Assembly (NCBI GenBank): GCA_964610955.1
Contig: CAZSYV010000004.1
Coordinates: forward strand, 2,596-65,861
DNA from: an uncultured Klebsiella sp.
GTDB taxonomy: Bacteria > Pseudomonadota > Gammaproteobacteria > Pseudomonadales > UBA5518
Direction of reading: 5' to 3'
DNA length: 63,266 nucleotides
Shown: piece after piece, positions 1 to 63,266 of the stretch
Position numbering within the stretch: position 1 is the first letter of the stretch
Layout of the letters: every line of letters starts with the position of its first letter
Made by a program: the position numbers and the translations under genes
Notes under the pieces: model-generated
Databases searched by the model: none
Seen by the model: the letters and a program-made list of their open reading frames with translations, nothing else
Told to the model about the DNA's origin: nothing

Positions 1-1821
1 AGTGCGTGGGCGATGCAGTTCGACACCCGGAATGATGATCTCGACATCCGCTGGGACAACACGCTCAAGTACAACCTGATGATGCGCACGGAGAAGCAGA
101 GCCGCGACGTGATCGCGAGCAAGAGCCCTGCCCTCTATGATGATGGCGATCTCAACTTCAACAGGGGCGTGGTCAGCAACCGGCTTGACCTCCTGAGCGA
201 GTTCGATCTGATCTGGAAGCGTGATTTCGGTTTCCGTATCAGTGGCGCCGCCTGGTATGACCACGCCTATCGCGGTCACAGTGATCATCCCGGCGTGAAC
301 AGGCGCTATCGCATCAACGGCAACTACACCGATACCTGGCACGGACTCAGTGTGCCGCCGGGCAAGTACCTCGATGCAACCGAGGACCTGCACTATCGCG
401 ACGCCGAACTGCTCGATGCCTTCGTGTTCGCAAACTTCAGGCTTGGAAAGACCGAACTCAGCACCCGTCTTGGGCGACATGCGCTCTACTGGGGACAGAG
501 CCTGTTCGTTGGTGGCGCGGTCAACGGCATCGCCGGCTCGATGGCACCGATCGATCTGGCGAAGGGCCTTGGGGTGCCCGGCTCCGAGGCACGGGAGCTT
601 TTCCTGCCAGGCAACAAGCTCTCGGCTTCGTGGCAGTTCACGCCGAACGCCGCGCTGGTTGGCTATTACTCGTTCGAGTTCGAGCCGACACGCTACCCGT
701 ATCCGGGGAGCTACCTTGCGCTGTCGGAGATTTCGATGGATCACGCGGAGTTCCTGACGCTGATCCCGGGACAGGTGAATCCGGTCACGGGTGCCCTGGT
801 TTCGCCGCGCACGGGTTTCGTCAGGCGTTCGTCGGAGAAGCCCGATGGAGGTGAATTCGGCCTTGGACTGCAGTACGTGTTTGCCGGCAGTGGGCTCGAA
901 CTCGGCGTCTATTACCTGAACTATCACGACAAGTACCCGCAGGGCCTGGTCGGTGCGCTGAATGTCGGGCAGTTCGCGACCGCGCGGGCGGCGACGGATC
1001 CGCTGGCTGCCTCACTGGTAAGCCTGTGGCCGCTGTTCTCCGGCGGTGGAACGCCTGAGCGCTTCGGTTATTACACCGGCGGTGGCTATCCGGCAATCGG
1101 GATCGGGCACTTCAAATGGACGTATCGTGAAGACAACGAGTTGTTCGGGATCAGTCTCGGCAAGGAAATCGCGGGGATATCGTTCGGCATGGATCTGGTC
1201 TATCGCCGTGACGTTGCGATCAACTTCGGAACCGCGGCGCTGCTGCATGCCGGACCGTACCCGAACTTCGGCCTGTACCAGGCGCTGGTCGAACAGACGC
1301 TCGCAAGCAGCGGTTTTCCCTCGGACAGCTTCGATTTTGCCCGTGCCGACGAGAGTCACTACCCGGGGCCGACCGGCGATACCTGGCATGTGGTCGTGAA
1401 CGCGCTCGGTTTCCTCGATCCGAATCGTCTGTGGGATGGTGGCAGCTACTCGGTCGAACTGACTTTCTCGACACTTGATCGCATCCGTCGCAATGCGGCC
1501 CTGGTGCACCCGGACGTCCACAAGAACCGGGTATTGTCGACGATTGCGGTGGCGTTTGCGCCGCAGTGGTATCAGGTGTGGCCGAGTCTCGACATGCGGC
1601 TGCCGTTCACGGTGTCCTATGGCATCGATGGCCAGACACCGATCTCGACCGGCGGCAACGAGGGGATCGGTTCGGGCAGCTTTGGCGTTTCCCTGGAGTA
1701 CGCACAGGTGTGGAACGTGGACCTGAAGTACAACTTTTATTTCGGTTCACAGGACAACGGCCCGGTGGGCAACCTGAAGGATCGCGACAACATCGCCTTC
1801 ACCGTCAAGCGCACATTCTGA
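1..1821 (+). CDS. DUF1302-family outer-membrane beta-barrel protein (5'-partial)
   Basis: Frame is open from base 1 (S-A-W-A-M-Q-F-D, resembling the end of a signal peptide), so the true start lies upstream. Motifs 'RLDLLSEFDL', 'DAFVF..GRHALYWGQSLF', 'P.DL.K...PGSE.RELFLP', C-terminal 'DRDNIAFTVKRTF' ending in Phe. First gene of the DUF1302-DUF1329-YCF48-RND arrangement. Confidence 0.85.
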   Translation, partial: SAWAMQFDTRNDDLDIRWDNTLKYNLMMRTEKQSRDVIASKSPALYDDGDLNFNRGVVSNRLDLLSEFDLIWKRDFGFRISGAAWYDHAYRGHSDHPGVNRRYRINGNYTDTWHGLSVPPGKYLDATEDLHYRDAELLDAFVFANFRLGKTELSTRLGRHALYWGQSLFVGGAVNGIAGSMAPIDLAKGLGVPGSEARELFLPGNKLSASWQFTPNAALVGYYSFEFEPTRYPYPGSYLALSEISMDHAEFLTLIPGQVNPVTGALVSPRTGFVRRSSEKPDGGEFGLGLQYVFAGSGLELGVYYLNYHDKYPQGLVGALNVGQFATARAATDPLAASLVSLWPLFSGGGTPERFGYYTGGGYPAIGIGHFKWTYREDNELFGISLGKEIAGISFGMDLVYRRDVAINFGTAALLHAGPYPNFGLYQALVEQTLASSGFPSDSFDFARADESHYPGPTGDTWHVVVNALGFLDPNRLWDGGSYSVELTFSTLDRIRRNAALVHPDVHKNRVLSTIAVAFAPQWYQVWPSLDMRLPFTVSYGIDGQTPISTGGNEGIGSGSFGVSLEYAQVWNVDLKYNFYFGSQDNGPVGNLKDRDNIAFTVKRTF

Positions 1822-1851
1822 GCCGTGGCCTGGACAAGGAGCAGCCATACC

Positions 1852-3228
1852 ATGAAAACGACGAGACTCCTGTTTGTCGCGGCACTGCTTGGTGTCGTTT
1901 CCCCCATCGCGCTGCAGGCGGCGGTGAGTGCCGGGCAGGCGGCACGCCTCGGTACGGACCTCACGCCGGTTGGTGCCGAGCGTGCCGCAAATGCCGATGG
2001 ATCGATTCCGGCCTGGGATGGCAAGGGCACCCCGGTACCTGCCGGCTGGAAACCGGGCGATGGCTATCACAACCCCTTCGCTGCCGAGCAGCCACTGTAC
2101 TCCGTTGGCGTGGAGAACATGGCCCGGCATGAGCGCTTCCTTGCCGAAGGTGTTGCCGCATTGCTGGACAAGTGGGGAAAGGACGGATTCAGGCTCGATG
2201 TGTATCCGACACATCGCAACTCAATCCAGCCACAGTGGTTCTACGACGGCACGCGCCAGAACGCCACCGGCGCAGCACTGGTCGCCGACGGGCAGAAGAT
2301 CGAGGGCAACGTTGCCGGCGTGCCGTTCCCGCTCCCGCAGAACGGCATCGAAGCGCTGTGGAACCACATGCTGCGCTTCCAAGGCTATCAGACGTACTAC
2401 AAGTACAACAGCTATTACGTCGATGCCAACGGCAAGCCGGTACTGTCGACGACAGCCGAGAACTACATCGACTACCCGATGTACATCGACCATCTGAAGA
2501 AGCGCAACTACGGCACCCAGGACCTGCGTTACTCCTTTCTGCGCGTCAACTATCTGGCACCCGCACGCCGTGCGGGCGAGATCCTGCTGGTGCATGAGCC
2601 GGGTGCCGACTACACCGCAGGGAAGGGGCGCGATGCATGGCAGTACCTGACCGGGCAGCGGCGGGTGCGCAAGGCGCCAGCCGTCTCTTTCGACACGCCG
2701 AACCCGGCAACCGCAGGTATGTCGACCTACGATGACGCCTACATGTACAACGGCTCGCCGGAGCGCTTCGAATGGACTCTGGTCGGCAAGAAGGAAATCT
2801 TCGTGCCGTACAACAACTATGTGTTCAGTCTGGAGCGGACGGTCGAAGAGATGATGGACAGCCATTTCTTCAAGCCCGAGTTCGTGCGCTGGGAGAAGCA
2901 CCGGGTGTGGGTGGTCGAAGGCACGCTGAAGCCCGGCAGCCGGCATATCTACAGCAAGCGCCGCTACTACCTCGACGAGGATACCTGGGCGGGGCTGATC
3001 GGGGAGACCTGGGATGGACAAGGCAGGTTGTGGCGTGTGCAGCTGATGTACCCGCACCATGACTGGGACCTCCCCTCGCCGGCAAACACGGGCTACGGTG
3101 GTTACGACCTGATCAGCAACGTGTACAACATCAATTCCAAGCCGATCCCTGGCACTTACCGGAATCGTCATGACGCGTCGGAACAGTACTTCACGCCGCA
3201 GGGAATGGCGCGTACCGGCATTCGCTGA
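1852..3228 (+). CDS. DUF1329-family periplasmic protein (LolA-like fold)
   Basis: Signal peptide 'MKTTRLLFVAALLGVVSPIALQA', then 'AVSAGQAARLGTDLTPVGAERAANADGSIPAW'; 'YLTGQRRVRKAP', 'HIYSKRRYYLDEDTW'; AAGGAG RBS at 1836-1841. Confidence 0.9.
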   Translation: MKTTRLLFVAALLGVVSPIALQAAVSAGQAARLGTDLTPVGAERAANADGSIPAWDGKGTPVPAGWKPGDGYHNPFAAEQPLYSVGVENMARHERFLAEGVAALLDKWGKDGFRLDVYPTHRNSIQPQWFYDGTRQNATGAALVADGQKIEGNVAGVPFPLPQNGIEALWNHMLRFQGYQTYYKYNSYYVDANGKPVLSTTAENYIDYPMYIDHLKKRNYGTQDLRYSFLRVNYLAPARRAGEILLVHEPGADYTAGKGRDAWQYLTGQRRVRKAPAVSFDTPNPATAGMSTYDDAYMYNGSPERFEWTLVGKKEIFVPYNNYVFSLERTVEEMMDSHFFKPEFVRWEKHRVWVVEGTLKPGSRHIYSKRRYYLDEDTWAGLIGETWDGQGRLWRVQLMYPHHDWDLPSPANTGYGGYDLISNVYNINSKPIPGTYRNRHDASEQYFTPQGMARTGIR

Positions 3229-3324
3229 TGCCTGCGCTCGCGGTTTTTGACCGCGCTCGGGGTTGATGCCGTGCGAGTGCTGTGGCGAGCTCGTGAGCTG
3301 GTGAACCGAAACCCTGAGGCGGGC

Positions 3325-4443
3325 ATGAAGCAGGCTGTGGTGCTGGCGCTGGGGCTCACGCTTGCACTTGGTGCTGCTGCCCGGCCAGCGGCACCGCACT
3401 ACGATGTGCTCGAGTTGCCGGCGGCTCCATCGGCGATTGCAGAAAAATCGCTGCTTTTTTCACTGACCCGCGCGGGTGGGCGGCTGTTTGCCACCGGAAT
3501 CCGTGGTCATATCCTTTATTCCGATGACCAGGGTCGCAGCTGGATGCAGGCCAGTGAGGTGCCGGTGCGCTCCTCGCTGCTCGATGCGGGTTTTCCCACA
3601 CCCGAGCAGGGATGGGTGGTGGGACACGAAGGCGTGATCCTGCATACGGACGATGGCGGTCGGCACTGGGTGCGCCAGCTCGATGGTGCCGAGCTGGCGC
3701 GCATCGGGCTTGAGCACTACCGCGCGCTGAGCGAGCGCCACCCTGAGGATGCGCGCTACCCGGTGCTGGTCGACGAGATGCAGCTTGCGATCGACGGCAA
3801 TGCCGATCGACCACTGTTCAAGGTCCTGATGCGCAATGCTCGGGAAGGCATCGTCATTGGTGCCTATGGGCTGTTGCTTGCCACTGTCGATGGCGGCAGT
3901 TCGTGGCTGCCGATCATGGAGCGGCTCGAACTGGAGCAGTACGTGCACCTGTTCGACTGTGTCGAGCTGCCCGGTACGAGCGAAACCGGGGCGACACGGG
4001 TGATCGCCGGCGAGATGGGTACCGTGCTGATCGAGGATCCGGCGAGTGGCGAGTGGCGTCGTCAGGCCTTTCCCTACGAGGGTTCCATGTTCACGCTCGT
4101 TGTCACTCCCGATGGCGCGCTGCTCACTGGAGGGTTGCGTGGGCGCGTGTTTCGCTCCATCGACAGGGGAGCGAACTGGGTCGAGGTCGACAAGCCTTCG
4201 ACGCCTGCCGTCGTTGCCGGCACGGTGCTGGATGATGGTCGCGTGCTGCTTGGCACGCAGGATGGCGCCCTGCTGGCCAGTGATGATGATGGGCGCAGCT
4301 TTGCCTTGTTGGCACTCGATGCGCAGGGGCAACTCAGCGACCTGCTCGAGGCGCAGCCCGGGGAACTCGTCGTGAGCGGTACCTTCGGTGTGCAGGTCCT
4401 GGAGTTTCGCGAACCGCCCGGTTCTGCACCGATGTCACGATAA
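3325..4443 (+). CDS. YCF48-related / BNR (Asp-box) beta-propeller protein
   Basis: Signal peptide; repeated Asp-box motifs (SDDQGRSW, TDDGGRHW, TVDGGSSW, SIDRGANW, SDDDGRSF); operon context. Confidence 0.85.
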   Translation: MKQAVVLALGLTLALGAAARPAAPHYDVLELPAAPSAIAEKSLLFSLTRAGGRLFATGIRGHILYSDDQGRSWMQASEVPVRSSLLDAGFPTPEQGWVVGHEGVILHTDDGGRHWVRQLDGAELARIGLEHYRALSERHPEDARYPVLVDEMQLAIDGNADRPLFKVLMRNAREGIVIGAYGLLLATVDGGSSWLPIMERLELEQYVHLFDCVELPGTSETGATRVIAGEMGTVLIEDPASGEWRRQAFPYEGSMFTLVVTPDGALLTGGLRGRVFRSIDRGANWVEVDKPSTPAVVAGTVLDDGRVLLGTQDGALLASDDDGRSFALLALDAQGQLSDLLEAQPGELVVSGTFGVQVLEFREPPGSAPMSR

Positions 4444-4458
4444 CGGCAGGTGAAGCCC

Positions 4459-6885
4459 ATGGCCAATGCTGCAGGCAGCACGCAACTGCCCGTGATCGAC
4501 GACAAGGTGGAATTCGACCTCCGTTCGGGCTCATGGCTCGAGAATATCATCTTCACCAACCGCGCGCTGGTCGTCGTCGTCTGTGGACTCCTGACCCTGT
4601 TCTTCGGCTACTACGCCGTTGCCAATATGCGGTTGCAGTCCGAGTTTTCGAAGATGCTGCCGAAAAACCATCCGTACGTGCTGAATTACGAGGCGCACGC
4701 CGAAGAGTTGCGTGGTCTGGGAAACGTCCTGCGCATTGCGGTTGCGACCGACGGCCCGACGATCTACACGCCCGGGTACCTGCAGACGCTTCGCGAGGTC
4801 AACGAGGCGGTGTTTTTCATCCCGGGTGTGGCGCGCGAGAAGATGAAGTCGCTGTGGACGCCGAACACGCGCTACCGCGTGGTTACCGAAGAAGGCTTCG
4901 AGGGCGATACGGTGATTCCGCCAGACTATGATGGATCACCCGTCTCGATCGCACGCGTGCGCCGGAATGTGGCGAGCGCGGGCCTGCGCGGCAACCTGGT
5001 GGCAAACGACGAGCGTTCCGCGGCACTGCTGGTGCCATTGATGGACCGCGATCCCGATACCGGCGAGCGGCTCGACTACGCGCGTCTCGGTATGCAGCTC
5101 GAGGCGGTGCGTGCCCGCTTCGAGGCTGGCACCGGGGCTGTCGGAAAGCCGACGGGCAGTGGGATCAGCATGGAGATCATCGGCTTCGCAAAGATCGTCG
5201 CCGATCTGATCGCAGGCATGAAGAGTGTGGTGATGTTCTTCTTCATCGCCGTGCTGATCGCGACCTCGCTGCTTTACTGGTATGCGCGCTGCCTGCGCAG
5301 CACGCTGGTAGTGGTGGTGATCACGATCGGCGCGGTGGTCTGGCAGCTCGGACTGCTCACCCTGCTCGGCTTCGAGCTCGATCCTTACTCGATCCTGGTA
5401 CCGTTTCTGGTGTTCGCGATCGGCGTGTCGCACGGCGCACAGAAGCTGAACGGCATCCTCCAGGACACGGGCCGGGGCTGTCATCCCTACGTTGCGGCCC
5501 GTTATACGTTCAGGCGCCTGTTTCTCGCCGGCTTCACCGCGCTTGCCTCCGACGGCATCGGTTTCGCGGTGCTGATGATCATCCAGATCCCGGTGATCCA
5601 GGACCTCGCGATCACCGCCAGCATCGGCGTGCTGGTCCTTATCTTCACCAACCTGATCCTGATCCCGGTCGTGCTGTCATATATCGGGGTCTCGCTGTCG
5701 GCAGCCAGGCGCGCGCACCGGCAGGAGTGTGCGGACAGGGAGCCCCACGGCATCTGGCGCTTTCTGCTGAAGTTCACCGGGCGTCGCTGGGCGGGCGCTG
5801 CCATAAGTGTCGCCGTCGCGCTCAGCGTCGGTTCGCTGGTGGTTGCACAGGGCCTGCAGATCGGTGACCTCGACCCAGGTGCACCGGAACTGCGTCCCGA
5901 CTCGCGCTATAACCGCGATGTGAAGTTCATGATCGATCATTACTCGGTATCCAGCGATGTCTTCGCGGTGATCGTGGTGACTGCAAGCGATGGCTGCACC
6001 GATCCCGAGACACTCGCACTTGCCGATGAACTCGAGTGGCGCTTTCGCCAGATTCCCGAAGTCGAGGATGTCGTCGGGATGAACTCCGGCACCCGGCGGC
6101 TGCTTGCCGGACTCAACGAGGGCTACATCAAGTGGCTGTCGCTGAACCGCAACCAGGCCTCGATCAACTATGCGGCAGTCGAGATGGTCGACATGGGACT
6201 GGTCAATCCCGAATGTTCGGTATGGCCGATGCTGGTCTACCTCGCCGATCACAAGGCGAAGACGCTGCAGGCGGTGGTGGATGCGCTCGAGCGCTTCGAT
6301 CGTGAGTGGCCAAGTGACAAGGTGCAGTTCCTCGGTGCAGCGGGCAACGCGGGCTTCGAGGCCGCGACCAATATCGTGGTCGGCAAGGCCAATCGCGAAA
6401 TGATGCTCTGGGTCTACGCTGCGGTGATTGCGTTGAGCTATGCGACGTTCCGTTCACTGGCAGGTGTGGTCTGTGCGGTGCTGCCGCTGATGCTGACCTC
6501 TGTGCTTTGCGAGGCGCTGATGGTGATGCTCGGCATCGGTGTCAAGGTTGCCACACTGCCCGTGATTGCCCTTGGTGTGGGAATCGGCATCGACTATGCG
6601 CTTTACGTACTCACGGTGGTGCTGGCGAAAACGCGTGCAGGCCTGTCGTTGCGCGATGCGTACTACGCCGCACTCACGTTCACCGGGCGTGTGGTCGCGC
6701 TGATCGGTGTCACGCTCGCTGCGGGAGTGATCACCTGGGCCTTCTCACCGATCAAGTTCCAGGCCGACATGGGGATCCTGCTGGCCTTCATGTTCCTGTG
6801 GAACATGGTTGGTGCGCTGGTGCTGATGCCTGCGCTGGCGTGTTTCCTGTTGCCTGGGCCTCAGGCCAGGTGTTCGTCCAGGTAG
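4459..6885 (+). CDS. MMPL/RND-family (SSD-like) transporter
   Basis: About 808 aa with two repeats of 1 TM + periplasmic loop + 5 TM; 'GAPELRPDSRYNRD', 'GVGIGIDYALY', 'IKFQADMGILLAFMFLWNMVGA'. Confidence 0.9.
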   Translation: MANAAGSTQLPVIDDKVEFDLRSGSWLENIIFTNRALVVVVCGLLTLFFGYYAVANMRLQSEFSKMLPKNHPYVLNYEAHAEELRGLGNVLRIAVATDGPTIYTPGYLQTLREVNEAVFFIPGVAREKMKSLWTPNTRYRVVTEEGFEGDTVIPPDYDGSPVSIARVRRNVASAGLRGNLVANDERSAALLVPLMDRDPDTGERLDYARLGMQLEAVRARFEAGTGAVGKPTGSGISMEIIGFAKIVADLIAGMKSVVMFFFIAVLIATSLLYWYARCLRSTLVVVVITIGAVVWQLGLLTLLGFELDPYSILVPFLVFAIGVSHGAQKLNGILQDTGRGCHPYVAARYTFRRLFLAGFTALASDGIGFAVLMIIQIPVIQDLAITASIGVLVLIFTNLILIPVVLSYIGVSLSAARRAHRQECADREPHGIWRFLLKFTGRRWAGAAISVAVALSVGSLVVAQGLQIGDLDPGAPELRPDSRYNRDVKFMIDHYSVSSDVFAVIVVTASDGCTDPETLALADELEWRFRQIPEVEDVVGMNSGTRRLLAGLNEGYIKWLSLNRNQASINYAAVEMVDMGLVNPECSVWPMLVYLADHKAKTLQAVVDALERFDREWPSDKVQFLGAAGNAGFEAATNIVVGKANREMMLWVYAAVIALSYATFRSLAGVVCAVLPLMLTSVLCEALMVMLGIGVKVATLPVIALGVGIGIDYALYVLTVVLAKTRAGLSLRDAYYAALTFTGRVVALIGVTLAAGVITWAFSPIKFQADMGILLAFMFLWNMVGALVLMPALACFLLPGPQARCSSR

Positions 6886-7139
6886 TGCTCGATCTCGGTC
6901 TTCAGCCGCTTTTTCATCATCGACATCAACATGCCGAGCTTCACGTCGACGAGGATGTCTTCCTCATTCAGCGTGAGCTGTGCGTCGAGTCCGCCGGAAT
7001 AGTTGTAATGCACGATGTCGCCTTCCCACTCGTAGCTGCCGCCGTATTTGGACTGCAGCGTCTTGACGAGTTTCTCTGCGCGCTTGCGCAATGTCTTGCG
7101 GTCGAGATCGTGCTCGCGTTCGATGCAGATGTGGCTCAT
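6861..7139 (-). CDS. Polyhydroxyalkanoic-acid-system protein (PHA_gran_rgn-like)
   Basis: 92 aa 'MSHICIEREHDLDRKTLRKRAEKLVKTLQSKYGGSYEWEGDIVHYNYSGGLDAQLTLNEEDILVDVKLGMLMSMMKKRL..EIEHYLDEHL' matches the family pattern. Confidence 0.85.
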   Translation of the reverse strand: MSHICIEREHDLDRKTLRKRAEKLVKTLQSKYGGSYEWEGDIVHYNYSGGLDAQLTLNEEDILVDVKLGMLMSMMKKRLKTEIEHYLDEHLA

Positions 7140-7205
7140 GGTGGGGCTCTCATGCTTTTGTGCCGATTGTGCGCGTTCGTTGCGCGCTTGCCAATCGCCA
7201 CTGCA

Positions 7206-7214
7206 TGCCATAAT
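7206..7214 (+). promoter_or_regulatory. Putative extended -10 (TGnCATAAT) for rubredoxin
   Basis: TGCCATAAT at 7206-7214, TTGCCA at 7188-7193 (short 15-nt spacer), about 40 nt upstream of the ATG. Confidence 0.35.
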
Positions 7215-7255
7215 GCCTGCGCGTATCAACGGGTGTCGTGGGGGCGAAGCAGGGG

Positions 7256-7429
7256 ATGAGTGGTTACAGGAAATGGGAATGCGTGATCTGCGGTTTCATC
7301 TACGATGAGGCCCTGGGTCTGCCGGATCACGGCATCGCAGCGGGGACGCGCTGGGAAGACGTTCCCGAGGATTTCGAGTGTCCCGAATGTGGTATCGGCA
7401 AGTCCGACTTCGACCTGCTGCCTGAATGA
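7256..7429 (+). CDS. Rubredoxin
   Basis: 57 aa with CxxC ('WECVICGFIYD') and 'W..VPEDFECPECG' motifs. Confidence 0.95.
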   Translation: MSGYRKWECVICGFIYDEALGLPDHGIAAGTRWEDVPEDFECPECGIGKSDFDLLPE

Positions 7430-7448
7430 GTCGGCGCCCCCGTGCGAT

Positions 7449-8588
7449 TCAGAACTCGCGCAGGCTTGCGTAGCGGTCGCGGTGGAAGTACGCATCACCG
7501 AGGATCTGCATCGTCACCCGGGCGCGTTTCAGGAACAGGCCGATATCGAGCTGGTCCGTGATGCCGATACCGCCGTGCATCTGCACGGCCTCGCTGCTGA
7601 CCAGTTCGAAGACATCGTTTGCACGGGCCTTGGCCAGGCTGGCGACCATCGGCAGCAGTGGCGAGGCGGTGTCGATCTTGATGCAACCGTCCATGACCAC
7701 GCTCTGCAGCAGCTCCAGCTCGGTGAACATCTGTGCGGCGCGGTGCTGCAGTGCCTGGAAGCTGCCGATCAGTGCACCGAACTGCTTGCGGGTCTTCAGG
7801 TACTCGATGGTCTGATCGAAGCACTCCCTGGCGCTGCCGTACATTTCCATCGCAATCATCGCACGCCCGCGATCCAGTACCTGCTCCAGCGCCGGCCACG
7901 CCTCGCCCTCGGTACCGAGAAGCGCGGAGACCGGGACCTCGACGTCATGGAACTCGATGCGAGCCGCATTGCGGCTGTCCATCATGATCGTGCGCCGACG
8001 CGAGACACCGGCCGTGGCGGGGTCGACCAGAAACAGGCTGAGCCCCTTGGCTGAGCCCGGCTCACCGGCGCTGCGCGCAACGACCACCAGGCGATCGGCA
8101 CTGTGACCGTCGAGCACGAACTGCTTGGTTCCGTTCAGGCGGTAGCCTTCACCGGTGCGCTCGGCACGCAGCTGCACACCGAGCGGGTCATGACGGTGTG
8201 ACTCCTCGAGAGCAAGCGCCAGGCAGACCTCTCCGCTGGCAACGCTTGGCAGAATCTCTTCCTTGTGGTGCTGCTCGCCTGCGATCAGGATCGCCGAGGC
8301 ACCCAGCACACAGCTTGCATACAGTGGTGATGCGCTGAGCGTGCGCCCCATTTCCTGCAGCACCACGCCAAGTCCGCCGAAGCCGAAGTCGAGCCCGCCG
8401 AACTCCTCGGGGATGGCGATCCCCGCCCAGCCCATTTCGGCCATTTCCACCCACAGCTCGCGCGAATAACCGAGCGGGTCGTGATCGTCACGCAGCGTGC
8501 GCAGCGCCGCGATGGGAGCCTTCTCCCTCAGGAACTCGCGCGCAGTCTCGCGCAGGTGCCGTTGTTCCTCATTCAGTGTCATTGGCAT
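7449..8588 (-). CDS. Acyl-CoA dehydrogenase, probable non-catalytic beta subunit of a heteromeric pair
   Basis: ACAD motifs 'RKQFGALIGSFQALQH', 'QMHGGIGIT'; has 'LDRGR' where catalytic subunits carry 'xHER'; adjacent to and co-oriented with a second ACAD. Confidence 0.85.
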   Translation of the reverse strand: MPMTLNEEQRHLRETAREFLREKAPIAALRTLRDDHDPLGYSRELWVEMAEMGWAGIAIPEEFGGLDFGFGGLGVVLQEMGRTLSASPLYASCVLGASAILIAGEQHHKEEILPSVASGEVCLALALEESHRHDPLGVQLRAERTGEGYRLNGTKQFVLDGHSADRLVVVARSAGEPGSAKGLSLFLVDPATAGVSRRRTIMMDSRNAARIEFHDVEVPVSALLGTEGEAWPALEQVLDRGRAMIAMEMYGSARECFDQTIEYLKTRKQFGALIGSFQALQHRAAQMFTELELLQSVVMDGCIKIDTASPLLPMVASLAKARANDVFELVSSEAVQMHGGIGITDQLDIGLFLKRARVTMQILGDAYFHRDRYASLREF

Positions 8589-8618
8589 CGATCGGTTCCC
8601 CGTATGCAGGCTTGGCGT

Positions 8619-9815
8619 TCAGATCACGCCGGGAAGTTCGAGGGCGCGCTTGGCGATGATGTTGAGCTGAATCTCCGACGTGCCACCGGCAATGCTGAGT
8701 GCCTTGTTGAACAGGCACTGCCGTGCCGTGGCAATTTCGGCTGCCGTGAAGTCATCGCCCTCCCAGCCAACTCCCTGGTTGCCCATCATTGCCATCATCA
8801 ACTCGTACTTGCGTTTCTCTTCCTCGGTTCCGCAGTACTTCATGATCAGCGGTGTCAGCCCGTTTCCGGCGCCAGCCCGGGTTTCCTCGAGGATGCGCAG
8901 CTGCGTCAGCCCGATCGCGTGGACCCGCATCTCGTGGCGAGCGAGAGCGTCACGCATCAACGGGTCGGCAATGTGTCCATCGACCATGGGCAGGTAGAGG
9001 CGGGCACACTCGATCGGCGTATGGGCGGCGATCGTCACCGTGTCGCCCATGTCCGACATCAGCTTGCGTTCGTGGCGCAGCAGCGCCTTGGCGACCGACC
9101 AGCCCTCGTTCTGGGCGCCGACCAGGTTTTCCTTCGGCACGCGCACGTTGTCGAAGAAGGTCTGGCAGAACTCCGAGTTGCCGTTGATCAGTCGAATCGG
9201 CGTGACCGAGACACCGGGCGTTGCCATGTCGATCAGCAGGAAGCTGATTCCCGATTGCTTGTTGCGCGCGCTGGGGTCGGTGCGTACCAGGCAGAAGATC
9301 CAGTCGGAATGGTCTGCGTGTGAGGTCCAGATCTTCGAGCCGTTGACGATGAAGTGATCACCGTGATCTTCGGCGCGTGTCTGCAGGCTCGCCAGGTCGG
9401 AGCCGGCATTCGGCTCGCTGTATCCCTGACACCAGCGCAGCCGCCCTTCGGCAATCGCCGGCAGGTGCACGCGCTTCTGTTCCTCGTTGCCGAACTCGAA
9501 CAGTGCCGGGCCGAGCATCCAGATGCCCAGGCCAAAGAGTGGCGCACGACAGCCGAGGCGCACCATTTCCTTGCGCAGGATGCGCGCCTGCTGGCCGCTC
9601 AGCCCCGCCCCGCCGTACTCGCGTGGCCATTCGGGGACGGTCCAGCCCCTTGCCAGCATGCGATCGAACCACAGGCGCGCGTCTTCGGAGGCGAACCTTG
9701 CGTTGCGCCCGCCCCAGTACTGCTCCTCGGGAGATGCGGGTGTGCGTTGTGACTGGGGACAATTGGCTTCGAGCCACTCGCGCACTTCGTTGCGAAACTG
9801 TTCGAGATCTTTCAT
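8619..9815 (-). CDS. Acyl-CoA dehydrogenase, catalytic alpha subunit
   Basis: 'WCQGYSEPNAGSDLASL', 'NGSKIWTS', 'LLRHER' (catalytic Glu position), 'SIAGGTSEIQLNII'. Confidence 0.92.
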   Translation of the reverse strand: MKDLEQFRNEVREWLEANCPQSQRTPASPEEQYWGGRNARFASEDARLWFDRMLARGWTVPEWPREYGGAGLSGQQARILRKEMVRLGCRAPLFGLGIWMLGPALFEFGNEEQKRVHLPAIAEGRLRWCQGYSEPNAGSDLASLQTRAEDHGDHFIVNGSKIWTSHADHSDWIFCLVRTDPSARNKQSGISFLLIDMATPGVSVTPIRLINGNSEFCQTFFDNVRVPKENLVGAQNEGWSVAKALLRHERKLMSDMGDTVTIAAHTPIECARLYLPMVDGHIADPLMRDALARHEMRVHAIGLTQLRILEETRAGAGNGLTPLIMKYCGTEEEKRKYELMMAMMGNQGVGWEGDDFTAAEIATARQCLFNKALSIAGGTSEIQLNIIAKRALELPGVI

Positions 9816-10044
9816 GGGATTGCCGGTTCAGCCCCCTTGATTCGGGATCGCGAAAGCTTAAGGCCTGTCAGCAGCATGGCAATGACAATAAGGATCGCCG
9901 CCGGTTAACAATAGAAGTCAGCAGCAGGTGGGGGAAACCACTGTCTGGCTTTCCGCAGGGGTGGCTGCGCACATAAGATAGCCGCGGTTTCGTGCTGTGT
10001 CTGCCGCCGGCGTTTCGCTGCCAGGGCACGATTGAGGATTGACT

Positions 10045-11607
10045 ATGTCATCGATGATCGAATCACTGTTGCGCCCCGGCGCGTTTCCAGGCTGCGCGCA
10101 GGCCGCACGGCTGATCGAGACACATATCTCCTGGGTGCTGCTTGCCGGGGAGTTCGCGTACAAGATCAAGAAGCCGGTGAATCTGGGTTTTCTCGATTAT
10201 TCGACGCCTGCGCGGCGCCATCGCTTCTGTGAGGAGGAACTGCGCGTCAACCGGCGTTATGCGCCGCAGCTCTATCTGGACGTGGTTGCAATAACCGCGG
10301 GTGATTCGGGTGCGGAAATCGCCGGATCCGGGCCGGTGCTCGATCATGCCGTGCGCATGCGGCGGTTCCCCGATGATGCGCTGCTCAGTGAGGTGGTGGC
10401 GCGTGGGCCGGTCGATATCGCGCTCTGGCACCAGCTTGGCGTCGATGTTGCGGCGGTACATGCCGAGCTTCCGCACGCTGGACCCGAGTACGAGGATGGG
10501 CGCGGGACGCCGCCGCAGTTGCGCGATGCGGTGCATCAGAATTTCCGTCAGACCCGTCCTTTCCTGCGTCGTGATGATGACATCGCTCTGCTCAATCGTC
10601 TCGAGGAGCTGGCGTGGGTTGCCTGCAAGGCACATGAGCGCCGGCTCTGGGAGCGCTACGAGAACGGCTGGGTACGCGAGTGTCATGGCGATCTGCACCT
10701 GGGCAATATCGTGCTGACCGAGGGCCGTGCGATCGCCTTCGATGCCATCGAGTTCAACCCGGCACTGAGCTGGATCGACCTGATGAACGAGCTTGCCTTC
10801 CTCGTCATGGACTGCGAGAGCCGTGGCGTCGCCGAGGGTGGCTTCGTGGCACTGAACGCGTGGCTCGAACACACGGGCGACTACGCAGGGCTCGAGTTGC
10901 TGGACTTCTTCTGCGCCTATCGCGCGATGGTGCGAGCGAAGGTCGCTGCGCTGCGTGTCGGGCGCCCACCGCTTGTCGAGGGATCACCCGCACACGGTGA
11001 ATGCCGTCGCTACCTCGAGCTGACCGCACGCTACACCGGGACACGCCGCCCGTTTCTCGCGATCACCTGCGGTGTGTCGGGCTCGGGCAAGTCGACGCTT
11101 GCGGAGAGGCTGCTCGGTAGCGCGCGGGCGATCCGGGTGCGCTCCGATGTCGAACGCAAGCGGCTGTTCGGAATTCCCCCACAGGGCGACAGCCGTGCGC
11201 TGCCTGCGGGTGAGGGACTCTACAGTGCCGAGGCCAGCCGGCGTACCTTCGCACGCCTGGCGCAGCTCGCGAGAGACATCATTGGCCATGGCTTGCCGGT
11301 GATCGTCGATGCGACATTCATCCAGCGTGCGCATCGCGACGACTTCCGCCAGCTTGCGCACCAGCTTGGTGTCCCGTTCCATATCCTGCTGTGTGATGCA
11401 CCACGTGCGGAACTGGAGCGGCGCGTGCGTGCGCGCAGTGCGGCGCGCAACGATCCCTCAGAGGCGGATGTCGATGTGCTCGCGGCACAGCTTGCCCGGG
11501 CCGAGCTTCCCGATCCCTTGACCGAGCCGGAAACCCTGGTCGCGGCGGGTATCGACGCACTGACGGTAGAGGCTCTGTCGGCACGCCTTGTTCGCGCCGA
11601 GGCGTGA
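10045..11607 (+). CDS. Bifunctional aminoglycoside-phosphotransferase-like / P-loop (AAA_33) kinase
   Basis: 'IETHISWVLL..AYKIKKPV..GFLDY', 'RECHGDLHLGNI', 'FDAIEFN', Walker A 'GVSGSGKST', 'VIVDATF'. Confidence 0.9.
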   Translation: MSSMIESLLRPGAFPGCAQAARLIETHISWVLLAGEFAYKIKKPVNLGFLDYSTPARRHRFCEEELRVNRRYAPQLYLDVVAITAGDSGAEIAGSGPVLDHAVRMRRFPDDALLSEVVARGPVDIALWHQLGVDVAAVHAELPHAGPEYEDGRGTPPQLRDAVHQNFRQTRPFLRRDDDIALLNRLEELAWVACKAHERRLWERYENGWVRECHGDLHLGNIVLTEGRAIAFDAIEFNPALSWIDLMNELAFLVMDCESRGVAEGGFVALNAWLEHTGDYAGLELLDFFCAYRAMVRAKVAALRVGRPPLVEGSPAHGECRRYLELTARYTGTRRPFLAITCGVSGSGKSTLAERLLGSARAIRVRSDVERKRLFGIPPQGDSRALPAGEGLYSAEASRRTFARLAQLARDIIGHGLPVIVDATFIQRAHRDDFRQLAHQLGVPFHILLCDAPRAELERRVRARSAARNDPSEADVDVLAAQLARAELPDPLTEPETLVAAGIDALTVEALSARLVRAEA

Positions 11608-11635
11608 TGCGTTCTCTTCCGTCCCTGTCGTACCT

Positions 11636-12292
11636 TCAAACCCGCTGCGCCGTCGCGGCCGAGGTGGAGCGTGCGTGGATCGTCAACGCGGTTTCCATGA
11701 ACTCGTGCTGCAGTGTGCCGACGTGTGGCGCCACCAGTGAGAGCACCTGCAGCACACCGTCGTGGATGAGGGTTTCCTCTCCTGCGCTGCGCTCGCCCAT
11801 GAGGTTGTCGAAGTTGAACCAGTAGGTGATCGTGAGCGTGATGGTGCGTGCGAGCAGCACGATCTGCCCGTCCTCGATCTCCATGATGCCGGCGTCACGC
11901 AACTGGGTGCAGATTGCGTGTGCGGCATCGCGCTTCATGTGCAGCAGGCGACGGAACGGCCGGCGGATGTGATCGTAGCGCTGCAGCAGCAGCGAGATGT
12001 TGCGATACAGGAATCGATAGGCGTGGATGTGTTCGAACACCACGACCAGATAGAACCAGTTGTCCTCCAGGCGCAGCGGGTTCTGCACCGGTGCGCGCAG
12101 GATCACGTTGAACTGTTCATAGAAGCGCGCAAACAGCTCGCCGACCAGTTCTTCCTTGCCCTTGAAATGGTAGTAGAGGTTGCCGGGACTGATATCGAGC
12201 TCGTTGGCGATATCGACGCTGGTGACGTTCGGTTCACCCTCGCGGTTGAAGAGCTCGAGGCTCACCTGGATGATGCGGTCGCGTGTTTTCAT
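11636..12292 (-). CDS. phaD: TetR/AcrR regulator, PhaD-like
   Basis: 'MKTRDRIIQVSLELFNREGEPNVTSVDIANELDISPGNLYYHFKGKE' closely follows Pseudomonas PhaD as recalled; divergent from a phasin. Confidence 0.8.
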   Translation of the reverse strand: MKTRDRIIQVSLELFNREGEPNVTSVDIANELDISPGNLYYHFKGKEELVGELFARFYEQFNVILRAPVQNPLRLEDNWFYLVVVFEHIHAYRFLYRNISLLLQRYDHIRRPFRRLLHMKRDAAHAICTQLRDAGIMEIEDGQIVLLARTITLTITYWFNFDNLMGERSAGEETLIHDGVLQVLSLVAPHVGTLQHEFMETALTIHARSTSAATAQRV

Positions 12293-12303
12293 CGGGGCGA
12301 ACA

Positions 12304-12313
12304 TTACTAGTAT
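12304..12313. promoter_or_regulatory. Palindrome TACTAGTA with overlapping divergent -10-like hexamers
   Basis: TTACTAGTAT in the 59-bp phaD/phasin gap: TAGTAT on the + strand and TAGTAA on the - strand. Confidence 0.4.
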
Positions 12314-12351
12314 GCTGTGCCACATTCCAGTGTCGTGCGGAGGCAGTGTCG

Positions 12352-13065
12352 ATGGCGAAGCCAGCCAGCGGAAAGGAACGAAGGAGCGGCGGGGCGGGGG
12401 CACGCGCAGGCAGGAAGGCGGGCGCCGAAACAGTCTCACGCAAGGCGAAGGACCAGGAGGGCGGTGAAACGACCGCACGCAAGATCTGGCTTGCCGGACT
12501 GGGTGCCTATGGCAAGAGCCTGGAGGATGCACACGAGCACATCGACAAGGCGAGCCAGGATGCCTCCAGGTTCTTCCACGACCTCGTCGACAAGGGACAG
12601 ACGATCGAAGAGCAGGGCCGCGAGGCGATCCGCGGTCGCATCAGCGAGGCACGCGAGAAGATTTCCGGTGCACGCGAGCGCATCAGCGAGGCTGCCGGCG
12701 CCAATACGCCTTCGGTCGAGGACATGATCGGCCGGGTGCGTCAGCGACTCGGCTTCGGTGATGATCCCGTCCAGGGGCGGCTCGACAACCTGGCGAAACA
12801 GGTGAATTCACTCGCACGCGCAGTCAGCGGGTTGACACGCCGGCGCAGCGCTGCAAAGGCCACCGGCGATGCGGAGAAGGAGGGTCGATCAGGTGGTGCG
12901 GGCGCGGCCGAGCGCACAGCGACGAAGCCTTCCCGAGGTGCGGCGCGCAAGGCAAAGGCACGAGCCAGGCCACAGGCGGGCGCAGAGCAGGTCACGGACG
13001 CAGGACGATCGGAGGGCGCCACCAGACCTCGCGAAACGGGGGCGCCGCGCAGGGGCAGCCGCTGA
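12352..13065 (+). CDS. Phasin-family (PhaF/PhaI-like) granule-associated protein with basic low-complexity tail
   Basis: 'ARKIWLAGLGAY..', 'SRFFHDLVDKG', 'RLDNLAKQVNSL', followed by an Ala/Arg/Lys-rich C-terminus. Confidence 0.85.
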   Translation: MAKPASGKERRSGGAGARAGRKAGAETVSRKAKDQEGGETTARKIWLAGLGAYGKSLEDAHEHIDKASQDASRFFHDLVDKGQTIEEQGREAIRGRISEAREKISGARERISEAAGANTPSVEDMIGRVRQRLGFGDDPVQGRLDNLAKQVNSLARAVSGLTRRRSAAKATGDAEKEGRSGGAGAAERTATKPSRGAARKAKARARPQAGAEQVTDAGRSEGATRPRETGAPRRGSR

Positions 13066-13082
13066 GCGAGATCGCCCGGTGT

Positions 13083-13856
13083 TCAGGGGGCTGTCGATGC
13101 GCTCAGGAAGGCGGGCGCCTCGCCGCCGCCGTGCACCGTGATTGCTGCGCCCGAGATGTAACTGGCCAGGGGTGATGCCAGGAACAGGCAGGTGTTGCCA
13201 ATGTCGGCGGGTACCGCCATGCGACCGAGCGGGATGGTGCGCCCGACTGCCGCGATTCCCTCGTCGTCACCGTAGTGCAGATGCGACTGTTCGGTCTGCA
13301 CCAGGCCGGCGATCACGGCGATGACACGCACCTTGGGTGCCCACTCGACGGCGAGCGAGTTGGTCAGGTTGACCAGCCCGGCCTTGGCTGCCCCGTAGGC
13401 AGCTGTCCCCGGTGAGGGACGAATCGCACTTACGCTGGCGATATTGATGATCGTGCCGCCCGTGTCCTGGCGCTGCATCACGCGGTTTGCGACCTGGGCG
13501 AAGTTGAGCGGCGCGAGCAGGTTGAGTCGGATGATCGATTCGGAGAAGCGCGGCGAGGCAGTCGCTGCATCGGCGTTCGGCGCGCCACCGGCGTTGTTGA
13601 CCAGCACGTCGATGCGACCGTAGTGGCTGACCATTGCATCGACGCAGGCGACGATCTGATCGTAGTCGCGCACGTCGGTCTGCCAGAAGCTGGCCTCGTT
13701 TCCTGCGCATGCGATCGGCTGTTCGGGTGCCGTGCGACCGACGATCGCCACCTGTGCCCCGGCTTCGAGGAAGCAGCGGCTGATTCCCGCGCCGACGCCT
13801 TTGGCGCCCCCGGTCACGATCACCACCTTGCCGTGCATGTTCAGCCTGTCCTGCAT
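13083..13856 (-). CDS. SDR-family oxidoreductase, Rv3549c-like (steroid C/D-ring cluster type)
   Basis: TGGAKGVG, NNAGG, YGAAK; 'RPSPGTAAYGAAKAGL.NLT.SLAVEWAPKVRV' and C-terminal 'VHGGGEAP' resemble M. tuberculosis Rv3549c as recalled. Confidence 0.85.
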   Translation of the reverse strand: MQDRLNMHGKVVIVTGGAKGVGAGISRCFLEAGAQVAIVGRTAPEQPIACAGNEASFWQTDVRDYDQIVACVDAMVSHYGRIDVLVNNAGGAPNADAATASPRFSESIIRLNLLAPLNFAQVANRVMQRQDTGGTIINIASVSAIRPSPGTAAYGAAKAGLVNLTNSLAVEWAPKVRVIAVIAGLVQTEQSHLHYGDDEGIAAVGRTIPLGRMAVPADIGNTCLFLASPLASYISGAAITVHGGGEAPAFLSASTAP

Positions 13857-13903
13857 GGGTTCCTCCGAAAATTCGGCATTTCACTTGCGACGCCGCTTGC
13901 GTC

Positions 13904-13923
13904 TAGAATGGCGCGCCATTATA
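13904..13923. promoter_or_regulatory. Back-to-back -10 elements around a perfect 14-bp palindrome
   Basis: TAGAAT (+, 13904-13909) and TATAAT (-, 13923-13918) flank AATGGCGCGCCATT (13907-13920) between the SDR and the F420 operon. Confidence 0.5.
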
Positions 13924-13989
13924 GCCACAGGCACGACGGTTCATGATGACCATGCACGCGGCGGCCGACACTGACACAGGGGAAGATGC

Positions 13990-14682
13990 ATGAGCGAAGC
14001 GAAGGTCTCGAGGAAGATCGCGATTCTGGGTGGTACCGGAGCACTCGGCACCGGTCTCGTACGACGCTGGACGCATGCCGGGCACTCCGTGATCATCGGC
14101 TCGCGCACGCTGGAGAAGGCGCAGGCGGCACTTGCAGACCTGCAGCAGACCATGGGCGAGTGGGGAGCTGCCGACTTCGATGTTGCAGCGATGGAAAACC
14201 TCGAGGCTGCGCGTGCTGCCGACATCGTCGTGCTGACGGTGCCCTTCGCGCACCAGAAGTCGACACTCGAACACGTGCGCCCCGCACTCGAGGGCAAGAT
14301 TCTCGTCGATGTGACCGTGCCGCTGGTGCCGCCCAAGGTCGGCACGGTGCAGATGCCACCGGAAGGCTCTGCGGGTGCTGCGGCGCAGTTGCTTCTTGGG
14401 GATGGGGTGCGAGTGGTGTCGGCGTTCCAGAATGTCGCTGCCTACCACCTGCAGGAGGGCCATGGCATCGCCTGTGATGTGCTGGTCAGCGGCAATGACA
14501 AGGAGGCGCGCCAGGAGGTGATCGGCCTGGTCGAGGCCTGCGGGATGCGCGGTTTCCATGCCGGACCGATCGCGAACTCTGCGGCGGCGGAGGCGCTGAC
14601 CTCGGTCATCATCAACATCAACCGGGCGTTCAAGTGCCATGCGGGAATCCGCATTACCGGGATCGAAGACCACGGTGAGTGA
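13990..14682 (+). CDS. npdG: NADPH-dependent F420 reductase (Fno)
   Basis: 'IAILGGTGALGTGL..RW..AGH.VIIGSR..EKA', 'VVLTVPF', 'VVSAFQNV', 'ALTSVII.IN'. Confidence 0.92.
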   Translation: MSEAKVSRKIAILGGTGALGTGLVRRWTHAGHSVIIGSRTLEKAQAALADLQQTMGEWGAADFDVAAMENLEAARAADIVVLTVPFAHQKSTLEHVRPALEGKILVDVTVPLVPPKVGTVQMPPEGSAGAAAQLLLGDGVRVVSAFQNVAAYHLQEGHGIACDVLVSGNDKEARQEVIGLVEACGMRGFHAGPIANSAAAEALTSVIININRAFKCHAGIRITGIEDHGE

Positions 14683-15436
14683 CACGCTGCAGCTGATACC
14701 GCTGACCGGGCTGCCGCTGGTCGAGCCCGGTGACGACGTGGCTGCGCTGCTGATCGATGCGGTGCAGCGGCTTGCTGGCGGCCTGCGTGACGGCGACCTG
14801 CTGGTGATCGCGCAGAAGATCATTTCCAAGGCCGAGGGACGCTATGTCGACCTGCGTGAGGTCGTGCCGTCGCAGCGCGCACTCGAACTCGCGGGTCCGG
14901 CCGACAAGGACCCGCGGCTGATCGAAGTGATCCTCGAGGAATCGAGCGAGGTGCTGCGCCAGCGGCCAGGGGCGCTGATCGTCGAGCACCGCCTTGGCTA
15001 CGTGCATGCAAACGCGGGCGTCGACCGCTCCAATGTCGCGGATCCGAACAAGGTGCTGTTGTTGCCCCTGGATCCCGATGCCAGCGCACGACGCCTGCGC
15101 GAGCGTGCGAGCCAGGCGACGGGTGCGACGGTCTCGGTGATCATCAACGACTCGGCAGGCCGGCCGTGGCGCAACGGCATCATCGGTTTCGCGATTGGCT
15201 GCGCGGGTTTTCGACCGGTGGTGAACCGGATCGGGGCACCGGATCTGTTCGGACGCAAGCTCGAGATCACCGAGATTGCCGTGGCCGACGAGCTTGCTGC
15301 AGCGGCGTCGTTCGTGATGGGGCAGGCCGACGAGTCAATCCCGGCGGTGCTGGTGCGTGGCGCCGCGCTCGAGCCTTCGAACGAGGGCATGGGGGCGCTG
15401 CTGCGTGCGCGCGAGCATGACCTGTTCCGGCAGTGA
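14675..15436 (+). CDS. cofE: Coenzyme F420-0:L-glutamate ligase (single domain)
   Basis: 'GLPLVEPGDD', 'GDLLVIAQKIISKAEGR', 'ANAGVDRSN', 'DS.GRPWR.G', 'VADELAAAA..VMGQ.DE'; GTG start overlaps the npdG stop. Confidence 0.93.
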   Translation: MSDTLQLIPLTGLPLVEPGDDVAALLIDAVQRLAGGLRDGDLLVIAQKIISKAEGRYVDLREVVPSQRALELAGPADKDPRLIEVILEESSEVLRQRPGALIVEHRLGYVHANAGVDRSNVADPNKVLLLPLDPDASARRLRERASQATGATVSVIINDSAGRPWRNGIIGFAIGCAGFRPVVNRIGAPDLFGRKLEITEIAVADELAAAASFVMGQADESIPAVLVRGAALEPSNEGMGALLRAREHDLFRQ

Positions 15437-16380
15437 ACACGACACGGCACGTCCTGGCGATCTCGGGGGGGGTTGGCGGTGCCAAGCTCGCCAGCGGACT
15501 CGCTGCGGTGCTTGCGCCGCAGGAACTGCTGATCGCTGCAAACACCGGTGACGATTTCGAACACCTTGGTCTGACCGTCTGCCCCGACCTGGACACGCTG
15601 GTGTACACGCTCGCCGGCTGTGCCGACCCGATTCGCGGCTGGGGGCTTGCGGGAGAGAGCTGGAACTGTCTGGAATCGCTTGTCCGGCTGGGCGGGCCCG
15701 ACTGGTTTCGTCTTGGGGATCGTGATCTGGCGATGCACCTGCGCCGCAGCGCACTGCTGCAGGCTGGCTACACCCTGAGTGAGCTGACGGCCGAACTGGC
15801 AGCTGCGCTTGGGGTGCGTCATGCGATCGTGCCGATGAGCGATGCACCGGTGCGCACCCTGGTCGACACCGAGCGCGGCACATTTGCCTTCCAGGAGTAC
15901 TTCGTGCGCGAACGCTGTGAGCCCGGGGTGCGCGCACTGCGCTATTCTGGAGCCGAGCATGCACAGCCGGCGCCCGTGCTGCGCGACTGGGTGATCGATC
16001 GGCAACCGTTGGTTGTCGTGTGTCCTTCCAATCCCTATCTCAGCATCGATCCCATACTTGCGGTCTCCGGCATGCGCGCGCTGCTGGAGCCGCTGACCGT
16101 GGTTGCAGTCTCTCCGATCGTCGGCGGCAGGGCGATCAAGGGGCCAGCAGCGAAGATGATGGCGGAGCTCGGCGTGCCCGTGTCGGCCCTCGAGGTCGCC
16201 AGGCATTATCAGGGGCTGTTGCAGGCGTTCGTGATCGATCGCGAGGACGAAGTGCACGCCGATGCGATCACTGCATTCGGCATGCGGGTACTGGTCACCG
16301 ACACCGTGATGCGAGTGGACGCGGATCGTGAACGTCTGGCACGCGAGTTGCTGCAGTTCATGCCAGGGCAGGCGCAATGA
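15433..16380 (+). CDS. cofD: 2-phospho-L-lactate transferase (CofD/FbiA)
   Basis: 'SGGVGGAKL', 'NTGDDF..GL.VCPDLDTL.YTLAG', 'WF.LGDRDLA', 'PSNPYLSI.PIL', 'VSPIVGGRAIKGPAAKMM'. Confidence 0.95.
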   Translation: MNTTRHVLAISGGVGGAKLASGLAAVLAPQELLIAANTGDDFEHLGLTVCPDLDTLVYTLAGCADPIRGWGLAGESWNCLESLVRLGGPDWFRLGDRDLAMHLRRSALLQAGYTLSELTAELAAALGVRHAIVPMSDAPVRTLVDTERGTFAFQEYFVRERCEPGVRALRYSGAEHAQPAPVLRDWVIDRQPLVVVCPSNPYLSIDPILAVSGMRALLEPLTVVAVSPIVGGRAIKGPAAKMMAELGVPVSALEVARHYQGLLQAFVIDREDEVHADAITAFGMRVLVTDTVMRVDADRERLARELLQFMPGQAQ

Positions 16381-17090
16381 GCATCGATGCACTCTGGGTT
16401 CTCGTGCCGCTGAAGAACCTCGACAGGGCAAAGGAGCGCCTGGCGAGAGTGCTCGATCCGCACGAGCGTCGCGAGTTGGTCGGGGCGATGGCGCGCGACG
16501 TGCTGGACGCGTTGCTCGGCGTTCCCCTGGCTGCAGGGCAGATCGTGCTGGTGTCCGACGATGCCGATGTTGCGGCGCTCGCACACGAGTTCGGTACGGG
16601 GATCCTGCGGCCTCGCCCGCTGATGCAGGATCCGCTGAACGCGGCGCTCGCCGAGGCGACCGACCACGTATTGCGGTGCGGTGCCAGGCATGTGCTGGTG
16701 CTGCACGCGGATCTGCCGTGTGCCACATCCGCGGAGCTCCGCGCGCTGATCGCGGGGCACCAGACACGCCTTGTCGATGACCGTGGCGCACATGCCACGC
16801 TGGTCAGTGATCGCGCGGGATCCGGTACCAACTGCCTGTTGAGCTCTCCTCCGGCAGCGTTCCCGTACCGCTTCGGTGCTGGCAGCCGGCGGCTGCACCA
16901 CGAGGCTGGCGCGACAGCGGGAGTCGTGATTGCCGAGTTCGACGCCGATGGCCTGCGACGCGATATCGATGAGCCGGCGGAGCTGGCCGAGCTTGTGGCC
17001 ACCCTGCAAAGTCTCCAGAATGGCTGCGGAGCGCACACCGCACGGTTGCTGCTGCGCCTGCGCCCACCGCCTTCACCAGATCGAGGTTGA
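16377..17090 (+). CDS. cofC: 2-phospho-L-lactate/PEP guanylyltransferase (CofC/FbiD)
   Basis: 'VPLK.L..AKERLA.VL...ER..LV.AMARDVL', 'LNAAL', 'HADLP', 'GSGTN', 'FG..S', 'DID'. Confidence 0.92.
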   Translation: MSIDALWVLVPLKNLDRAKERLARVLDPHERRELVGAMARDVLDALLGVPLAAGQIVLVSDDADVAALAHEFGTGILRPRPLMQDPLNAALAEATDHVLRCGARHVLVLHADLPCATSAELRALIAGHQTRLVDDRGAHATLVSDRAGSGTNCLLSSPPAAFPYRFGAGSRRLHHEAGATAGVVIAEFDADGLRRDIDEPAELAELVATLQSLQNGCGAHTARLLLRLRPPPSPDRG

Positions 17091-19540
17091 CCCCCGTGCA
17101 GATGTTGAGCAGAAATCCACTGGACGCGCTCGTCGATGCGGCACACTCCAGTGCCGGCCTTTCCGATGAGCAGGCACTGGCACTGGCCGGTATCGGCGAT
17201 ACGGCGGAACTGATGCGTGCTGCAGCGCAGATGCGCGACGCGACGCACGGCAAACTGATCACCTATTCACGCAAGGTCTTCCTTCCGCTCACGCAGCTGT
17301 GCCGCGATGTGTGTCACTACTGCACCTTTGCACAGACGCCGAAGAAGATCGATGTGCCATACATGAGTCTCGAGCGCGTGCTCGAAATCGCACGGGCGGC
17401 TGCTGACCTCGGCTGCAAGGAGGCACTGTTCACGCTCGGCGAGAAACCCGAGCTGCGCTACCGCGTCGCGCGCGAGGCGCTTGCGGCGATGGGCTTCGAG
17501 ACCACGCTCGAATACCTGGCGCACGTCGCTCGTGCGGTACGTGACGAAACCGGCCTGCTGCCGCACATCAATGCGGGAAACATGACCGCGGCTGAAATCG
17601 CCATGCTGCGTCCTTTCGCACCATCGATGGGCATCATGCTGGAATCGTCGTCGGAGCGTCTCTGTGCCAAGGGCATGCCGCACTACGGTTCACCCGACAA
17701 GGCTCCCGCAGTGCGTCTGCAGACGATGCGTCTTGCAGGCGAGGCGAGGGTGCCGTTCACTTCCGGGATACTGATCGGCATCGGCGAGACACGCGCCGAA
17801 CGTATCGAGTCGCTGCTCGCGCTGCGTGCGATCCACCGTGAGCATGGCAACCTGCAGGAAGTCATCGTGCAGAACTTCCGCGCAAAGCCGGGCACCCTGA
17901 TGGCGGATGCACCCGAGCCGGCCCTCGACGATCTGCTGTGGAGCATTGCGGTTGCGCGCCTCGTGCTTGGTCCGCAGATGAGCGTGCAGGCTCCGCCGAA
18001 CCTCAGCCCCGGCGTGCTGCCGCGCCTGGTGGATGCCGGGATCAACGACTGGGGCGGGGTGTCACCGGTCACGCCGGATTTCGTCAACCCGGAAGCGCCG
18101 TGGCCGCACCTGGATCTTCTTCGTGAGGAAAGCGCACGCAGTGGCAGATTCCTGCAGGAGCGTCTGACGATCTACCCACAGTACATCCTCGACTGCGAGC
18201 GCTGGGTGGATCCGGCGCTGCAGCCGCTGCTGCGCGCGGCAAGCGATGCCGAAGGCTACCCACGTGTCGATGGCTGGCTGACCGGCGCACCGACACAGTT
18301 GCCGCCGATCGAAAGCGGTCTGCTGGCCGGTACGCTTGCTGCAGGCGATGGCAGCACTCGTGTCGAGGCAGTGCTGGCGCGTGCACGGCGGGGCGAGGAT
18401 CTCGCTCTCGATGAGGTGGTGACGCTGCTCGCGGCGCGCGGCAGGGATTTCGTGCGCGTGTGCGAACTCGCCGACGAGCTCAACCGCAGCCTGCATGGCG
18501 AGCGTGTGAGCTACATCGTCAACCGCAACATCAACTACACGAACGTCTGCTACTTCAAGTGTCAGTTCTGTGCCTTCTCCAAGGGCAAGGCCCATGAGGC
18601 GCTGCGTGGCACACCCTACGACCTCGATGATCAGGAGCTGGCGCGACGGGTCGAGGAGGCATGGGAACGCGGGGCCACGGAAGTGTGCCTGCAGGGTGGC
18701 ATCCATCCGGCCTACACCGGACAGAAGTACCTGGACATCTGCCACATCGTCAAGCGCGTGGCACCGCAGATGCACATCCACGCCTTTTCGCCCCTCGAGA
18801 TCTGGCAGGGGGCAAAGACGCTCGGGGTGTCGCTGGGCGAGTTTCTCACCCGGCTGCAGGAAGCCGGCCTGGCGACCCTGCCGGGGACAGCGGCAGAGAT
18901 CCTGCACGATGAAGTGCGTGCAACGCTGTGTCCCGACAAGATTCGCAGTGCGGAATGGGCCGAGGTGATGACGGTTGCGCACGGGCTGGGCATCCGCAGC
19001 ACGGCGACCATGATGTACGGCCATATCGAGCGCCTCGAACACCAGGCGCACCATCTGCTGCTGATCCGTGAGCTGCAGCGTCGCCATGGTGGCTTCACCG
19101 AGTTCGTGCCGCTGCCTTTCGTCGCCGGCGAGGCGCCGATGTTCCTGCGCGGGCGCGCGCGGCGCGGACCGACGTTCCGTGAGGCGGTACTGGTGCATGC
19201 GGTTGCACGCATCGCACTGTTCCCTCTGGTTCCGAACATTCAGGCATCGTGGGTCAAGATGGGGCCAGAGGGTGTCGCTGCCTGCCTGCACGCTGGCGCG
19301 AACGACGTCGGCGGCACGCTGATGAACGAGTCGATCACCCGTGCGGCCGGGGCGGCGCATGGACAGGAATTTCCCCCAGCGGAACTCGAGGCACTGATTC
19401 GTGCTGCCGGACGTGAGCCGTGGCAGCGCACCACGCTCTATGGCGAGGCGCCGCCTGAACGTCGGCTTGCCTCGTACGATGCGGCCCCCCTTGCCGAGTA
19501 CGTCAACACGCCGATACGGCGTGGCGCGGCACATGGGTGA
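17087..19540 (+). CDS. fbiC: FO synthase, fused CofG-CofH (FbiC)
   Basis: Two radical-SAM CxxxCxxC motifs (CRDVCHYC; CYFKCQFC), 'YSRKVF.PLT', 'GINDWGGVSPVT', 'NRNINYTNVC', 'GANDVGGTLMNESITRAAGA'. Confidence 0.96.
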   Translation: MTPVQMLSRNPLDALVDAAHSSAGLSDEQALALAGIGDTAELMRAAAQMRDATHGKLITYSRKVFLPLTQLCRDVCHYCTFAQTPKKIDVPYMSLERVLEIARAAADLGCKEALFTLGEKPELRYRVAREALAAMGFETTLEYLAHVARAVRDETGLLPHINAGNMTAAEIAMLRPFAPSMGIMLESSSERLCAKGMPHYGSPDKAPAVRLQTMRLAGEARVPFTSGILIGIGETRAERIESLLALRAIHREHGNLQEVIVQNFRAKPGTLMADAPEPALDDLLWSIAVARLVLGPQMSVQAPPNLSPGVLPRLVDAGINDWGGVSPVTPDFVNPEAPWPHLDLLREESARSGRFLQERLTIYPQYILDCERWVDPALQPLLRAASDAEGYPRVDGWLTGAPTQLPPIESGLLAGTLAAGDGSTRVEAVLARARRGEDLALDEVVTLLAARGRDFVRVCELADELNRSLHGERVSYIVNRNINYTNVCYFKCQFCAFSKGKAHEALRGTPYDLDDQELARRVEEAWERGATEVCLQGGIHPAYTGQKYLDICHIVKRVAPQMHIHAFSPLEIWQGAKTLGVSLGEFLTRLQEAGLATLPGTAAEILHDEVRATLCPDKIRSAEWAEVMTVAHGLGIRSTATMMYGHIERLEHQAHHLLLIRELQRRHGGFTEFVPLPFVAGEAPMFLRGRARRGPTFREAVLVHAVARIALFPLVPNIQASWVKMGPEGVAACLHAGANDVGGTLMNESITRAAGAAHGQEFPPAELEALIRAAGREPWQRTTLYGEAPPERRLASYDAAPLAEYVNTPIRRGAAHG

Positions 19541-19555
19541 GGGCGGTGTGATCAG

Positions 19556-20287
19556 GTGAGCGAATTGGTCGGGCAGGCCGCGGGTTCCGACAGGCCCGGC
19601 AATGGCAAGTCGCGCATCGATCTCGAGGCTTCGTGGCTTGCCGCACTTGGTGCCGAATTCGAACAGCCGTACATGCGGGCACTGCGCGCGTTCCTGGTGG
19701 ATGAAGGACAGGCCGGCAAGACAATCTACCCAACTGCTGGCAACTGGTTTGCGGCGTTTCGTCATGCGCCGTTGCCGGCCGTGCGGGTGGTCGTGCTGGG
19801 TCAGGATCCCTATCACGGCCCGGGGCAGGCGCACGGGCTGTGCTTTTCCGTGCCGCGTGGTGTGGCGATACCTCCGTCGCTGCAGAACATCTTTACTGAG
19901 CTGCACCGGGATCTGGGTATCGCAATCCCGTCACACGGCTGTCTGGAACATTGGGCGCGCCAGGGTGTGCTGTTGCTGAACAGCGTGCTGACCGTCGAGC
20001 GCGGCAGGGCAGGTTCCCATCAGGGGCGTGGCTGGGAGACGTTCACGGACCGCGTGGTGGGCGTGCTGAACGGGCAGTGTCAGCATCTGGTATTCCTGCT
20101 TTGGGGCAGCTATGCGCAGCGCAAGGGCCGGATCATCGATCGTGCCCGCCACCTGGTGCTGTCGTCGCCGCACCCGTCGCCGCTGTCGGCCTACCGTGGC
20201 TTCATCGGCAACGGGCATTTTTCAGCTGTGAATGCCTATCTCGACCAGCACGGCCAGGCACCGATCGACTGGCGTCTTCCCGCCTAG
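19556..20287 (+). CDS. ung: Uracil-DNA glycosylase (family 1)
   Basis: '[18 protein letters not shown]', 'QGVLLLN', 'HPSPLSA'. Confidence 0.97.
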
Positions 20288-20342
20288 CTCTTCGCTCCGC
20301 AAAAGTGCCGTGCATCAGTGACCGGAATGCGTCGGATCGGAT

Positions 20343-21179
20343 CTACTGCAACGAGGCGATGCTTTCGCGCAGGGCTTCGCTGAGATCCTCCACTTCCATC
20401 GCATTGAACTCGGGTGCGAGCCCAAGGCGTGCGAACGCGCCGACTCCCTGCCAGTCCATCCGTGCCAGCGGGTGCTCGGTGCCAATCAGGCTCTGCAGGT
20501 TGGCAACCATGACTACGTCGGCATAATCGACCGAGGGCGGGGTGCGGTCGAAATTCAGGTAGTCGACTGGCACGCACGAGAGCTCCGGAGCGAATCCCCA
20601 GGTGTCGAGGATCAGCTGTCCCAGCTCACCGTGCAGCTCGGCGATGGACCGGTCGAGCAGCTGTGGGTCCTTCAGCATGCGCTGCTGCTCTTCTGCAAAG
20701 CGCAGCACCGGCAGTGCACCGATCTGGTGGACCAGCCCGGCGAGAGTCGCCTGATCGGGCTTCAGCCGGGTGTAGCTGCGCGCCAGCACGGCGCTGATGC
20801 CCGCAACCTCGGTGCTGTGGGCCCAGATGCTGCGCAGCCGTTCGTCGATCAGCCGCGATGTTGCCTGGAACATCTGCTCCATCGCCAGGCCAATCGCGAG
20901 GTTGCAGGTGTACTGCATGCCGAGTCGACCGATGGCCATCTTCAGATCGAGAATCGGGGCGGCGGCGCGCAGCAGGGGACTGTTGGCCACGCGGATGATT
21001 CGAGCCGACAGTGCAGCATCACCAGTGATCACACGGGTGATGCCCGTCACATCGGTGCGCGGGTCTTCGGCAGCATCGCGCACCTTCAGTGCGGCTTCGG
21101 GAAGCGTCGGCAGCACCATGCGGTTGCTGTGGATCGCATCGATGATCTGCTCGCGGACGTCCGCGACGATCTGGTCCAT
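20343..21179 (-). CDS. Stand-alone HDOD-domain protein
   Basis: 'LPTLPE.AL', 'D.ALSARIIRVANSP', 'W.HS.EVA', 'LAGLVHQIG'; the same position next to ygfZ is recalled from Pseudomonas. Confidence 0.9.
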   Translation of the reverse strand: MDQIVADVREQIIDAIHSNRMVLPTLPEAALKVRDAAEDPRTDVTGITRVITGDAALSARIIRVANSPLLRAAAPILDLKMAIGRLGMQYTCNLAIGLAMEQMFQATSRLIDERLRSIWAHSTEVAGISAVLARSYTRLKPDQATLAGLVHQIGALPVLRFAEEQQRMLKDPQLLDRSIAELHGELGQLILDTWGFAPELSCVPVDYLNFDRTPPSVDYADVVMVANLQSLIGTEHPLARMDWQGVGAFARLGLAPEFNAMEVEDLSEALRESIASLQ

Positions 21180-21209
21180 TGACTGCTCCCCGGACGGCTG
21201 TCGACAAAT

Positions 21210-22160
21210 TCACTCGAGGATAGCACAGGGGGCGGCGAGCACCTCGAATACACTGCCATCGGCACTGCGCAGCTCTCTTGCAGCCAGTGGCTCGGTGTCC
21301 TCGGACAGCACGGCGAGCACTTCGACGCGCCCTTCATCGCTGGCACTTGCCACCACGCTCCCAGCGGCGCGCGCGGCATCGCTGCCATATAGCACCTCGC
21401 CCGGTGCAGGGCAGTTCGTCGTGGTTGCACCAAGGTGGTACAGGCGGCGCTTGAGCGCACCCTTGTAATGCGCACGCGCCACGATCTCCTGCCCGGTATA
21501 GCAGCCCTTGCGGAAACTCACCGCCTCGCTGCGGTCGTACTCGAGCATCTGTGGCAGGAATTCGTCGCAGATCGCTGGCACGATGTCGACCTTGCGCTCC
21601 CTGATCAGGGCAAGCCGCCAGCTCATGGGCGGGATTATCGGGCAGTGTGCCGCCAGTGCCTCGCGCAGCCGTGGTGCAGACTCGGGCGGTGACCAGATTT
21701 CATGGCGCTGTCCTGCGTCGTCACACTGCAGCACGAGGTGTTCACCGACCGGGACGATCTGCAATCGATGCTGTGGCCAGTTGCCCAGCATCGTTCCTGC
21801 CGTTTCCGCCAACTTGCTGCCAAGCAGGCCGGTGCACACGAGCGCCTTGCGGGTGAGGCTGACACGCGACAGCGCGGCGTAGCGGGCCAGCACGGTGGCC
21901 GTCGGCTCGACGACGCTCGCGTGCATGCGCAGCAGCACGCGTCCGGAGTCGGCAGCCCAGAGCAGGAAGTTGCTGATCACTCGACCCTTGGGCGTGCAGT
22001 AGGCGCCCTCGATCAGGCGATCGGCGCTGGCGCGCTTCACATCGCAGGTGAGCTGCCCCTGCAACAGAGTCAATACCCGTGTGCCTTCGAGTTCAAGGAA
22101 CGCGTAATCGTCGAGCGCCACCATCGAAGCGGCTGCAGCGATCGGTAGCGCAGCACTCAT
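21210..22160 (-). CDS. ygfZ: Folate-binding Fe-S/tRNA-modification protein YgfZ
   Basis: 'KGCYTGQEIVAR' signature and 'LQGQLTCDV'. The 789-aa ORF call over-extends the start. Confidence 0.93.
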   Translation of the reverse strand: MSAALPIAAAASMVALDDYAFLELEGTRVLTLLQGQLTCDVKRASADRLIEGAYCTPKGRVISNFLLWAADSGRVLLRMHASVVEPTATVLARYAALSRVSLTRKALVCTGLLGSKLAETAGTMLGNWPQHRLQIVPVGEHLVLQCDDAGQRHEIWSPPESAPRLREALAAHCPIIPPMSWRLALIRERKVDIVPAICDEFLPQMLEYDRSEAVSFRKGCYTGQEIVARAHYKGALKRRLYHLGATTTNCPAPGEVLYGSDAARAAGSVVASASDEGRVEVLAVLSEDTEPLAARELRSADGSVFEVLAAPCAILE

Positions 22161-22237
22161 CGCGGAATCACCTTCATGGCTGACATGCGCCGCATAATAG
22201 CGCACACTCGCGGCCCACGATGGAATCCGGGAAGCCG

Positions 22238-22516
22238 ATGGAACAGGATGCCGAGAACCGCCGGGTCTACTGGCACAGCCGGCGTGGGATGCTCGAGCTC
22301 GATCTGATGCTGATGCCGTTCGCCGAGACGGTGTACCCGACACTCGACGCACCGATGCAGGCGCTGTATCGCGAGCTGCTTGGATGCGAGGATGCGGACC
22401 TGTTTGCCTGGCTGGTGCACCGTGCGCCACCGCAGGATCCGCGCTACATACCGCTGATCGACAGGATCCTCGGCAATGGAATGCCCCGAGATTCGCATTT
22501 CGCTCCAGCCATCTAG
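22238..22516 (+). CDS. sdhE: Succinate dehydrogenase assembly factor SdhE (YgfY)
   Basis: 'W.SRRGMLELD..L..F', 'LL.CEDADLFAW'. Confidence 0.93.
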   Translation: MEQDAENRRVYWHSRRGMLELDLMLMPFAETVYPTLDAPMQALYRELLGCEDADLFAWLVHRAPPQDPRYIPLIDRILGNGMPRDSHFAPAI

Positions 22517-22946
22517 GAGTCTTGCGGGCGTTTTGTGCGCGTTGTATCTGCTGGCAATCGTGTCGGTGGTGAACTCCACGCTGCCCGCGGCGGCCACGTG
22601 GACCGTCGTTGCCCTGCTGGTGCTCGACCTGGCCAGAAATCTGTGGGTGCACGTGCTGGCGAGGCGCGAACGCAGCTGTCTGCTCCGTGCGCGCGATGGT
22701 GACTGGTGGCACGAGCGTCGCGATGTGTGTCAGCCGGTCGTGGTCGATGGTGCCAGTGTCCTGATCGGTCCCGTCGTGGTGCTGGTCCTGCGTGGCCCGG
22801 GTCGCAGGCGAACCCACCTGCTGACACGCGATACGTTCACCGCGACCGACTGGCGGCGCCTGCGGGTTGCCTTGCGCCTCGGCGCGGACAAGTCTCAACC
22901 AGGCGTGAGGATCGTGTCCTCGGCTTCCGGCGCCAGATCGGGGTAG
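22476..22946 (+). CDS. ygfX: YgfX-family membrane protein
   Basis: Overlaps the sdhE 3' end; two TM segments; C-terminal 'D...[10 protein letters not shown]'. Confidence 0.75.
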
Positions 22947-24472
22947 TCGAGCGTGTAGTGCAGGCCACGGCTTTCGTGGCGTGTCAGTGCGCTGCGGATG
23001 ATCAGTTCCGCCACCAGGGCCAGGTTGCGCAGTTCGATGAGATCCGATGAGACGCGGTAGTTGCGGTAGTACTCGGCGATTTCCTGCTTGAGCAGATGGG
23101 CCCGGTTCAGCGCTCGCTGCAGCCGCTTCGTGGTGCGTACGATACCGACGTAATCCCACATGAAGCGCCGCAACTCGTCCCAGTTGTGCGAAATCACCAC
23201 GTCCTCGTCGGAATCGCGGACCTGCGATGCGTCCCAGTCGGGCGTGTCCTCGACGATCGCAGTGCCGATGTTCCTCGCAAGGATGTGCCGAGCCGCCGCA
23301 CGTGCGAAGACGAAGCACTCGAGCAGCGAGTTGCTGGCCATGCGGTTGGCACCGTGCAGGCCGGTGAATGCCGTTTCTCCGACGGCATAGAGTCCCGGCA
23401 CATCGGTGCAGCCATCGAGATCGATCACGACGCCGCCGCAGGTGTAATGCGCAGCCGGAACCACTGGCAGCGGCTCGTGGGCCATGTCGAGTCCAAGTTC
23501 CAGGCAGCGGCTGTAGATGGTCGGGAAGTGCCGGCGGACGAACTCCTCGCCCTTGTGGCTGATGTCGAGATAAACGCAATCGATGCCGAGCCGCTTCATT
23601 TCATGGTCGATCGCACGCGCGACGATATCGCGTGGTGCCAGGTCGGCCTGCGGGTGAAAGCGTGGCATGAAGCGTTCGCCGTCGGGAAGCAGGAGCACTC
23701 CGCCCTCGCCACGTACTGCTTCCGATACCAGGAAGGACTTGGCATTCGGGTGATACAGGCAGGTCGGATGGAACTGGTTGAATTCGAGGTTGCCGACCCG
23801 GCAACCCGCACGCCACGCCATGGCGATGCCATCACCGGTCGCGGTGTCGGGGTTCGTGGCATAGAGATACGCCTTGCTCGCGCCACCGGTGGCCAGCACC
23901 ACGCAGCGTGCGCTGAACAGATCGACCGAAGCGTGCTCCTTGTCCAGCACGTAAGCGCCGCGGCAGCGCCGGCCGGTGACGATCAGGTTGACGGCGATGT
24001 GCTGCTCGAAGATCTCGATGTTCGGATGCTGGAGCGCCTTCTCGATGAGTGTGCTGGCCACTGCGCGGCCGGTCGCATCGGCTGCATGGATGATGCGCCG
24101 GTGGCTGTGCCCGCCCTCCATCGTCAGGTGGAACTCGCCCTGGCCCTGTGGATTGACCAGGCGTGTGAAGCTGACACCGAGGTCGATCAGCCACTGGATG
24201 CTCTCGCGGCTGTGCTCGACGGTGTAGCGCACCACATCCTCGCGGCACAGACCCGCCCCGGCGCGCAGCGTGTCGGCGACGTGCGAGTCGATGCTGTCCG
24301 TGTCATCGAGCACGGCCGCGATGCCACCCTGTGCCCATGAGGTCGAACCATCGCCCAGCGCACCCTTGCAGAGCACTGCCACGCGTGCGCGGTCTGCCAC
24401 CTGCAGGGCGACGCTGAGGCCGGCCGCACCACTGCCTATCACGAGCACGTCATGAACATGGCGTTTTGGCAT
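22895..24472 (-). CDS. nadB: L-aspartate oxidase
   Basis: 'IGSGAAGL', 'WAQGGIA', '[16 protein letters not shown]', 'QFHPT', 'HYTCGG', '[15 protein letters not shown]'; divergent from rpoE. Confidence 0.97.
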
Positions 24473-24693
24473 GCGGTCGATCCGGAGTGAAGAGCGGGCA
24501 GGAATATAGCACAGCGGTCATTTTTCGATGGTGGCAGCTTTGTCTGTTTCCGCGCCAGCTCGTATAGTAGCGCGCCGATGCCACGGGCTGCCCTGCCGGC
24601 AGGATCCCCCCGGTTGCAGGGCGCGCGGATCGTACAGCCGGAGGATCCGGATGCGGGTGATGGAACCGAGCAACGAGTGATTGGAGTCCCGTG

Positions 24694-25278
24694 ATGCCGA
24701 CCGGCGAGGAGGCAGACCAGCAGCTGGTAGAGCGTGTACAGAAGGGCGATCGGCGCGCCTTCGACGTACTGGTGCTGAAATACCAGCACCGCATCTACTC
24801 GCTGGTGACCCGCTTCATGCGGGATCCGGACGACGTGCAGGATGTGGTGCAGGAAGCCTTCATCAAGGCGTACCGGGCACTGCCGGGGTTTCGTGGCGAG
24901 AGTGCCTTCTATACATGGCTCTACCGGATTGCGATAAACACGGCAAAGAACCACCTGGCGGCGCGAGCGCGTCGCCCGCGGGGAATCGATGTCGACGCCG
25001 AGGACGCCGAGCACATCATCAATGCAACGGTGCTGCGCGATCTGGCCGGTCCGGAGAGCCTGCTGATGACCGAGCAGCTGCGTGCAGTGATCGAGCAGGC
25101 GATCGCTGCACTGCCCGAGGATTTGCGCACGGCGCTGACCCTGCGCGAGTTCGATGGGCTCAGTTACGAGGAGATCGCCGAGGCGATGCAGTGCCCGGTC
25201 GGGACCGTGCGTTCGCGGATCTTTCGCGCGCGCGAGGCCATAGACCGTGAAATTCTCCCGTTGGTCGACGGGAACTAA
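24694..25278 (+). CDS. rpoE: ECF sigma factor RpoE/AlgU
   Basis: 'DQQLVERVQKGD..AFD.LV.KYQ', 'SAFYTWLYRIA.NTAKN', 'CPVGTVRSRIFRAREAID'. Confidence 0.97.
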   Translation: MPTGEEADQQLVERVQKGDRRAFDVLVLKYQHRIYSLVTRFMRDPDDVQDVVQEAFIKAYRALPGFRGESAFYTWLYRIAINTAKNHLAARARRPRGIDVDAEDAEHIINATVLRDLAGPESLLMTEQLRAVIEQAIAALPEDLRTALTLREFDGLSYEEIAEAMQCPVGTVRSRIFRAREAIDREILPLVDGN

Positions 25279-25331
25279 TCGGCGCGCAGGGAATCCGAGA
25301 GGGTGCGATTGCGGCTAGAGGAGGGTGGAGC

Positions 25332-25958
25332 TTGGGCCAGACGAATGTGCCACTGGGCGAAATGATCTCCGCCGTCATCGACGGTGAATCCAGCGAATTC
25401 GAAATGCGCCGGGTACTCGACAGTTGTGACGATGTACCGGTGCGAGCACTGATTGCGCGTCAGTTTGCGGTGCGCTCGGTGTTGCGCGGTGAAGCAACGG
25501 CGCTTTGTCCAGCACGAACGAGCGCGGCAATCTTTGCTGCCCTGGATGCCGAGGCGTCGTTCGAGCCTGTACATGCGCCGAAGCGCTGGCGTGTCCCGTT
25601 CGGCGGGATCGCGGTGGCCGCATCGGTGTGCATGCTTGCCGTATTCAGTCTGCGGACGCTGGCGCCGGCAACGACGGACACCGTGGGGGTACCGGCACTC
25701 GCCGCTTCGGGTGCGCAGCCGCTTGCCCCGCTGGGACCATCGGCCATGGTGGTGGGTGTCGTGCCAGCGGCAGCGGTTCCGGTCGGTTTCGATGCGACGC
25801 AGCGCATCACGCACGAGGCAGTGCTGGCAGCCGATGCCAATCGGCTGGCCGAGGATCGTCTGCACCTTTTCATGGGTGAGCATGTGCGCAATGCCGCATT
25901 CAATGTCAACCAGGGCATGCTGCCCTATGCGCGTGTCGTCAGTGATGAGTCGCGCTGA
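25332..25958 (+). CDS. rseA: Anti-sigma-E factor RseA/MucA
   Basis: 'E.ISA.IDGE', central TM 'GGIAVAASV', 'RL..FM..H'; follows rpoE. TTG start is uncertain. Confidence 0.85.
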   Translation: MGQTNVPLGEMISAVIDGESSEFEMRRVLDSCDDVPVRALIARQFAVRSVLRGEATALCPARTSAAIFAALDAEASFEPVHAPKRWRVPFGGIAVAASVCMLAVFSLRTLAPATTDTVGVPALAASGAQPLAPLGPSAMVVGVVPAAAVPVGFDATQRITHEAVLAADANRLAEDRLHLFMGEHVRNAAFNVNQGMLPYARVVSDESR

Positions 25959-25964
25959 GAGTCG

Positions 25965-26918
25965 ATGATCCTGTCGATGCGCCACAGCCTTCGGGTACTG
26001 TTTTCCCTGCTGGTGTCGACGGCAGTGATGGCCGGTGAGGCGCCACAGGCCCGTCTCGATGCGATGTCACGCGGATTCCGCACGCTCGACTACTACGGCG
26101 TATTTACCTACGAGCAGGGCCAGACACTGAGCTCGCACCGCATCGCGCACAAGGTCGTCGGTGGTGTCGAGCAGGAACGCGTGGTGCACCTCGATGGCGA
26201 CATGCGTGAATTTCACCGTGCCGGGCACACGAGTGACTGCGAGCATGCGGGGGATCGCCTGCTGCGCCTCGATCCCGTGAGACGCCTTGCGCGTGACGCG
26301 GGCACTGGATTCGCCGAAGGCATAGGGGCGTACTACGCCATCGAAAACGAAGGTCCGGAACGGGTGGCGAGCCGCATGGGGCAGAGACTGCGCATCATGC
26401 CGCGGGATCCCTACCGCTACGGCATGATCATGGTGCTCGATGACGAGAGCGCGTTGTTGCTGAAATCAGAGACGGTGGATGGCATCGGGCGGGTGCTGGA
26501 GCGATTCCAGTTCGTCGAGCTGCATGTCGGTGAAGCGGGGTCTGACGGTGATGTCGGTGCCGCTCGCATCGAGGAGGCGCACCTGGATGAACCGGCCTCT
26601 GCAGAGGCGCCCACCTTCGACTGGACCGTGTCGTGGTTGCCGGGCGGGTTCGTGCGCAGTGCCGAAGTGAGGCATCAACCTCCGATGGCGGCAGGGCCGG
26701 TCGAGATTCGCACCTACACCGATGGGTTGGCCGTGTTCTCGATCTTCGTCGAGAACTCGGTCAAGGATCCGAGCGGACCGGGCGTCGCCTCGCGTGGTGC
26801 AACGGTTTCGTACGTCGTGCCACGCGGGCGGGGGCACCTGGTCACCGTGGTTGGCGAGATTCCGGTCCAGACCGCCCAGCTGATTGCGAACGCAGTCAAT
26901 TTTCCGGATGAAAACTGA
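25965..26918 (+). CDS. rseB: RseB/MucB periplasmic regulator
   Basis: Signal peptide; 'LDY.GVF.Y', 'PRD.YRYG', 'LLLKSE', 'YTDGLA.FSIF', 'VTVVGEIP'. Confidence 0.92.
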   Translation: MILSMRHSLRVLFSLLVSTAVMAGEAPQARLDAMSRGFRTLDYYGVFTYEQGQTLSSHRIAHKVVGGVEQERVVHLDGDMREFHRAGHTSDCEHAGDRLLRLDPVRRLARDAGTGFAEGIGAYYAIENEGPERVASRMGQRLRIMPRDPYRYGMIMVLDDESALLLKSETVDGIGRVLERFQFVELHVGEAGSDGDVGAARIEEAHLDEPASAEAPTFDWTVSWLPGGFVRSAEVRHQPPMAAGPVEIRTYTDGLAVFSIFVENSVKDPSGPGVASRGATVSYVVPRGRGHLVTVVGEIPVQTAQLIANAVNFPDEN

Positions 26919-27376
26919 TGTTGACCGAGTGCGCCAGGGTCGTGCGTGTGGCCGGTGATGCCTGCTGGGTCGAGGCTCCTGGGGCAGCGGACTGCACCGC
27001 CTGTGCGAGTGGCAGGGGCTGCGGCGGCGGAACGATGAGTCGAATCTTCGGCGATCGCCGTGTCCCGCTGCGCGTCCGCCTGCCAGTGGATCTGGCACCG
27101 GTAGTCAGTGACATGGTCGAAATCGGCATGCCGGCCGGCGGTGTTGCCGGTGCTTCGCTGCTGGCGTACCTACCGCTGCTCGGCGGCCTGGTCCTTGGTG
27201 CCGTGCTTGGCAGTGCGCTTGGCGGTGGCGATGCAGGGGATGGTGCTGCGATCCTGGGTGGCGGCGGCGGTCTGTTGCTGGCCCTTGGCGTGCTGCGTGC
27301 ACTGGATGCCCCGGCACGACGCTTCCTTGGTGAGCCAACCGTGCTGCGGATCGTGCCAGCACAGGCTGACGTGTAG
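26918..27376 (+). CDS. rseC: RseC/MucC (SoxR-reducing system) family
   Basis: 'C..CAS..GCG', 'LAYL.PL.GL..GA'; start overlaps the rseB stop. Confidence 0.9.
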   Translation: MLTECARVVRVAGDACWVEAPGAADCTACASGRGCGGGTMSRIFGDRRVPLRVRLPVDLAPVVSDMVEIGMPAGGVAGASLLAYLPLLGGLVLGAVLGSALGGGDAGDGAAILGGGGGLLLALGVLRALDAPARRFLGEPTVLRIVPAQADV

Positions 27377-27407
27377 AGTCTGTCTCATGACCTCAAATGG
27401 AGATTCC

Positions 27408-28814
27408 ATGAAACGCAACTGGATGTTCGTACCCCTTGTGCTCGTCCTGTCGCTCGTCGTGGGCGATGTGGCGCGAGCGGCGTCGTTGCCTGATTTCACC
27501 ACCATCGTCGAACGCAACTCCGCTACGGTGGTCAAGATTCTCAGCACCCAGAAGGCCTCGGCTGCCGCCGACCTGCCGCCGGGTATCGATCCGCGGATGC
27601 TCGAACAGATGCCGGAGATATTCCGTCACCTGTTCCAGTACCGCGGGCAGCCCGAACAGCGCGAGCGCCAGTCGATGGGCTCGGGCTTCATCATCTCGTC
27701 CGATGGCTACATCCTGACCAACCACCATGTCATCGACGGAGCCGATTCGGTGCTGGTGCGCCTGCTCGACAGACGCGAGTTCGAGGCGAAGATCATCGGC
27801 AGCGATCGGTACTCCGATATTGCGCTGCTGAAGGTCGACGCGAAGGACCTGCCCGTAGTGACGATGGGTGATGCCGACAAGTTGAAGGTGGGCGAATGGG
27901 TGCTTGCTATCGGCTCACCCTTCGGACTCGACTACTCGGTCACCCAGGGCATCGTCAGCGCGCGCGGGCGCAGCCTGCCGAGCGAGAACAACGCCAACTA
28001 TGTGCCGTTCATCCAGACGGATGTGGCGATCAACCCGGGCAACTCGGGTGGACCACTGTTCAACCTTGCCGGTGAGGTCGTCGGCATCAACTCGCAGATC
28101 TACACGCGCAGTGGCGGTTCGATCGGGCTGTCGTTCGCGATTCCCATTTCGGTGGCCGTCAACGTCGTGGAACAGCTGAAGAGTTCGGGCCACGTGGTGC
28201 GCGGATGGCTGGGTGTCGGCATCCAGGATGTGGACCGTGGCCTTGCCGAGAGCTTCGGGCTCGACAAGCCCGCGGGGGCGCTGGTCTCGTTCATCGAAGC
28301 GGGTGGACCGGCCGAGAAGGCAGGCGTGCGTATTGGTGACATCGTGGTTGACTTCGATGGCAAGCCGATCGCCGAGTCAGCGGATCTGCCGCACATCGTT
28401 GGGCTGATCAAGCCGGGGACCCGGACGCAGATGCGTGTGATCCGCGAGGGCAAGCCCGTGGAACTGCGCATCAAGGTCGGCGAGCTGCCTGATGATGCGG
28501 ACAGCACATCAGTGGCGAAGGCATCGACCAGTGGTGGGCGGCTCGGGCTGGTGGTGGAGGACCTGGATGCGCGGCAGAAGTCACGCCTGCATGTCGATGG
28601 CGGCGTGGTGGTGCGCGAGGTGGTTCCTGGCAAGCCGGGCGAGCGGGCCGGGCTGATGCACGGGGATATCATCACCCAGATCGGCAGACAGGCGGTGCGA
28701 GATCAGGCAACGTTCCGCAGCATCGTTGCCAGCATGCCGGTCGGAGTGCATGTGCCGGTTCGCCTGTTGCGCAATGGCCAGGCCGGCTTCGTGGCGATCC
28801 GTATCGAGAATTGA
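27408..28814 (+). CDS. mucD: DegQ/MucD HtrA-family serine protease with two PDZ domains
   Basis: 'GSGFIIS.DGYILTNHHV', 'SDIALLK', 'IQTDVAINPGNSGGPL'; two PDZ repeats. Confidence 0.95.
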   Translation: MKRNWMFVPLVLVLSLVVGDVARAASLPDFTTIVERNSATVVKILSTQKASAAADLPPGIDPRMLEQMPEIFRHLFQYRGQPEQRERQSMGSGFIISSDGYILTNHHVIDGADSVLVRLLDRREFEAKIIGSDRYSDIALLKVDAKDLPVVTMGDADKLKVGEWVLAIGSPFGLDYSVTQGIVSARGRSLPSENNANYVPFIQTDVAINPGNSGGPLFNLAGEVVGINSQIYTRSGGSIGLSFAIPISVAVNVVEQLKSSGHVVRGWLGVGIQDVDRGLAESFGLDKPAGALVSFIEAGGPAEKAGVRIGDIVVDFDGKPIAESADLPHIVGLIKPGTRTQMRVIREGKPVELRIKVGELPDDADSTSVAKASTSGGRLGLVVEDLDARQKSRLHVDGGVVVREVVPGKPGERAGLMHGDIITQIGRQAVRDQATFRSIVASMPVGVHVPVRLLRNGQAGFVAIRIEN

Positions 28815-28958
28815 CGGAGCGAGCAGGGGGGTCGAGCTCCAACCGGTGATCGTGTAGTATTCCGTGCTTTTGCGAAGAGCCCCGGGTGGTGCGCCAGCGA
28901 ACGGCAGGCGTGCGCCCGAGTGGCATCGGAACTCCCAACGGCGCGTGGTACAGCACGG

Positions 28959-30761
<1,803 letters not shown>

Positions 30762-30773
30762 CGGGTGAAGGGT

Positions 30774-31613
30774 ATGGATATCGATTTTCCACTCATCCTG
30801 GTCGCCCTGACCGCGCTGGCCCTGCTGATCAGTGTTCTGGATGTGCTGCTCTGGCGCCCGCGTCGCAGGCATCGCGAGGCGGAGCTGCACGCGAACTTTC
30901 CGGCGTGGAACCAGCCGGGCAGTGCAGATGCGCTCGCCTATGCTGCGCAGGCCGAAGGCGCACTGCGTGTGCCGACGACCGTCGAGTACGCGCGCTCGTT
31001 CCTGCCGGTACTGCTGATCGTGCTGGTGCTGCGCAGCTTTCTCGTCGAACCGTTCCAGATTCCCTCGTCATCGATGGTGCCCACGCTGCTGGTCGGTGAC
31101 TACATCCTGGTCAACAAGTTCGCCTACGGGATCCGCCTGCCGGTGCTGAACACCAAGGTGATGGACATCGGCGAGCCGCAGCGTGGTGATGTCATGGTGT
31201 TCTTTCCGCCGAACGACCACCGTTATTTCATCAAGCGGGTGATCGGGCTGCCGGGGGATCACATCGCCTATCGGGACAAGGTGCTCTATGTGAATGGGGA
31301 GGAGGTGCCGCAGGTACTGATCGCTCAACTCCCGCCCCTGGCACCGACCTACCAGATCCTCGAGGAGGATCTTTCCGGCGTGACGCATGCAATACGCAAG
31401 GATCTGCGTCGATTCATCCCGGATGACTTCGAGACCACGGTGTCCCCAGGGCACTATTTCATGATGGGCGACAATCGTGACAACAGCAGCGACAGCCGGG
31501 TCTGGGGTGAGGTTCCCGAGCGCAACATCGTCGGCAATGCCTTCGCGATCTGGATGCACTGGGAAGGGCTGCTGAGCCTGCCGAGCTTCTCGCGCATGAG
31601 CGCGATTCATTGA
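30774..31613 (+). CDS. lepB: Signal peptidase I
   Basis: 'EPFQIPSSSM.PTL.VGD.ILVNKF', 'FIKRVIGLPGD', 'GDNRDNSSDSR'. Confidence 0.97.
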   Translation: MDIDFPLILVALTALALLISVLDVLLWRPRRRHREAELHANFPAWNQPGSADALAYAAQAEGALRVPTTVEYARSFLPVLLIVLVLRSFLVEPFQIPSSSMVPTLLVGDYILVNKFAYGIRLPVLNTKVMDIGEPQRGDVMVFFPPNDHRYFIKRVIGLPGDHIAYRDKVLYVNGEEVPQVLIAQLPPLAPTYQILEEDLSGVTHAIRKDLRRFIPDDFETTVSPGHYFMMGDNRDNSSDSRVWGEVPERNIVGNAFAIWMHWEGLLSLPSFSRMSAIH

Positions 31614-31663
31614 CACGGACTACACTTCTGCGCAATGAGATCAACCGGTAGAGGGAGACTCCC

Positions 31664-32077
31664 GTGAACGGTTTTGCAAGGTTGCACCAGGCGGGATACT
31701 CGATCTGGCAGTGGATGGTGATCGTGCTGGTGGTTGGGTTTTTTCTCACCATCGGCTTCAGTGTCGGGCCGCTTTACATAACGAACTATTCGGTGCAGGC
31801 GACAGTCAAGTCGCTGCGCAGCGATCCTGAACTGGCCACCAAGTCGATACCCGAGATTCGCAGCGCCATCGAGCGCAAGTTCGACGTGAACCAGATCAAT
31901 GTCGTCCAGGCGGTGTGTCGGGACAAGAACAAGCCGTGCATGAAGGTCGAGAAGACCATGAAGCATGTGATCATCGACGCCAGCTACGAGGCCCGTGTGC
32001 ATGTAATGGCCAACGTCGATGCAGTCGTGAGCTTTGACGGTAACCGCGTGGAGATTCCGATTCCCGGTGCTTCCTGA
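31664..32077 (+). CDS. DUF4845-family protein
   Basis: Pilin-like N-terminus 'QAGYSIWQWMVIV', position between lepB and rnc, C-terminal 'YEARV...NVDAVV.F'. Confidence 0.85.
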   Translation: MNGFARLHQAGYSIWQWMVIVLVVGFFLTIGFSVGPLYITNYSVQATVKSLRSDPELATKSIPEIRSAIERKFDVNQINVVQAVCRDKNKPCMKVEKTMKHVIIDASYEARVHVMANVDAVVSFDGNRVEIPIPGAS

Positions 32078-32765
32078 GAACGACCGCGCCATCGAGCAGT
32101 TCGAAACTCGTATCGGGCATGTGTTTGAGTCCCGCGATCTGCTGTTCACCGCGCTCACGCATGCGAGTGCGGGGCCGGACAACAATGAACGGCTGGAGTT
32201 CCTGGGCGACGCCCTGCTCGATCTGGCCATCGCCGCCGAGCTCTTCGGGCGTTTTCCGCAGCTGCGCGAGGGGCAACTGCACCGGTTGCGCGCCAGCCTG
32301 GTGTGCGGCGAGACACTGGCCGAGATCGCTCGCGAGCTGAGGGTCGGTGCCGTGTTGCGCCTTGGCGCCGGTGAGGCGGCAAGTGGTGGACGCGATCGCG
32401 ATTCGAACCTGGCCGATGCGGTCGAGGCGCTGCTCGGGGCGATCCTGCTCGATGCGGGAAGTGAGGCAGCGATAACGGTTGCCCGCAGCTGGTACGCTGC
32501 ACGTCTCGAGCACCTCGAGCCCGGTGTGTCGCTGAAGGATGCCAAGACTGCACTGCAGGAGTTCCTGCAGGCTCGCCGCCAGCCGCTGCCGCGCTACGAG
32601 CTGCTTGAATCGTCACCGTCATCAGCCGGCTTCGTGGCGTGCTGCCATGCGCAGGGACTGCAGACACCGACCACCGGCGAGGGGCGCACGCGGCGCATTG
32701 CCGAACAACAGGCTGCGGCCGCGGCGCTGCGTCGCCTGCAGGGTGACGAGGGGCGGCATTCATGA
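32067..32765 (+). CDS. rnc: Ribonuclease III
   Basis: 'ALTHAS', '[12 protein letters not shown]', '[13 protein letters not shown]', dsRBD 'KT.LQE.LQ..AEQQAA'. Confidence 0.97.
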
Positions 32766-33658
32766 GCACACGGCGTTGTGGCCTGGTCGCGATCGTGGGG
32801 CGACCGAACGTCGGCAAGTCGACCCTGCTGAATCACCTGCTCGGCCAGAAGATCAGCATCACCTCGCGCAAGCCCCAGACCACACGTCACCGGATTCTCG
32901 GCGTCAGTACGCGTGATGACGTACAGATCGTCTATGTCGATACACCGGGCCTGCATCGTGGCGAGGGCCAGGCGTTGAACCGCGCGATGAACCGTGCGGC
33001 GCTGAAGGCGATCCGTGACGTCGACGTGGTGCTGCTGGTGGTCGATCGTCTGGTGTGGAACACCGGTGACGAGGAGGCGCTCGAGGCGGTGCGTCGCTCG
33101 GACAAGCCGGTGCTGCTGGTGATCAACAAGACCGATCGGCTCGAGGATCGACAGGCGTTGCTGCCGCATATCGGCATACTGCGCGAGAAGCACGAGTTCG
33201 CCGCGATCGTGCCCGTCTCGGCGCTGCGTGGCAGCAATCTCGAAGCGTTGGAGCGCGAGATCGTGACACTGCTTCCCGAGGCGGCGCACCTGTTTCCCGA
33301 AGACCAGCTGACCGATCGCAGTGAACGATTCATGGTGGCCGAGATCGTGCGCGAGAAGCTCGTCCGTCAGCTCGGTGAAGAGCTGCCCTACGCCAGCGCC
33401 GTGCAGATCGAGGAGTTTCGCACCGAGCGTTCGGTGGTGCACATCGCCGCGCTGATCCTGGTCGACAAGCCTGGGCAGAAGGCAATCGTGATCGGCCAGG
33501 GAGGGGCGCGGCTGAAGCGGGTCGGGGCGGAGGCCCGTGCCGACATCGAACGCCTGCTCGGTGCGAAGGTGATGCTGCGGCTGTGGGTCAAGGTGCGCGG
33601 TGGGTGGGCCGATGACGAGCGTGCGCTTGCCAGTCTCGGCTACCAGGACGAGGACTGA
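32762..33658 (+). CDS. era: GTPase Era
   Basis: '[10 protein letters not shown]', 'DTPG', 'NKTD', KH motif 'IVIGQGG'. Confidence 0.98.
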
Positions 33659-33685
33659 GTAGGGCGTTTGTACGAGGTGGGCTTG

Positions 33686-34411
33686 ATGGGGGTGCGCATC
33701 GATCATCAACCGGCCTTCGTGCTGCACCGGCGTGCCTATCGCGAGAGCAGTTTCCTGCTTGAACTGCTGACGCGCGATCACGGTCGCGTTGTCGCGGTTG
33801 CACGAGGTGTGCGCAGCTCACGCCGCGCCGCAGTGGCGGAGTGCCAGCCACTGCAGCCACTGCTCGTTGCCTGGTCGGGTCGTGGCGAGCTGAAGACGCT
33901 TGCTTCGGCAGAGATTGCTGGAAGCACCCATGCGCCTGTCGGCGAGCGGCTCTACAGTGCGCTCTATGTCAACGAGCTGCTGCTGCGCCTGCTGCCGGTG
34001 CAGGACCCGCATCCGGTACTGTTCGACGCCTATGCGGTGCTGCTGGCGCAGCTCGCGGATGACCAGGCGCTGGAGCCATTGCTGCGCGGCTTCGAGCTGT
34101 TGCTGCTGCGCGAGCTCGGCTACGGCATCACGCTCGATCGCATCGCCGACGGCGATCAGGTGCTTGAGCCTGGCGTGAGCTATCGCTTCGACCCTGCTGC
34201 AGGGTTTCGGATCGCGGATCCTGCCGGGGGAGGCGATGCCTACTCCGGGCATGTGCTGGCAGCGATCGCACGTGAGGATTTCTCCGATCCCGTGACACGC
34301 CGTCAGGCGAAACAGCTGCTGCGTGCGGCGTTAGCGCAACTGCTCGGGCCGCGACCACTGTCGAGTCGCCGCTATTTTTTTCCTCGTCATGCCCGGTCGG
34401 CAACGGGATGA
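33686..34411 (+). CDS. recO: DNA repair protein RecO
   Basis: 'AFVLHRRAYRESS', 'LQP', 'LYVNELL.RLL', 'FELLLL.ELGYG'. Confidence 0.96.
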   Translation: MGVRIDHQPAFVLHRRAYRESSFLLELLTRDHGRVVAVARGVRSSRRAAVAECQPLQPLLVAWSGRGELKTLASAEIAGSTHAPVGERLYSALYVNELLLRLLPVQDPHPVLFDAYAVLLAQLADDQALEPLLRGFELLLLRELGYGITLDRIADGDQVLEPGVSYRFDPAAGFRIADPAGGGDAYSGHVLAAIAREDFSDPVTRRQAKQLLRAALAQLLGPRPLSSRRYFFPRHARSATG

Positions 34412-34475
34412 GATGATCTCCAAGGCGCCGTGTCGACGTATCATGCCTGCTGTGAGCGGGGAGGCAAATTCACGC

Positions 34476-35423
34476 ATGAACGGTCCAGAGCACGATCATC
34501 GCGCACAGGCGTGCGATGCGGGAAACGCAGGCGGTTTCGTGACCGTCGAGGCGACGGTTGGCGAGACGCCGCTGGTGCGCCTGCAGCGCATGCAGGCAGG
34601 CAACGGCAACACGATCCTGCTGAAGCTCGAGGGCAACAACCCGGCTGGTTCGGTCAAGGACCGCCCGGCGCTGGCAATGATTCGCGGCGCCGAGGAGCGC
34701 AACGAGATTCGCCCTGGCGACACGCTGATCGAGGCGACCAGCGGCAATACCGGCATCGCGCTGGCGATGGCTGCCGCGATCCGTGGCTACCATCTGATCC
34801 TGGTCATGCCGGAGCACATGAGTGCAGAGCGTGGCTACGTGATGCGTGCCTTCGGTGCAGAGCTGATCAACGTGCCGCGTGCGGGTGGCATGGAGGCTGC
34901 GCGTGATCTTGCGTTGCGCCTGCAGGCGCAGGGACGTGGACACGTGCTCGATCAGTTCTCGAACCCCGACAACCCACTGGCGCATTACCGCACGACGGGA
35001 CCGGAGATCTGGCGCCAGAGCATGCGGCGTGTCACGCATTTCGTTGCCGCGATGGGTACGACCGGAACGATCATGGGCGTGTCGCGCTACCTGAAGGAGT
35101 GTGATCCGGCGATCCGTGTGATCGGGCTGCAGCCGGCCGAAGGGTCGAGCATCCCTGGAATTCGTCGCTGGTCGCAGGCGTATCGACCGCAGATCTATGA
35201 GCCCGAACGGGTCGACGAACTGCTGGATATCTCGCAGCACGAGGCCGAGGCGACGATGCGCGAACTGGCGGCACGTGAGGGAATCCTCTGCGGTGTGTCC
35301 TCGGGTGGTGCGGTGGCTGGTGCCTTGCGTGTTGCCGAGCGCAGCCACGGAGCGGTGATCGCCACGATCGTTTGCGATCGTGGCGATCGCTACCTGTCTA
35401 CTGGAGTGTTCGATACGCATTGA
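34476..35423 (+). CDS. cysM: Cysteine synthase B
   Basis: 'KLEGNNPAGSVKDRPA', 'EATSGNTGIALA', 'GTTGTI', 'CDRGDRYLS'. An alternative GTG start lies at 34539. Confidence 0.96.
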   Translation: MNGPEHDHRAQACDAGNAGGFVTVEATVGETPLVRLQRMQAGNGNTILLKLEGNNPAGSVKDRPALAMIRGAEERNEIRPGDTLIEATSGNTGIALAMAAAIRGYHLILVMPEHMSAERGYVMRAFGAELINVPRAGGMEAARDLALRLQAQGRGHVLDQFSNPDNPLAHYRTTGPEIWRQSMRRVTHFVAAMGTTGTIMGVSRYLKECDPAIRVIGLQPAEGSSIPGIRRWSQAYRPQIYEPERVDELLDISQHEAEATMRELAAREGILCGVSSGGAVAGALRVAERSHGAVIATIVCDRGDRYLSTGVFDTH

Positions 35424-35430
35424 GGTCGTG

Positions 35431-37647
35431 ATGGTTGCGATCCGCCACGCTCATACCTTGCCCCAATCGCTGCCCATGGACGGCAAGGCATTGCTTGCAC
35501 GCCTGCCGCAGGCTGCGCTGATCGAAGGCGGCGAACGTGTCGCCACTGCCTTCGATACCCTGCTGAGTGCCTGTGCCGACGAGGGAGGTGTCGCGCTGCG
35601 CCGGCGTGTCGAGGCGGCGCTGGATATCGTCGAGACGCTGGCAGGCCTTGGCCTGGACACAGAGGCGCTGGTGGCGGGCGTGCTGTGCCAGATGCCTGCG
35701 GCAAGCGAGATCGAACCCGAGGCGGTGCGGCTGCGCTTTGGCGCGGAGGTTGCCGGCCTGCTGGAGGGCGTGTGGCGGATGGAGGTGCTCGGAGCCGGCG
35801 TTGGGGCACTCAGCGAGAACAGCTTTGCGAACCGGCGTGAGCAGGGTGAGAGACTGCGCCGGATGCTGGTGTCGATGATCGACGATCCACGCGTTGCGCT
35901 GATCCGGCTCGCAGAGCGCGTACAGGCGCTGCGGATCCTCGATCCGGCCGATCGCAGCGATGCTGCGTTGCGGGTCGCGCGCGCGGCAATGGATATCTAC
36001 GCGCCGCTTGCGCATCGCCTCGGTGTCGGGCAGATCAAGTGGGAGCTCGAGGATCTGGCGTTTCGCCAGCTGCAACCCGATGACTATCGCGGCATTGCCA
36101 GGCTGCTTGCCGAGCGACGCACCGATCGCGATCACTTCATCCAGGTGGCGATCGCGCGCCTCGACGAGGCACTCGCACAGGCCGGGCTGCACGCGGAGCT
36201 CTCGGGCAGATCGAAGCATCTCTACAGCATCTGGCGCAAGATGCAGCGCAAGGGCATCGGGATCGGCGAAGTCTACGACGCGCGCGCGCTGCGCGTGCTC
36301 GTCGATACGGTTGCACAGTGCTACTCCACGCTTGGTGTCGTGCACGGGCTGTGGCGCAATCTGCCGGGTGAGTTCGATGACTACATCGCCAACCCCAAGC
36401 CGAACGGCTACCGCTCGCTGCACACGGCGGTGATCGCCGACGATGGCAGGGTGCTCGAGGTGCAGATCCGTACACGTGCCATGCACGAGGAGGCCGAGCT
36501 CGGCATCTGTGCGCACTGGGCATACAAGGGTGGTGAACGCAGCACGGGGGGCAGCGGCTACGACGACAAGATAGCCTGGCTGCGGCAGGTGATCGAATGG
36601 GGTGGCGAGCTCGACGCGACAGAGACGATTGCCGAACACCTGCGTCGCGAAGTGGTTGCCGATCGGGTCTACGTGCTGACGCCCGAGGGACACGTCGTCG
36701 ATCTGGCGGCAGGGGCGACGCCGGTGGACTTTGCCTATCAGGTGCACAGCGAGCTGGGGCACCGTTGTCGTGGGGCGCGTGTCGATGGGCGCATCGTTGG
36801 CCTCGATCATGTGTTGATCACGGGGGAGCGTGTCGAGATCCTGCGCGGGCGTCATGCGGCGCCCAACCGTGACTGGCTGCGCCCGGGAAACGTGTTCGTG
36901 CACACGGCGCGTGCGCGCAGTCGCATTCGCCACTGGTTCCGCCAGCAGGATCGTGAGCAGCTGATCGTTGCCGGACGAGGACTCCTCGAACGGGAGCTGC
37001 GCCGGGTCAGGCTGTCGGCACCAGCGCTTCCGACGCTGGCGCGTGAGCTGGGCTTTGCCGATACGGCAGATCTGCTGGCTGCGCTGGGCAGTGGCGAGAC
37101 CGGGGTTGGCGAGGTCATCGCACACCTCGGCCCGGGGGAGCCGCCAGGAGAGCCGCTGGTGAAACCCGGCGTGGGGCGCAGGGGCGCACGCACGGGCAGT
37201 GAGGTCGAGGTTGCCGGGATAGACAACATCATGAGCACCCTGGCGCGCTGCTGCGCACCGCTGCCGGGTGATGCGATCGGCGGCTACGTGACCGCTGGCC
37301 GTGGGGTCAGCGTGCACCGTGCGGACTGCAGCAAGCTGCAGCGGCTGAGGCAGCAGAGTCCGGATCGCATCGTCGAGGTGCACTGGCTCCCGGGTGCAGT
37401 GCGTCTGCACGAAGTGAAGGTACGTGTCGTTGCGCACGATCGCCCGGGGCTGCTGCAGGAGCTGGTCACCTTGCTCGGCAACGAGCGCGTGAACGTGCTC
37501 GATCTTGCCACGACGGTCGATCGCAGGCAGCGCCTGGCGACGGTGCAGCTCATCATCGAGATCTCCTCGATCGAAACCCTCGGGCACATCCTTGGAAAGA
37601 TCGCCCGGCTCCGAGGGGTGCTCGATGCGCAGCGCCACATCGAATGA
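35431..37647 (+). CDS. relA: (p)ppGpp synthetase RelA
   Basis: Degenerate HD hydrolase region, 'YAPLAHRLG', 'R.KH.YSIWRKM', 'EFDDYIANPKPNGY.SLHT', TGS 'TPVDFAY.VH', ZFD 'LARCC.P.PGD', C-terminal ACT. Confidence 0.97.
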   Translation: MVAIRHAHTLPQSLPMDGKALLARLPQAALIEGGERVATAFDTLLSACADEGGVALRRRVEAALDIVETLAGLGLDTEALVAGVLCQMPAASEIEPEAVRLRFGAEVAGLLEGVWRMEVLGAGVGALSENSFANRREQGERLRRMLVSMIDDPRVALIRLAERVQALRILDPADRSDAALRVARAAMDIYAPLAHRLGVGQIKWELEDLAFRQLQPDDYRGIARLLAERRTDRDHFIQVAIARLDEALAQAGLHAELSGRSKHLYSIWRKMQRKGIGIGEVYDARALRVLVDTVAQCYSTLGVVHGLWRNLPGEFDDYIANPKPNGYRSLHTAVIADDGRVLEVQIRTRAMHEEAELGICAHWAYKGGERSTGGSGYDDKIAWLRQVIEWGGELDATETIAEHLRREVVADRVYVLTPEGHVVDLAAGATPVDFAYQVHSELGHRCRGARVDGRIVGLDHVLITGERVEILRGRHAAPNRDWLRPGNVFVHTARARSRIRHWFRQQDREQLIVAGRGLLERELRRVRLSAPALPTLARELGFADTADLLAALGSGETGVGEVIAHLGPGEPPGEPLVKPGVGRRGARTGSEVEVAGIDNIMSTLARCCAPLPGDAIGGYVTAGRGVSVHRADCSKLQRLRQQSPDRIVEVHWLPGAVRLHEVKVRVVAHDRPGLLQELVTLLGNERVNVLDLATTVDRRQRLATVQLIIEISSIETLGHILGKIARLRGVLDAQRHIE

Positions 37648-37660
37648 TGGGCTGCAGCAG

Positions 37661-38485
37661 ATGAGCCGTTACGGTATCGATGAGCTGCGCGAACTGGTGC
37701 GTCGACTGCGCGATCCGTGCAGTGGCTGCCCGTGGGATCTGCGTCAGGATCATGCATCGCTGCTGCAGCACATGCTGGAGGAAGTGTACGAATTCGTCGA
37801 TGCCGTCGGGCGCGAGGACGATCAGTCGATGTGCGACGAACTTGGTGATTACCTGTTTCAGGCGATCTTTCATGCTCAGGTCGCCGCAGAGCGAGGTGCC
37901 TTCGATTTCGATGATGTCACGCATGCCATCGTCAGCAAGCTGCTGCGTCGGCATCCACATGTGTTTCCCGATGGTACGCTGGGAACTGAGCGGGGCGCCG
38001 GTGTCCATGTCGATGAGCGCGCACTGCGCACCGACTGGGAGCGTGGCAAGCAGCAGGAGCGCCACCAGCGGGCGCAGCATGGTGTGCTCGACGAAGTGCC
38101 GATGGCGCTGCCTGCGCTGCAGAGGGCCGCGAAGCTGCAGCGCCGTGCTGCGAGCGTGGGCTTCGATTGGTCTGCAGTGGTGGCAGTCATCGGCAAGCTG
38201 CGCGAGGAGCTTGCCGAGCTCGAAGAGGCACACCACGCCCAGGATGGCGCTGCGATCGCCGAGGAGCTGGGTGATCTGCTGTTCAGCTGCGTCAACCTGG
38301 CGCGACATCTCGATGTGGATGCAGAGAGCGCCCTGCGTGGCGCGAATGCCAAGTTCGAGCGACGTTTTCGTGCACTGGAGCAGGAAGTGGATGACCGAGG
38401 CATCGCTCTGCAGGGCTGTGATGAGCGACTGCTCGATGACATCTGGGAGCTCGTGAAATGGCGCGAACGGGGCTCAGGGGGCTGA
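37661..38485 (+). CDS. mazG: Nucleoside triphosphate pyrophosphohydrolase MazG
   Basis: 'LRDP..GCPWD..Q', 'EE.YE', 'ELGD.LFQ', 'KL.RRHPHVF', 'EELGDLLF'. Confidence 0.96.
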   Translation: MSRYGIDELRELVRRLRDPCSGCPWDLRQDHASLLQHMLEEVYEFVDAVGREDDQSMCDELGDYLFQAIFHAQVAAERGAFDFDDVTHAIVSKLLRRHPHVFPDGTLGTERGAGVHVDERALRTDWERGKQQERHQRAQHGVLDEVPMALPALQRAAKLQRRAASVGFDWSAVVAVIGKLREELAELEEAHHAQDGAAIAEELGDLLFSCVNLARHLDVDAESALRGANAKFERRFRALEQEVDDRGIALQGCDERLLDDIWELVKWRERGSGG

Positions 38486-38585
38486 GTGTGCGATCTCCCT
38501 GGCTTGTTATCGTGGTTTCGGGTGTGTAATGTTCAGCGCCTTCAACAGAACCATTCGATTGGGGTCGTGCCGTGGAGCGGTCTGA

Positions 38586-39245
<660 letters not shown>

Positions 39246-39250
39246 ACCTC

Positions 39251-40318
39251 ATGCCGGTGCCGTTTCACACGGACGTGCAGATACCGGAAGATCAGGACGA
39301 GTTGCCGCAGTGGAAACCCTCCACTGCGGCAATCCTGGTCAATCTCGGTTCGCCCCGTGAACCGACACGTGCATCGGTCGCAGCGTTCCTTGCCGAGTTC
39401 CTCTCCGACAGGCGTGTCGTTGAAAGCTCGCCACTGCTGTGGCAACCGATACTGCGCGGCCTGGTCATTCCGCTGCGGGTGAAGCGCGTCACTCATGCCT
39501 ATGCCTCGATCTGGGATGGTGGCTCGCCGCTGCGCGAGATCTCGCTGCGTCAGCGCTGGCGGGTACAGCAGCAGTTGCGCGTGCGCTGTGCCGATGCGGC
39601 GCCTTGGGTGCGTCTGGCAATGAGCTACCAGGGACCGACGGTTGCGGCGACGATTGCCGATTGCCAGCGGTACGGGATCGATCGAATCGTCGTCCTGCCG
39701 CTGTTTCCGCAGTATTCCGCCACGACCACGGCTGTGGTGTTCGATCAGGTTGCACGTTACCTGGTGCACACACGTGCACTTCCCGAACTGCATCTGCTGC
39801 GCGACTACCATGACCATCCGGGCTATATCGCAGCATTGGCGTCGAGTGTTCGCGAGCATTGGCAACGCCACGGGCGTGCAGAGCACCTGCTGATGTCCTT
39901 CCATGGAATTCCCGAAATGAATGTCCAGAGGGGGGATCCGTATGCGCGCCAGTGCGAGCGGACTGCCCGCCTGCTTGCGCTCGAGCTGGGATTGCATGAG
40001 CGTGACTGGACCCTGACGTATCAGTCACGGTTCGGTCGCGCACGCTGGCTGATGCCGTACACCAGCGAGACACTGCGCAAGCTGCCAGGCCAGGGCGTGC
40101 GTTCGCTCGATGTGATCTGCCCGGCCTTTTCCGCCGACTGTCTGGAAACACTGGAAGAAATGGCCGTGGAGAATCGCGCGGTGTTCCTCGATGCCGGTGG
40201 AACCGGGTACCGCTTCATTGCGTGTCTGAACGATCGTGAGGATCACATCGCCGCACTGTGCGACATCGTGATGGCGAGCAATAGTGGCGATGCGTGCACA
40301 GTCGATGGCAGTGAGTGA
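39251..40318 (+). CDS. hemH: Ferrochelatase
   Basis: 'LVNLGSP', 'LPLFPQYSATT', 'SFHGIP', 'YQSRFG...WL.PYT', 'FSADCLETLEE'. Confidence 0.97.
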   Translation: MPVPFHTDVQIPEDQDELPQWKPSTAAILVNLGSPREPTRASVAAFLAEFLSDRRVVESSPLLWQPILRGLVIPLRVKRVTHAYASIWDGGSPLREISLRQRWRVQQQLRVRCADAAPWVRLAMSYQGPTVAATIADCQRYGIDRIVVLPLFPQYSATTTAVVFDQVARYLVHTRALPELHLLRDYHDHPGYIAALASSVREHWQRHGRAEHLLMSFHGIPEMNVQRGDPYARQCERTARLLALELGLHERDWTLTYQSRFGRARWLMPYTSETLRKLPGQGVRSLDVICPAFSADCLETLEEMAVENRAVFLDAGGTGYRFIACLNDREDHIAALCDIVMASNSGDACTVDGSE

Positions 40319-40443
40319 ATGGCTGATTGCACACACCGGCGCTGTTTTGTTGAACGCATCAGGTCGAAATGCTATTTTTCGGATGCGTTTTGCTGTGCGT
40401 TGATGACGTTCGTTTCGTTTCACTGAACACTAGGAGTTCAATA

Positions 40444-40830
40444 ATGGCTAAAGCAGCGACGAAAAAGGCTCCCGCAAAGAAGAAGGCAGCCGCTGGGGCA
40501 GGTGGCAAGAAGAAGCTGTCGCTTGGCGATCGTATCGCTCAGCTCGAAAAGGACATGACGAAGGACATCAAGGAGCTTACTGCGGCGCTCGAGAAGCGCG
40601 CAAAGGAAGATCTGCGCAAGGCGCGCGAGAAGTTCGAGAAGGACTGGATGAAGGGCCGCACCAAGAAGCAGGCGGAGCGCATCAGTGAAATGCGCAAGAA
40701 GTTTCAGGAGCGGATCGATTCCCTGAGGAAAAAGGCGACGGCAAAACCGGCGAAGAAGACAACGGCGAAAAAGAAGCCGGCTGCCAAGGCACGCAAGGCC
40801 TCGACGGAGAGTGCAGCAAAGGTGTCCTGA
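40444..40830 (+). CDS. Lys/Ala-rich basic protein (histone H1-like tails around a coiled coil)
   Basis: 128 aa with 33 Lys; AGGAG RBS at 40432-40436; followed by its own hairpin. Confidence 0.75.
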   Translation: MAKAATKKAPAKKKAAAGAGGKKKLSLGDRIAQLEKDMTKDIKELTAALEKRAKEDLRKAREKFEKDWMKGRTKKQAERISEMRKKFQERIDSLRKKATAKPAKKTTAKKKPAAKARKASTESAAKVS

Positions 40831-40848
40831 GCTCCCTCCTCTTTGGCT

Positions 40849-40897
40849 GACGGCGAAGCCCGCCTCCCGCAGCAGTGGGTGGCGGGCTTCGTCGTTT
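40849..40897 (+). terminator. Probable intrinsic terminator hairpin
   Basis: 16-bp stem 40849-40864 pairs with 40881-40896 (two G-U pairs), 19 nt after the stop of the Lys-rich gene; the U-tract is weak. Confidence 0.6.
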
Positions 40898-40950
40898 CAT
40901 GAGATGGGCTGCCAGTCGTTCACTCTCCCCGAAATCGGAACATATCGGCA

Positions 40951-41658
40951 ATGGCGTTTCTGCTTGGAATCGAAACCTCCTCGTCGCGCTGCTCCGTAGC
41001 GCTTGGTGACGGTGAGTCGATCGAGGAACTTGCCGAGGATCGACCGCGCGAGCACCACGCGATCATTCTGCCCATGGTTGCCGAACTGCTGCGCCGTGCG
41101 GACGCGAAGCTGCACGAGCTGGATGCAATCGCCTTTGGGCGCGGTCCGGGCTCGTTCACCGGTCTGCGCATTGCCGCCAGCATTACCCAGGGGCTGGCTT
41201 TCGGCGCCGGTCTGCGCGTGGTTGCGGTCTCATCGCTGCAGGCGCTCGCCGCGCAGGCGGGTGAGCGTTCGGGTTGCAGCGCCTGTGAGGTGCTGGTCGC
41301 GGTCGATGCACACCTGGGCGAGATCTACTGGGGGCACTATGTGTGGACTCCCGGCACACTGCAGGTCCTGCACGATGACGGACTTTCGCATACAGGGGAA
41401 TTCCGTGCTGCCGCACGTGGACTGGTCGGAACGATGATTCTCACCGGTGATGCGTGGAGCAAGTATCCGCAAATCCCGCTGCCCGATGCGACACCCGTCG
41501 TTGCAGCAGCCCCCGCGGCACGCGAGGTCGTGAGGCTGGCAGCGCGCATCGAACGCAGCCGCTGGGTCGATGCGTTTCACGCCGAACCCGTTTACGTGCG
41601 CAGTGCGTCGCTGTGGAAGAAGCGCACCGAGCAGGGCGGATCGAGCGGACCTGGATGA
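40951..41658 (+). CDS. tsaB: t6A biosynthesis protein TsaB (YeaZ)
   Basis: 'GIETSS..CSVAL', 'H...ILPMV..LL', 'AFGRGPGSFTGLRIA', 'P.YVR'. Confidence 0.96.
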   Translation: MAFLLGIETSSSRCSVALGDGESIEELAEDRPREHHAIILPMVAELLRRADAKLHELDAIAFGRGPGSFTGLRIAASITQGLAFGAGLRVVAVSSLQALAAQAGERSGCSACEVLVAVDAHLGEIYWGHYVWTPGTLQVLHDDGLSHTGEFRAAARGLVGTMILTGDAWSKYPQIPLPDATPVVAAAPAAREVVRLAARIERSRWVDAFHAEPVYVRSASLWKKRTEQGGSSGPG

Positions 41659-41742
41659 CTTCTTGCCGCTGCGGGTGCGTTGCTATACTCGCGATCGGCA
41701 CGTGACCACTGGGACAGGGATACGCGTTTCGGCTGATACGGC

Positions 41743-42051
41743 ATGCAGATCACACCGAATCTTTCCGTGGTTTCCACTCAGACAGCAGCGCCTGGTGGCA
41801 GGAGCGTGGCGCGCGCAGGCGTGGTGGCGGCACAGGCTCGCGATGACCGTCGGGGCGAGGCCGTTGTGGAGACCGGGACACGGGCTGCCGTGCACCGTGG
41901 AGATGCTGTGCAGTGGGCCCGCGTGCAGCGACTGGATGCGCTCGGACCGGTTCCTGGCCCCGCGCGCAACGCACTGGCGGCCTATCTGGCGGTTGCGCAC
42001 AGTGCGGATGCGGATGCTGTCGGACTGGCCGGCATCGATGTGACCATCTGA
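41743..42051 (+). CDS. Hypothetical small protein
   Basis: 102-aa ORF filling the tsaB-dehydrogenase gap; low-complexity middle; ends 'ALAAYLAVA....LAGIDVTI'. Confidence 0.55.
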   Translation: MQITPNLSVVSTQTAAPGGRSVARAGVVAAQARDDRRGEAVVETGTRAAVHRGDAVQWARVQRLDALGPVPGPARNALAAYLAVAHSADADAVGLAGIDVTI

Positions 42052-42096
42052 GGCACTTTGGCGCAGTACCGGTGTTTCATCGGTACGGGAGGATGC

Positions 42097-43002
42097 ATGA
42101 CACGGCTCGCTTTCATTGGTCTGGGCGTGATGGGCTATTCAATGGCGGGTCACCTCGCGCGGGCGGGGCACACAATGTGCGTATTCAATCGTACCGGCAC
42201 GCGCGCCGAACGCTGGGTGAACGAATTCGGCGGCGTGCGCGCCGATACGCCTGCGCAGGCGGCCGAGGATGCCGAGGTGGTGTTCTGCTGCCTTGGCAAT
42301 GATCACAGCGTGCGCGAGGTGGCATATGGCGAGCACGGTGTGCTCTCGACGCTGCGCCATGGTGCGCTGCTGGTCGACCATACGACCGCATCGGCGCAGC
42401 TTGCCCGCGAGCTCGCGGCGCGGGTCGAGGCCTGTGGTGGGGGCTTTCTCGATGCGCCGGTATCGGGCGGTCAGTCCGGTGCCGAACAGGGGATCCTGAC
42501 CGTGATGGCTGGGGGCAGCGCAGCGGATTTTGCACGCGTCGAACCACTGCTCGAGAGCTACGCGCGCCGGGCCCGCCTGCTTGGCGGTGTCGGTGCGGGG
42601 CAGCTTGCCAAGATGGTCAACCAGATCTGTGTTGCGGGCGTGTTGGCTGGCCTGTCGGAAGGGCTGCACTTTGCACGTCGTGCCGGCCTCGATGCACAGG
42701 CGGTGGTCGAGGTGATCTGCAAGGGCGCCGCCCAGTCCTGGCAGATGGACAATCGCCACTGCACGATGCTGAGCGGGGAATACGAACACGGTTTTGCAGT
42801 CGACTGGATGCGCAAGGATCTTGCCATCGTGCTGGATGAGGCGCGTCGCAACGGGGCAAGCCTGCCGGCCACGGCGCTGGTCGATCAGCTGTACGCCGAA
42901 GTCCAGGCGATGGGCGGTGGACGCTGGGATACCTCGAGCCTGCTTGCGCGCCTTGAACGTGATGTGGAGGGGGGTGATGCCCGAAACCGATCTCACGCGT
43001 GA
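42097..43002 (+). CDS. NAD(P)-dependent beta-hydroxyacid dehydrogenase (HIBADH family)
   Basis: 'FIGLGVMG..MA..L', 'DAPVSGGQ', 'GQLAKMVNQ', 'WMRKDL'. Confidence 0.93.
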   Translation: MTRLAFIGLGVMGYSMAGHLARAGHTMCVFNRTGTRAERWVNEFGGVRADTPAQAAEDAEVVFCCLGNDHSVREVAYGEHGVLSTLRHGALLVDHTTASAQLARELAARVEACGGGFLDAPVSGGQSGAEQGILTVMAGGSAADFARVEPLLESYARRARLLGGVGAGQLAKMVNQICVAGVLAGLSEGLHFARRAGLDAQAVVEVICKGAAQSWQMDNRHCTMLSGEYEHGFAVDWMRKDLAIVLDEARRNGASLPATALVDQLYAEVQAMGGGRWDTSSLLARLERDVEGGDARNRSHA

Positions 43003-44269
43003 GCTGCTGGACTTCCTGGCAGCGTCGCCAACACCGTTTCATGCCGTGGACGCGCTGAGTGCCGTGCTTGCTGCACACGGGTTCACCGAACTTGCCGAGA
43101 CCGAGCGCTGGCACTGTGTTGCCGGTGGGCGCTACTTTCTGCGCCGCAACGGTTCCTCGTTGATTGCGTTCGTGAAGGGCCGCAAGCCGGCGACCGAGAC
43201 GGGAATCCGCCTGATCGGAGCGCATACCGACAGCCCCTGCCTGAAGCCCAAGCCGCAACCCGAGCTGCGTCACGCGGGTTATCTGCAGCTTGGCGTCGAG
43301 GTGTATGGCGGGGCCTTGCTGGGCACCTGGTTCGATCGCGAACTGTCGCTGGCTGGGCGCGTGAGCTACGCCACGGCACATGGTGTGCAGCACGCACTGA
43401 TCGATTTCCGTTCACCGCTGGCGGTGATCCCGAGCTTGGCGATCCATCTCGATCGGGAGGTGAACAAGGGCCGTGCGATCAACGCGCAGACTCACCTGCC
43501 GCCGATACTGGCACTTGCTGCGACGGACTCGCGTGATTACGCCACGCTGGTGCTCGATCGCTTGCTCGAAGAGCACCCGCAGTGCGGGGCGCAGCGGGTG
43601 CTCGGCTGCGATCTGTCGTTCTACGATACCCAGCCGGCACGACTTGTCGGACTGCACGATGAGTTCATCTGCGGTGCGCGCCTCGACAACCTGCTGAGCT
43701 GCTTTGCGGCGGTACACGCGCTGCTGGGCAGCAGTGGCGAGCATGGCGCAATCGTTGTGTGCAATGACCATGAGGAAGTGGGCAGCGTATCGATGGTGGG
43801 CGCCCAGGGTCCGATGTTGCCCGCGATGCTGGCACGACTGTACCCCGAGCGCGAGGACCGTGAACGTGCGCTTGCGCGCTCGTTGCTGGTGTCGACGGAC
43901 AATGCGCATGCGGTACACCCGAACTTTGCCGACAGGCACGACGCCAACCATGCACCGCTGCCCAACGCAGGGCCGGTGATCAAGGTGAACTCCTCGCAGC
44001 GCTATGCAACCAGCAGCGATACGGCGGCGATCTTCCGCTGGTTCTGCGAGCAGGAGGGAGTCCCAGTGCAGAGTTTCGTGGTCCGCAGCGACATGGCCTG
44101 CGGCAGCACGATCGGCCCGCTGACGGCAGCGAACATCGGCGTGCGCACGGTCGATGTCGGTGTGCCGACCCTGGCGATGCACTCGGCGCGCGAACTGGCC
44201 GGTGCCCATGACGTACAGGCACTGGTGCGCGTCCTGCGACGATTCTGTAACGCGTCCAGAGTGTGCTGA
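42977..44269 (+). CDS. M18-family aspartyl aminopeptidase
   Basis: 'SPTPFHAV', 'GAHTDSPCL', 'RLDNL.SC', 'DHEEVGS', 'DNAH..HPN', 'CGSTIGP', 'MHSARE'. Confidence 0.95.
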   Translation: MPETDLTRELLDFLAASPTPFHAVDALSAVLAAHGFTELAETERWHCVAGGRYFLRRNGSSLIAFVKGRKPATETGIRLIGAHTDSPCLKPKPQPELRHAGYLQLGVEVYGGALLGTWFDRELSLAGRVSYATAHGVQHALIDFRSPLAVIPSLAIHLDREVNKGRAINAQTHLPPILALAATDSRDYATLVLDRLLEEHPQCGAQRVLGCDLSFYDTQPARLVGLHDEFICGARLDNLLSCFAAVHALLGSSGEHGAIVVCNDHEEVGSVSMVGAQGPMLPAMLARLYPEREDRERALARSLLVSTDNAHAVHPNFADRHDANHAPLPNAGPVIKVNSSQRYATSSDTAAIFRWFCEQEGVPVQSFVVRSDMACGSTIGPLTAANIGVRTVDVGVPTLAMHSARELAGAHDVQALVRVLRRFCNASRVC

Positions 44270-44281
44270 TGTGCGGATGTC

Positions 44282-45073
44282 TCAGCTGCCCGTGTAGACC
44301 GCAGCTCGCTTGCCAAGGAACGCGCTTACGCCTTCGCGTCCGTCCGTGGTGACGGCGGCGGCGGCGATCTCGCTGCCTTCGAGATCCATCTGTGATTCGA
44401 GCGTGTTGTGGTAGGTCGAGACCAACAGCCGCTTGACCGAACCATAGGCGAGGGTCGGGCCATTGGCGATCTGGGCAGCCAGTGCCGAGGTCGCCGTGGA
44501 CAGCTCGGCATCGTCGACGACGCGGGTGACGATGCCCCACTCGAGGGCTTCCTCGGCTCCCAGCCTGCGGTTGGTCAGGATCAGCTCCTGGGCGCGGCGC
44601 AGGCCCACGATGCGTGGCAGGAAATAGGTGGCGCCACCGTCGGGCACCAGCCCGGCCGCCGTGTAGGCGAGGGTGAATTTCGCCGAGCGCGCCGCGAGGA
44701 CCAGATCGCCACCCAGCGCAAGGCTGAACCCTGCGCCTGCGGCTGCACCGTTGACCGCGACGATCAGCGGCGCACGCATGCGTGCCAGGTTCGAGATTGC
44801 TGCATGCAGCAGCAGCGTCAGCTCCTTCATGTGGCTCTGCAGCCGCGCCGAGTTGCTCACGAAACTGTTCAGGTCACCACCGGCACAGAACATGCGCCCA
44901 TTGGCGTCAAGCACGACGGCTCGCAGCGAGTCGTCGTGCCGGCACTCGAGCGAGACCTGCAGCAGATCGCGCGCCATCGCGAGATTGATGCCGTTTGCTG
45001 CCTCGGGGCGATTCAGCGTGATGCGCGCAATCGGCGCTTCCCGGACGAATTCGATGGTATCGAAAGTGCTCAT
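44282..45073 (-). CDS. Enoyl-CoA hydratase/isomerase (PaaG-like)
   Basis: 'ITLNRPE..N', 'FCAGGDL', 'VNG.AAGAG.SLA' (lacks the first Glu), 'GLVPDGG.TYFLPR'. Confidence 0.88.
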   Translation of the reverse strand: MSTFDTIEFVREAPIARITLNRPEAANGINLAMARDLLQVSLECRHDDSLRAVVLDANGRMFCAGGDLNSFVSNSARLQSHMKELTLLLHAAISNLARMRAPLIVAVNGAAAGAGFSLALGGDLVLAARSAKFTLAYTAAGLVPDGGATYFLPRIVGLRRAQELILTNRRLGAEEALEWGIVTRVVDDAELSTATSALAAQIANGPTLAYGSVKRLLVSTYHNTLESQMDLEGSEIAAAAVTTDGREGVSAFLGKRAAVYTGS

Positions 45074-45218
45074 CGATGGGTCTCCTGACGGGGGCTCGTG
45101 GTGCAGGCGCGAGTATGGGCAAGCGCCACCGGACGGGTCAATCGAGATGCCCCGTCACGGATTGGCGGTGACTTGCCGCGCCACGTATCATTGGCGGCCT
45201 CGCGCGGGATGAGCAGGC

Positions 45219-46229
45219 ATGAGACAGCACCGAATTCTGACGGGAATCACCACCACCGGTACGCCGCACCTTGGCAACTACGTCGGTGCGATACGCCCGG
45301 CGATCGAGGCGAGCAGGCAGCCCGATACGTTGTGCTTCTATTTTCTGGCCGACCTGCATTCGCTGATCAAGAACCAGGACCCGGGACTGCTGCGCCGCTC
45401 GACGGGTGAGATCGCGGCGACCTGGCTCGCCTGCGGGCTGGATGCCTCGCGCGTGGTGTTCTACCGCCAGTCGGACATCGCCGAGATTCCCGAGCTCTGC
45501 TGGTTGCTGAGCTGCATGACGGCAAAGGGTCTGATGAACCGCGCGCATGCCTACAAGGCTGCCGTACAGTCGAACCTGGATGCCGGACAGGATGCCGATT
45601 TCGGCATCACGATGGGGCTCTACGGCTATCCGGTGCTGATGGCGGCAGACATTCTGATGTTCGGCGCCGATCGTGTGCCGGTCGGTCGTGACCAGATTCA
45701 GCACGTCGAGATGGCGCGTGACATCGCGCAGCGTTTCAACCATCACTATGGAGAGCACCTGGTGCTACCCAGTGCGGTGGTCGACGACGATGTGGCCGTG
45801 CTCTCGGGGCTCGACGGGCGCAAGATGAGCAAGAGCTACGGCAATACGATTCCGCTGTTCCTGCCGGAGAAGCAGCTGCAGAAGCACATCAACCGCATCA
45901 AGACCAACCTGCAGGTGCCCGGAGAGCCCAAGAACCCGGATGATTCGACGGTCTTCGAGATATGGCAGGCGTTTGCGAGCGTGGAGCAACGCGAGGAGAT
46001 GCGCCGTGAGTTTGCTGCCGGCATTGCCTGGGGCGAGGCAAAGCAGCGACTGTTCGAACTGCTGAACGGGCAGCTGTGCGAACCGCGCGCACGCTACGAG
46101 GAGCTGATGGCGCAGCCGGCGCTGATCGAGAAACTGCTGCGTGAAGGTGCCGAACGTGCCCGCAGCTACAGCCGGCCGCTGCTGGAGCGTTTGCGCGAGG
46201 CTGTCGGTCTGCAGCGAGTCGACGTGTGA
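45219..46229 (+). CDS. trpS: Tryptophanyl-tRNA synthetase
   Basis: 'TGITTTGTPHLGNY', 'YPVLMAADIL', 'VPVGRDQ.QH.E', 'KMSKS'. Confidence 0.98.
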   Translation: MRQHRILTGITTTGTPHLGNYVGAIRPAIEASRQPDTLCFYFLADLHSLIKNQDPGLLRRSTGEIAATWLACGLDASRVVFYRQSDIAEIPELCWLLSCMTAKGLMNRAHAYKAAVQSNLDAGQDADFGITMGLYGYPVLMAADILMFGADRVPVGRDQIQHVEMARDIAQRFNHHYGEHLVLPSAVVDDDVAVLSGLDGRKMSKSYGNTIPLFLPEKQLQKHINRIKTNLQVPGEPKNPDDSTVFEIWQAFASVEQREEMRREFAAGIAWGEAKQRLFELLNGQLCEPRARYEELMAQPALIEKLLREGAERARSYSRPLLERLREAVGLQRVDV

Positions 46230-46317
46230 GGGGCCTGTAAGTGGAATCTGCCTTCGTCGCTATACTTGAGCAAGATGGCCATCCGCGTGCACGGTCGCAG
46301 CGACAGGAGGCATTTGC

Positions 46318-46755
46318 ATGACATGGGGAGTCATTCTGATTCTGCTGTTCGCCGGAATCTATGTCGGCCTGCGCCTGCATCACGGGTCCAGAAAGACACG
46401 ACGGACGACGAGGCGCGTGCGCGTGGAGGACGGCCGTCGCCACCCGGTGCGCAGCGCCCCCGCAGCTACGACAAAGGACGGTTTCCAGGGCAACCTGGTG
46501 ATGCCGCAGAGAGACAGTTGCGAGGCGGTCCAGCGCTTGCGTGGACGGACATTTCCTGCCGATCGCGTCATCGAGCTCCCGGTCAATGGCTGCGATCGCA
46601 CATCCTGCGGTTGCCACCTGCATCGCATCATGGGGCGGCGACTGTCTTTGCGTCGCGCCCAGTCGGATCGGCGAACCGATGTGCGCTTCGATCTCGATCG
46701 CCGCACGGGGCGCGATCGGCGCAAGGGTGCGGATACCTGGAGAAGCGATGCATGA
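46318..46755 (+). CDS. Hypothetical membrane-anchored Cys4 protein with an Arg-rich DRR-repeat tail
   Basis: AGGAGG RBS; N-terminal TM; C...CxxxxCxC; tail 'SDRR..RFDLDRRTGRDRR'. Confidence 0.7.
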   Translation: MTWGVILILLFAGIYVGLRLHHGSRKTRRTTRRVRVEDGRRHPVRSAPAATTKDGFQGNLVMPQRDSCEAVQRLRGRTFPADRVIELPVNGCDRTSCGCHLHRIMGRRLSLRRAQSDRRTDVRFDLDRRTGRDRRKGADTWRSDA

Positions 46756-46765
46756 GTCGGGGCGT

Positions 46766-48076
46766 ATGGCAAGAACGCTGAGATCGAAGCGCAGCTTTCC
46801 ACAGCGTGGACTGCGCAACATCATGCACCGCATCACGGTGGTGCCCGATCTGGATGAGGTGACGCAGATCGACCACGACAACGAGTGCGATCCGCGCGAG
46901 GCAGGCATTGAACCGCAGCGTACGCAGGCGATCTGGGATGCCGTGCGCACGCTTTATCGCAGTGGCTATTACCCGGCGATCATGTTCAGCCTGAGACGCG
47001 GCGGGCGCACGGTGTTCAGTCGTGCGATCGGACACTCATGCGGCAATGCGCCGGGTGCGTCCGAGGATCAACCCAAGCGTCTCGCGACGATCTCGACACC
47101 AAGCTGTATCTTCTCGGCCTCGAAGGCACTCACCGCAGTGCTCATCCACCGCATGGAGGAGCGGGGGGATCTCGTGCTGCAGAACCCCATCGCCTACTAC
47201 CTGCCCGAGTTTGCCCGCAAGGGCAAGGACCGCATCACGATTCAGCATCTCCTGACACATCGAGCAGGTATCCCGAGCATCGGTGGTGTCGAGGATCCGC
47301 GTGTCGTGCTCGACCACGAGCAGTGCCTGCAGTTGCTCTGCGAGGTGCAGCCGCGCTATCCGTGTGGGCAGCGGCAGGCGTATCACGCGATCACCGGTGG
47401 CGTGATTCTTGCGGAAGTCGTCCGTCGTGTTGCCGGGATGGATATCCGCGAGGCGTGGCGCAGCTGGTTCAAGGAGCCGATGGGTTTCGGTGTGCTGGAT
47501 TATGGGGCGAGTGAGGCGATACGTTCACGGCTTGCAGCGCAGTCACTCACGGGTATCCATGGCGTGCGCTGGGTCGATGAACTGGGGCGTCGACTGATCG
47601 GCGTGCGTTTCGAGGACGTGCTTGAACTGGCTGCCGATCCGGCTTTCTATCGTGCGGTGATTCCTTCGGCCAACATGGTCGCCACCGCCGGGGAAATGAC
47701 TGCGTTCTACCAGATGCTGCTCGATGGGGGGAGATGGAATGGCCGACAGATCCTGCAGCCGGAGACGATCATGCGTGCAACGATGGCCGCGGGGCCGTCG
47801 GCGCGTGACGCCACGATCGGTGTGCCGATGCGCTACAGCCCCGGCTTCATGCTCGGTGGCTCACCGTTCGGACTGTTTGGTGCAAACTCGTCGCGTGCGT
47901 TCGGACATGTCGGATTGTCGAACAACCTGACCTGGGCCGACCCCGAGCGTGGCATCTCGGTAGCCCTGCTGCTCAACGGAATACCCATCGTGGCAAACAA
48001 TCTGCTTGCATTGCTGCGCCTGCTCACCCGTATCACCGCAGGGTGTCCACGTGTCCGTGCACGGCGCAGAAAATGA
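46766..48076 (+). CDS. Serine hydrolase, beta-lactamase/esterase family (mycobacterial LipE-like)
   Basis: SxxK 'FSASKA', 'LLTHRAG', 'YHAITGG', 'FGHVG'; 'IWDAVR.LYRSGYYPAI..RAIGH..GNAP' resembles LipE as recalled. The start codon is uncertain (46748, 46766 or 46823). Confidence 0.88.
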   Translation: MARTLRSKRSFPQRGLRNIMHRITVVPDLDEVTQIDHDNECDPREAGIEPQRTQAIWDAVRTLYRSGYYPAIMFSLRRGGRTVFSRAIGHSCGNAPGASEDQPKRLATISTPSCIFSASKALTAVLIHRMEERGDLVLQNPIAYYLPEFARKGKDRITIQHLLTHRAGIPSIGGVEDPRVVLDHEQCLQLLCEVQPRYPCGQRQAYHAITGGVILAEVVRRVAGMDIREAWRSWFKEPMGFGVLDYGASEAIRSRLAAQSLTGIHGVRWVDELGRRLIGVRFEDVLELAADPAFYRAVIPSANMVATAGEMTAFYQMLLDGGRWNGRQILQPETIMRATMAAGPSARDATIGVPMRYSPGFMLGGSPFGLFGANSSRAFGHVGLSNNLTWADPERGISVALLLNGIPIVANNLLALLRLLTRITAGCPRVRARRRK

Positions 48077-48099
48077 CCGGTTTGCGGGGCGGTGCCGTC

Positions 48100-48750
48100 T
48101 CAGCCCTGTGGCATGCCCAGCCACGACCGAATGCGTGAGTCGCGCCGCAGACCGATCACCAGTGATGCACCGGCATCGCGCAGCGCGATCACCGTTGCGG
48201 CACGGATCGCGTCCTCATCCGAGGTCAGTGCCGCAGTAGGCGTTTTGCCGTAGGCGGTGAAGTTCCAGTGGGCGATCGACTCCCCCGAGACGTCGAGGAT
48301 CTCCAGATCGTACTTGACCCAGATCTCGAAGATCTTCGCACGGGTATCGGCTGGCAGCGCAAACTGGAATTCGCTGACGCGCGGCACGATGATCGCCTGC
48401 ATGCCTGCAGGGCCACCGTGCGGCCCGGACAGCTCGTGCAGTTCGCGAAACGTGCTGGAGAACACGCTGCGAAATGCCTGCACCTGCGGATTTCCCAGGT
48501 TGATCGTCCATTCCTGCGCGGACGGAGCCGGGCGCTTTTCCTGGTGCGAGAACGTGCTGAATTCAGGAGGAAAATACACACCGATCGAAAGCTCCAGGGG
48601 ATCGACGAGTGCTGCCGGAAAGTCGTCGAGCGCGCGAACGTCGACGATGTGTGGACCACAGGCTGCAAGCAGCAGGGTGAGCAGCATGGGCACGATTGCC
48701 CTCAGTCGCAGCAGATCAGCCGGTGGTGAATGCCGAGGTTTCCAAGTCAC
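48100..48750 (-). CDS. Hypothetical lipoprotein (last gene of the TonB/vWA operon)
   Basis: Lipobox 'LLLAAC'; GTG start overlaps the upstream TGA, with GGAGG 7 nt upstream. Confidence 0.75.
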   Translation of the reverse strand: MTWKPRHSPPADLLRLRAIVPMLLTLLLAACGPHIVDVRALDDFPAALVDPLELSIGVYFPPEFSTFSHQEKRPAPSAQEWTINLGNPQVQAFRSVFSSTFRELHELSGPHGGPAGMQAIIVPRVSEFQFALPADTRAKIFEIWVKYDLEILDVSGESIAHWNFTAYGKTPTAALTSDEDAIRAATVIALRDAGASLVIGLRRDSRIRSWLGMPQG

Positions 48751-49742
48751 CTGTAATCCTCCAGTCCGACGAAGGTACCGTCGTTGCGCCATGTCAGCTC
48801 GCGCATCAGCGATGCGAAGCGCACCCCGGTGAAATCCTGATTCGGAGCAAGTGCAAATACCGTCGGGAAGCCGATGGCGTGGATGCGAACCAGCCGCTCG
48901 CCGCCGGTTTCGGCGTTGATGCGATCGACCTCGTTGATCACGCTGGCAATCGATTTCCCGGTGAATTCGTCACCGAGCACGTAGATGCTGATGCGTCGTC
49001 CCGGACGGTGGAAGGTACGGATCGCCGCCACGATGCCCTCGACCGGGCTGCTGTTGCTGTAAGGGTTCCAGTTGGCAAAGCGGCTGATGATCGCGTGCCG
49101 GCGCGCCGGGGTGTCGGGAATCCACTGCCCCCGGTAGCTGGAGAACATGTAGTCCCCCATGTCGTTCATCACCTGGATGCCCTTCAGCTTTGGATAGATG
49201 TCGAGGATGTGGATCATCTCGCGCTGCGTGCGCGGCCAGGCGTTGTAGAACATGCTTCCCGAAGTGTCGATCACGAAGATCACGTATTCGCTGTCGATCG
49301 GTATGCCGCCGATCGTGTCGTCACGGCGTTTTCCCTGCGCGCCGAGCAGGCGCTTCATCTCGGCGGTGAGGCGTTGCTTCGCGCTCTCGAGCTGTCCGGT
49401 GAGGCGGTCCTCGACCGTGTCGGTGCTGTGTGAGGCGGCGTGTTCACCACGGATCGTGGAGAGATCGCCCTGCAGGCGTGCCACCGCATCCAGCGTCTCG
49501 GAGAGCTGCTCGCGACGCGCATCGAGGTCGCGCTCGAACCGTATCGACTCACCGCGCAACTCCTGCAGTTCCTCCTGGAGTGCCGCGATGCGCCCGTGCA
49601 GGTCCTGTGTGCTGCGCTCCAGTGCCCGTGGCGCACCAATGCGCGTGATCATCATCAGCAGGATGATTGCTCCGAAGCCACAGCAGATCACGTCGAGAAA
49701 CGACAGGCTGAACGCCTCACTCGCGCGCCGGTTGAATCTCAT
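48747..49742 (-). CDS. Membrane-anchored vWA-domain protein 2
   Basis: TM 'FSLSFLDVICCGFGAIILLMMI', coiled coil, MIDAS 'IDTSGS', 'VLGDEF'. Confidence 0.85.
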   Translation of the reverse strand: MRFNRRASEAFSLSFLDVICCGFGAIILLMMITRIGAPRALERSTQDLHGRIAALQEELQELRGESIRFERDLDARREQLSETLDAVARLQGDLSTIRGEHAASHSTDTVEDRLTGQLESAKQRLTAEMKRLLGAQGKRRDDTIGGIPIDSEYVIFVIDTSGSMFYNAWPRTQREMIHILDIYPKLKGIQVMNDMGDYMFSSYRGQWIPDTPARRHAIISRFANWNPYSNSSPVEGIVAAIRTFHRPGRRISIYVLGDEFTGKSIASVINEVDRINAETGGERLVRIHAIGFPTVFALAPNQDFTGVRFASLMRELTWRNDGTFVGLEDYR

Positions 49743-50827
49743 GGCCAGTCCCGTGCGGGGGAGAGGAAGGCGCCACGGGTTCTGATCGCCAGTTGCCAGA
49801 ACGCCGATGCGGCCATTGGGTCGCCTTCCATCGGTGCCAGGATCACGTTGACCGGTACCCCGCGAGGCAGTGCCGCAAGCGCCTGATTGAAGTACTTCAT
49901 GCGATCGCGGCCACTGACCTTGGACGGTGGGCTGCCACTGCCCTGCGTCGGCAGACCGTCGGTGATCAGGTAGATATTGTCGGGTGCAGGCTTCATTGCC
50001 GCGACAGCCTCGAATGCGGCAAGGAGGCTGGTTCCGCCACTGGGGGTGATCATATCCAGAGCGGCAATCGCCCGCCCGAGCTGCTCGCGGTCGCTGACCG
50101 GGAGCCACTTGCCGGCAGTGTCCGGCAGCAGCGTTTCGGCACGGGTGGAGAATGACAGGATCTGATACTCGGCATCGGACGGAAACCGGGCGCTGATCCA
50201 GTTGACCGTGGCAAGCGCACGTTGCCATTTTGCTGCCCGTCGCCGCACCGGTTCAGGCATGTTGCGCAGCCGGATGATGTTGACCAGCGAGTGATCGAGC
50301 ATGCTTGCCGAGCGGTCGAGCAGCACGACGATGCGCCGTCCACCGAGCTTCAGCCCGGTGAGGTACTGACGGTCGCCATCGCCGATGAAGCGGCGCACAT
50401 CGCTGCCCGAATGACGTTCGGTCTCGGCGCGCAGCTGCTCGTTGCGCTGTTCGAGCTCGCGCAGGTCGGCCTTGAGCTGGTTCAGATGCTCGTTGCGCGC
50501 ACTGCTGTCGTGGCGGTTCCTGGCGAGTTCCTCGCGCCGTTCGCGGATCTCGCGCAGCAGCTCCCGTGATCGCCCACGTGCCTCGACGGTGGAGTCGTCG
50601 ATCATCGAGATGGTGTTGTGCAGCACAGCGAGCTTCTCGTGCTCCTCGCGTACCTCGCGGTCGTAGAACTCCACTTCGGCGAGCAGTTCGCGACTCGCAT
50701 CCTGCGCACGCAGCTCGCCGGAGTGATCGATGATCAGGAATACCAGAATCGTTGCACCGAAGCCACACGACATGATGTCGAGGAACGACAGGCTGAAGAT
50801 GGAAAATTCGCGGCGTTTACGGGCCAT
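49739..50827 (-). CDS. Membrane-anchored vWA-domain protein 1
   Basis: TM 'FSLSFLDIMSCGFGATILVFLI', coiled coil, MIDAS 'LDRSAS', 'GGTS', 'LITDGLP'. Confidence 0.85.
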   Translation of the reverse strand: MARKRREFSIFSLSFLDIMSCGFGATILVFLIIDHSGELRAQDASRELLAEVEFYDREVREEHEKLAVLHNTISMIDDSTVEARGRSRELLREIRERREELARNRHDSSARNEHLNQLKADLRELEQRNEQLRAETERHSGSDVRRFIGDGDRQYLTGLKLGGRRIVVLLDRSASMLDHSLVNIIRLRNMPEPVRRRAAKWQRALATVNWISARFPSDAEYQILSFSTRAETLLPDTAGKWLPVSDREQLGRAIAALDMITPSGGTSLLAAFEAVAAMKPAPDNIYLITDGLPTQGSGSPPSKVSGRDRMKYFNQALAALPRGVPVNVILAPMEGDPMAASAFWQLAIRTRGAFLSPARDWP

Positions 50828-52196
50828 CGTCGTCGACAGCCGATTCGGCGACCAGCCGCAGCGTATCGTCTCCGTCGTCAGGCTGCAGATGCTGGCCCGC
50901 CTGCACTGGCAGCGGTGCACTCACCGGGACGCCGTCGAGGCGCAGCATGGTGCCTGGTGCGGGAACCAGCAGCCAGCGCGAACCGTCCCAGCGCAGCGTG
51001 CCGGCGTAGGTCTGTGGCATGCGCTGAGACAGAGTCCAGCCGTCACGGTCGTGGCACAGGTAAAGACTGCTCGGCCGAAGTCGCAGGGCGCGCCCGCCGA
51101 TCACGAGGTGGCTGGGCAGGACTGGACTGGCCAGCAGAGGAGGGGGGTCGGGTGGCGCGTCGAGCTGGTCTGCGGGCTGGCCGTTGCCGTCGGGCGATGC
51201 CTCGCTGGCCGGGAGCCGGGTGACGAAGCGCAGAGTGGTGTCATTGCTGCCGATCAGTGCCTCGTGGTGCAGGCAGCCACGGATCGCTGCCTGTTCCTCG
51301 AGTGATGTGAATGCGGGCAACAGCTCTCCGATGCCCGGCAACGCCGCGAAGCGCGCGCTGGCGAGCAGCAGTACATTCTCGGCTCCGAGTTCGCGCTGCA
51401 CGGCCTGCACGATCTGGGTGTAGATCGGTCGGGCCGCATCGAGCACATCGGGTGCGCGCAGCTTCGCGTGGTAGACGCTTGCGTTGCTGTGGATTTCGAC
51501 AGCGGCATCTTCGCTGCCGTGCAGCATGTCCAGCCAGTCGGGAATGCGGTCGTAGAGCTGCTGCTCGCTTGCGGCGGCGTGCATCGGGTCGAAGCGGCTT
51601 TGTTGGATGAAGCGCCGTGCCAGCAGCTGTGCCCAGCGCTCGTACAGCTGCACCAGCCCGCAGCCCGGCAGGGTACGCACCGATTCGCGTGTGAGCATGT
51701 CGGCCTCGTGCCCGATGCGTGTCAGCACGCACTGGTGAAGCTGCAGGTCGAGGTGCAGCGTTGCGCCGCGGGTTGTCACCGTGCTGGCGGCGGCGAGCGC
51801 GCTGTCGACCAGCCCGGTGGCGCGAAATGCAGTGCGCTGTACGACTCCGAGCAGCACTGCGAGCTGTTCGCGGGTGAAACTTCCAGGGACGGCCAGGATG
51901 AGCTGTTGCGCTCCGTTCGCGGCAGTGGCGAGCTGCTGCAGTTGGGCCCAGGCCAGGTCGGCATGATGGCGTGCATGGTCGTGAGCCTCGTGCAGCGCTT
52001 CGGTGCCGAGGCGCAGCCAGAACTGGTTCAGCGTCTGGCGCGGTTCGCGGCGTGCACGTGCGCGTGCCGCCTCGCCGGTGATCACCCCATTGCGTGTGAT
52101 CGTCGCGTAGCCCGGACTGCGCAGTGGTGCTGCCTTGCCGTCGCCGAGCAGCAGCGCCGTGTCGTTGAGCTCGAGCACCCGGCTGTGTGTGTTCAT
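50817..52196 (-). CDS. Hypothetical cytoplasmic protein: degenerate Hsp70/actin-like NBD plus FHA-like domain
   Basis: DnaK-like spaced motifs ('SPGYA..GEAA...P..T..', 'ILAVPGSF..EQ..', 'VDSALAAA', 'LHLDL'); C-terminal 'LDGVPV...V.AG..L'. Confidence 0.6.
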   Translation of the reverse strand: MNTHSRVLELNDTALLLGDGKAAPLRSPGYATITRNGVITGEAARARARREPRQTLNQFWLRLGTEALHEAHDHARHHADLAWAQLQQLATAANGAQQLILAVPGSFTREQLAVLLGVVQRTAFRATGLVDSALAAASTVTTRGATLHLDLQLHQCVLTRIGHEADMLTRESVRTLPGCGLVQLYERWAQLLARRFIQQSRFDPMHAAASEQQLYDRIPDWLDMLHGSEDAAVEIHSNASVYHAKLRAPDVLDAARPIYTQIVQAVQRELGAENVLLLASARFAALPGIGELLPAFTSLEEQAAIRGCLHHEALIGSNDTTLRFVTRLPASEASPDGNGQPADQLDAPPDPPPLLASPVLPSHLVIGGRALRLRPSSLYLCHDRDGWTLSQRMPQTYAGTLRWDGSRWLLVPAPGTMLRLDGVPVSAPLPVQAGQHLQPDDGDDTLRLVAESAVDDDGP

Positions 52197-52999
52197 GGCT
52201 CGCGTGTGACCTTCAGGTGTCCGAGCAGGCGGCGGTCGGAGTAGGCCTGTGCGTCGAGCACGAGGCGTTCCTGCTGCAGTTGCAGCTGGTGCATCAGGAA
52301 CATGAGCAGGATGCTGATCACCAGTGCGACGAAGGTCGAGTTGAACGCGACACCAAGCGCTGCGGTAACGCCGGTGATGTCGCCTTCGACGGCGCGGTGC
52401 GCCTGCGTCAGCGCCATGCCGATGCCGCGCACGGTGCCGATGAAGCCAAACGAGGGGATGGCCCACGCGATGTAGCGCACCATCGAGAGCTCGGACTCGA
52501 GCCGCTCTCCCTCGGTTTCGCAGACCTCGTGGATCGCATTCGCGGTGTCCTGGATGCTGCGTGTGGCAGCAAAGCGCTGCAGCCCTGCAACCAGGGCGCG
52601 TGGCAGCAGTGCACGCGCCGTTTCAGGTGGCAGCGCCTGGATCGGGCGCAGGTACTCGCGCGCGTCTTCCGGCAGGATGCTGGTTCCCTCGGGAACCTGT
52701 ACCAGCGGCTGTTCGAGCAGGCGTTTTTCGACGCGCAGCGCCATTCCCTTGTAGCCCATGATGGCGAAGGACCAGAACATCAGCACAAAGCAGATCTCCT
52801 GTTCGTAGTCCTTCACGATCACCCACACGGAGGGTGCATGTGCGCTGGTGTCACCGAGCGCGAGTCGTGCCTGCTCGGCGGCCAGTACGGCCTCGGCCTC
52901 TGGCGCCACCACGGCGACGTAGAAGGCATGAACCACGATCAGCGCAATCAGCAGCGCGACCAGCTGAAAGAGAAACTCGGAGGCAAACAGGCGTTTCAT
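52193..52999 (-). CDS. MotA/TolQ/ExbB proton-channel family protein
   Basis: 'AIPSFGFIGTVRGI', 'LGVAFNSTFVAL', three to four TM segments. Confidence 0.92.
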   Translation of the reverse strand: MKRLFASEFLFQLVALLIALIVVHAFYVAVVAPEAEAVLAAEQARLALGDTSAHAPSVWVIVKDYEQEICFVLMFWSFAIMGYKGMALRVEKRLLEQPLVQVPEGTSILPEDAREYLRPIQALPPETARALLPRALVAGLQRFAATRSIQDTANAIHEVCETEGERLESELSMVRYIAWAIPSFGFIGTVRGIGMALTQAHRAVEGDITGVTAALGVAFNSTFVALVISILLMFLMHQLQLQQERLVLDAQAYSDRRLLGHLKVTREP

Positions 53000-53009
53000 G
53001 GTGTGGTGT

Positions 53010-53246
53010 TCAGATATCGGACGGGAATGATACGGAGAGATCCTCCGCAATGCTCTCGCTGGGAATGAAGCGCTCATCTTCCGGGTTGCGCGTTGTCTGG
53101 TGTGTTGCGGTGCCTGCCTTCTCGGTGTCGGTATCGACCACTGGCGGAGCCGTGGGCGGCGGTGTGCCTGTCTGCGGCATGTCCTGCGTGTGTGCTGCTA
53201 CGGTGAATGCCAGCAGTGCGAACATCGATGCAGCGGAGTGTTTCAT
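53010..53246 (-). CDS. Small secreted protein with an acidic C-terminal motif
   Basis: Signal peptide 'MKHSAASMFALLAFTVAA', Pro/Thr linker, 'DERFIPSESIAEDLSVSFPSDI'; ATGA overlap with the upstream gene. Confidence 0.7.
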   Translation of the reverse strand: MKHSAASMFALLAFTVAAHTQDMPQTGTPPPTAPPVVDTDTEKAGTATHQTTRNPEDERFIPSESIAEDLSVSFPSDI

Positions 53247-55306
53247 TCGGCGTACCTTGCAATGCGGAAACCGAGGTCGGGGCGAGGCCCCTTTCCGTAG
53301 TCGCGAAACGCCAGGCGCAGTGTCGTGACATCGCCATTGCGCCAGCTGGCGCCACGGATCGTGTGCAGCTCGCCCGACTGCGGGCCGAGTGGGTCACTGG
53401 AGCTCGCACCAGGCAGCGGCTCGTAGGCATCGTGCATCCATTCTGCCACGTTGCCGTCGAGATCGAAGATGCCGTGGCGGTTCGCCTTGAAGCTGCGTCG
53501 TGGTGCGGCGACGGGGAAACCGTCGTCGTAGTTCGCGAGGATCTCCCCGAGCAGCGTCGCACCGCTGCGATCGGCGAAGTTGCCGGCCCCGCGCGGTGGC
53601 GGCAGATCCTGTCCCCAGGCGAATCGCAGCGTCGAACCGTCGGCCATCACGCCAGCCGCCCACGCCCACTCGGCCTCGCTCGGCAGGCGATAGCCGCGGC
53701 TGTTCGGGTCGAAGCCAACGACGTGGCCACCCTGCACGCGGTAGAAGGGCTCGAGCTTGTCCCGGGCGCTCAGCCAGTTGCAGTAGAGGGCTGCATCCTC
53801 CCAGCCGAGGTTCACCGCAGGCAGCGTGTCGGCATCGAGCGCCTTGCCCTTGAACTCCCCCGATGCATGTGCGGGACGGAAGCGGCGGAACTCGCCATTC
53901 CCGACCTCGGCAACACCGATGAAGAAGGGTCGCCGCATGCGGACTTCGTGCAGCGTTTCGTTGGCTCGCCGGCCGAGCTCGCGGCGCGAGGAGCCCATTG
54001 TGAAGGTGCCTGGTCGCAGCAGCACCAGTTCCTGGCCCTCGGAGCTGGTGATGCGCTCCTCGCGCGGTGCCGCAGCGGCCTTTGGGGTCGTCAACGGGCG
54101 CAGTTTCACCTCGATGCGCTGCGCAAAGCCTGGGCGCGGAGTGAAGCGCAGCTCGTGCGTCTGGTAGCCGCTGCGCTGGACGCGCAGCGTATGCTCGACT
54201 CCGGGTAGCGTGAGGCTGCGCGTGCCGCGCGACACGGGGCGCGCATCGAGCAGCACATCGGCATCCGCAGGTTCGATCGCGAGCTGTACCTCACCATTCT
54301 GGGGTGCCAGCTTCAGCGTCAGTGTCTGGGTGCCGGAGTTCGCCGGCAGGGAGCGGACGACGCGTTCATGACCGGCCTTGAAGGCGATCAGCTCATGTAC
54401 CTGACTCGAGTCGATTGCGAGCTCCAGTGGTGCACGTCCCTGGAATACGCCATCGAGCGTGATGCTTGCCCCTTCGGGGTGGGTGGTGATGCGCAGCACG
54501 GCATCGGCGCGTTCGAGAGTCAGCGGCTCGAGCGTGCGTTCCTCGCCGGCGTTGGCGTCGATCATCAGGACGCCATCGCGGTGACCATCCAGGCGAAGGC
54601 GCAGGTGGTGGGTGCCAGCCAGCAGCTCGATGCGTGCCGGCGTGCTCGCCACTGCGGCGTCATCGACCAGGATGGCTGCACCCGGAGGCTGGGAATCGAT
54701 GTCGTAGCTACCCCAGCCCGGGGCGAGCGTGACGTCCAGCGTCTGCAGTTCGCCCCTTCCGATAATGGAGATCGTCTGTTCGTGTGTGAGAAATCGATCT
54801 GCCTCGATGCGCAGTCGGTGGTCTCCGGCGGCGAGCCCGATAGGCGCTCCATTGCTGTCGCCAACTGGATTGTCGTCGATCACGATGTGTGCGATGACCG
54901 GCGTGGTGTGCACGGCAATGCGCCCCGGCAGCGGCATCAGCTGGATGGCGAGCTGCTGGTCGCGACTGGCGTCGATCCGTACCTCGCGCTGGGTGGCAGC
55001 GTATCCCGGGGCTGTTGCGTGCACCGTGTAGTCACCCGGGTGCAGCAGGACCCGTCGGCCGAAGGGAACTGTCGGTCCGCCGGAAACCGTCACCTGGGTG
55101 TTGCTGGGGTCGAGCTGCAGCACGAGCACTCGTGCACCGAGCACGAACCAGGTGACTGTCGCCAGAGCGACCAGCACCGCGCCAAGTGCAAACCAGTGTC
55201 CGCGTGGTCCGGTCCGGTGCCCACGTCGCGCTGCGGGTGGCGTATAAGCGAGTGGTGCGATCGGTTCATCGATACCCGTATCGCTTGCCTGATCGTGCCG
55301 ACTCAC
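53243..55306 (-). CDS. Membrane-anchored multi-PEGA plus FGE-sulfatase (SUMF1)-fold protein
   Basis: N-terminal TM; several PEGA repeats ('TTPV.A.I.ID', 'SQPPGA.I.VD', 'THPEGA.I.LDG'); C-terminal 'FTMGS', 'P.V..WEDA..YC.WLS', 'RLPSEAEW', 'GNVAEW', 'RGASW', 'GFR'. Confidence 0.9.
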   Translation of the reverse strand: MSRHDQASDTGIDEPIAPLAYTPPAARRGHRTGPRGHWFALGAVLVALATVTWFVLGARVLVLQLDPSNTQVTVSGGPTVPFGRRVLLHPGDYTVHATAPGYAATQREVRIDASRDQQLAIQLMPLPGRIAVHTTPVIAHIVIDDNPVGDSNGAPIGLAAGDHRLRIEADRFLTHEQTISIIGRGELQTLDVTLAPGWGSYDIDSQPPGAAILVDDAAVASTPARIELLAGTHHLRLRLDGHRDGVLMIDANAGEERTLEPLTLERADAVLRITTHPEGASITLDGVFQGRAPLELAIDSSQVHELIAFKAGHERVVRSLPANSGTQTLTLKLAPQNGEVQLAIEPADADVLLDARPVSRGTRSLTLPGVEHTLRVQRSGYQTHELRFTPRPGFAQRIEVKLRPLTTPKAAAAPREERITSSEGQELVLLRPGTFTMGSSRRELGRRANETLHEVRMRRPFFIGVAEVGNGEFRRFRPAHASGEFKGKALDADTLPAVNLGWEDAALYCNWLSARDKLEPFYRVQGGHVVGFDPNSRGYRLPSEAEWAWAAGVMADGSTLRFAWGQDLPPPRGAGNFADRSGATLLGEILANYDDGFPVAAPRRSFKANRHGIFDLDGNVAEWMHDAYEPLPGASSSDPLGPQSGELHTIRGASWRNGDVTTLRLAFRDYGKGPRPDLGFRIARYAE

Positions 55307-56886
55307 ACCTTCTCCACGCACTGCACGAGCACTTCGGCGGGAGTCTGTCCGGCACGTACGCGGAACTCGATGCGCACGTCGCGAAAGCCGTTGCGACGAC
55401 CGACGGCGACGTAATTCCCCGGCAGCAGTTCCAGGGTTCTTTCCACCAGCGTGCCGTAGCTGCCGACGCGCAGCACGCTGACCTCGGTCTGCCCGTCGGA
55501 GCGCAGCTGCAGCGTGAGGGGTGTGCTGTAGGTCCTCAGCAGGCCGCGTACCGCTGCCAGGCGTGCCTTCAGCCGGGGCCCCGGGTCGCTGATCGCGGCG
55601 GCACGGGCGAGCAGTTCGCCGGCACGGCTGCGTGTGCCCGGCTCGAGCAGGCGATCGGGTGTGTGTTCGAGTTCTGTCAGCGCCTCGTCGAGTGCGATGC
55701 GCCGTGCTGCCTCCCGGCTGCCTTCGATCGCGGGGCCGAGTGTCGCGTCGATCGTCAGTGCCGCATCGAAATCACGCCTTGCCTTCACCCAGTCCTCGGC
55801 GTGTGCCGCCTGGCGTGCGCTGCCGAGCAGCTCGGCAATGCGCTGCTGGCTGAGCTGGAACTGCGCCTGCTGCAGTCCTTCGCGTGCCTCCGTGCCCGTC
55901 CCGTGCAGCGCCAGTGCCGCGCGGAATTCCTTCGCTGCGCCTGCATTGTCGGCCCGTGCGAGTGCCCCGAAGCCGGCAGAAAGGTGCTCCCTGTAGCGTT
56001 GCCCGGCGATGCGTGAGCGCAGATCGTCGAGCGCCTTGCGCGCTGGCGCGTACTCGCCATCGAGCGCCAGCGCCTGCTCGTAGTTCTGTTGTGCCAGCGC
56101 TGTGTCGCCCGCTGCATCGGCAACGGTGGCCCGTGTGCTCAGTTCGAGCACCTGATCCAGCGTGGCGGCGCGCTGCAGTCCGTGGCGTGCTGCGGCGTTT
56201 TCCTGATCGATCGCCAGTGCTTCGGCAAACAGTGCGGTTGCCTGGGCGGAATCACCTGCCGCAAGCGCAGCGGAGCCGCGGGTGAGCCGATCCTGCAGCC
56301 GTGTGCCGATGCCGTCGAGCGTTGCCTGCAGGATGGCAGTTGCCTCGCGGTAGCGTGTCTGCGCCGTTTCATGATCCCCCTCACGGTATGCTGCATCGCC
56401 CTCGGCCGCGAGCGAGGACGCCTGCTCGAGTTCCGGCTTCGCCCAGTCGCCTGCCCGACGTTCCTGCAGTTCGTGCTGGAGCATGAGCAAGGTGTCCAAT
56501 GCCTTCTTTGCTGCCTGGCGCTGCTGTTCGTCGACCATCCGCGCGTAGGGTGACTCCGTGGCGGGGGGCTGGGCTTCGATCGGGGGCGCTGGCGGTGTGG
56601 CGTCGGTCGTCTGTGCCGATCCTGCCGTTGCAGAAGTTTCCGGGGTCATCGTCTGTGTCGCTGCTGCGTGCTGGCGGGCGACATAGTCGGGGAGCAGGAA
56701 GAAGACGCCAGCGGCAAGGGCGAGCAGGGCGCCGATCAGCAGTGCCGGCAGCGGCAACGGTCTGCGTTGAACGGCATTCGGGATGGGGCTCGCTGCCTGC
56801 GAGATATCGACTTTCGCTGGCAGGATGCGGTCGAACTCCTTGCCGCCCATCAATGGTGTTCCCGTCCCCGATCGAGGTGGATGCAC
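55303..56886 (-). CDS. Membrane-anchored TPR/coiled-coil protein with a C-terminal PEGA-like domain
   Basis: TM 'LLIGALLALAAGVFFLLP', Pro/Ala linker, TPR-like helices ('A..LF.EAL.ID.EN..A..GL'), beta-rich tail 'LLPGNY.A.G.R.GFRD'. Start is either GTG 56886 or ATG 56850. Confidence 0.75.
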   Translation of the reverse strand: MHPPRSGTGTPLMGGKEFDRILPAKVDISQAASPIPNAVQRRPLPLPALLIGALLALAAGVFFLLPDYVARQHAAATQTMTPETSATAGSAQTTDATPPAPPIEAQPPATESPYARMVDEQQRQAAKKALDTLLMLQHELQERRAGDWAKPELEQASSLAAEGDAAYREGDHETAQTRYREATAILQATLDGIGTRLQDRLTRGSAALAAGDSAQATALFAEALAIDQENAAARHGLQRAATLDQVLELSTRATVADAAGDTALAQQNYEQALALDGEYAPARKALDDLRSRIAGQRYREHLSAGFGALARADNAGAAKEFRAALALHGTGTEAREGLQQAQFQLSQQRIAELLGSARQAAHAEDWVKARRDFDAALTIDATLGPAIEGSREAARRIALDEALTELEHTPDRLLEPGTRSRAGELLARAAAISDPGPRLKARLAAVRGLLRTYSTPLTLQLRSDGQTEVSVLRVGSYGTLVERTLELLPGNYVAVGRRNGFRDVRIEFRVRAGQTPAEVLVQCVEKV

Positions 56887-56887
56887 A

Positions 56888-58072
56888 TCATGGCATGCCG
56901 GATTCTGCGGCGTAGATGTCACGCAGCACACCGCGCCACTGGCGGTACTGCTCCTCTGCAGTGCCGCTCAGTGTGACACGCCGCTCGTCGAGGTCGATGA
57001 CCCGTGGCTGGACTTCGGCACCCAGCGATGCACCGAGCTCCTTCAGTGTTTCCGCGTGCATCTTCGACTCCTCGCGCTTGTCCATGCCGCTCTTCACCAT
57101 GACCGCGCCGCCGATGATGCCCACGGATCCGGCCGCACGCGTTCGGGCGTTGTCACTGCCCTGCGCGGCGATGCCTCCGATGATCGCGGCAATTCCCGCC
57201 ACCGTGCGCAGGGTCGCCTGGCGACGCATCTCCTGGTATGCCAGGGCTTCGCCGTGGGTCTCGCGCCGCCAGTCCTGGTACGGTCGTGACATCTGTCGGG
57301 CAAAGGCGTCGTACTGATCCTGCAGCGTGTCGATGAACAGTGCGTCGCGTTCGCGGATGCGCCGCACTCGCTCGAGCATCGGATCGCTTTCTGCCGGCAG
57401 GCGAACGATGTGCGTGATTCCCTTGCGGTCGGTGTCGAGGTAGCCGTCGAAGGCCTGCGGCGAGAATGTGGCGGCGAACTTCAGCTCGGCGATGGTGCGC
57501 AGTTCACGTACGTGGCGGGGCTCGATCTCCGCACGATAGGCAGCCAGGTCGTTCGCGATGCGGTTGTATACGTCCTGAAAGGGGTCGAGGGCTGGTGCAC
57601 CCGCCGCGCTGTCGTAGCTGTAGCGACTTGCGGTGCCTTCATAGCGGCGGGTGTACCACCGGGCGCCGCTGACGTCGCTCGCGGTGATCTCGAGTTCGAG
57701 TTCGAGCCCGGTCGACTTGAGGATCCGTCCCTGCACGATCACATCGCTCACGGCAGTCTGGTCGGGAATCACGCGCACCGCGCCCCAGTGGCCGCTGCCC
57801 TGCAGGGTGGTGGCGAGCACCACCGGCATGTAGCGTGCCTCGGCCTCACGGATCTCGGGGGCGGTCAATATCTCGTTTTCGCCGAGCCGCTCCACGCCTG
57901 GGGCGAAAGGGCGCACGGCGACGTCCAGCAGTTCCTCTTCCGGGCGTGTGGGGTCGCCCTTGTTTACCGGTGTCACGGTCGTGGTGCGCACCGTGTTGGC
58001 GCCACAGGCACAGAGCAGCGCGAGCACACAGCTCAGCAGCGTGAAGCGGATCAGCAGTTGCAGCTGCCTCAT
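56888..58072 (-). CDS. Hypothetical lipoprotein with an alpha/beta domain and glycine-zipper hairpin
   Basis: Lipobox 'LLCAC'; 'VAGIAAIIGGIAA...AAGSVGIIGGAVMVKSG'. Confidence 0.75.
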   Translation of the reverse strand: MRQLQLLIRFTLLSCVLALLCACGANTVRTTTVTPVNKGDPTRPEEELLDVAVRPFAPGVERLGENEILTAPEIREAEARYMPVVLATTLQGSGHWGAVRVIPDQTAVSDVIVQGRILKSTGLELELEITASDVSGARWYTRRYEGTASRYSYDSAAGAPALDPFQDVYNRIANDLAAYRAEIEPRHVRELRTIAELKFAATFSPQAFDGYLDTDRKGITHIVRLPAESDPMLERVRRIRERDALFIDTLQDQYDAFARQMSRPYQDWRRETHGEALAYQEMRRQATLRTVAGIAAIIGGIAAQGSDNARTRAAGSVGIIGGAVMVKSGMDKREESKMHAETLKELGASLGAEVQPRVIDLDERRVTLSGTAEEQYRQWRGVLRDIYAAESGMP

Positions 58073-59238
58073 CGCCCTTTCTCCTTCCTCGTCAGACCCG
58101 TGTACTTGCGGTATTCGTCCCACAGTCTTTCACGCAGCTCGGGATCCTTCTCCTTCATTGCCGCTTCGCGTATCTGACGTGCGACCACATCGTCCGCGCT
58201 GCCGTCGGGAATGTCCGCAGGCACGGCGGCGCTCGCCTGTCGGGCTGCACCCGGGCCACTGCGGCCCGAGGTGCCGTTCTGCGTCGTGGCGGTGCTCACT
58301 CCGCCTGGGGTGGCTGCCCCTGCAGAATCTGTTTCGCTGGTGACATCCGCTGTCCCGTATCCGGGCGAATCCTCGTTGCCGTCCTCGGGTGCGGAGGCGC
58401 CTTGTTCCATGCCCGCATGGCTTCCAGCCTTCTCTGCGCGCTCCATTGCGCGCGCACGCTCGCCGGCCAGCGTGTCATCGAAGCGTCCGAGCGATACGCC
58501 GAGTTCACGTTCGAGGCGGGCGACTTCGAGGGCTGCCGTACCCTGGGCACCGCTGCCGCTCGTGCCGACTTGCTGTGGGCTGCCCGTGCCAGCGCCAGTA
58601 TTCGTGCCTGCACTCGTGTGCCGTTGTGCCTCCGTGTCCTGCTGTCCGCCAGCCGTGCCTCGATGTCCACCAGCGGTGCCCTGTTGTCCGTCGGGTCCCT
58701 GCTGGTTGCGGTCATTCTCCACCCCAACTGCCGCTGTGTCGTTTCCTGACGTATTCCCGTCTGCCTGCGCTGGCGTTCCCGCGGCCGAGGTTGACTGGTG
58801 CTCGCGCATCGCCTCGAGTGCGGCGTCGAGCACATCCTGTTCGGCTTCGGCTTCAGTAGTACGCGAGGGGTGCTCCGGATCCTCCAGGGTGATCTCCTGA
58901 CTGTTCCCTGTATCGCTGTCTGCTGCCGCGGCAGTCGTTGCATTGGCTTCTGGCTGGTTCACTGGAGCCTGTGTGGCATCCCGTGATGACTCACCAGATG
59001 GTGAACCACGCTTGCCCTTGTCGCCTGCAGCGCCAGCCGATGGCGATGTGGAGGCGGCACTGCCTTGCTGAGACGGTGTTGGCGCCGGTGCAGATGACGA
59101 AGCCGAAGATGAAGCCCCGGCCGTTGGTGGTGTGGGTATTGAGGGTGCGGTACTGGTCGTCTTGCAGCCACCGAGCACGAGCAGGCAAAGCAGTCCTGCA
59201 AGGCGTGCGGACACGCAGTTCATCGGCCACTTCCTCAT
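58069..59238 (-). CDS. Low-complexity lipoprotein with a short helical C-terminal domain
   Basis: Lipobox 'VLGGC'; about 300 aa rich in Ala/Gly/Ser/Thr/Gln; ends 'DIPDGSADDVVARQIREAAMKEKDPELRERLWDEYRKY'. Confidence 0.75.
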   Translation of the reverse strand: MRKWPMNCVSARLAGLLCLLVLGGCKTTSTAPSIPTPPTAGASSSASSSAPAPTPSQQGSAASTSPSAGAAGDKGKRGSPSGESSRDATQAPVNQPEANATTAAAADSDTGNSQEITLEDPEHPSRTTEAEAEQDVLDAALEAMREHQSTSAAGTPAQADGNTSGNDTAAVGVENDRNQQGPDGQQGTAGGHRGTAGGQQDTEAQRHTSAGTNTGAGTGSPQQVGTSGSGAQGTAALEVARLERELGVSLGRFDDTLAGERARAMERAEKAGSHAGMEQGASAPEDGNEDSPGYGTADVTSETDSAGAATPGGVSTATTQNGTSGRSGPGAARQASAAVPADIPDGSADDVVARQIREAAMKEKDPELRERLWDEYRKYTGLTRKEKGR

Positions 59239-60479
59239 GGTGTGTACGAGTACTGGTAGTCAACGTTTTCGGTCGCTACCGGTTGACCGTTCTCGAAGCG
59301 CGGACGAAAGGTCGTGGTGGAGATTCGCCTGCGCAGGCGCTGCACTTCCCGCTCGCTCGCAGGAGGGGAGGACTCGAGAACCTGCATGCCGCTCGCCCTG
59401 CCGTTCTCGTTCACGCTGAAGCGCACGCTGATCCACCCCGTGTCGTCGTGCGGCATCGGCACCGCGCTGATGTCGGCCGGAAGCAGTGGCAGTGGACGCG
59501 GCTTGCCGAACACGACATCGCGTATCTGCGCCGCCTCGCTGCCGGAGCGTTCGCCGTGCGCCCAGGCTTCCTGATAGAGGCGCAGCGCGCTCTGGCGCCG
59601 AGCGAACAGCTGGTGCCAGTCGGCAAGTTCGGCAAGCGCCTCGCTGCGCTCGAGGGGGTTGCTCGTGGTGTCGCGATCAAGCAGGTCGGCAGCGCGGCGC
59701 AGCGCATCGCGCCCCGAGGCGAAACTGTTGGCGATTTGCGCCTGAATCGCCATCTGCTCGTTCTGCTCGCTGCCAAACCCCGTGCTTTCGCGCACCAATG
59801 GCGCCTGACCCGCGACGTAATAGTCGACCAGCGCGCGGCGGCGCAGTGCTTCGGCGATGCGTCGTTCCTGCGGGCCGTGGTTCGTCTCGAGGATGGTGAC
59901 CGCCGAGTCGTAGAACTGGCGCGCGCTCAACAGGTGCTGCACGGGATCCTTGCCGATCCCGTCGAGGTAGGCACGCATATGCCATGCGGAGAGCCGGTTG
60001 AGTACCGGCACCAGCCGTTCATCGTTGTCGCCGTAGTTGCGTCGATAGATGACGAATACCTGACGGTAGCGGTTCTGCACCTTTTCCCAGTCGCCAAGTG
60101 CCGCGTGGCTTTCGATCAGCCGCTCCAGTACCGGCAGGTCTGCGCGGCTGTACAGGCCTTCATTGATGCGTGTGATGTGTTCCGCGCGGCTCAGCGCAGC
60201 TACAGCCTCGGCGTGGCGACCCTGCTGCTGATACACGAGTCCGAGTCCGAGCAGTTCCTGCTGCAGCGCGGCAGCCCAGGCGCCGCCCTCGGCCTCGAGT
60301 GCCTGCACGCTGTCGAGATAACGCTGAACGGGTGCGGGCGCTTCCTGCTGGATGCGATCGCCCGCGGCGTCGGCAGCTCCTGCAATGGCGCCAGCCGACT
60401 GGAGCACGAGAGCGCAACCGACCGTGAGCGTGACCCACCGTCCGACACCACCAGGCGTACTGCGTTCGCCGCGAGACAT
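59235..60479 (-). CDS. TPR plus TonB C-terminal domain (energy transducer-like) protein
   Basis: N-terminal hydrophobic segment, TPR repeats, C-terminal 'GWISVRFSVNENGRAS.MQVLES.P..F.PRFENG.PV'. Confidence 0.85.
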   Translation of the reverse strand: MSRGERSTPGGVGRWVTLTVGCALVLQSAGAIAGAADAAGDRIQQEAPAPVQRYLDSVQALEAEGGAWAAALQQELLGLGLVYQQQGRHAEAVAALSRAEHITRINEGLYSRADLPVLERLIESHAALGDWEKVQNRYRQVFVIYRRNYGDNDERLVPVLNRLSAWHMRAYLDGIGKDPVQHLLSARQFYDSAVTILETNHGPQERRIAEALRRRALVDYYVAGQAPLVRESTGFGSEQNEQMAIQAQIANSFASGRDALRRAADLLDRDTTSNPLERSEALAELADWHQLFARRQSALRLYQEAWAHGERSGSEAAQIRDVVFGKPRPLPLLPADISAVPMPHDDTGWISVRFSVNENGRASGMQVLESSPPASEREVQRLRRRISTTTFRPRFENGQPVATENVDYQYSYTP

Positions 60480-60509
60480 ACGTTTTGCCTGCCACCCTGT
60501 CATGGCCGC

Positions 60510-60515
60510 ATTCTA
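60510..60515 (-). promoter_or_regulatory. Putative -10 (TAGAAT) of the TonB/vWA operon
   Basis: TAGAAT on the - strand 30 nt upstream of the ATG, followed by a GC-rich discriminator; a divergent TATAGT lies at 60578-60583. Confidence 0.35.
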
Positions 60516-60618
60516 GCGCCAGTGCACGGGTGCGGCGAGCACGTCGCTGCGCTGTGGTTCAGTCTCTGGTGAGGCGCTATAGTCGTTGCCTGTCCGGGTG
60601 TGAGTGGGGCGAGGATCG

Positions 60619-61032
60619 ATGCGGGTCGAAGAAGTCAACAAGGAACGGGTGCGGCGTTTTTTCGCCGCAATGAGTGCCGGTGACGTTGCTGCGCTGATCG
60701 ATGCCTATGACGATGAAGGTGCGGTATGGACCAGTGGACACACCCTCATTTCGGGCACCTTTCCGAAGGTGCGTATTCGCGAGGCGGCCGGGCGCATCTT
60801 CGAGGCCTTTCCTTCCGGGATCGAGTTCGTCATTCATGCGATGACGGCAGAGGGGGACCGGGTGGCGGTCGAGGCCGAATCGCGTGGACTGCACATCAGC
60901 GGCAAGCGGTACAACAATCTCTATCATTTCCTGTTCCGTTTTCGCGACGGGCGGGTGCTGAGCCTGCGTGAGTACATGGATACCGAGATGGTGACCGACG
61001 TACTATGCGGCGGACAGCGTCCGGCTCGCTGA
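60619..61032 (+). CDS. NTF2/SnoaL-like (ketosteroid-isomerase-like) protein
   Basis: 'N...VRRFF.A...GD', 'AEGDRVAVE', 'G..YNN.YHF.F..RDG.....REY.DT'. Confidence 0.9.
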   Translation: MRVEEVNKERVRRFFAAMSAGDVAALIDAYDDEGAVWTSGHTLISGTFPKVRIREAAGRIFEAFPSGIEFVIHAMTAEGDRVAVEAESRGLHISGKRYNNLYHFLFRFRDGRVLSLREYMDTEMVTDVLCGGQRPAR

Positions 61033-61082
61033 AGGGCGCGGATCGGTCGACACGAACCTTTGACAAACTGGAGAATCCTGCA

Positions 61083-61985
61083 ATGGCGAAATTCGGCCTC
61101 GCGCTGGGCATGTTCGGGGTGCACAACTACTTTGGCGGCGATGCCCGTGGCTACATCGAAGCCGCACGCCTCGCTGATGCGGCGGGCATCGACCAGGTGG
61201 TGTTCACCGACCACGTCGTGATGGGTGAGCAGACCGATCGCTACCCTTATGGCGCCTTTCCGCTGCCACCTGAAGCGCCCTGGTTCGAGCCGTTGACGCT
61301 GCTCTCGGCCATTGCGGCCGTGACCACGCGCATCGAGCTGGCGACCGGCATTCTGATCGCGCCGCTCAGGCCAGCCGCGCTGCTGGCGAAGATGCTTGCG
61401 ACCCTGGACACCCTTGCTCCCGGGCGGTTGCAGATCGGCATCGGCATTGGCTGGCAGCGTGAGGAGTTCGAGGCCGAGGGTCTCGATTTCGATCAGGCGT
61501 GGACGCTGCTCGACGATGGGGTGCGCGCGATGCAACTGCTGTGGCGTGAGGCACCGGCAAGCTTCCAATCGCAAACGGTGAACTTCAAGCGTATCTACAG
61601 CGTGCCATTCCCGCGAGATCGTTCGATTCCGCTGTGGTACGGCGTGAAGCCGACCGAGCGTCAGGCACGGCGCATCGCCGAACTCGGCGCGGGTTGGGTG
61701 CCGATCTCGACCGATGCGCAGTATGTGCGTGACGGTGTGCAACGCATCCGTGCCGCCTTTGTGGCCGCGGGGCGCGATCCGGCAACGCTGCGGGTGCGTG
61801 CCCACGTGCCGGTTCACTACGACGCCGGGCATCGTGGTGATTTCGAGCGTGCGGTTGCTGCGATTCCCGATCTGCTCGATGCCGGTGCCACCGTGATCGA
61901 GTTCGAGCACCATCCCTTCGTTCGCGACAAGGGCGAACTGGTGGAATTCTACGCGCGCCTCGCAGCGATCAAGGCGCGCTTCTGA
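61083..61985 (+). CDS. LLM-class F420-dependent oxidoreductase (TIGR03619-like)
   Basis: 'A..AD.AG.D....DHVV', 'EPL..LSAIAA.TTRIEL.TGILI.PLR', 'AK..ATLD....GRL..G.G.GW..EEF'; F420 biosynthesis genes occur in the same window. Confidence 0.85.
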   Translation: MAKFGLALGMFGVHNYFGGDARGYIEAARLADAAGIDQVVFTDHVVMGEQTDRYPYGAFPLPPEAPWFEPLTLLSAIAAVTTRIELATGILIAPLRPAALLAKMLATLDTLAPGRLQIGIGIGWQREEFEAEGLDFDQAWTLLDDGVRAMQLLWREAPASFQSQTVNFKRIYSVPFPRDRSIPLWYGVKPTERQARRIAELGAGWVPISTDAQYVRDGVQRIRAAFVAAGRDPATLRVRAHVPVHYDAGHRGDFERAVAAIPDLLDAGATVIEFEHHPFVRDKGELVEFYARLAAIKARF

Positions 61986-62016
61986 GGGGGAGGGGTGCTG
62001 GCGTGTGCCGGCGCGC

Positions 62017-63198
62017 TCAGCGCCGGCTGTACGCCGACATGCCGAGGCCGAACTGGGCGATCAGGTCGCGCATGACCTCGGCGACACCACCGCCGAAGGT
62101 GTTGATCTGGCACTTGCGGTAGTTTTCCTCGAGATCCCCGCCAATTGCGCCACCCGGTGAGCCACGACGCAGGCCTCCCGGCATTCCGGTCACGTTCAGC
62201 ATCAGCTTGTCCACCGCAATCAGGCACTCGGTGCTGTAGGCCTTGATCGCCGAAGCGAAGGCCGGATCCGGTTCACCGGTATCGAGCTGCCACGCCATGC
62301 GCCAGTTCATCAGCCGCATCGCCTCGAGCCGCGCATACACCTCGGCGAGTGTCGACTGGATCCACGGCAGCTCGGCAATGCGCTTTCCGCCCCCGGCGTC
62401 CGTGTTCTGTGCCCAGTTCAGCACACGCTGCAGCAGCCCCCAGCCCTGGATGCCGATGGCCGCCAGGCCGACGCGCTCGTGGTTGAGCTGTGAGGTGATC
62501 AGCTTCCAGCCGCCATTCAGCTCCCCGGCGATCATCGACGCGGGGCAGCGCACGTTGTCGTAGTAGCTGGCGTTGCTGCGCACGCTGCCGACCGTGTAGA
62601 GCGGCGTGAAGGAGAAGCCGGGCTCCCTTGCATCGACCATGAAGATCGTGATGCCCTTGTGCGGGGGCTGGACCTGGGGATCGGTGCGCGCGGCAAGCCA
62701 GATGTAGTCGGCCGCCTCGGCGCTGCTGGTCCATACCTTGCTGCCATTGATGATGTAGTCATCGCCTTCGCGTACGGCGGAGGTCTTCAGCGAGGCGAGG
62801 TCGGTCCCGGCACCGGGCTCCGTGTAGCCGATCGCGAAGTGCAGCTCGCCAGCGGCGATCTTCGGCAGAAAGAACGCCTTGTGTTCTTCGGAGCCTCTGG
62901 CGATCAGCGCCGGGGCGACCGTGTTGATCGTCACGAAGGGCAACGGAACCTCGGCCAGTTGTGCCTCTTCGAAGAACACCAGCTGTTCCGAGCTCTTTCG
63001 GCCCTGGCCACCGTATTCCCTGGGCCAGCCGAGCGCGAGCCAGCCGTCCTCGCCGAGACGGCGGATCACGCTCTTGTAGGCATCTCCGCCCTCGTTGCCG
63101 CGCGTCGCCTCGCGCAGCTCGGGCGTCATCAGCTGGCTGAAGTAGGCGCGCAGTTCGTGGCGCAGCTCTTTCTGTGCGTCGGTGTAATCGATGTGCAT
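62017..63198 (-). CDS. Acyl-CoA dehydrogenase, FadE26/ChsE4-like steroid side-chain type
   Basis: 'M.I.YT..Q.ELR.ELR.YF..LMTPE.RE', 'HF.IGY.EPGAGTDLA', 'QLNHERV.L', 'TFGGG..EV.R' follow M. tuberculosis FadE26 as recalled. Confidence 0.88.
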   Translation of the reverse strand: MHIDYTDAQKELRHELRAYFSQLMTPELREATRGNEGGDAYKSVIRRLGEDGWLALGWPREYGGQGRKSSEQLVFFEEAQLAEVPLPFVTINTVAPALIARGSEEHKAFFLPKIAAGELHFAIGYTEPGAGTDLASLKTSAVREGDDYIINGSKVWTSSAEAADYIWLAARTDPQVQPPHKGITIFMVDAREPGFSFTPLYTVGSVRSNASYYDNVRCPASMIAGELNGGWKLITSQLNHERVGLAAIGIQGWGLLQRVLNWAQNTDAGGGKRIAELPWIQSTLAEVYARLEAMRLMNWRMAWQLDTGEPDPAFASAIKAYSTECLIAVDKLMLNVTGMPGGLRRGSPGGAIGGDLEENYRKCQINTFGGGVAEVMRDLIAQFGLGMSAYSRR

Positions 63199-63235
63199 GG
63201 CGTTCGGTGCTCCGGTCGATCGTTGTGCGACATGA

Positions 63236-63261
63236 TATTGAAACTGGATTCAATTTCAATA
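63236..63261. promoter_or_regulatory. AT-rich nested palindromes upstream of the FadE26-like gene; KstR-box-like
   Basis: TGAAACTGGATTCA (63239-63252) matches TnnAACnnGTTnnA at 7 of 8 positions; ATTGAA..TTCAAT arms at 63237-63254; TATTGAAA-N10-TTTCAATA at 63236-63261. Confidence 0.5.
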
Positions 63262-63266
63262 AGAAT

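Follow-up and report, generated by a model that had tools for sequence, protein, structure and literature searches.

The locus described here raises the question of whether a gammaproteobacterium makes the cofactor F420, by which route the cofactor would be completed, and whether the genes are recent or old in their host. F420 allows unusual hydride chemistry at low potential, such as xenobiotic and steroid-like reductions, and is of use in biocatalysis. The DNA analysed, hereafter the window, is a contig segment of 63,266 nucleotides. It comes from an uncultured, Cellvibrionales-like gammaproteobacterium of activated sludge: the core genes run in the order nadB-rpoE-rseA-mucB-degP-lepA-lepB-rnc-era-recO, and LepA is 96% identical to that of a 'Pseudomonadales bacterium' MAG, 89-90% to those of Gammaproteobacteria MAGs and 81-82% to those of Microbulbifer and Cellvibrionales. 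The original prediction, made from the sequence, had also placed the host in this class.

The ORF analysis of the window revealed five genes in one direction, fno-cofE-cofD-cofC-fbiC, at positions 13990-19540 of the forward strand. They encode a 230-residue NADPH-dependent F420 reductase (fno/npdG, 13990..14682; TIGR01915, 201.5 against a cut-off of 149.8), a 253-residue single-domain F420-0:gamma-glutamyl ligase (cofE, 14675..15436; TIGR01916, 283.2 against 180.7), a 315-residue transferase of the phospho-acid onto FO (cofD, 15433..16380; TIGR01819, 291.8 against 257.5), a 237-residue guanylyltransferase activating the C3 acid (cofC/fbiD, 16377..17090; TIGR03552, 142.3 against 105) and an 817-residue fused CofG-CofH FO synthase (fbiC, 17087..19540; NF006687, 1115 against 1018). 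Successive genes overlap by 8, 4, 4 and 4 nt when the GTG at 14675 is taken as the start of cofE, a choice made after its relatives, the longest cofE ORF beginning at 14639. The fbiC ORF is counted from a TTG, and its true start may lie slightly downstream. An RBS-like GGGGAAG is found 5 nt upstream of the fno ATG at 13990. All five proteins exceed their NCBIfam equivalog cut-offs, Pfam agrees, and the E-values, from 1e-42 to 0, exclude chance. The gene content, the order and the CofG-CofH fusion are thus as first proposed. An exact-sequence look-up of the FbiC protein of the window returned no record.

Every catalytic residue examined in FbiC, CofD and CofC is present. FbiC matches both TIGR03550 and TIGR03551, with a CofG domain at residues 59-380 and a CofH domain at 442-787, and its two radical-SAM CxxxCxxC motifs, C72RDVC76HYC79 and C488YFKC492QFC495, have intact Cys triads. 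In CofD, D40 and D52 occupy the positions of D45 and D57, the metal ligands in Mycobacterium smegmatis FbiA, and are invariant in 20 homologues; the match of the protein to Methanosarcina mazei CofD, at 209 bits, is better than that to FbiA, at 168 bits. CofC matches Mtb FbiD at all eight positions that contact PEP (K13, L87, D112, T151, G167, S170, D196 and D198). Of these, K13, D112, T151, S170, D196 and D198, which comprise the three Asp residues that bind Mg and the Lys, Thr and Ser that bind the substrate, correspond to K17, D116, T148, S166, D188 and D190 of the mycobacterial enzyme. The best solved relatives of CofE are the Archaeoglobus fulgidus CofE structures 2PHN/7ULD (E 5e-57, full-length alignment); like its 68 relatives, all of about 255 residues, it lacks the FbiB-type C-terminal nitroreductase domain. 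Fno is closest to Thermobifida fusca Fno (5N2I, E 2.8e-39), followed by A. fulgidus Fno (1JAX/1JAY, E 1e-29). By family membership, CofC would perform the GTP-dependent activation of a three-carbon phospho-acid, CofD would transfer the activated acid onto FO, CofE would add gamma-glutamates and Fno would reduce F420 with NADPH.

That last step would serve users such as an LLM-class oxidoreductase encoded elsewhere in the window (61005..61985, forward strand; TIGR03619, 200.3 against a cut-off of 166.9), within which falls position 61083, where an F420-type LLM enzyme had been announced. This candidate cofactor user is paired with a gene for a SnoaL_2/NTF2-like protein (60604..61032, forward strand; PF12680, E 7.8e-17). 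In the relative L084, fbiC is directly followed by a paralogous TIGR03619 LLM gene (197 bits) with a SnoaL_2 gene. An orthology of the two pairs is not supported: the LLM proteins align only in part, with about 38% identity, and the SnoaL gene gave no match. The pairs do belong to the same family.

Is the operon expressed? Contigs from two sludge metatranscriptomes match the window with no mismatches over fno-cofE, from fbiC into the following gene, ung, and over the SnoaL-LLM pair, where they start at 60610. They span the fno/cofE, cofC/fbiC and fbiC/ung junctions, the last being crossed by contigs 18521-19655 (X10) and 18520-19674 (X13). This RNA evidence consists of assembled contigs, to which some DNA carry-over and close strains may have contributed. 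Coverage falls away in the spacers between genes, a pattern that speaks for RNA, not for carried-over DNA. A sigma-70-like promoter candidate for the operon, TTCACT-18-TAGAAT, lies at 13880..13909 of the forward strand; with 9/12 matches it is weak alone, and a contig of run X10 starts at 13930, 21 nt 3' of its candidate -10 element. The consensus promoter and terminator scans performed at chance level overall, and among their hits only 13880-13909 gains some support, through that contig start. The ung gene, for uracil-DNA glycosylase (19556..20287, forward strand; NF003589, 341 against 223), begins 15 nt 3' of fbiC. The same consensus scan, at chance level overall, found no terminator within the operon or between fbiC and ung, and ung is possibly read through from the operon. 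Intact residues and mismatch-free contigs are consistent with the functional producer that had been foreseen, for which missing key residues would have been the counter-evidence. The locus thus appears as an intact, functional-looking five-gene F420 set, apparently transcribed, and very probably represents a functional operon for the synthesis and reduction of a lactyl-type F420.

As for its ancestry, horizontal acquisition followed by compositional assimilation had been suggested. The composition is indeed that of the host: the GC content in 2-kb windows is 0.65-0.67 over the operon and 0.64-0.65 in its flanks, and GC3 is 0.76-0.80 for fno, cofE and fbiC, the operon genes that passed a crude filter, and 0.78 for lepA and relA. 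With the criterion of all five genes in sequence and gaps below 500 nt, the same gene order was found in 18 other loci, from seven Gammaproteobacteria, four Alphaproteobacteria (e.g. L015, L016 and L021), four Acidobacteriota, one unclassified pseudomonadotal organism and the two closest relatives. A tree of CofD only left the backbone unresolved and was replaced by a five-protein concatenation. In the latter, classes and phyla are mixed, at least three separate groups of Gammaproteobacteria are required, and Acidobacteriota are nested among Proteobacteria. This mixing indicates that the cassette was transferred between classes and phyla in the past. It could also be taken as a sign that the operon is a recently acquired island, assimilated in appearance only, which we consider very unlikely. 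Besides the host-like GC and GC3, no mobile-element genes were found in the annotation of the flanking regions, and the concatenation joins the window to the related loci L081 and L084 (support 100), as sister to a Spongiibacteraceae/Halieaceae/Litorivivens clade (100), within a gammaproteobacterial clade of 11 rows (98).

The neighbourhood also argues against recent arrival. Head-to-head with fno, across 133 bp, lies a gene for an SDR oxidoreductase of the NF005893/PRK07856 type (13083..13856, reverse strand; 391 bits against a cut-off of 255). It is kept next to fno in seven of nine clade members, with 71-91% identity in L081, L084, L014, L064, L067 and L069, and is not found there in L051 or L072. 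On the other side, ung follows the operon also in L081, L083, L084/L085, L069, L064, L051 and L072. The SDR-upstream and ung-downstream flanks are thus kept in at least seven related genomes whose CofD identity ranges from 53 to 82%. Together with the strongly supported, gamma-only clade, these shared flanks point to long vertical inheritance. The cassette has long been part of this gammaproteobacterial lineage, and any horizontal acquisition is old. The idea of horizontal transfer therefore survives in its deep sense, not in its recent one.

Judging from the gene content, one chemical step of F420 synthesis is not encoded in the operon: the initial description stands for the five gene identities, but these leave the route incomplete, neither a dehydro-F420-0 reductase nor a known source of 2-phospholactate (2-PL) being encoded in the window. 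A tblastn search with 25 FbiE-like queries yielded no FbiE-like ORF in the 63-kb window (best E 0.006), and none is present in 16 gammaproteobacterial loci or in L081 and L084, each covered over up to about 20 kb. In 26 Chloroflexi loci, an FbiE-like gene separates cofE from cofD. Three proteobacterial loci have one beside the cassette, and in L077, one of the three, it lies directly 3' of fbiC. Proteobacteria have many stand-alone FbiB-like proteins (5898 matches), among them proteins of Ramlibacter, in which the cassette occurs as well.

If the operon works, we favour, with about half of our confidence, the use of PEP by CofC and the reduction of dehydro-F420-0 by FbiE, a stand-alone FbiB-C-like nitroreductase whose gene would lie in another part of the genome. 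This route is supported by the sister cassettes of Chloroflexi, in which the CofC site pattern is shared and an FbiE-like gene is present, by the FbiE-like genes beside the three proteobacterial cassettes and by the abundance of stand-alone FbiB-like proteins. The next most likely route, to which we give nearer a third, is of the archaeal type: CofC would activate 2-phospho-L-lactate supplied by a further kinase, and CofD would give F420-0 directly, with no need for a reductase, so that the five genes and a source of 2-PL would suffice. This route would explain why neither the window nor any of the related gammaproteobacterial loci searched has an FbiE-like gene, and it fits the proximity of CofD to the M. 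mazei enzyme and of the single-domain CofE to that of A. fulgidus. Furthermore, proteobacterial CofCs, namely those of Paracoccus and Oligotropha, preferred 2-PL in vitro, but in assays with the non-cognate CofD of Methanocaldococcus jannaschii, shown to bias the outcome (PMC8764529). The window CofC, moreover, has the same contact residues as Mtb FbiD, which uses PEP. To our knowledge, no bacterial source of 2-PL has been described. The APH/P-loop kinase fusion at 10039-11607 was considered for the kinase and rejected, as its synteny with the cassette is limited to the closest relatives. The CofC binding-site residues were likewise discarded as a means to discriminate PEP from 2-PL, the same pattern being found whether or not a cassette includes FbiE.

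A variant cofactor, either dehydro-F420 as end product without a reductase or 3PG-F420 as in Mycetohabitans, would also accommodate a reductase not linked to the operon. Betaproteobacteria do contain derivatives of F420, and biogas sludge has yielded 3PG-F420 whose producers are not known (PMC8764529). We nevertheless regard this as improbable. At the positions of the Mycetohabitans 3-PG determinants M91, C95, H145 and S162, CofC has L87, L91, S149 and G167, and the diagnostic Ser/Thr at the S162 position is missing both here (Gly) and in 61 of 62 relatives. As to dehydro-F420, it is reported to be less stable and is not known as a final cofactor (PMC8764529). Given Leu, Leu, Ser and Gly at these four positions, the predicted product is classical F420, with PEP or 2-phospholactate as its precursor, and not 3PG-F420. 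It might finally be that the lineage has no FbiE or FbiB-C homologue in its whole genome and completes F420 with a new enzyme, for instance a bacterial kinase that forms 2-phospholactate or a dehydro-F420-0 reductase of a family other than that of FbiE. This is rather unlikely; if true, the compact operon would provide a handle on a long-missing step of the Gram-negative route. The divergent SDR is the sole positional candidate for a missing-step enzyme, and a weak one.

With this locus, an F420 system is added for a gammaproteobacterial lineage of wastewater. The lineage has cultured relatives, in Haliea and Litorivivens, and the locus thereby indicates culturable Gram-negative hosts for the study of F420. 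It widens the range of settings, treatment plants and coastal waters, in which F420-dependent degradation may operate. The occurrence of FbiE-bearing cassettes in Chloroflexi and of FbiE-less ones in Gammaproteobacteria, Alphaproteobacteria and Acidobacteriota frames the question of how Gram-negative bacteria complete the lactyl side chain, to which this locus gives no answer. The original prediction had held F420 to be only sporadic in Proteobacteria, which is overstated, since F420 is already documented there (PMC8498797). The text of that 2021 review does not mention Gammaproteobacteria, and no relevant paper linking F420 with Cellvibrionales families was retrieved in a literature search.

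The closest known systems are those of the Gram-negative producers Paracoccus denitrificans and Oligotropha carboxidovorans, whose gene sets, as relayed from Ney et al. 2017 by PMC8498797 and PMC8764529, similarly comprise a single-domain CofE, CofC, CofD, a fused FbiC and Fno as F420 reductant. What differs is the host, a Cellvibrionales-like gammaproteobacterium of activated sludge, for which F420 production is predicted. With the mycobacterial FbiA/FbiB/FbiC/FbiD pathway, which leads from PEP through dehydro-F420-0 to F420, the window shares the fused FbiC, the PEP-contact residues of FbiD and the metal ligands of CofD. Unlike in that pathway, its CofE lacks the C-terminal nitroreductase domain of FbiB, its genes form one operon headed by fno, and its CofD is nearer to the archaeal protein than to FbiA. 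In the archaeal Cof pathway, in contrast, CofG and CofH are separate proteins, and the substrate is 2-phospholactate. Mycetohabitans rhizoxinica also combines a proteobacterial host with CofC, CofD, CofE and FbiC, and its 3PG-F420 system is set apart by the four CofC residues discussed above. In Chloroflexi, a stand-alone dehydro-F420 reductase is represented by FbiE of Thermomicrobium roseum (Braga et al. 2020, as cited in PMC8498797). Anaerolineales loci harbour a sister cassette, fno-cofE-X-cofD-cofC, with the same CofC site pattern and a CofD 50-58% identical to that of the window; X is an FbiB-C-like nitroreductase (TIGR03553-like, 148 bits), which is absent from the window, and fbiC is usually unlinked there, whereas it is part of the operon here. 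The operon belongs to a known kind of gene cassette, and what is new is an apparently transcribed member in a wastewater gammaproteobacterial lineage.

The operon for F420 biosynthesis and reduction in this sludge gammaproteobacterium is real and intact, and is apparently transcribed in situ. As the original prediction had it, five plus-strand ORFs form the series fno-cofE-cofD-cofC-fbiC at 13990-19540, and all of them exceed the cut-offs of the respective NCBIfam equivalogs, namely npdG (fno; 201.5 versus 149.8), CofE (283.2 versus 180.7), CofD (291.8 versus 257.5), CofC (142.3 versus 105) and the bifunctional CofGH, FbiC (1115 versus 1018). Their products match the Pfam families F420_oxidored, F420_ligase, CofD, CofC and Radical_SAM plus CofH_C. 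With the cofE start set to the GTG at 14675, following the calls in relatives, successive genes overlap by 8, 4, 4 and 4 nt. None of the residues examined in FbiC, CofD and CofC is missing, in line with the functional F420 producer that had been proposed. Both radical-SAM Cys triads of FbiC are intact (C72/C76/C79 and C488/C492/C495), and CofD retains D40 and D52, which align with D45 and D57, the metal ligands of M. smegmatis FbiA (PMC7253369). The PEP- and Mg-contact residues of M. tuberculosis FbiD are all kept in CofC (8/8: K13, L87, D112, T151, G167, S170, D196, D198). Full-length alignments were obtained for Fno with the Fno proteins of T. fusca and A. fulgidus, and for CofE with A. fulgidus CofE. 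Judged by best solved relatives, the operon proteins have mosaic affinities: the FbiC fusion, like Fno and CofC, has a bacterial/actinobacterial look, whereas the nearest solved relatives of CofD and CofE are archaeal proteins.

Contigs from two sludge metatranscriptome runs, X10 and X13, match the operon without mismatches from fno into cofE (13930-14869) and from the cofC/fbiC junction through the whole of fbiC into ung (17045-19655/19674). As these data are assembled contigs, they show presence rather than expression level. In the spacers at roughly 13657-13930 and 60496-60611, coverage is absent or almost so, a loss more consistent with RNA than with carried-over DNA. The first RNA contig starts 21 nt downstream of a weak sigma-70-like site (TTCACT-18-TAGAAT, 13880-13909). 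The ung gene (to 20287) begins 15 nt past the end of fbiC (19540). A terminator scan gave no convincing candidate within the operon or between fbiC and ung, and given this short spacing and the contigs of the RNA runs that bridge the junction, transcription of the F420 operon may continue into ung.

Other genes of the window include nadB, rpoE-rseA-mucB, degP, lepA-lepB-rnc-era-recO, relA, adk and hemH. LepA shares 96% identity with its counterpart in a 'Pseudomonadales bacterium' MAG, 89-90% with proteins of 'Gammaproteobacteria bacterium' MAGs and 81-82% with those of Microbulbifer and Cellvibrionales, and activated-sludge and wastewater metagenomes contain the operon sequence almost in full. 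This makes the host an uncultured sludge gammaproteobacterium that is Cellvibrionales-like and, broadly defined, a member of Pseudomonadales.

There are thousands of CofD homologues; those nearest to the window's CofD (82%, 70% and 64% identity) belong to metagenomes and to MAGs labelled 'Pseudomonadales' or 'Gammaproteobacteria'. The related loci L081-L085 have a neighbourhood like that of the window, with an ACAD pair, a kinase fusion, TetR, phasin, an SDR gene divergent from fno-cofE-cofD-cofC-fbiC, and then ung. In our comparison set of 80 loci from species-representative genomes, the complete five-gene order with gaps below 500 nt occurs in seven Gammaproteobacteria, four Alphaproteobacteria, four Acidobacteriota and one unclassified Pseudomonadota, in addition to the two closest relatives. 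The Anaerolineales order is fno-cofE-X-cofD-cofC, X being an extra gene, without fbiC. In a tree of the five concatenated operon proteins, the window groups with L081 and L084 (support 100), the sister clade comprises Spongiibacteraceae, Litorivivens, Oceanicoccus and Haliea (100), and both are nested in a gamma-only clade of 11 members (98). Members of that clade have in common both the SDR gene divergent from fno (71-91% identity) and ung on the downstream side, and the cassette in this lineage is therefore old and vertically inherited. At deeper nodes the classes are intermixed and Acidobacteriota are nested among Proteobacteria, which shows that the cassette has crossed between phyla. The proposed horizontal acquisition followed by assimilation is thus borne out for deep inter-phylum transfer and for composition, the GC and GC3 of the operon being indistinguishable from those of housekeeping genes, but not as a recent event.

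The SDR gene (13083-13856, minus strand, PRK07856 type), divergent from fno, keeps its position in seven of nine gammaproteobacterial clade members. At 10039-11607, 2.4 kb upstream of the operon, an APH-like kinase is fused to a P-loop (AAA_33) kinase in a protein of 522 aa, and this fusion is syntenic in the closest relatives only (68-79% identity). Further upstream, a lipid-/steroid-type block (1-9815) includes an MMPL/RND transporter, two adjacent acyl-CoA dehydrogenases, a PHA-granule protein, TetR and phasin, and is conserved in L081 from the transporter onward. In Haliea sp. E17 (L051:10960-13995) and an Oceanicoccus MAG (L072:10972-14124), the matches to CofC and to FbiC fall within a single unbroken ORF (1054 and 1061 aa), which suggests a three-domain CofC-CofG-CofH fusion.

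The PEP route to the F420 side chain requires a dehydro-F420-0 reductase. An FbiE-like gene was not found in the window (tblastn, best E 0.006), in the 16 gammaproteobacterial loci (16/16) or in L081 and L084. The Chloroflexi gene X is of this FbiE-like reductase type, matching best, at 148 bits, the NCBIfam models TIGR03553 (C-terminal domain of FbiB) and NF009810 (FbiB); it occurs in 26 Chloroflexi loci versus only three proteobacterial ones (L077, L046 and, weakly, L013). Such a stand-alone FbiB-C-like nitroreductase of FbiE type was noted in L065 and 24 other loci: in Anaerolineales cassettes it sits between cofE and cofD (e.g. L065:167-781, L017:9349-9963), and in an Alcaligenaceae MAG it directly follows fbiC (L077:5084-5785). 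As stand-alone FbiB-like proteins are common in Proteobacteria (5898 matches, including Pusillimonas, Ramlibacter, Cupriavidus and Delftia), an unlinked copy elsewhere in the host genome is plausible.

In the CofC of Mycetohabitans, 3-PG use hinges on S162, and M91, C95 and H145 contribute to it (Hasan et al., PMC8764529). Aligned to 7P97 and 6BWH, the CofC of the window has G167, L87, L91 and S149 instead, and Gly also occupies the diagnostic site in 61 of 62 related CofCs, so that 3PG-F420 would be an unlikely product; if the operon works, we regard a variant cofactor as very improbable. The CofC sequence cannot tell PEP from 2-phospholactate (2-PL), since its site pattern is identical in cassettes with and without the reductase and CofD co-determines substrate specificity (PMC8764529). 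For a working operon, we give about an even chance to the PEP route with an unlinked FbiE, and consider the 2-PL route a possible but less probable alternative. Completing the side chain without a linked reductase is a problem that this operon shares with other Gram-negative F420 producers.

The F420-type LLM gene also predicted for the window was recovered as a TIGR03619 F420-dependent LLM (ORF 61005-61985; 200.3 versus 166.9), preceded by a SnoaL_2 gene. Contigs of X10 and X13 cover this SnoaL-LLM unit from 60610 with no mismatches. The LLM and SnoaL_2/NTF2-like pair (60604-61985) lies 41 kb from the operon; in L084, whose CofD is 70% identical to that of the window, a paralogous pair directly follows fbiC (L084:14202-15585). 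A Mer-like F420-dependent LLM (~334 aa; NF002619, 178 bits, below cut-off) is found within 4 kb of cof genes in 49 loci (e.g. L059:1893-2897), mostly of Chloroflexi, with some Alpha-, Beta- and Gammaproteobacteria and Acidobacteriota.

F420 has been confirmed biochemically in Alpha- and Betaproteobacteria and in Chloroflexi, and horizontal transfer of its genes is the accepted view (PMC8498797; PMC8764529). The text of a 2021 review leaves Gammaproteobacteria unmentioned (PMC8498797), and our literature search for F420 in Cellvibrionales families found no paper. Automated annotation already names these genes. The operon is of an already known cassette type, long resident in its lineage, and the locus described here adds to the known F420 cassettes.

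Follow-up and report, generated by a model that had tools for sequence, protein, structure and literature searches.

Eleven genes in the 63,266-nucleotide stretch of DNA analyzed here (the window) form an operon that is fairly likely to encode a motor powered by ion flow, probably of protons, along with its own dedicated trans-envelope assembly, which would act on outer-membrane (OM) lipoproteins. The genes are co-oriented on the minus strand and span positions 48100-60479 (table 1).

Operon organization and the predicted motor core

An open reading frame check of the window agrees with the arrangement described in an earlier note on this DNA: seven junctions are 4-bp ATGA/GTGA overlaps (G1/2, G2/3, G4/5, G5/6, G7/8, G9/10, and G10/11), the G8/9 junction is an 11-bp overlap, and two are short gaps (G3/4, 1 or 37 nt; G6/7, 10 nt). 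Gene prediction by a second, independent program on identical metagenome contigs gave the same genes, differing solely by shorter starts for G2, G4, and G11. No terminator-like sites were found on the minus strand within the operon. Pfam and NCBIfam searches identified TPR and TonB_C domains in G1, TPR in G4, three PEGA repeats and an FGE-sulfatase domain in G5, MotA_ExbB in G7, and VWA_2 in G9. Lipoboxes were predicted for G2, G3, and G11, single N-in transmembrane helices (TMs) for G4, G5, G9, and G10, and signal peptides for G1 and G6 and none for G8. This is in line with the earlier proposal of a proton-motive-force (PMF)-type motor of the MotA/TolQ/ExbB kind, whose predicted parts extend from the cytoplasm across the inner membrane and periplasm to the outer membrane.

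Table 1. Genes of the operon with predicted localization and the positions of conserved elements (nt, window coordinates).
Gene	Description	Position	Strand	Predicted localization or features	Elements within the gene
G1	TPR-TonB_C	59235-60479	-	secreted	TonB_C-like domain, 59238-59453
G2	disordered lipoprotein	58069-59238	-	lipobox LGGC, Cys25	C-terminal helical motif, 58072-58227
G3	core lipoprotein	56888-58072	-	lipid Cys23	Gly-zipper-like segment, 57077-57205
G4	TM-TPR, core	55303-56886 (alternative ATG at 56850)	-	bitopic, inner membrane	cytoplasmic tail motif, 56797-56835
G5	TM-PEGA-FGE-fold, core	53243-55306	-	bitopic, inner membrane	cytoplasmic tail motif, 55235-55273; FGE-sulfatase-fold domain, 53246-54019
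G6	78-aa small protein	53010-53246	-	secreted or membrane-tethered	C-terminal tail, 53013-53063
G7	TolQ/ExbB-like channel subunit	52193-52999	-	3 TMs	TM2 motif, 52409-52474; TM3 motif, 52295-52357
G8	Hsp70-NBD-like + FHA-like	50817-52196	-	cytoplasmic	FHA-like region, 50820-51119
G9	vWA1	49739-50827	-	single TM + coiled coil + vWA	N-in helix, 50726-50797; Asp17, 50777-50779; MIDAS, 50303-50317
G10	vWA2, G9 paralogue	48747-49742	-	single TM + coiled coil + vWA	helix, 49641-49712; Asp17, 49692-49694; MIDAS, 49254-49268
G11	lipoprotein	48100-48750 (alternative ATG at 48687)	-	lipobox LAAC, Cys31	

G7 matches Pfam MotA_ExbB (E 1e-14) and scores under the cut-off of the NCBIfam tolQ/exbB models. 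Conserved motifs in TM2 (IPSFGFIGTVRGIG) and TM3 (AFNSTFVAL) each include a channel threonine, and these residues (Thr189 and Thr222) are invariant; in a weak profile match to TolQ 8odt (E 0.027) the GT(V) and (S)T positions fall on the TolQ threonines. G9 and G10 are full-length paralogues (hhalign E 2e-50) with a common invariant helix, SFLD(V/I)..CGFGA, that carries an invariant Asp17 in each protein, and with coiled coils of ~115 and ~105 residues, respectively. The vWA assignment of G10 is based on its paralogy to G9 and its DTSGS MIDAS motif (DRSAS in G9). Invariant MIDAS residues are D171/S173/S175, T266, and D290 in G9 and D159/S161/S163 in G10, so that the DxSxS motif reads as intact in both. 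No canonical ExbD/TolR/MotB, TonB-dependent receptor, TolB/Pal, or MoxR was detected in the locus with Pfam/NCBIfam profiles. The absence of a canonical ExbD/TolR/MotB noted earlier holds for the locus, but the role is not missing: the N-terminal helices of G9 and G10 with their invariant Asp are predicted to fill it.

Conservation and relation to the published TPH-vWA family

Across 80 related genomes, each full-length locus has all 11 genes in one and the same order, down to 30% identity, with the qualification that G6 was often under tblastn detection in this set and was seen in some genomes only. The shared order is far beyond chance, and the junctions are likewise tight in the relatives' loci. 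G9 and G10 were both found in 79-80 of the loci, G7 is the most conserved gene (53-63% identity), and a G8 relative is encoded by 230 species genomes. Independent assortment of the genes, which the earlier note had set against a conserved unit, fails, and related clusters occur in marine gammaproteobacteria, as it had suggested.

Four loci (L087-L090) represent a short form that keeps G2', G3, G4, G5, G7, G9, and G10; G1, G8, and G11 are missing from all four, and a G6-sized gene was called in two (39 aa in L090). Sequence comparison allows an invariant core of 7-8 genes (G2', G3, G4, G5, the small G6, G7, G9, and G10) and a Pseudomonadales long form (the core plus G1, G8, and G11) to be newly recognized here. 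Most relatives carry two additions, a 12th lipoprotein and a BepA-like M48 protease; the latter is appended to the operon in 51/63 relatives and is absent from this window.

The earlier note regarded the machine as uncharacterized, but its motor core is not undescribed. A TolQ-like protein with a pair of TPH-vWA proteins was reported from Idiomarina in an in silico study (Williams-Jones et al., MBE 2025, PMC12204202), whose AF3 models put the Asp pair within the pentamer's ring of Thr residues. G10 groups in one family with the Idiomarina clade (33% identity to the Alteromonadales clade containing it) and the window operon is orthologous to the Idiomarina operon gene by gene. By these alignments the window genes are orthologues of the published family, whose motor core has been known computationally since 2025.

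This synteny contradicts a reading in which G7 is an ordinary ExbB/TolQ for an ExbD/TonB encoded elsewhere and the other genes are unrelated neighbours. The TonB_C domain of G1 and the ExbB-like Pfam match could suggest an ordinary Ton system, but gene order and co-occurrence are strictly kept to 30% identity, the junctions are translationally coupled, the TolR-type Asp helix is on the vWA proteins themselves, G1 has no predicted membrane anchor, and the canonical Tol-Pal and Ton systems of Idiomarina lie at loci distinct from the operon. We regard this reading as the least probable of those considered. Since Idiomarina already has both canonical systems, the operon fills no evident gap that would point to its function.

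An anti-phage or conflict system, either Zorya-like with a MotAB-type sensor or a "ternary" system of vWA, Hsp70, and FGE domains, would account for the weak ZorA matches to G7 (E 1e-3, 15.8 bits) and for the domain content of the operon, as vWA, FGE-fold, Hsp70-like, and FHA domains are all found among catalogued conflict systems (PMC7159879). This reading is very improbable and a defence role is unsupported: a PADLOC search gave nothing beyond ZorA, and the locus encodes no nuclease, protease, NTPase, other effector, or MoxR. Gene order is constant across families as identity declines from close to more distant relatives, the flanking genes are ordinary chromosomal housekeeping genes with no defence island, and streamlined genomes retain the operon. 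The latter include Porticoccus genomes of 1.3-1.4 Mb; the operon is also present in metagenome-assembled genomes (MAGs) labelled SAR86. Both hosts are presumably planktonic, which for Porticoccus is judged from genome size.

Putative scaffold proteins, lipoproteins and long-form accessories

G2 has a long disordered stretch of low complexity and, at its C-terminus, a conserved helical motif (...DDVVARQIREAA..DPELRERLWDEYRKY), similar to that retained by its Idiomarina and Thalassomonas counterparts. Its lipid Cys is conserved in at least 90% of 52 orthologues, and searches of Pfam, NCBIfam, and PADLOC returned no match. In G3 the lipid Cys is immediately followed by a conserved strand (TVRTTTVTP). 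An alpha/beta N-domain, a ~70-residue helical hairpin tipped by the Gly-zipper-like segment, and a small C-terminal domain make up the protein (AF2 pLDDT 77.6). The N-domain shows borderline Foldseek likeness to LptE and the TolB N-domain (E ~1e-3, TM ~0.2-0.36); G3 has no sequence match in the PDB, and its orthologues in Idiomarina and Thalassomonas are 28-32% identical.

G4 has a cytoplasmic tail with an I-x-P motif, one TM (residues 46-64), and a periplasmic TPR/helical region (Pfam TPR_2). G5 combines a cytoplasmic tail motif, a TM (residues 39-57), PEGA or carboxypeptidase-regulatory-like repeats (Pfam PEGA 4e-36), and a C-terminal FGE-sulfatase-fold domain (Pfam 2e-34) in which both catalytic cysteines are absent on a reading of the sequence ...IRGASWRNGDVTTLRLAFRD. 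Profile searches of the PDB matched G5 to FGE, PvdO, and PorK. The PEGA calls of the earlier note are borne out for G5, whereas support for a PEGA-like nature of the G4 C-terminal beta domain is weak (hhalign probability 42% against the first PEGA-like repeat of G5). G6 ends in a conserved tail (...SVSFPSDI-COOH) kept in 33 orthologues, and its 42-aa Idiomarina counterpart ends in ...SPVAFPVDI.

Among the long-form accessories, G1 matches Pfam TPR_12 and TonB_C, and a family profile of its C-terminal domain (residues ~343-414) matches TonB2 2k9k (E 2e-5) as well as several more TonB C-domains. G8 consists of an Hsp70-NBD-like part (residues 1-330), a disordered linker (335-355), and an FHA-like part (360-459). 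The best PDB matches of its AF2 model (pLDDT 90.7) in Foldseek are DnaK/BiP/Hsp70 NBDs (E 1e-15, TM 0.66-0.74), the nucleotide-binding loops are degenerate in alignments, the FHA profile matches are weak (E 0.02-0.25), and UniRef labels its homologues "FHA domain-containing protein". These results bear out the degenerate Hsp70/FHA call made earlier, and G8 is predicted to be a cytoplasmic pseudo-ATPase that joins an Hsp70-NBD-like domain to an FHA domain. G11 has no match in Pfam, NCBIfam, or the PDB. Two co-variations hint at partners. The tail motif, at a fixed distance to the TM, occurs in 41/64 G5 and 21/57 G4 proteins (~1 expected) and is absent from loci lacking G8, and conservation of the G3 N-terminal strand is limited to loci with G1; both span essentially two lineages and could be explained by shared ancestry.

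These parts bear on a surface-motility or adhesion machine, Agl-Glt-like or Gld-like, in which the motor would move an adhesin. Glt proteins include TonB_C and FHA domains, the two TolR-like partners per motor (G9/G10) recall AglQ/AglS, and the G5 FGE-fold domain resembles GldK/PorK. A vWA domain also serves as an adhesin, CglB, in Myxococcus gliding (as cited in PMC12204202). The reading is nevertheless unlikely and a gliding role is unsupported: the Pfam/NCBIfam searches found no OM barrel, secretin, large repetitive adhesin, or T9SS gene in the operon, the vWA heads of G9/G10 are predicted to be anchored in the inner membrane and not on the surface, and the operon is kept in the presumably planktonic Porticoccus and SAR86-labelled hosts. 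Family membership is not supported: the GldK, GldJ, and BatC models score far under their cut-offs (G5 against GldK, 72.9 bits, cut-off 350) and the Glt-like parts that prompted the comparison, G1 and G8, are lineage-specific accessories dispensable in the short form. The Agl-Glt and Gld parallels drawn earlier stand as analogies only.

A PMF-energized device for the export, release, or insertion of a specific cargo (e.g., G6 or OM lipoproteins) would follow a logic comparable to PorLM powering the T9SS, with the motor, the periplasm-spanning shaft, and the FGE-fold protein paralleling PorL/M plus PorK. The motor gene adjoins the small secreted G6 with its strictly conserved tail, and several dedicated lipoproteins are encoded. 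However, the operon encodes no translocon-like OM protein, and G6 is just 39-78 aa, most of which is taken up by the conserved tail and a segment serving as signal or anchor; its size and composition look more like those of a subunit or regulator than of cargo. Such a device is about as doubtful as a motility machine.

Proposed machine and output

For the favoured lipoprotein-handling motor, we infer the following contacts. The motor would belong to the MotAB/ExbBD/TolQR "5:2" class, with G9 and G10, probably a heterodimer, taking the place of TolR/ExbD/MotB and reaching into the ring of G7 subunits with their N-terminal helices. Ion flow via the Asp/Thr pathway may turn or pull the pair, whose coiled coils would form a periplasmic shaft (about 15-17 nm if continuous) and place two metal-dependent protein-binding vWA heads near the peptidoglycan or outer-membrane zone. 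G4 with its TPR region and G5 with its PEGA stalk and non-catalytic FGE-fold head probably form a static scaffold, and the predicted OM lipoproteins G2 and G3 and the small G6 are likely partners or targets of the vWA heads. In the long form, soluble periplasmic G1 may bind the conserved G3 N-terminal strand as TolA binds TolB, G8 may dock on the I-x-P-x-D-F motif common to the G4 and G5 cytoplasmic tails in a manner similar to PilM on the PilN tail, and G11 would be an additional lipoprotein.

As to output, we would tentatively propose that the machine uses the PMF to handle OM lipoproteins or serves envelope maintenance, alongside Tol-Pal and not replacing it, because of the lipoprotein content, the M48 protease next to the operon in relatives, and the retention in small genomes. 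Overall, the operon is widely conserved and is predicted to encode a proton-driven envelope motor in which two long-stalked, vWA-headed proteins stand in for the usual TolR/ExbD partner; relative to the published description (PMC12204202), the invariant 7-8 gene core and the Pseudomonadales long form with G1, G8, and G11 are new.

Operon organization and chromosomal setting

The open reading frames and junctions of the eleven co-oriented genes G1 to G11 were found exactly as the earlier note had described them. Seven junctions are 4-bp ATGA/GTGA overlaps, G8 and G9 overlap by 11 bp, and short gaps separate G3 from G4 and G6 from G7. The same gene calls were identified on identical contigs in public metagenome assemblies. 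For G2, gene callers place the start on these contigs ~90 codons downstream (296-297 aa), by which the signal peptide is lost. The short call is probably wrong since the long form carries a lipobox cysteine that is kept in at least 90% of the orthologues; the long form also has the 4-bp overlap with the stop of G1. Between species, the low-complexity central part of G2 differs greatly in length. A terminator scan revealed no minus-strand terminator-like site inside the operon, no sigma-70-like promoter was detected upstream of G1, and the promoter/terminator scan was nowhere above shuffled expectation. A 544-aa antisense open reading frame with gene-like GC3 overlaps G1 and G2 and is most likely a by-product of the high GC content and not a gene.

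Location of the operon genes and of other features mentioned in the text (window coordinates unless a locus handle is given; L016 is a related locus used as an example, L087 the short-form locus of Idiomarina xiamenensis)
Feature	Location	Strand	Length or remark
G1	59235-60479	-	414 aa
G2	58069-59238	-	389 aa
G3	56888-58072	-	394 aa
G4	55303-56886	-	527 aa (515 aa from ATG 56850)
G5	53243-55306	-	687 aa
G6	53010-53246	-	78 aa
G7	52193-52999	-	268 aa
G8	50817-52196	-	459 aa
G9 (vWA1)	49739-50827	-	362 aa
G10 (vWA2)	48747-49742	-	331 aa
G11	48100-48750	-	216 aa
G5 tail motif	55235-55273	-	fixed distance from TM
G4 tail motif	56797-56835	-	fixed distance from TM
G3 mature N-terminus	57962-58015	-	beta-strand-like TVRTTTVTP; G1-containing operons only
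G6 C-terminal tail	53013-53063	-	V-x-F-P-x-D-I-COOH
G6 with conserved C-terminal tail, Idiomarina	L087:8017-8145
12th lipoprotein gene	L016:14099-14782		example locus
M48 protease gene	L016:14798-16207		example locus
Antisense open reading frame	58938-60572	+	544 aa
Luciferase-like monooxygenase	61005-61985		adjoins operon
F420 biosynthesis cluster	14639-19540	+	cofE-like F420 ligase, cofD, fused cofG/H radical-SAM protein
Envelope-stress/housekeeping cluster	24691-31613	+	rpoE-like ECF sigma factor, MucB/RseB, DegP/MucD-like protease with PDZ domains, lepA, lepB
Gene trio at window start	13-6885	+	DUF1302, DUF1329 (LolA-like), MMPL-RND-type

The operon is flanked by ordinary chromosomal genes (beta-lactamase-fold, trpS, enoyl-CoA hydratase, M18 peptidase, SnoaL, luciferase-like and acyl-CoA dehydrogenase), and relA, adk, lepA, lepB, an rpoE-mucB-degP cluster and F420 biosynthesis genes are found elsewhere in the window. 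The F420 cluster lies on a gammaproteobacterial chromosome of 64% GC. Neither tRNA genes nor signs of mobile elements were found in the 63-kb window. A defense function was considered based on matches to the Zorya protein ZorA. A PADLOC analysis of 10 proteins returned noise-level matches to ZorA and LmuB and nothing else; the ZorA matches (13-16 bits) lie on the shared MotA core and none of ZorB, ZorC, ZorD or ZorE was found. With PADLOC at noise level, no effector and a locus that is not island-like, Zorya and a defense system in general were rejected.

The putative motor genes and the TPH-vWA family

G7 matches the Pfam family PF01618 (MotA_ExbB, 1e-14), displays three transmembrane segments in a simple topology analysis, and shows a weak profile alignment to TolQ over TM2-TM3 (E = 0.027). 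Residues T189 (GTV) and T222 (NST) are invariant in the G7 family alignment and align with the TolQ channel threonines, which we take to be essential TolQ residues. The two vWA proteins, G9 and G10, are paralogues (29% identity over the first ~190 residues by BLASTP) with full-length homology (hhalign, E = 2e-50), and both are present in 79-80 loci. Each begins with a basic N-terminus followed by a helix of invariant sequence (S-F-L-D-(V/I)-x-x-C-G-F-G-A), in which Asp17 is invariant among the 79-80 sequences of either protein and is also found in Idiomarina and Thalassomonas. As read from these alignments, the helix is the single-Asp trans-membrane helix that defines MotB, ExbD and TolR. The helix is followed by a coiled coil of ~105-115 residues and a vWA domain with an invariant MIDAS (DxSxS and the distal Thr/Asp in G9, DTSGS in G10). 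Pfam and NCBIfam identify VWA_2 in G9 and only faint coiled-coil matches in G10, and PDB sequence-profile searches with both proteins returned generic coiled-coil matches and a weak integrin I-domain match at the MIDAS site, nothing else.

No Pfam or NCBIfam match to ExbD, TolR, MotB or OmpA was found among the 11 operon proteins, and neither ExbD nor a TonB-dependent receptor was identified at the locus or in the scanned regions of the window. The absence of ExbD and TolR from the locus, as reported in the earlier note, was thus reproduced, but their role is not vacant: the missing partner gene is explained by the Asp helix on G9 and G10.

This arrangement belongs to a published family. Williams-Jones et al. 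(Mol Biol Evol 2025, Fig. 4c-d; PMC12204202) described putative motors composed of a TolQ-like protein and paired proteins with a trans-pore helix and a vWA domain (TPH-vWA), a family that was seeded with Idiomarina loihiensis. According to that study, TPH-vWA genes co-occur tightly with tolQ homologues that lack tolR or exbD, mostly as heterologous pairs, and the proteins carry a TolR/ExbD-like trans-pore helix with a conserved Asp; in AF3 models, and in these alone, the two Asp residues lie within the pentamer's ring of threonines (PMC12204202). The reported distribution covers Proteobacteria and Verrucomicrobia, with the breadth beyond the Gammaproteobacteria being the finding of that paper alone (PMC12204202). 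In Idiomarina loihiensis, canonical loci for Tol-Pal and Ton are present too (supplement of PMC12204202), and the vWA motor is a system additional to them.

The window contains a MotA/TolQ/ExbB channel gene without syntenic tolR, exbD or motB, an adjacent heterologous pair of single-TM vWA genes, the trans-pore Asp, the channel threonines and orthology to the Idiomarina operon; this orthology makes the window operon a member of the TPH-vWA family, whose TolQ-like gene, two Asp-helix vWA genes and Thr ring are the same as in G7, G9 and G10. The published study covers the motor genes only and reports no function; non-motor genes are not discussed there, and its text and supplements make no mention of PEGA, FGE, sulfatase or Hsp70 (PMC12204202). 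Compared with that study, the present analysis adds a conserved upstream core (G2', G3, G4, G5 and G6, where G2' is the short-form G2-like gene), a long form with G1, G8 and G11, and, for most relatives, genes for a 12th lipoprotein and an M48 protease. The description of the operon as uncharacterized therefore needs to be divided: no functional study of the operon was found in the literature, but the motor core had already been published in silico.

Core genes, accessory genes and candidate contacts

A scan with one genome per species identified a relative of G8 in 230 genomes. The homologues are annotated as hypothetical or FHA proteins, nothing more, and their hosts include Porticoccaceae, Microbulbifer, Cellvibrionaceae, Halieaceae, Pseudohongiella, SAR86-labelled MAGs, Nevskia and others. 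The expectation that the genes form a conserved unit was borne out: among 80 loci, all 11 genes occur in the same order in every one that is long enough, down to 30% identity for G8, with short intergenic distances throughout, and the small G6 is often below tblastn sensitivity in these loci. G7 is the most conserved protein (53-63% identity), followed by G10, G9 and G3. The vWA2 (G10) family contains 1,505 clusters at 50% identity (E <= 1e-3). The whole ~13-kb operon, ~1% of the genome, is kept in two streamlined Porticoccus genomes (L033, NZ_CP159825.1, 1.44 Mb; L047, OX044352.1, 1.31 Mb), which speaks for a housekeeping role.

A clade of the Alteromonadales to which Idiomarina xiamenensis belongs shares 33% identity with G10 (E = 1e-50). 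A shorter version of the operon, the short form, is present in four loci, those of Idiomarina xiamenensis (L087), Thalassomonas viridans (L088) and Ca. Endobugula sertula (L089) and one on a metagenomic contig (L090). Their gene order is G2' (small and secreted), G3, G4, G5, G6, G7, G9 and G10, and G1, G8 and G11 are absent from all four; in L087 and L088, tblastn recovered G3, G4, G5, G7, G9 and G10 in unchanged order, and a short-form G6 of 39-42 aa was called in two of the four loci (L087 and L090). By its gene content, the short form defines an invariant core of 7-8 genes (G2', G3, G4, G5, G6, G7, G9 and G10). In the long form, G8 sits between the A-subunit gene (G7) and the B-subunit genes (G9 and G10). 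A 12th lipoprotein gene lies directly 3' of G11 in 57 out of 63 related loci outside the window clade (L014-L086) and is followed in 51 of those loci by a gene for a secreted M48 protease that is closest to BepA. Both genes are absent from the window clade (the window, L008, L011 and L013), and tblastn of the whole 63 kb was empty. A relationship between G11 and the 12th lipoprotein was ruled out as the hhalign match is confined to the signal peptide.

Pfam and NCBIfam returned nothing for G2, G3, G6, G8, G11 and the 12th gene of the relatives, and PDB sequence-profile searches returned nothing for G3 and G11. In a simple topology analysis, G2, G3 and G11 contain lipoboxes with a residue other than Asp at +2, G1 and G6 have signal peptides, G4, G5, G9 and G10 have a single N-in TM, and G8 has neither signal peptide nor TM. 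In E. coli, the residue at +2 decides the membrane of a lipoprotein, with non-Asp leading to the outer membrane, and G2, G3 and G11 are accordingly predicted to be outer-membrane lipoproteins. The lipobox cysteine and a C-terminal helical motif of G2 are conserved, and the motif is still recognizable in the short form. The G3 model (pLDDT 77.6) consists of an N-domain, a ~70-residue helical hairpin whose tip is a Gly-zipper-like segment of low model confidence, and a small C-terminal domain. A Foldseek search with this model gave borderline similarity of the N-domain to LptE and the TolB N-domain and nothing else, which is taken as a lead and not as a finding. G6 is a real gene; its C-terminal tail is strictly conserved, is common to the Pseudomonadales long form and Idiomarina, and could be a MIDAS ligand or plug.

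G1 contains TPR and TonB_C domains (Pfam/NCBIfam), its family profile matches TonB C-terminal domains in the PDB (2k9k, E = 2e-5, and several more), and the topology analysis describes a secreted TPR protein without a TM anchor. G4 contains TPRs, and a resemblance of its C-terminus to the PEGA repeats of G5 is suggestive only (hhalign probability 42%). A Bat/MoxR-vWA aerotolerance operon was ruled out since MoxR and DUF58 are absent; the match to the BatC model reached 21.5 bits (cut-off 175) and was confined to the TPRs of G4. G5 contains three PEGA repeats and an FGE-sulfatase domain (Pfam/NCBIfam), and profile matches of the latter include FGE, PvdO, PorK and a Treponema variable protein. 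In the segment after RG(A/S)SW, which we take to be the site of the catalytic, copper-binding Cys pair of FGE, cysteines are lacking both in the window and in the consensus of the family. By this reading of the sequence, a catalytic FGE is ruled out and the C-domain of G5 is a non-catalytic FGE-fold module.

The description of G8 as a degenerate Hsp70/FHA protein agrees with its model (pLDDT 90.7), in which residues 1-330 match Hsp70 NBDs (Foldseek, E = 1e-15; TM-score 0.66-0.74 to NBD-only entries) and are followed by a disordered linker and by residues 360-459 with repeated weak FHA matches. The three nucleotide-binding loops of the Hsp70/actin superfamily, which in Hsp70 read DxGTT, DLGGGT and GGxxRxP (phosphate-1, phosphate-2 and adenosine), are replaced by non-glycine sequence in 23 out of 23 aligned homologues, with the family consensus LND(S/T)xL, LDLQLHQ and SxRxAxLPG. 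G8 is therefore most likely a pseudo-ATPase. A true Hsp70 chaperone was ruled out by the degenerate loops and the lack of a substrate-binding domain, in whose place the C-terminus is FHA-like; no Pfam HSP70 match was found in G8.

Two candidate contacts emerged from co-variation between operon forms. A motif I-x-P-x-[DE]-[FILVY] is common to the cytoplasmic tails of G5 and G4, where it lies 16-26 residues ahead of the TM and occurs in 41 out of 64 G5 and 21 out of 57 G4 sequences (~1 expected by shuffling); in the window, the corresponding segments are residues 12-24 of G5 and 18-30 of G4, and the motifs are relaxed to IAPLAY and ILPAKV. The motif is confined to operons with a G8 gene; in the short form, which has no G8, the orthologues show a deletion of the motif. 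Similarly, the lipidated Cys of G3 is immediately followed by a conserved strand T-V-K/R-T-T-x-x-T-P wherever G1 is present, and a different sequence takes the place of this strand in the short form, which lacks G1. The G3 N-terminal peptide, CGANTVRTTTVTP, is a candidate partner of the G1 TonB_C domain (residues 343-414) and recalls the TolA-binding N-terminus of TolB. These patterns suggest that G8 contacts the G4 and G5 tails and that G1 contacts G3, and both contacts are put forward as hypotheses since the support comes from essentially two lineages.

Relation to known envelope systems and proposed mechanism

Several features are shared with Tol-Pal: a channel of the TolQ type whose partner helix carries an Asp, the TonB/TolA-type C-domain of G1, a G3 N-domain weakly like that of TolB, the TPRs of G4 (compare CpoB) and, as the likely final targets, lipoproteins of the outer membrane. 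However, the operon lacks the TolR periplasmic domain, the TolB beta-propeller, an OmpA-like Pal and a membrane-anchored TolA with an SHLS helix, G1 being soluble; TolR, anchored TolA, the TolB beta-propeller and Pal gave no Pfam or NCBIfam match at the locus. The TonB of the Ton system has an N-terminal TM and a Pro-rich linker, whereas G1 is a secreted TPR protein. In the alignment complex of type IV pili, PilM is an actin/Hsp70-superfamily cytoplasmic protein and PilN a bitopic protein with a short conserved N-terminal cytoplasmic motif, which offers a possible analogy for G8 and the G4 and G5 tails, although G8 best matches Hsp70 NBDs and not PilM or FtsA and has an FHA domain and degenerate loops.

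A gliding or adhesion machine, one of the outputs considered in the earlier note, which drew analogies with Agl-Glt and Gld, has likenesses in both systems. GldLM-PorLM shares an inner-membrane ion-driven motor, a single-TM partner as a long dimeric periplasm-spanning shaft and an FGE-sulfatase-fold protein (PorK/GldK), but G7 is TolQ/ExbB-like and not GldL, and the shaft consists of a coiled coil and vWA instead of GldM domains. Furthermore, PorK/GldK is an outer-membrane lipoprotein whereas G5, which has a TM and no lipobox, is linked to the inner membrane by its PEGA repeats; the GldK model TIGR03525 scores 72.9 bits on G5 (cut-off 350) over the FGE domain only, and GldL, GldM, GldN and other T9SS genes gave no NCBIfam match. 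Common to the operon and the Myxococcus Agl-Glt system are a channel of the MotA/TolQ type that has two distinct TolR-like partners, TPR, TonB_C and FHA domains among the accessory proteins, and the involvement of a vWA protein (CglB in Myxococcus). The likeness seen is at the level of domains only: general Pfam and NCBIfam models identified no outer-membrane barrel such as those of Glt and no TolR-domain protein at the locus, the vWA domains are on motor B subunits and not on a surface adhesin, and TonB_C and FHA are optional accessories. With no adhesin, barrel or T9SS gene found in the operon, the gliding analogy is not upheld by these searches and gliding or adhesion is not favored.

The ideas of a motor and of a trans-envelope assembly both hold, the former based on the G7 channel and the Asp/Thr motifs on G7, G9 and G10, and the operon probably encodes a motor with a trans-envelope assembly. 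G7, presumably a pentamer, would house the G9 and G10 helices, and ion flow past the Asp/Thr pathway would turn or pull the G9/G10 pair. With a coiled-coil rise of 0.15 nm per residue, the coiled coil would measure ~15-17 nm if continuous and would bring two MIDAS heads close to the outer membrane. G4 and G5 would serve as inner-membrane-anchored scaffolds, with the PEGA stalk of G5 lifting the FGE-fold head to a similar height, and the outer-membrane lipoproteins and G6 would be the likely ligands of the vWA heads.

The favored output is proton-motive-force-dependent handling of outer-membrane lipoproteins or envelope maintenance, because of the lipoprotein content, the BepA-like protease in most relatives, the housekeeping context and the retention in very small genomes. 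A secretion device would be a further use of such a motor, but the operon lacks a translocon and secretion is not favored. Tentatively, and with more doubt than confidence, the operon might represent a fourth class of Tol/Ton-type motor beside Ton (nutrient import), Tol-Pal (septal outer-membrane stabilization) and gliding/T9SS, in which a rotating heterodimeric coiled-coil shaft with two MIDAS vWA heads would take hold of dedicated outer-membrane lipoproteins (G2, G3 and G11) and remodel them mechanically, gated from the cytoplasm by G8 as an Hsp70-derived pseudo-ATPase/FHA clutch that reads the G4 and G5 tails.

To our knowledge, ion-driven 5:2 motors are the only route for energy delivery to the outer membrane of Gram-negative bacteria, and each known class (flagellar stator, Ton, Tol-Pal, Agl-Glt, GldLM and Zorya) opened a field. 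The family described here is large, chromosomal and kept in genomes of 1.3-1.4 Mb. What was a three-gene bioinformatic description is now a parts list of a 7-8 gene core and 3-5 accessory genes; the full parts list, the core/accessory split and the testable contacts of a widespread envelope motor are new here. Culturable carriers of the operon or its marker genes include Simiduia, Porticoccus litoralis DSM 25064 (L039) and Microbulbifer, the latter two for the long form, and Idiomarina, Thalassomonas and Pseudoalteromonas for the short form. If the fourth motor class is real, hundreds of marine gammaproteobacterial species would harbor a novel cell-biological process, and if the output is outer-membrane lipoprotein handling or envelope maintenance, the operon would bear on the envelope biology of abundant marine heterotrophs.

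Follow-up and report, generated by a model that had tools for sequence, protein, structure and literature searches.

What fills the pore of the MotA/TolQ/ExbB-family channel encoded in the window (the whole 63,266-nt stretch of DNA that was analysed) is the question that this locus raises. The channel gene (52193..52999, minus strand) encodes a 268-aa protein, the presumed pentameric A subunit, which matched PF01618 over residues 132-249 (E 9.2e-15; 55 bits against a cut-off of 22.9). When its family profile was aligned with E. coli TolQ (8odt_A, E 0.014), T189 fell on T145 and T222 on T178; these two pore threonines (minus-strand codons 52433-52435 and 52334-52336, respectively) were invariant in eight non-redundant orthologs. 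Transmembrane (TM) helices 3 and 4 were 92% and 89% identical across phyla, and many residues of the cytoplasmic domain (approximately 90 residues) were invariant. A tblastn search of the window and of 53 syntenic loci, taken with up to 10 kb of flanking DNA, gave no ExbD, TolR or MotB homolog, and no operon protein matched the ExbD/TolR/MotB families of Pfam or NCBIfam. The MotA-like gene lies two genes upstream of a pair of vWA genes, with one gene between, in all loci. An earlier note on this DNA had proposed that these two vWA proteins are the missing B subunits and that their N-terminal helices mimic the Asp-bearing helix of ExbD, TolR and MotB.

The two proteins are paralogs of the same architecture: a basic tail, a TM helix, a helical stalk and a predicted periplasmic vWA domain with a MIDAS. 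vWA-A (49739..50827, 362 aa) and vWA-B (48747..49742, 331 aa) are minus-strand ORFs, together spanning 48747-50827, and an ATGA overlap joins the stop of the former to the start of the latter. The exact sequences of both proteins are present among public gene calls, which supports the chosen starts. The TM helix comprises residues 8-33 in each protein: FSIFSLSFLDIMSCGFGATILVFLII in vWA-A (50729..50806, minus strand; Asp17 codon 50777-50779) and SEAFSLSFLDVICCGFGAIILLMMIT in vWA-B (49644..49721, minus strand; Asp17 codon 49692-49694). The earlier description of basic tails followed by near-identical, Asp-bearing TM segments proved accurate; both quoted strings were found exactly, FSLSFLDIMSCGFGA in vWA-A and FSLSFLDVICCGFGA in vWA-B, each with Asp17 and with the shared pattern FSLSFLD[IV]...CGFGA. 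Ahead of the helix the net charge of the tails is +2 to +3, and an acidic region follows it; the predicted topology is that of bitopic inner-membrane proteins with a cytoplasmic N-terminal tail and a periplasmic head.

Loss of the Asp in homologs had been named in the earlier note as an outcome that would refute the proposal, and the homologs did not refute it. Asp17 was retained in 105 of 106 ungapped vWA-A representatives, drawn from clusters of less than 50% identity, and in 42 of 42 vWA-B orthologs, over several phyla (Gammaproteobacteria, Desulfobacterales, Holophagae/Acidobacteriota, Thermodesulfovibrionia and Chromatiaceae). Residues F15, L16, D17, C21, G22, G24, A25 and L28 of the helix were invariant or nearly so. 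Mean pairwise identity was 72% in the helix, 49% in the stalk and 62% in the head of vWA-A, and 79% in the helix and 57% in the stalk of vWA-B; as an internal control, two further proteins of the operon reached 29% and 47% in their plain TM anchors. The TM segment was thus the best-conserved part of both proteins, and the conservation of Asp17 and of the helix pattern was far beyond chance. In this invariance of Asp17 and this concentration of conservation in the TM segment, the vWA helices resemble functional pore helices and not anchors.

Sequence comparison did not relate these helices to those of known B subunits. When the first 35-40 residues were compared by HMM with ExbD, TolR and MotB, as the earlier note had proposed, nothing significant emerged: the N-terminal profile had zero PDB matches at E ≤ 10, it scored -1.5 bits against E. 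coli ExbD (rank 303 of 1864), and hhalign scores with ExbD, TolR and MotB (6.9-8.5) were not above those of the control TM anchors. Neither vWA-A nor vWA-B matched ExbD (PF02472) or the MotB families in Pfam or NCBIfam. The likeness is positional, together with an F-[LI]-D-[VI]-M pentapeptide; because the helix has no detectable homology to ExbD, TolR or MotB, "mimic" was a fair word for it.

The periplasmic part of vWA-A was predicted to contain a vWA fold, with high confidence in the AF2 model. The protein matched Pfam VWA_2 above the cut-off (E 8e-9), and its AF2 model consisted of a helix (residues 19-141) and a vWA head (residues 160-358; pLDDT about 90). The stalk helices of the model span residues 19-103 and 109-141, and the stalks of the two proteins are approximately 110-125 residues long. 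Of the coiled coil that the earlier note had placed behind the TM segment, the long helix was predicted, and the coiled-coil character rests only on weak matches to coiled-coil families. The top Foldseek matches of the head were BatB, CMG2 and integrin I domains; 82 PDB matches were obtained at E ≤ 1e-3, and the best 50 of the 82 were almost all vWA domains. Sequence and profile searches gave no Pfam or PDB vWA match for vWA-B itself. It aligned with vWA-A over its full length by hhalign (probability 99.9%, E 6e-34) and over the N-terminal 190 aa by BLASTP (E 3e-13), and its predicted vWA fold is assigned only through the full-length hhalign alignment.

The MIDAS residues were as previously described for both heads. 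vWA-A has D171-R-S173-A-S175 (DRSAS loop, 50303..50317, minus strand), G-G-T266 (T266 codon 50030-50032) and T-D290-G (D290 codon 49958-49960, both minus strand), as read from the translation; vWA-B has D159-T-S161-G-S163, S231 in place of the Thr, and G-D258. Among 119 vWA-A representatives, D171 was kept in 110, S173 in 118, S175 in 111, T266 in 101 (with Ser in a further 7) and D290 in all 119. The predicted MIDAS residues D159, S161, S163, S231 and D258 of vWA-B were invariant in nine non-redundant orthologs. Both proteins therefore carry the metal-coordinating pattern DxSxS...T...D, with Ser for Thr in vWA-B, and a metal site is predicted in each. The spacing from Asp17 to the MIDAS was also conserved (median 153 residues in vWA-A and 142 in vWA-B).

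The claim that these are the missing B subunits is well supported, though indirectly, by the invariant Asp17 and the conserved helix, the PF01618 partner and the lack of any ExbD, TolR or MotB gene nearby; sequence homology did not bear it out. On this evidence, the vWA-A/vWA-B pair is probably the ExbD/TolR/MotB-type axle of a MotA/TolQ-like proton motor. The two helices, probably as an A/B heterodimer, would lie together in the central pore of the MotA-like pentamer (5:1:1) and take the role that ExbD, TolR or MotB has in 5:2 motors. Asp17 would be the proton carrier, facing the two conserved pore threonines, and the passage of protons would make the pentamer rotate against the vWA dimer. 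The stalk would pass the movement to the MIDAS heads, which would stand approximately 15 nm above the inner membrane if the helix is straight, and the heads may hold or pull an acidic ligand in the periplasm. vWA-A and vWA-B were adjacent in every locus, which is what the heterodimer idea requires.

The arrangement resembles ExbBD, TolQR and MotAB in its A subunit, a true member of the family with both pore threonines, and in the presumed B subunits, which have a single N-terminal TM helix, a basic tail and an invariant Asp at a similar depth (D23 in TolR, D25 in ExbD and D32 in MotB, from the E. coli sequences). It also differs from them. The periplasmic part is a long helix with a MIDAS vWA head rather than an ExbD-fold or OmpA-like domain, the A and B genes are separated by one that encodes a cytoplasmic protein, and two paralogous B-type genes are present instead of one. 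Two paralogous B-type genes in place of one also occur in Myxococcus (AglQ/AglS).

That vWA proteins act as B subunits is not a new idea; an independent paper of 2025 put it forward on computational grounds (PMC12204202, Mol Biol Evol 2025, section 8, Figure 4, c and d). Section 8 of that paper predicts that "TPH-vWA" pairs form the dimer that partners TolQ-like pentamers, and in its AF3 complexes the pentamer encloses the two helices with their Asp pair, beside the Thr ring. The TPH-vWA seed came from Idiomarina loihiensis; the proteins were described as TM-tethered, in heterologous pairs near a TolQ-like gene without tolR or exbD, and as having a conserved Asp in the helix that is proposed to face the Thr ring of the pore. 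Every feature of this description was found in the vWA pair analysed here, which is likened to TPH-vWA by description. Section 8 and the legend of Figure 4 of PMC12204202 deal with the motor and vWA genes only, and Hsp70/FHA, PEGA-FGE, TPR, lipoprotein and small-peptide genes do not figure in them; relative to that description, the conserved nine-gene envelope context is new.

Nine genes were retained together across several phyla; they encode two lipoproteins, a TPR protein, a protein with five PEGA repeats and an FGE domain, a small secreted protein, the MotA-like channel, an Hsp70/FHA protein, vWA-A and vWA-B. The order motA-like, Hsp70/FHA, vWA-A, vWA-B was invariant, and start/stop overlaps (ATGA or 11 nt) connect these four genes. 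Six of the nine proteins are periplasmic or belong to the envelope, which points to work done there. The gene between motA-like and vWA-A (50817..52196, minus strand), present in all syntenic loci, encodes a 459-aa cytoplasmic protein; the gene begins within an ATGA shared with the motA-like stop and runs 11 nt into the start of vWA-A. The single sequence had no Pfam match, and no TM segment or signal peptide was predicted in it. Its family profile matched Hsp70 nucleotide-binding domains (SSB1, E 1.9e-5, positions 72-310) and FHA domains (E 8e-7, positions 379-462), the FHA part being degenerate in the window's own lineage. The Hsp70/FHA protein would probably bind the pentamer at its cytoplasmic side and there regulate or anchor it.

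Upstream of the channel gene lies a small ORF (53010..53246, minus strand; 78 aa) with a hydrophobic N-terminus predicted to be signal-peptide-like, a variable middle of low complexity and, at the C-terminus, the invariant acidic ERFIPSESIAEDLSVSFPSDI-COOH (consensus F-x-P-S-E-x-I-x-x-[DE]-x-x-V-[DS]-F-P-x-D-I-stop). Almost all loci, across phyla, have an equivalent small ORF at this place, flanked by the FGE and motA-like genes. The PEGA-FGE protein (53243..55321, minus strand; 692 aa; the start may be GTG 55306), syntenic in all loci, comprises an N-terminal TM helix, five PEGA repeats (Pfam PEGA, E 4e-36 in 5 stretches) and an FGE-sulfatase-fold domain (E 1.6e-34), and its best NCBIfam match was GldK/PorK (E 3e-20; 73 bits against a cut-off of 350). 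A catalytic formylglycine-generating enzyme requires two active-site Cys. No conserved Cys pair was found in 33 orthologs, which share one invariant Cys (the window protein has only C514), which does not fit a catalytic FGE.

The syntenic TM-TPR protein (55303..56850, minus strand; 515 aa) has an N-terminal TM helix (residues 31-59), TPR repeats (Pfam TPR_2, just over the cut-off; a weak NCBIfam match to BatC-type TPR) and a beta-rich C-terminal segment, the last 70 residues being conserved. Next comes a lipoprotein of 394 aa (56888..58072, minus strand), also syntenic, with a lipobox Cys, an alpha/beta domain, long helices and a Gly-rich hydrophobic segment; its start at 58072 agrees with the lengths of its homologs and with an ATGA overlap. 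It had no Pfam or PDB sequence match and more than 2300 homologs, all without a name. Its AF2 model (pTM 0.74) resembled LptE and the TolB N-domain only weakly in fold (E about 2e-3). The second lipoprotein (58069..59238, minus strand) had no Pfam match; it has a long low-complexity linker and a C-terminal motif, DDxVARQxREAAxxExDPELxxxLWxEY, and this C-terminal part was kept directly upstream of the 394-aa lipoprotein gene in 17 of the 18 loci that extend far enough.

Three known systems share features with the operon and were rejected as its identity. Zorya (ZorAB) likewise puts a MotA-like pentamer to non-flagellar use, and the MotA-like protein had a weak PADLOC match to ZorA (E 1e-3). ZorB, ZorC and ZorD were absent and the other eight proteins matched no PADLOC defence model; with only a weak ZorA match and no ZorB or effector genes, a Zorya identity was dismissed. 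All conserved partners here, unlike those of Zorya, are envelope proteins. GldLM/PorLM with GldK/PorK-GldN offers an analogy only, in its 5:2 motor, its far-reaching periplasmic dimer subunit and its FGE-sulfatase-fold protein. No GldL, GldM or GldN homolog was found in the operon with Pfam and NCBIfam; the sub-threshold GldK match was the sole one, and the FGE protein here is anchored by a TM helix and five PEGA repeats, unlike GldK/PorK, an outer-membrane lipoprotein. The Bat operon also encodes two paralogous membrane-anchored vWA proteins together with TPR proteins. To our knowledge, an Asp-bearing conserved helix and a long stalk are not features of Bat proteins. The operon differs from it in lacking a MoxR AAA+ ATPase and DUF58 among its 11 proteins, which rejects a Bat aerotolerance identity, and in its energy source, which would be a proton channel. 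What the Bat (Bacteroides aerotolerance) system does is likewise not known (PMC3557215).

The closest rival to the axle keeps the motor and moves its output to the other side of the membrane: the vWA pair would be a stationary stator anchor, its MIDAS heads fixed to a periplasmic or outer-membrane scaffold much as MotB is held by its peptidoglycan-binding domain, and the pentamer would rotate against Hsp70/FHA. MotA drives FliG in a comparable way, the Hsp70/FHA gene is coupled to the motor and vWA genes in every locus, and the cytoplasmic domain of the MotA-like protein has many invariant residues. The operon, however, encodes no cytoplasmic assembly resembling a rotor, the envelope location of most conserved proteins points the other way, and the FHA part has decayed in the window's lineage, so we regard this variant as rather unlikely. 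We consider it somewhat less likely still that the vWA helices are ordinary anchors of a Bat-like vWA/TPR complex, the MotA-like protein working with a distant ExbD/TolR paralog or alone. Among the best 50 of 82 PDB matches, the vWA-A head came closest to BatA/BatB-type structures from Bacteroides, the operon encodes TPR proteins (one with the BatC-type match), and the helix lacks sequence homology to ExbD, TolR and MotB. Against this stand the identity values (29-47% in plain operon anchors vs. 72-79% in the vWA helices), the invariant buried Asp with its C-G-x-G-A motif, the absence of the Bat hallmarks MoxR ATPase and DUF58 (11 operon proteins; PMC3557215), and a MotA-like gene just upstream in all loci with no ExbD gene nearby.

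Two further readings leave the helices outside the pore. The vWA proteins could act like TonB or TolA, their helices binding the outside of the pentamer and being pulled by it; both combine one TM helix with a long linker and a globular head, and a vWA transducer family for which this mode is proposed is described in PMC12204202. That other family has an SHLS/His motif and is placed there next to tolR-like genes, but the vWA helix has no conserved His and no tolR or exbD gene lies in the neighbourhood, so that the pore would be left without an occupant; we judge this reading improbable. The N-terminus could also be a type IV pilin-like class III signal, in which a short basic leader is cleaved off after a Gly and an acidic residue stands at +5, as in modular vWA pilins such as Streptococcus sanguinis PilB. 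A short basic leader, a hydrophobic helix and an early acidic residue are present, Gly occurs five residues before the Asp in 17 of 106 vWA-A representatives, and a vWA-bearing minor pilin was among the vWA-A fold matches. The Gly(-1) site, however, is Ser or Asn in most vWA-A and in all vWA-B proteins, the acidic residue is Asp and not Glu, a long helix follows in place of a pilin head, and the operon has no pilus assembly genes; a pilin origin is very hard to credit.

For the proton-driven axle, the co-conserved operon proteins supply candidate ligands of the MIDAS heads: the GldK-like FGE-fold domain on its five-PEGA spacer, the conserved lipoproteins, and the acidic C-terminus of the small secreted protein. 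We suggest, tentatively and with more doubt than confidence, that the nine co-conserved genes encode one trans-envelope machine, new to description, in which the proton-driven heterodimeric vWA axle would mechanically load a MIDAS-ligand bond near the outer membrane; it would be a functional analogue of GldLM-GldKN or Agl-Glt built from unrelated parts. If so, it would serve surface adhesion, motility, or the extraction or remodelling of outer-membrane components. The integrin-like, force-gated adhesion or extraction that the earlier note attributed to the vWA pair is speculation.

The two outermost genes of the operon are lineage-specific. The last gene (48100..48750, minus strand; start GTG 48750 or ATG 48687) encodes a putative lipoprotein with no Pfam family, and its homologs were found only in the gammaproteobacterial relatives L001, L002 and L057; it shares a GTGA overlap with the vWA-B stop. 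The first gene (59235..60503, minus strand; 422 aa) had a homolog only in Kineobactrum salinum and none in other phyla. Its product combines TPR repeats (Pfam TPR_12, E 9e-9) with a weakly TonB_C-like C-terminal domain (E 9e-4, under the cut-off), and the gene is joined to the next by an ATGA overlap.

The presence of two vWA proteins with an Asp-bearing N-terminal helix was confirmed. vWA-A (49739-50827, minus strand, 362 aa) and vWA-B (48747-49742, minus strand, 331 aa) were joined by an ATGA start/stop overlap, and the chosen start codons were supported because gene calls in public assemblies include both exact proteins. The transmembrane strings quoted in the earlier note were found exactly in the two translations, which begin with MARKRREFSIFSLSFLD17IMSCGFGATILVFLII (vWA-A) and MRFNRRASEAFSLSFLD17VICCGFGAIILLMMIT (vWA-B). 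Its description of the metal-ion-dependent adhesion site (MIDAS), including the Ser-for-Thr change in vWA-B, also agreed with both sequences (vWA-A: D171-R-S-A-S175, G-G-T266, T-D290-G; vWA-B: D159-T-S-G-S163, S231 replacing Thr, G-D258). vWA-A matched Pfam VWA_2 above threshold (E 8e-9). Its AlphaFold2 model, built from an alignment of 62 homologs, had a short linker joining a long helix (residues 19-103 and 109-141) to a vWA head (160-358, pLDDT ~90) whose top structural matches were Bacteroides BatA/BatB-type proteins, the anthrax-toxin receptors CMG2 and TEM8, CLCA1, and integrin I domains. vWA-B had no Pfam or PDB vWA match of its own; the direct PDB profile search returned only coiled-coil noise, and its fold was assigned by paralogy to vWA-A. 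In profile-profile alignment, vWA-B aligned over its full length to the vWA-A family with the MIDAS residues in register (99.9%, E 6e-34).

The earlier note had made its reading depend on conservation of the helix Asp among homologs. vWA-A was searched against 1.84 billion cluster representatives, and 119 near-full-length matches from clusters with <50% identity were aligned; Asp17 was kept in 105 of the 106 sequences covering the position, the lone exception looking like a mis-started sequence. The Asp was also present in all vWA-B orthologs from related loci (42/42), which span Gammaproteobacteria, Desulfobacterales, Holophagae/Acidobacteriota, Thermodesulfovibrionia, and Chromatiaceae. Helix residues F15, L16, D17, C21, G22, G24, A25, and L28 were invariant or nearly so, and the number of residues separating Asp17 from the first Asp of the MIDAS was conserved (median 153 in A and 142 in B). 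As an internal control, mean pairwise identity was calculated per segment in the same eleven diverse genomes. The transmembrane helices of vWA-A and vWA-B reached 72% and 79%, respectively, compared with 49% and 57% for the stalks, 62% and 72% for the heads, 29% for the anchor of the TPR protein, 47% for the anchor of the PEGA-FGE protein, and 92% and 89% for TM3 and TM4 of the MotA-like protein. Constraint in the system was strongest in the vWA helices and in the pore helices of the channel protein (two of each), the pattern that a helix-in-pore arrangement predicts. The vWA family is large (>6700 clusters at 90% identity scored in a word-index search; ~1500 at 50% identity in an exhaustive search), and its members come from aquatic and sediment bacteria of several phyla.

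The channel protein belongs to the MotA/TolQ/ExbB family and is encoded two genes upstream of the vWA pair (52193-52999, minus strand, 268 aa; PF01618, E 9e-15). A family profile was needed because the single sequence found no match in the PDB. The profile of eight orthologs aligned to E. coli TolQ (8odt_A) with T189 on T145 and T222 on T178, the pore threonines of TolQ; T189 and T222 were invariant in the orthologs (n = 8). To our knowledge, the B subunit of every 5:2 ion-driven motor characterised so far is of the ExbD/TolR/MotB, GldM, or ZorB type. None of the eleven operon proteins matched the ExbD, TolR, or MotB families, and tblastn with E. coli MG1655 ExbD, TolR, and MotB found nothing at E ≤ 0.01 in the 63-kb window or in 53 related loci (flanks ≤10 kb). 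Near the channel protein, then, no canonical B subunit is encoded, and the vWA pair alone among the conserved single-pass proteins carries a buried acidic residue.

The vWA helices resemble those of ExbD, TolR, and MotB in three respects: a basic tail, an Asp approximately one-third into the helix (TolR D23, ExbD D25, and MotB D32 in E. coli), and the pentapeptide F-[LI]-D-[VI]-M. A profile built over 40 positions from the N-termini of 58 sequences matched no PDB chain at E ≤ 10 and so missed the ExbD, TolR, and MotB chains that are presumably among the PDB entries. With all filters off, E. coli ExbD scored -1.5 bits, with FIDVML paired with FLDxM, and this score ranked 303rd of 1864 scored matches (ORF translations of all compared sequence). 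hhalign of the N-termini gave 8.5 with ExbD+TolR and 6.9 with MotB, which was no better than the 5.5 and 6.9 obtained with plain transmembrane anchors from two further proteins of the operon. Because neither hmmsearch nor hhalign against the PDB and E. coli ExbD, TolR, and MotB was significant, the HMM comparison proposed in the earlier note did not show homology, and none is claimed for the helix. The word "mimic" seems fair, and very divergent homology could conceivably underlie the likeness. The proposal that the vWA proteins are the missing B subunits is strongly suggested by conservation and synteny; homology to ExbD, TolR, or MotB is undetectable.

We consider it probable that the A and B helices would occupy the pore of the MotA-like pentamer, that Asp17 would shuttle protons past T189 and T222, and that the resulting relative rotation would reach the MIDAS heads through the stalk. 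With a straight helical stalk, ~107 residues at 1.5 Å each would place the heads ~15 nm above the inner membrane. In the main variant, for which we see a limited chance, the vWA heads would be a fixed anchor and the pentamer would act on the Hsp70/FHA protein in the cytoplasm. We rank three further readings below both of these. The vWA helices might be plain anchors like those of Bat proteins, which were among the best structural matches of the vWA-A head, but membership in a Bat operon was rejected given that neither MoxR nor DUF58 was present, and we regard this reading as improbable. It is somewhat more doubtful still that the helices bind the periphery of the pentamer in a TonB-like manner. 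A type IV pilin-type signal at the N-terminus is very hard to credit, since the Gly(-1) position was mostly Ser or Asn.

The concept of vWA B subunits is already in the literature as a prediction, of which the central claim of the earlier note is an independent rediscovery. As described in section 8 of PMC12204202 (Mol Biol Evol 2025), TPH-vWA proteins occur mostly in heterologous pairs, are encoded near a tolQ-like gene where tolR/exbD is missing, and have a conserved Asp in a trans-pore helix like that of TolR/ExbD; AF3 models put this helix inside the Thr ring of the pentamer. The seed was from Idiomarina loihiensis, and the section presents a computational prediction with no experiment reported there. 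Matched by description, the window genes have every feature given in that section. The literature searches found no other paper on the proposed vWA/TolQ-like motor, no experimental study of the vWA family, and no paper describing the wider gene combination. The interpretation in the earlier note is partly supported, its "force-gated adhesion" output being speculation. What is added here is the nine-gene conserved context, absent from the section 8 account, and a list of testable partners, which supplies concrete candidates for a ligand, a scaffold, and a cytoplasmic regulator. If the reading is true, the proton gradient would be coupled in a new way, through a motor axle tipped with integrin-like MIDAS heads, to a metal-dependent protein-ligand bond in the periplasm. 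The published prediction is directly testable because cultured hosts exist (e.g., Kineobactrum salinum and other Halieaceae, Haliea and Parahaliea).

Gene order was invariant across the phyla of the vWA-B orthologs (tblastn of all operon proteins against 53 loci): a lipoprotein with a low-complexity linker, a lipoprotein of ~394 aa, a TM-TPR protein, a TM protein with five PEGA domains and an FGE fold, a small secreted protein, the MotA-like protein, a cytoplasmic protein of ~460 aa, vWA-A, and vWA-B. The window and its gammaproteobacterial relatives (e.g., Kineobactrum salinum) had two extra genes, one at each end of the operon. The front gene (59235-60503, minus strand) encodes TPR repeats and a TonB_C-like C-terminal domain (weak, E 9e-4, below cut-off), a possible sign of a connection with an outer-membrane partner; its homologs were found only in the gammaproteobacterial relatives. 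The end gene (48100-48750) encodes a further, putative lipoprotein. Seven gene junctions in the window had ATGA or GTGA overlaps, and a terminator/promoter scan, otherwise uninformative, found no minus-strand site within the operon. The operon is a self-contained insert between ordinary metabolic and housekeeping genes (42058-48076 and 61005-63198), which encode a 3-hydroxyisobutyrate-dehydrogenase-like protein, an M18 aminopeptidase, an enoyl-CoA hydratase, a class I W/Y-type tRNA synthetase, a beta-lactamase-family hydrolase, a luciferase-like monooxygenase, and an acyl-CoA dehydrogenase. PADLOC assigned the operon to no defence system, and Zorya-like anti-phage defence was rejected because its ZorA match was weak and alone. 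In the complete genome of K. salinum (locus L057, CP048711.1), the TPR/TonB_C-like and PEGA-FGE homologs were each split over three frames (597-1671 and 5556-7653), either as frameshifted pseudogenes or through assembly errors. Nine Desulfobacterales loci (L007, 7209-7688, and eight others) had, after vWA-B, a gene absent from the window, possibly a lineage-specific accessory, whose product (~166 aa) has a transmembrane segment and an N-terminus resembling a zinc ribbon (CPKC...CPGC).

Candidate loads for the MIDAS heads would be the lipoproteins, the FGE-fold domain, and the small secreted protein through its acidic, invariant C-terminus. This last protein, whose gene lies between the FGE and motA-like genes, had a variable middle and a C-terminus invariant in every phylum (window and its equivalents in loci L001-L053; consensus F-x-P-S-E-x-I-x-x-[DE]-x-x-V-[DS]-F-P-x-D-I-COOH). 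This C-terminal peptide (ERFIPSESIAEDLSVSFPSDI; 53010-53075, minus strand) could be a ligand of MIDAS or of the TPR protein. The best NCBIfam match of the PEGA-FGE protein was GldK/PorK, far below cut-off. A catalytic FGE was rejected because the conserved cysteine pair is absent from the family, and we read the protein as a structural module rather than an enzyme; by inferred geometry, its five PEGA domains could hold the FGE-fold domain at a height similar to that of the vWA heads.

The cytoplasmic protein (50817-52196) had no Pfam match, but its family profile matched Hsp70 nucleotide-binding domains (E 1.9e-5) and FHA (E 8e-7). The protein appears to have other sequence in place of the glycine-rich Hsp70 phosphate loops and may therefore not be an ATPase. 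Its FHA-like C-terminus (50817-51100, minus strand) was degenerate in the lineage of the window, with six residues deleted at the site of G-V-S-R-K-H-C in other phyla and the S-x-x-G-T-x-V-N signature lost, whereas the Desulfobacterales and Holophagae copies had canonical-looking FHA domains. In the MotA-like protein, the cytoplasmic loop (residues 85-174) contains, at residues 144-147 (52558-52569, minus strand), an invariant Thr146 with Ile/Val at +3 (T-R-[SN]-[IV]-Q-D); this site resembles a phospho-Thr FHA-binding motif and, as pure speculation, could dock the neighbouring FHA protein.

The 394-aa lipoprotein had >2300 homologs, all unnamed, and a fairly confident predicted model (pTM 0.74). 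Its fold search gave only marginal matches to LptE and the TolB N-domain, none at E ≤ 1e-3, so no function was given to it. Residues 291-333 (57071-57199, minus strand) formed a Gly-rich hydrophobic segment (AGIAAIIGGIAA...GSVGIIGGAVMV) of very low model confidence, which we take to resemble the glycine-zipper membrane hairpins of outer-membrane lipoproteins such as SlyB. The low-complexity lipoprotein matched no Pfam family at its C-terminal end (58069-58170, minus strand), where the motif DDxVARQxREAAxxExDPELxxxLWxEY was common to several phyla.
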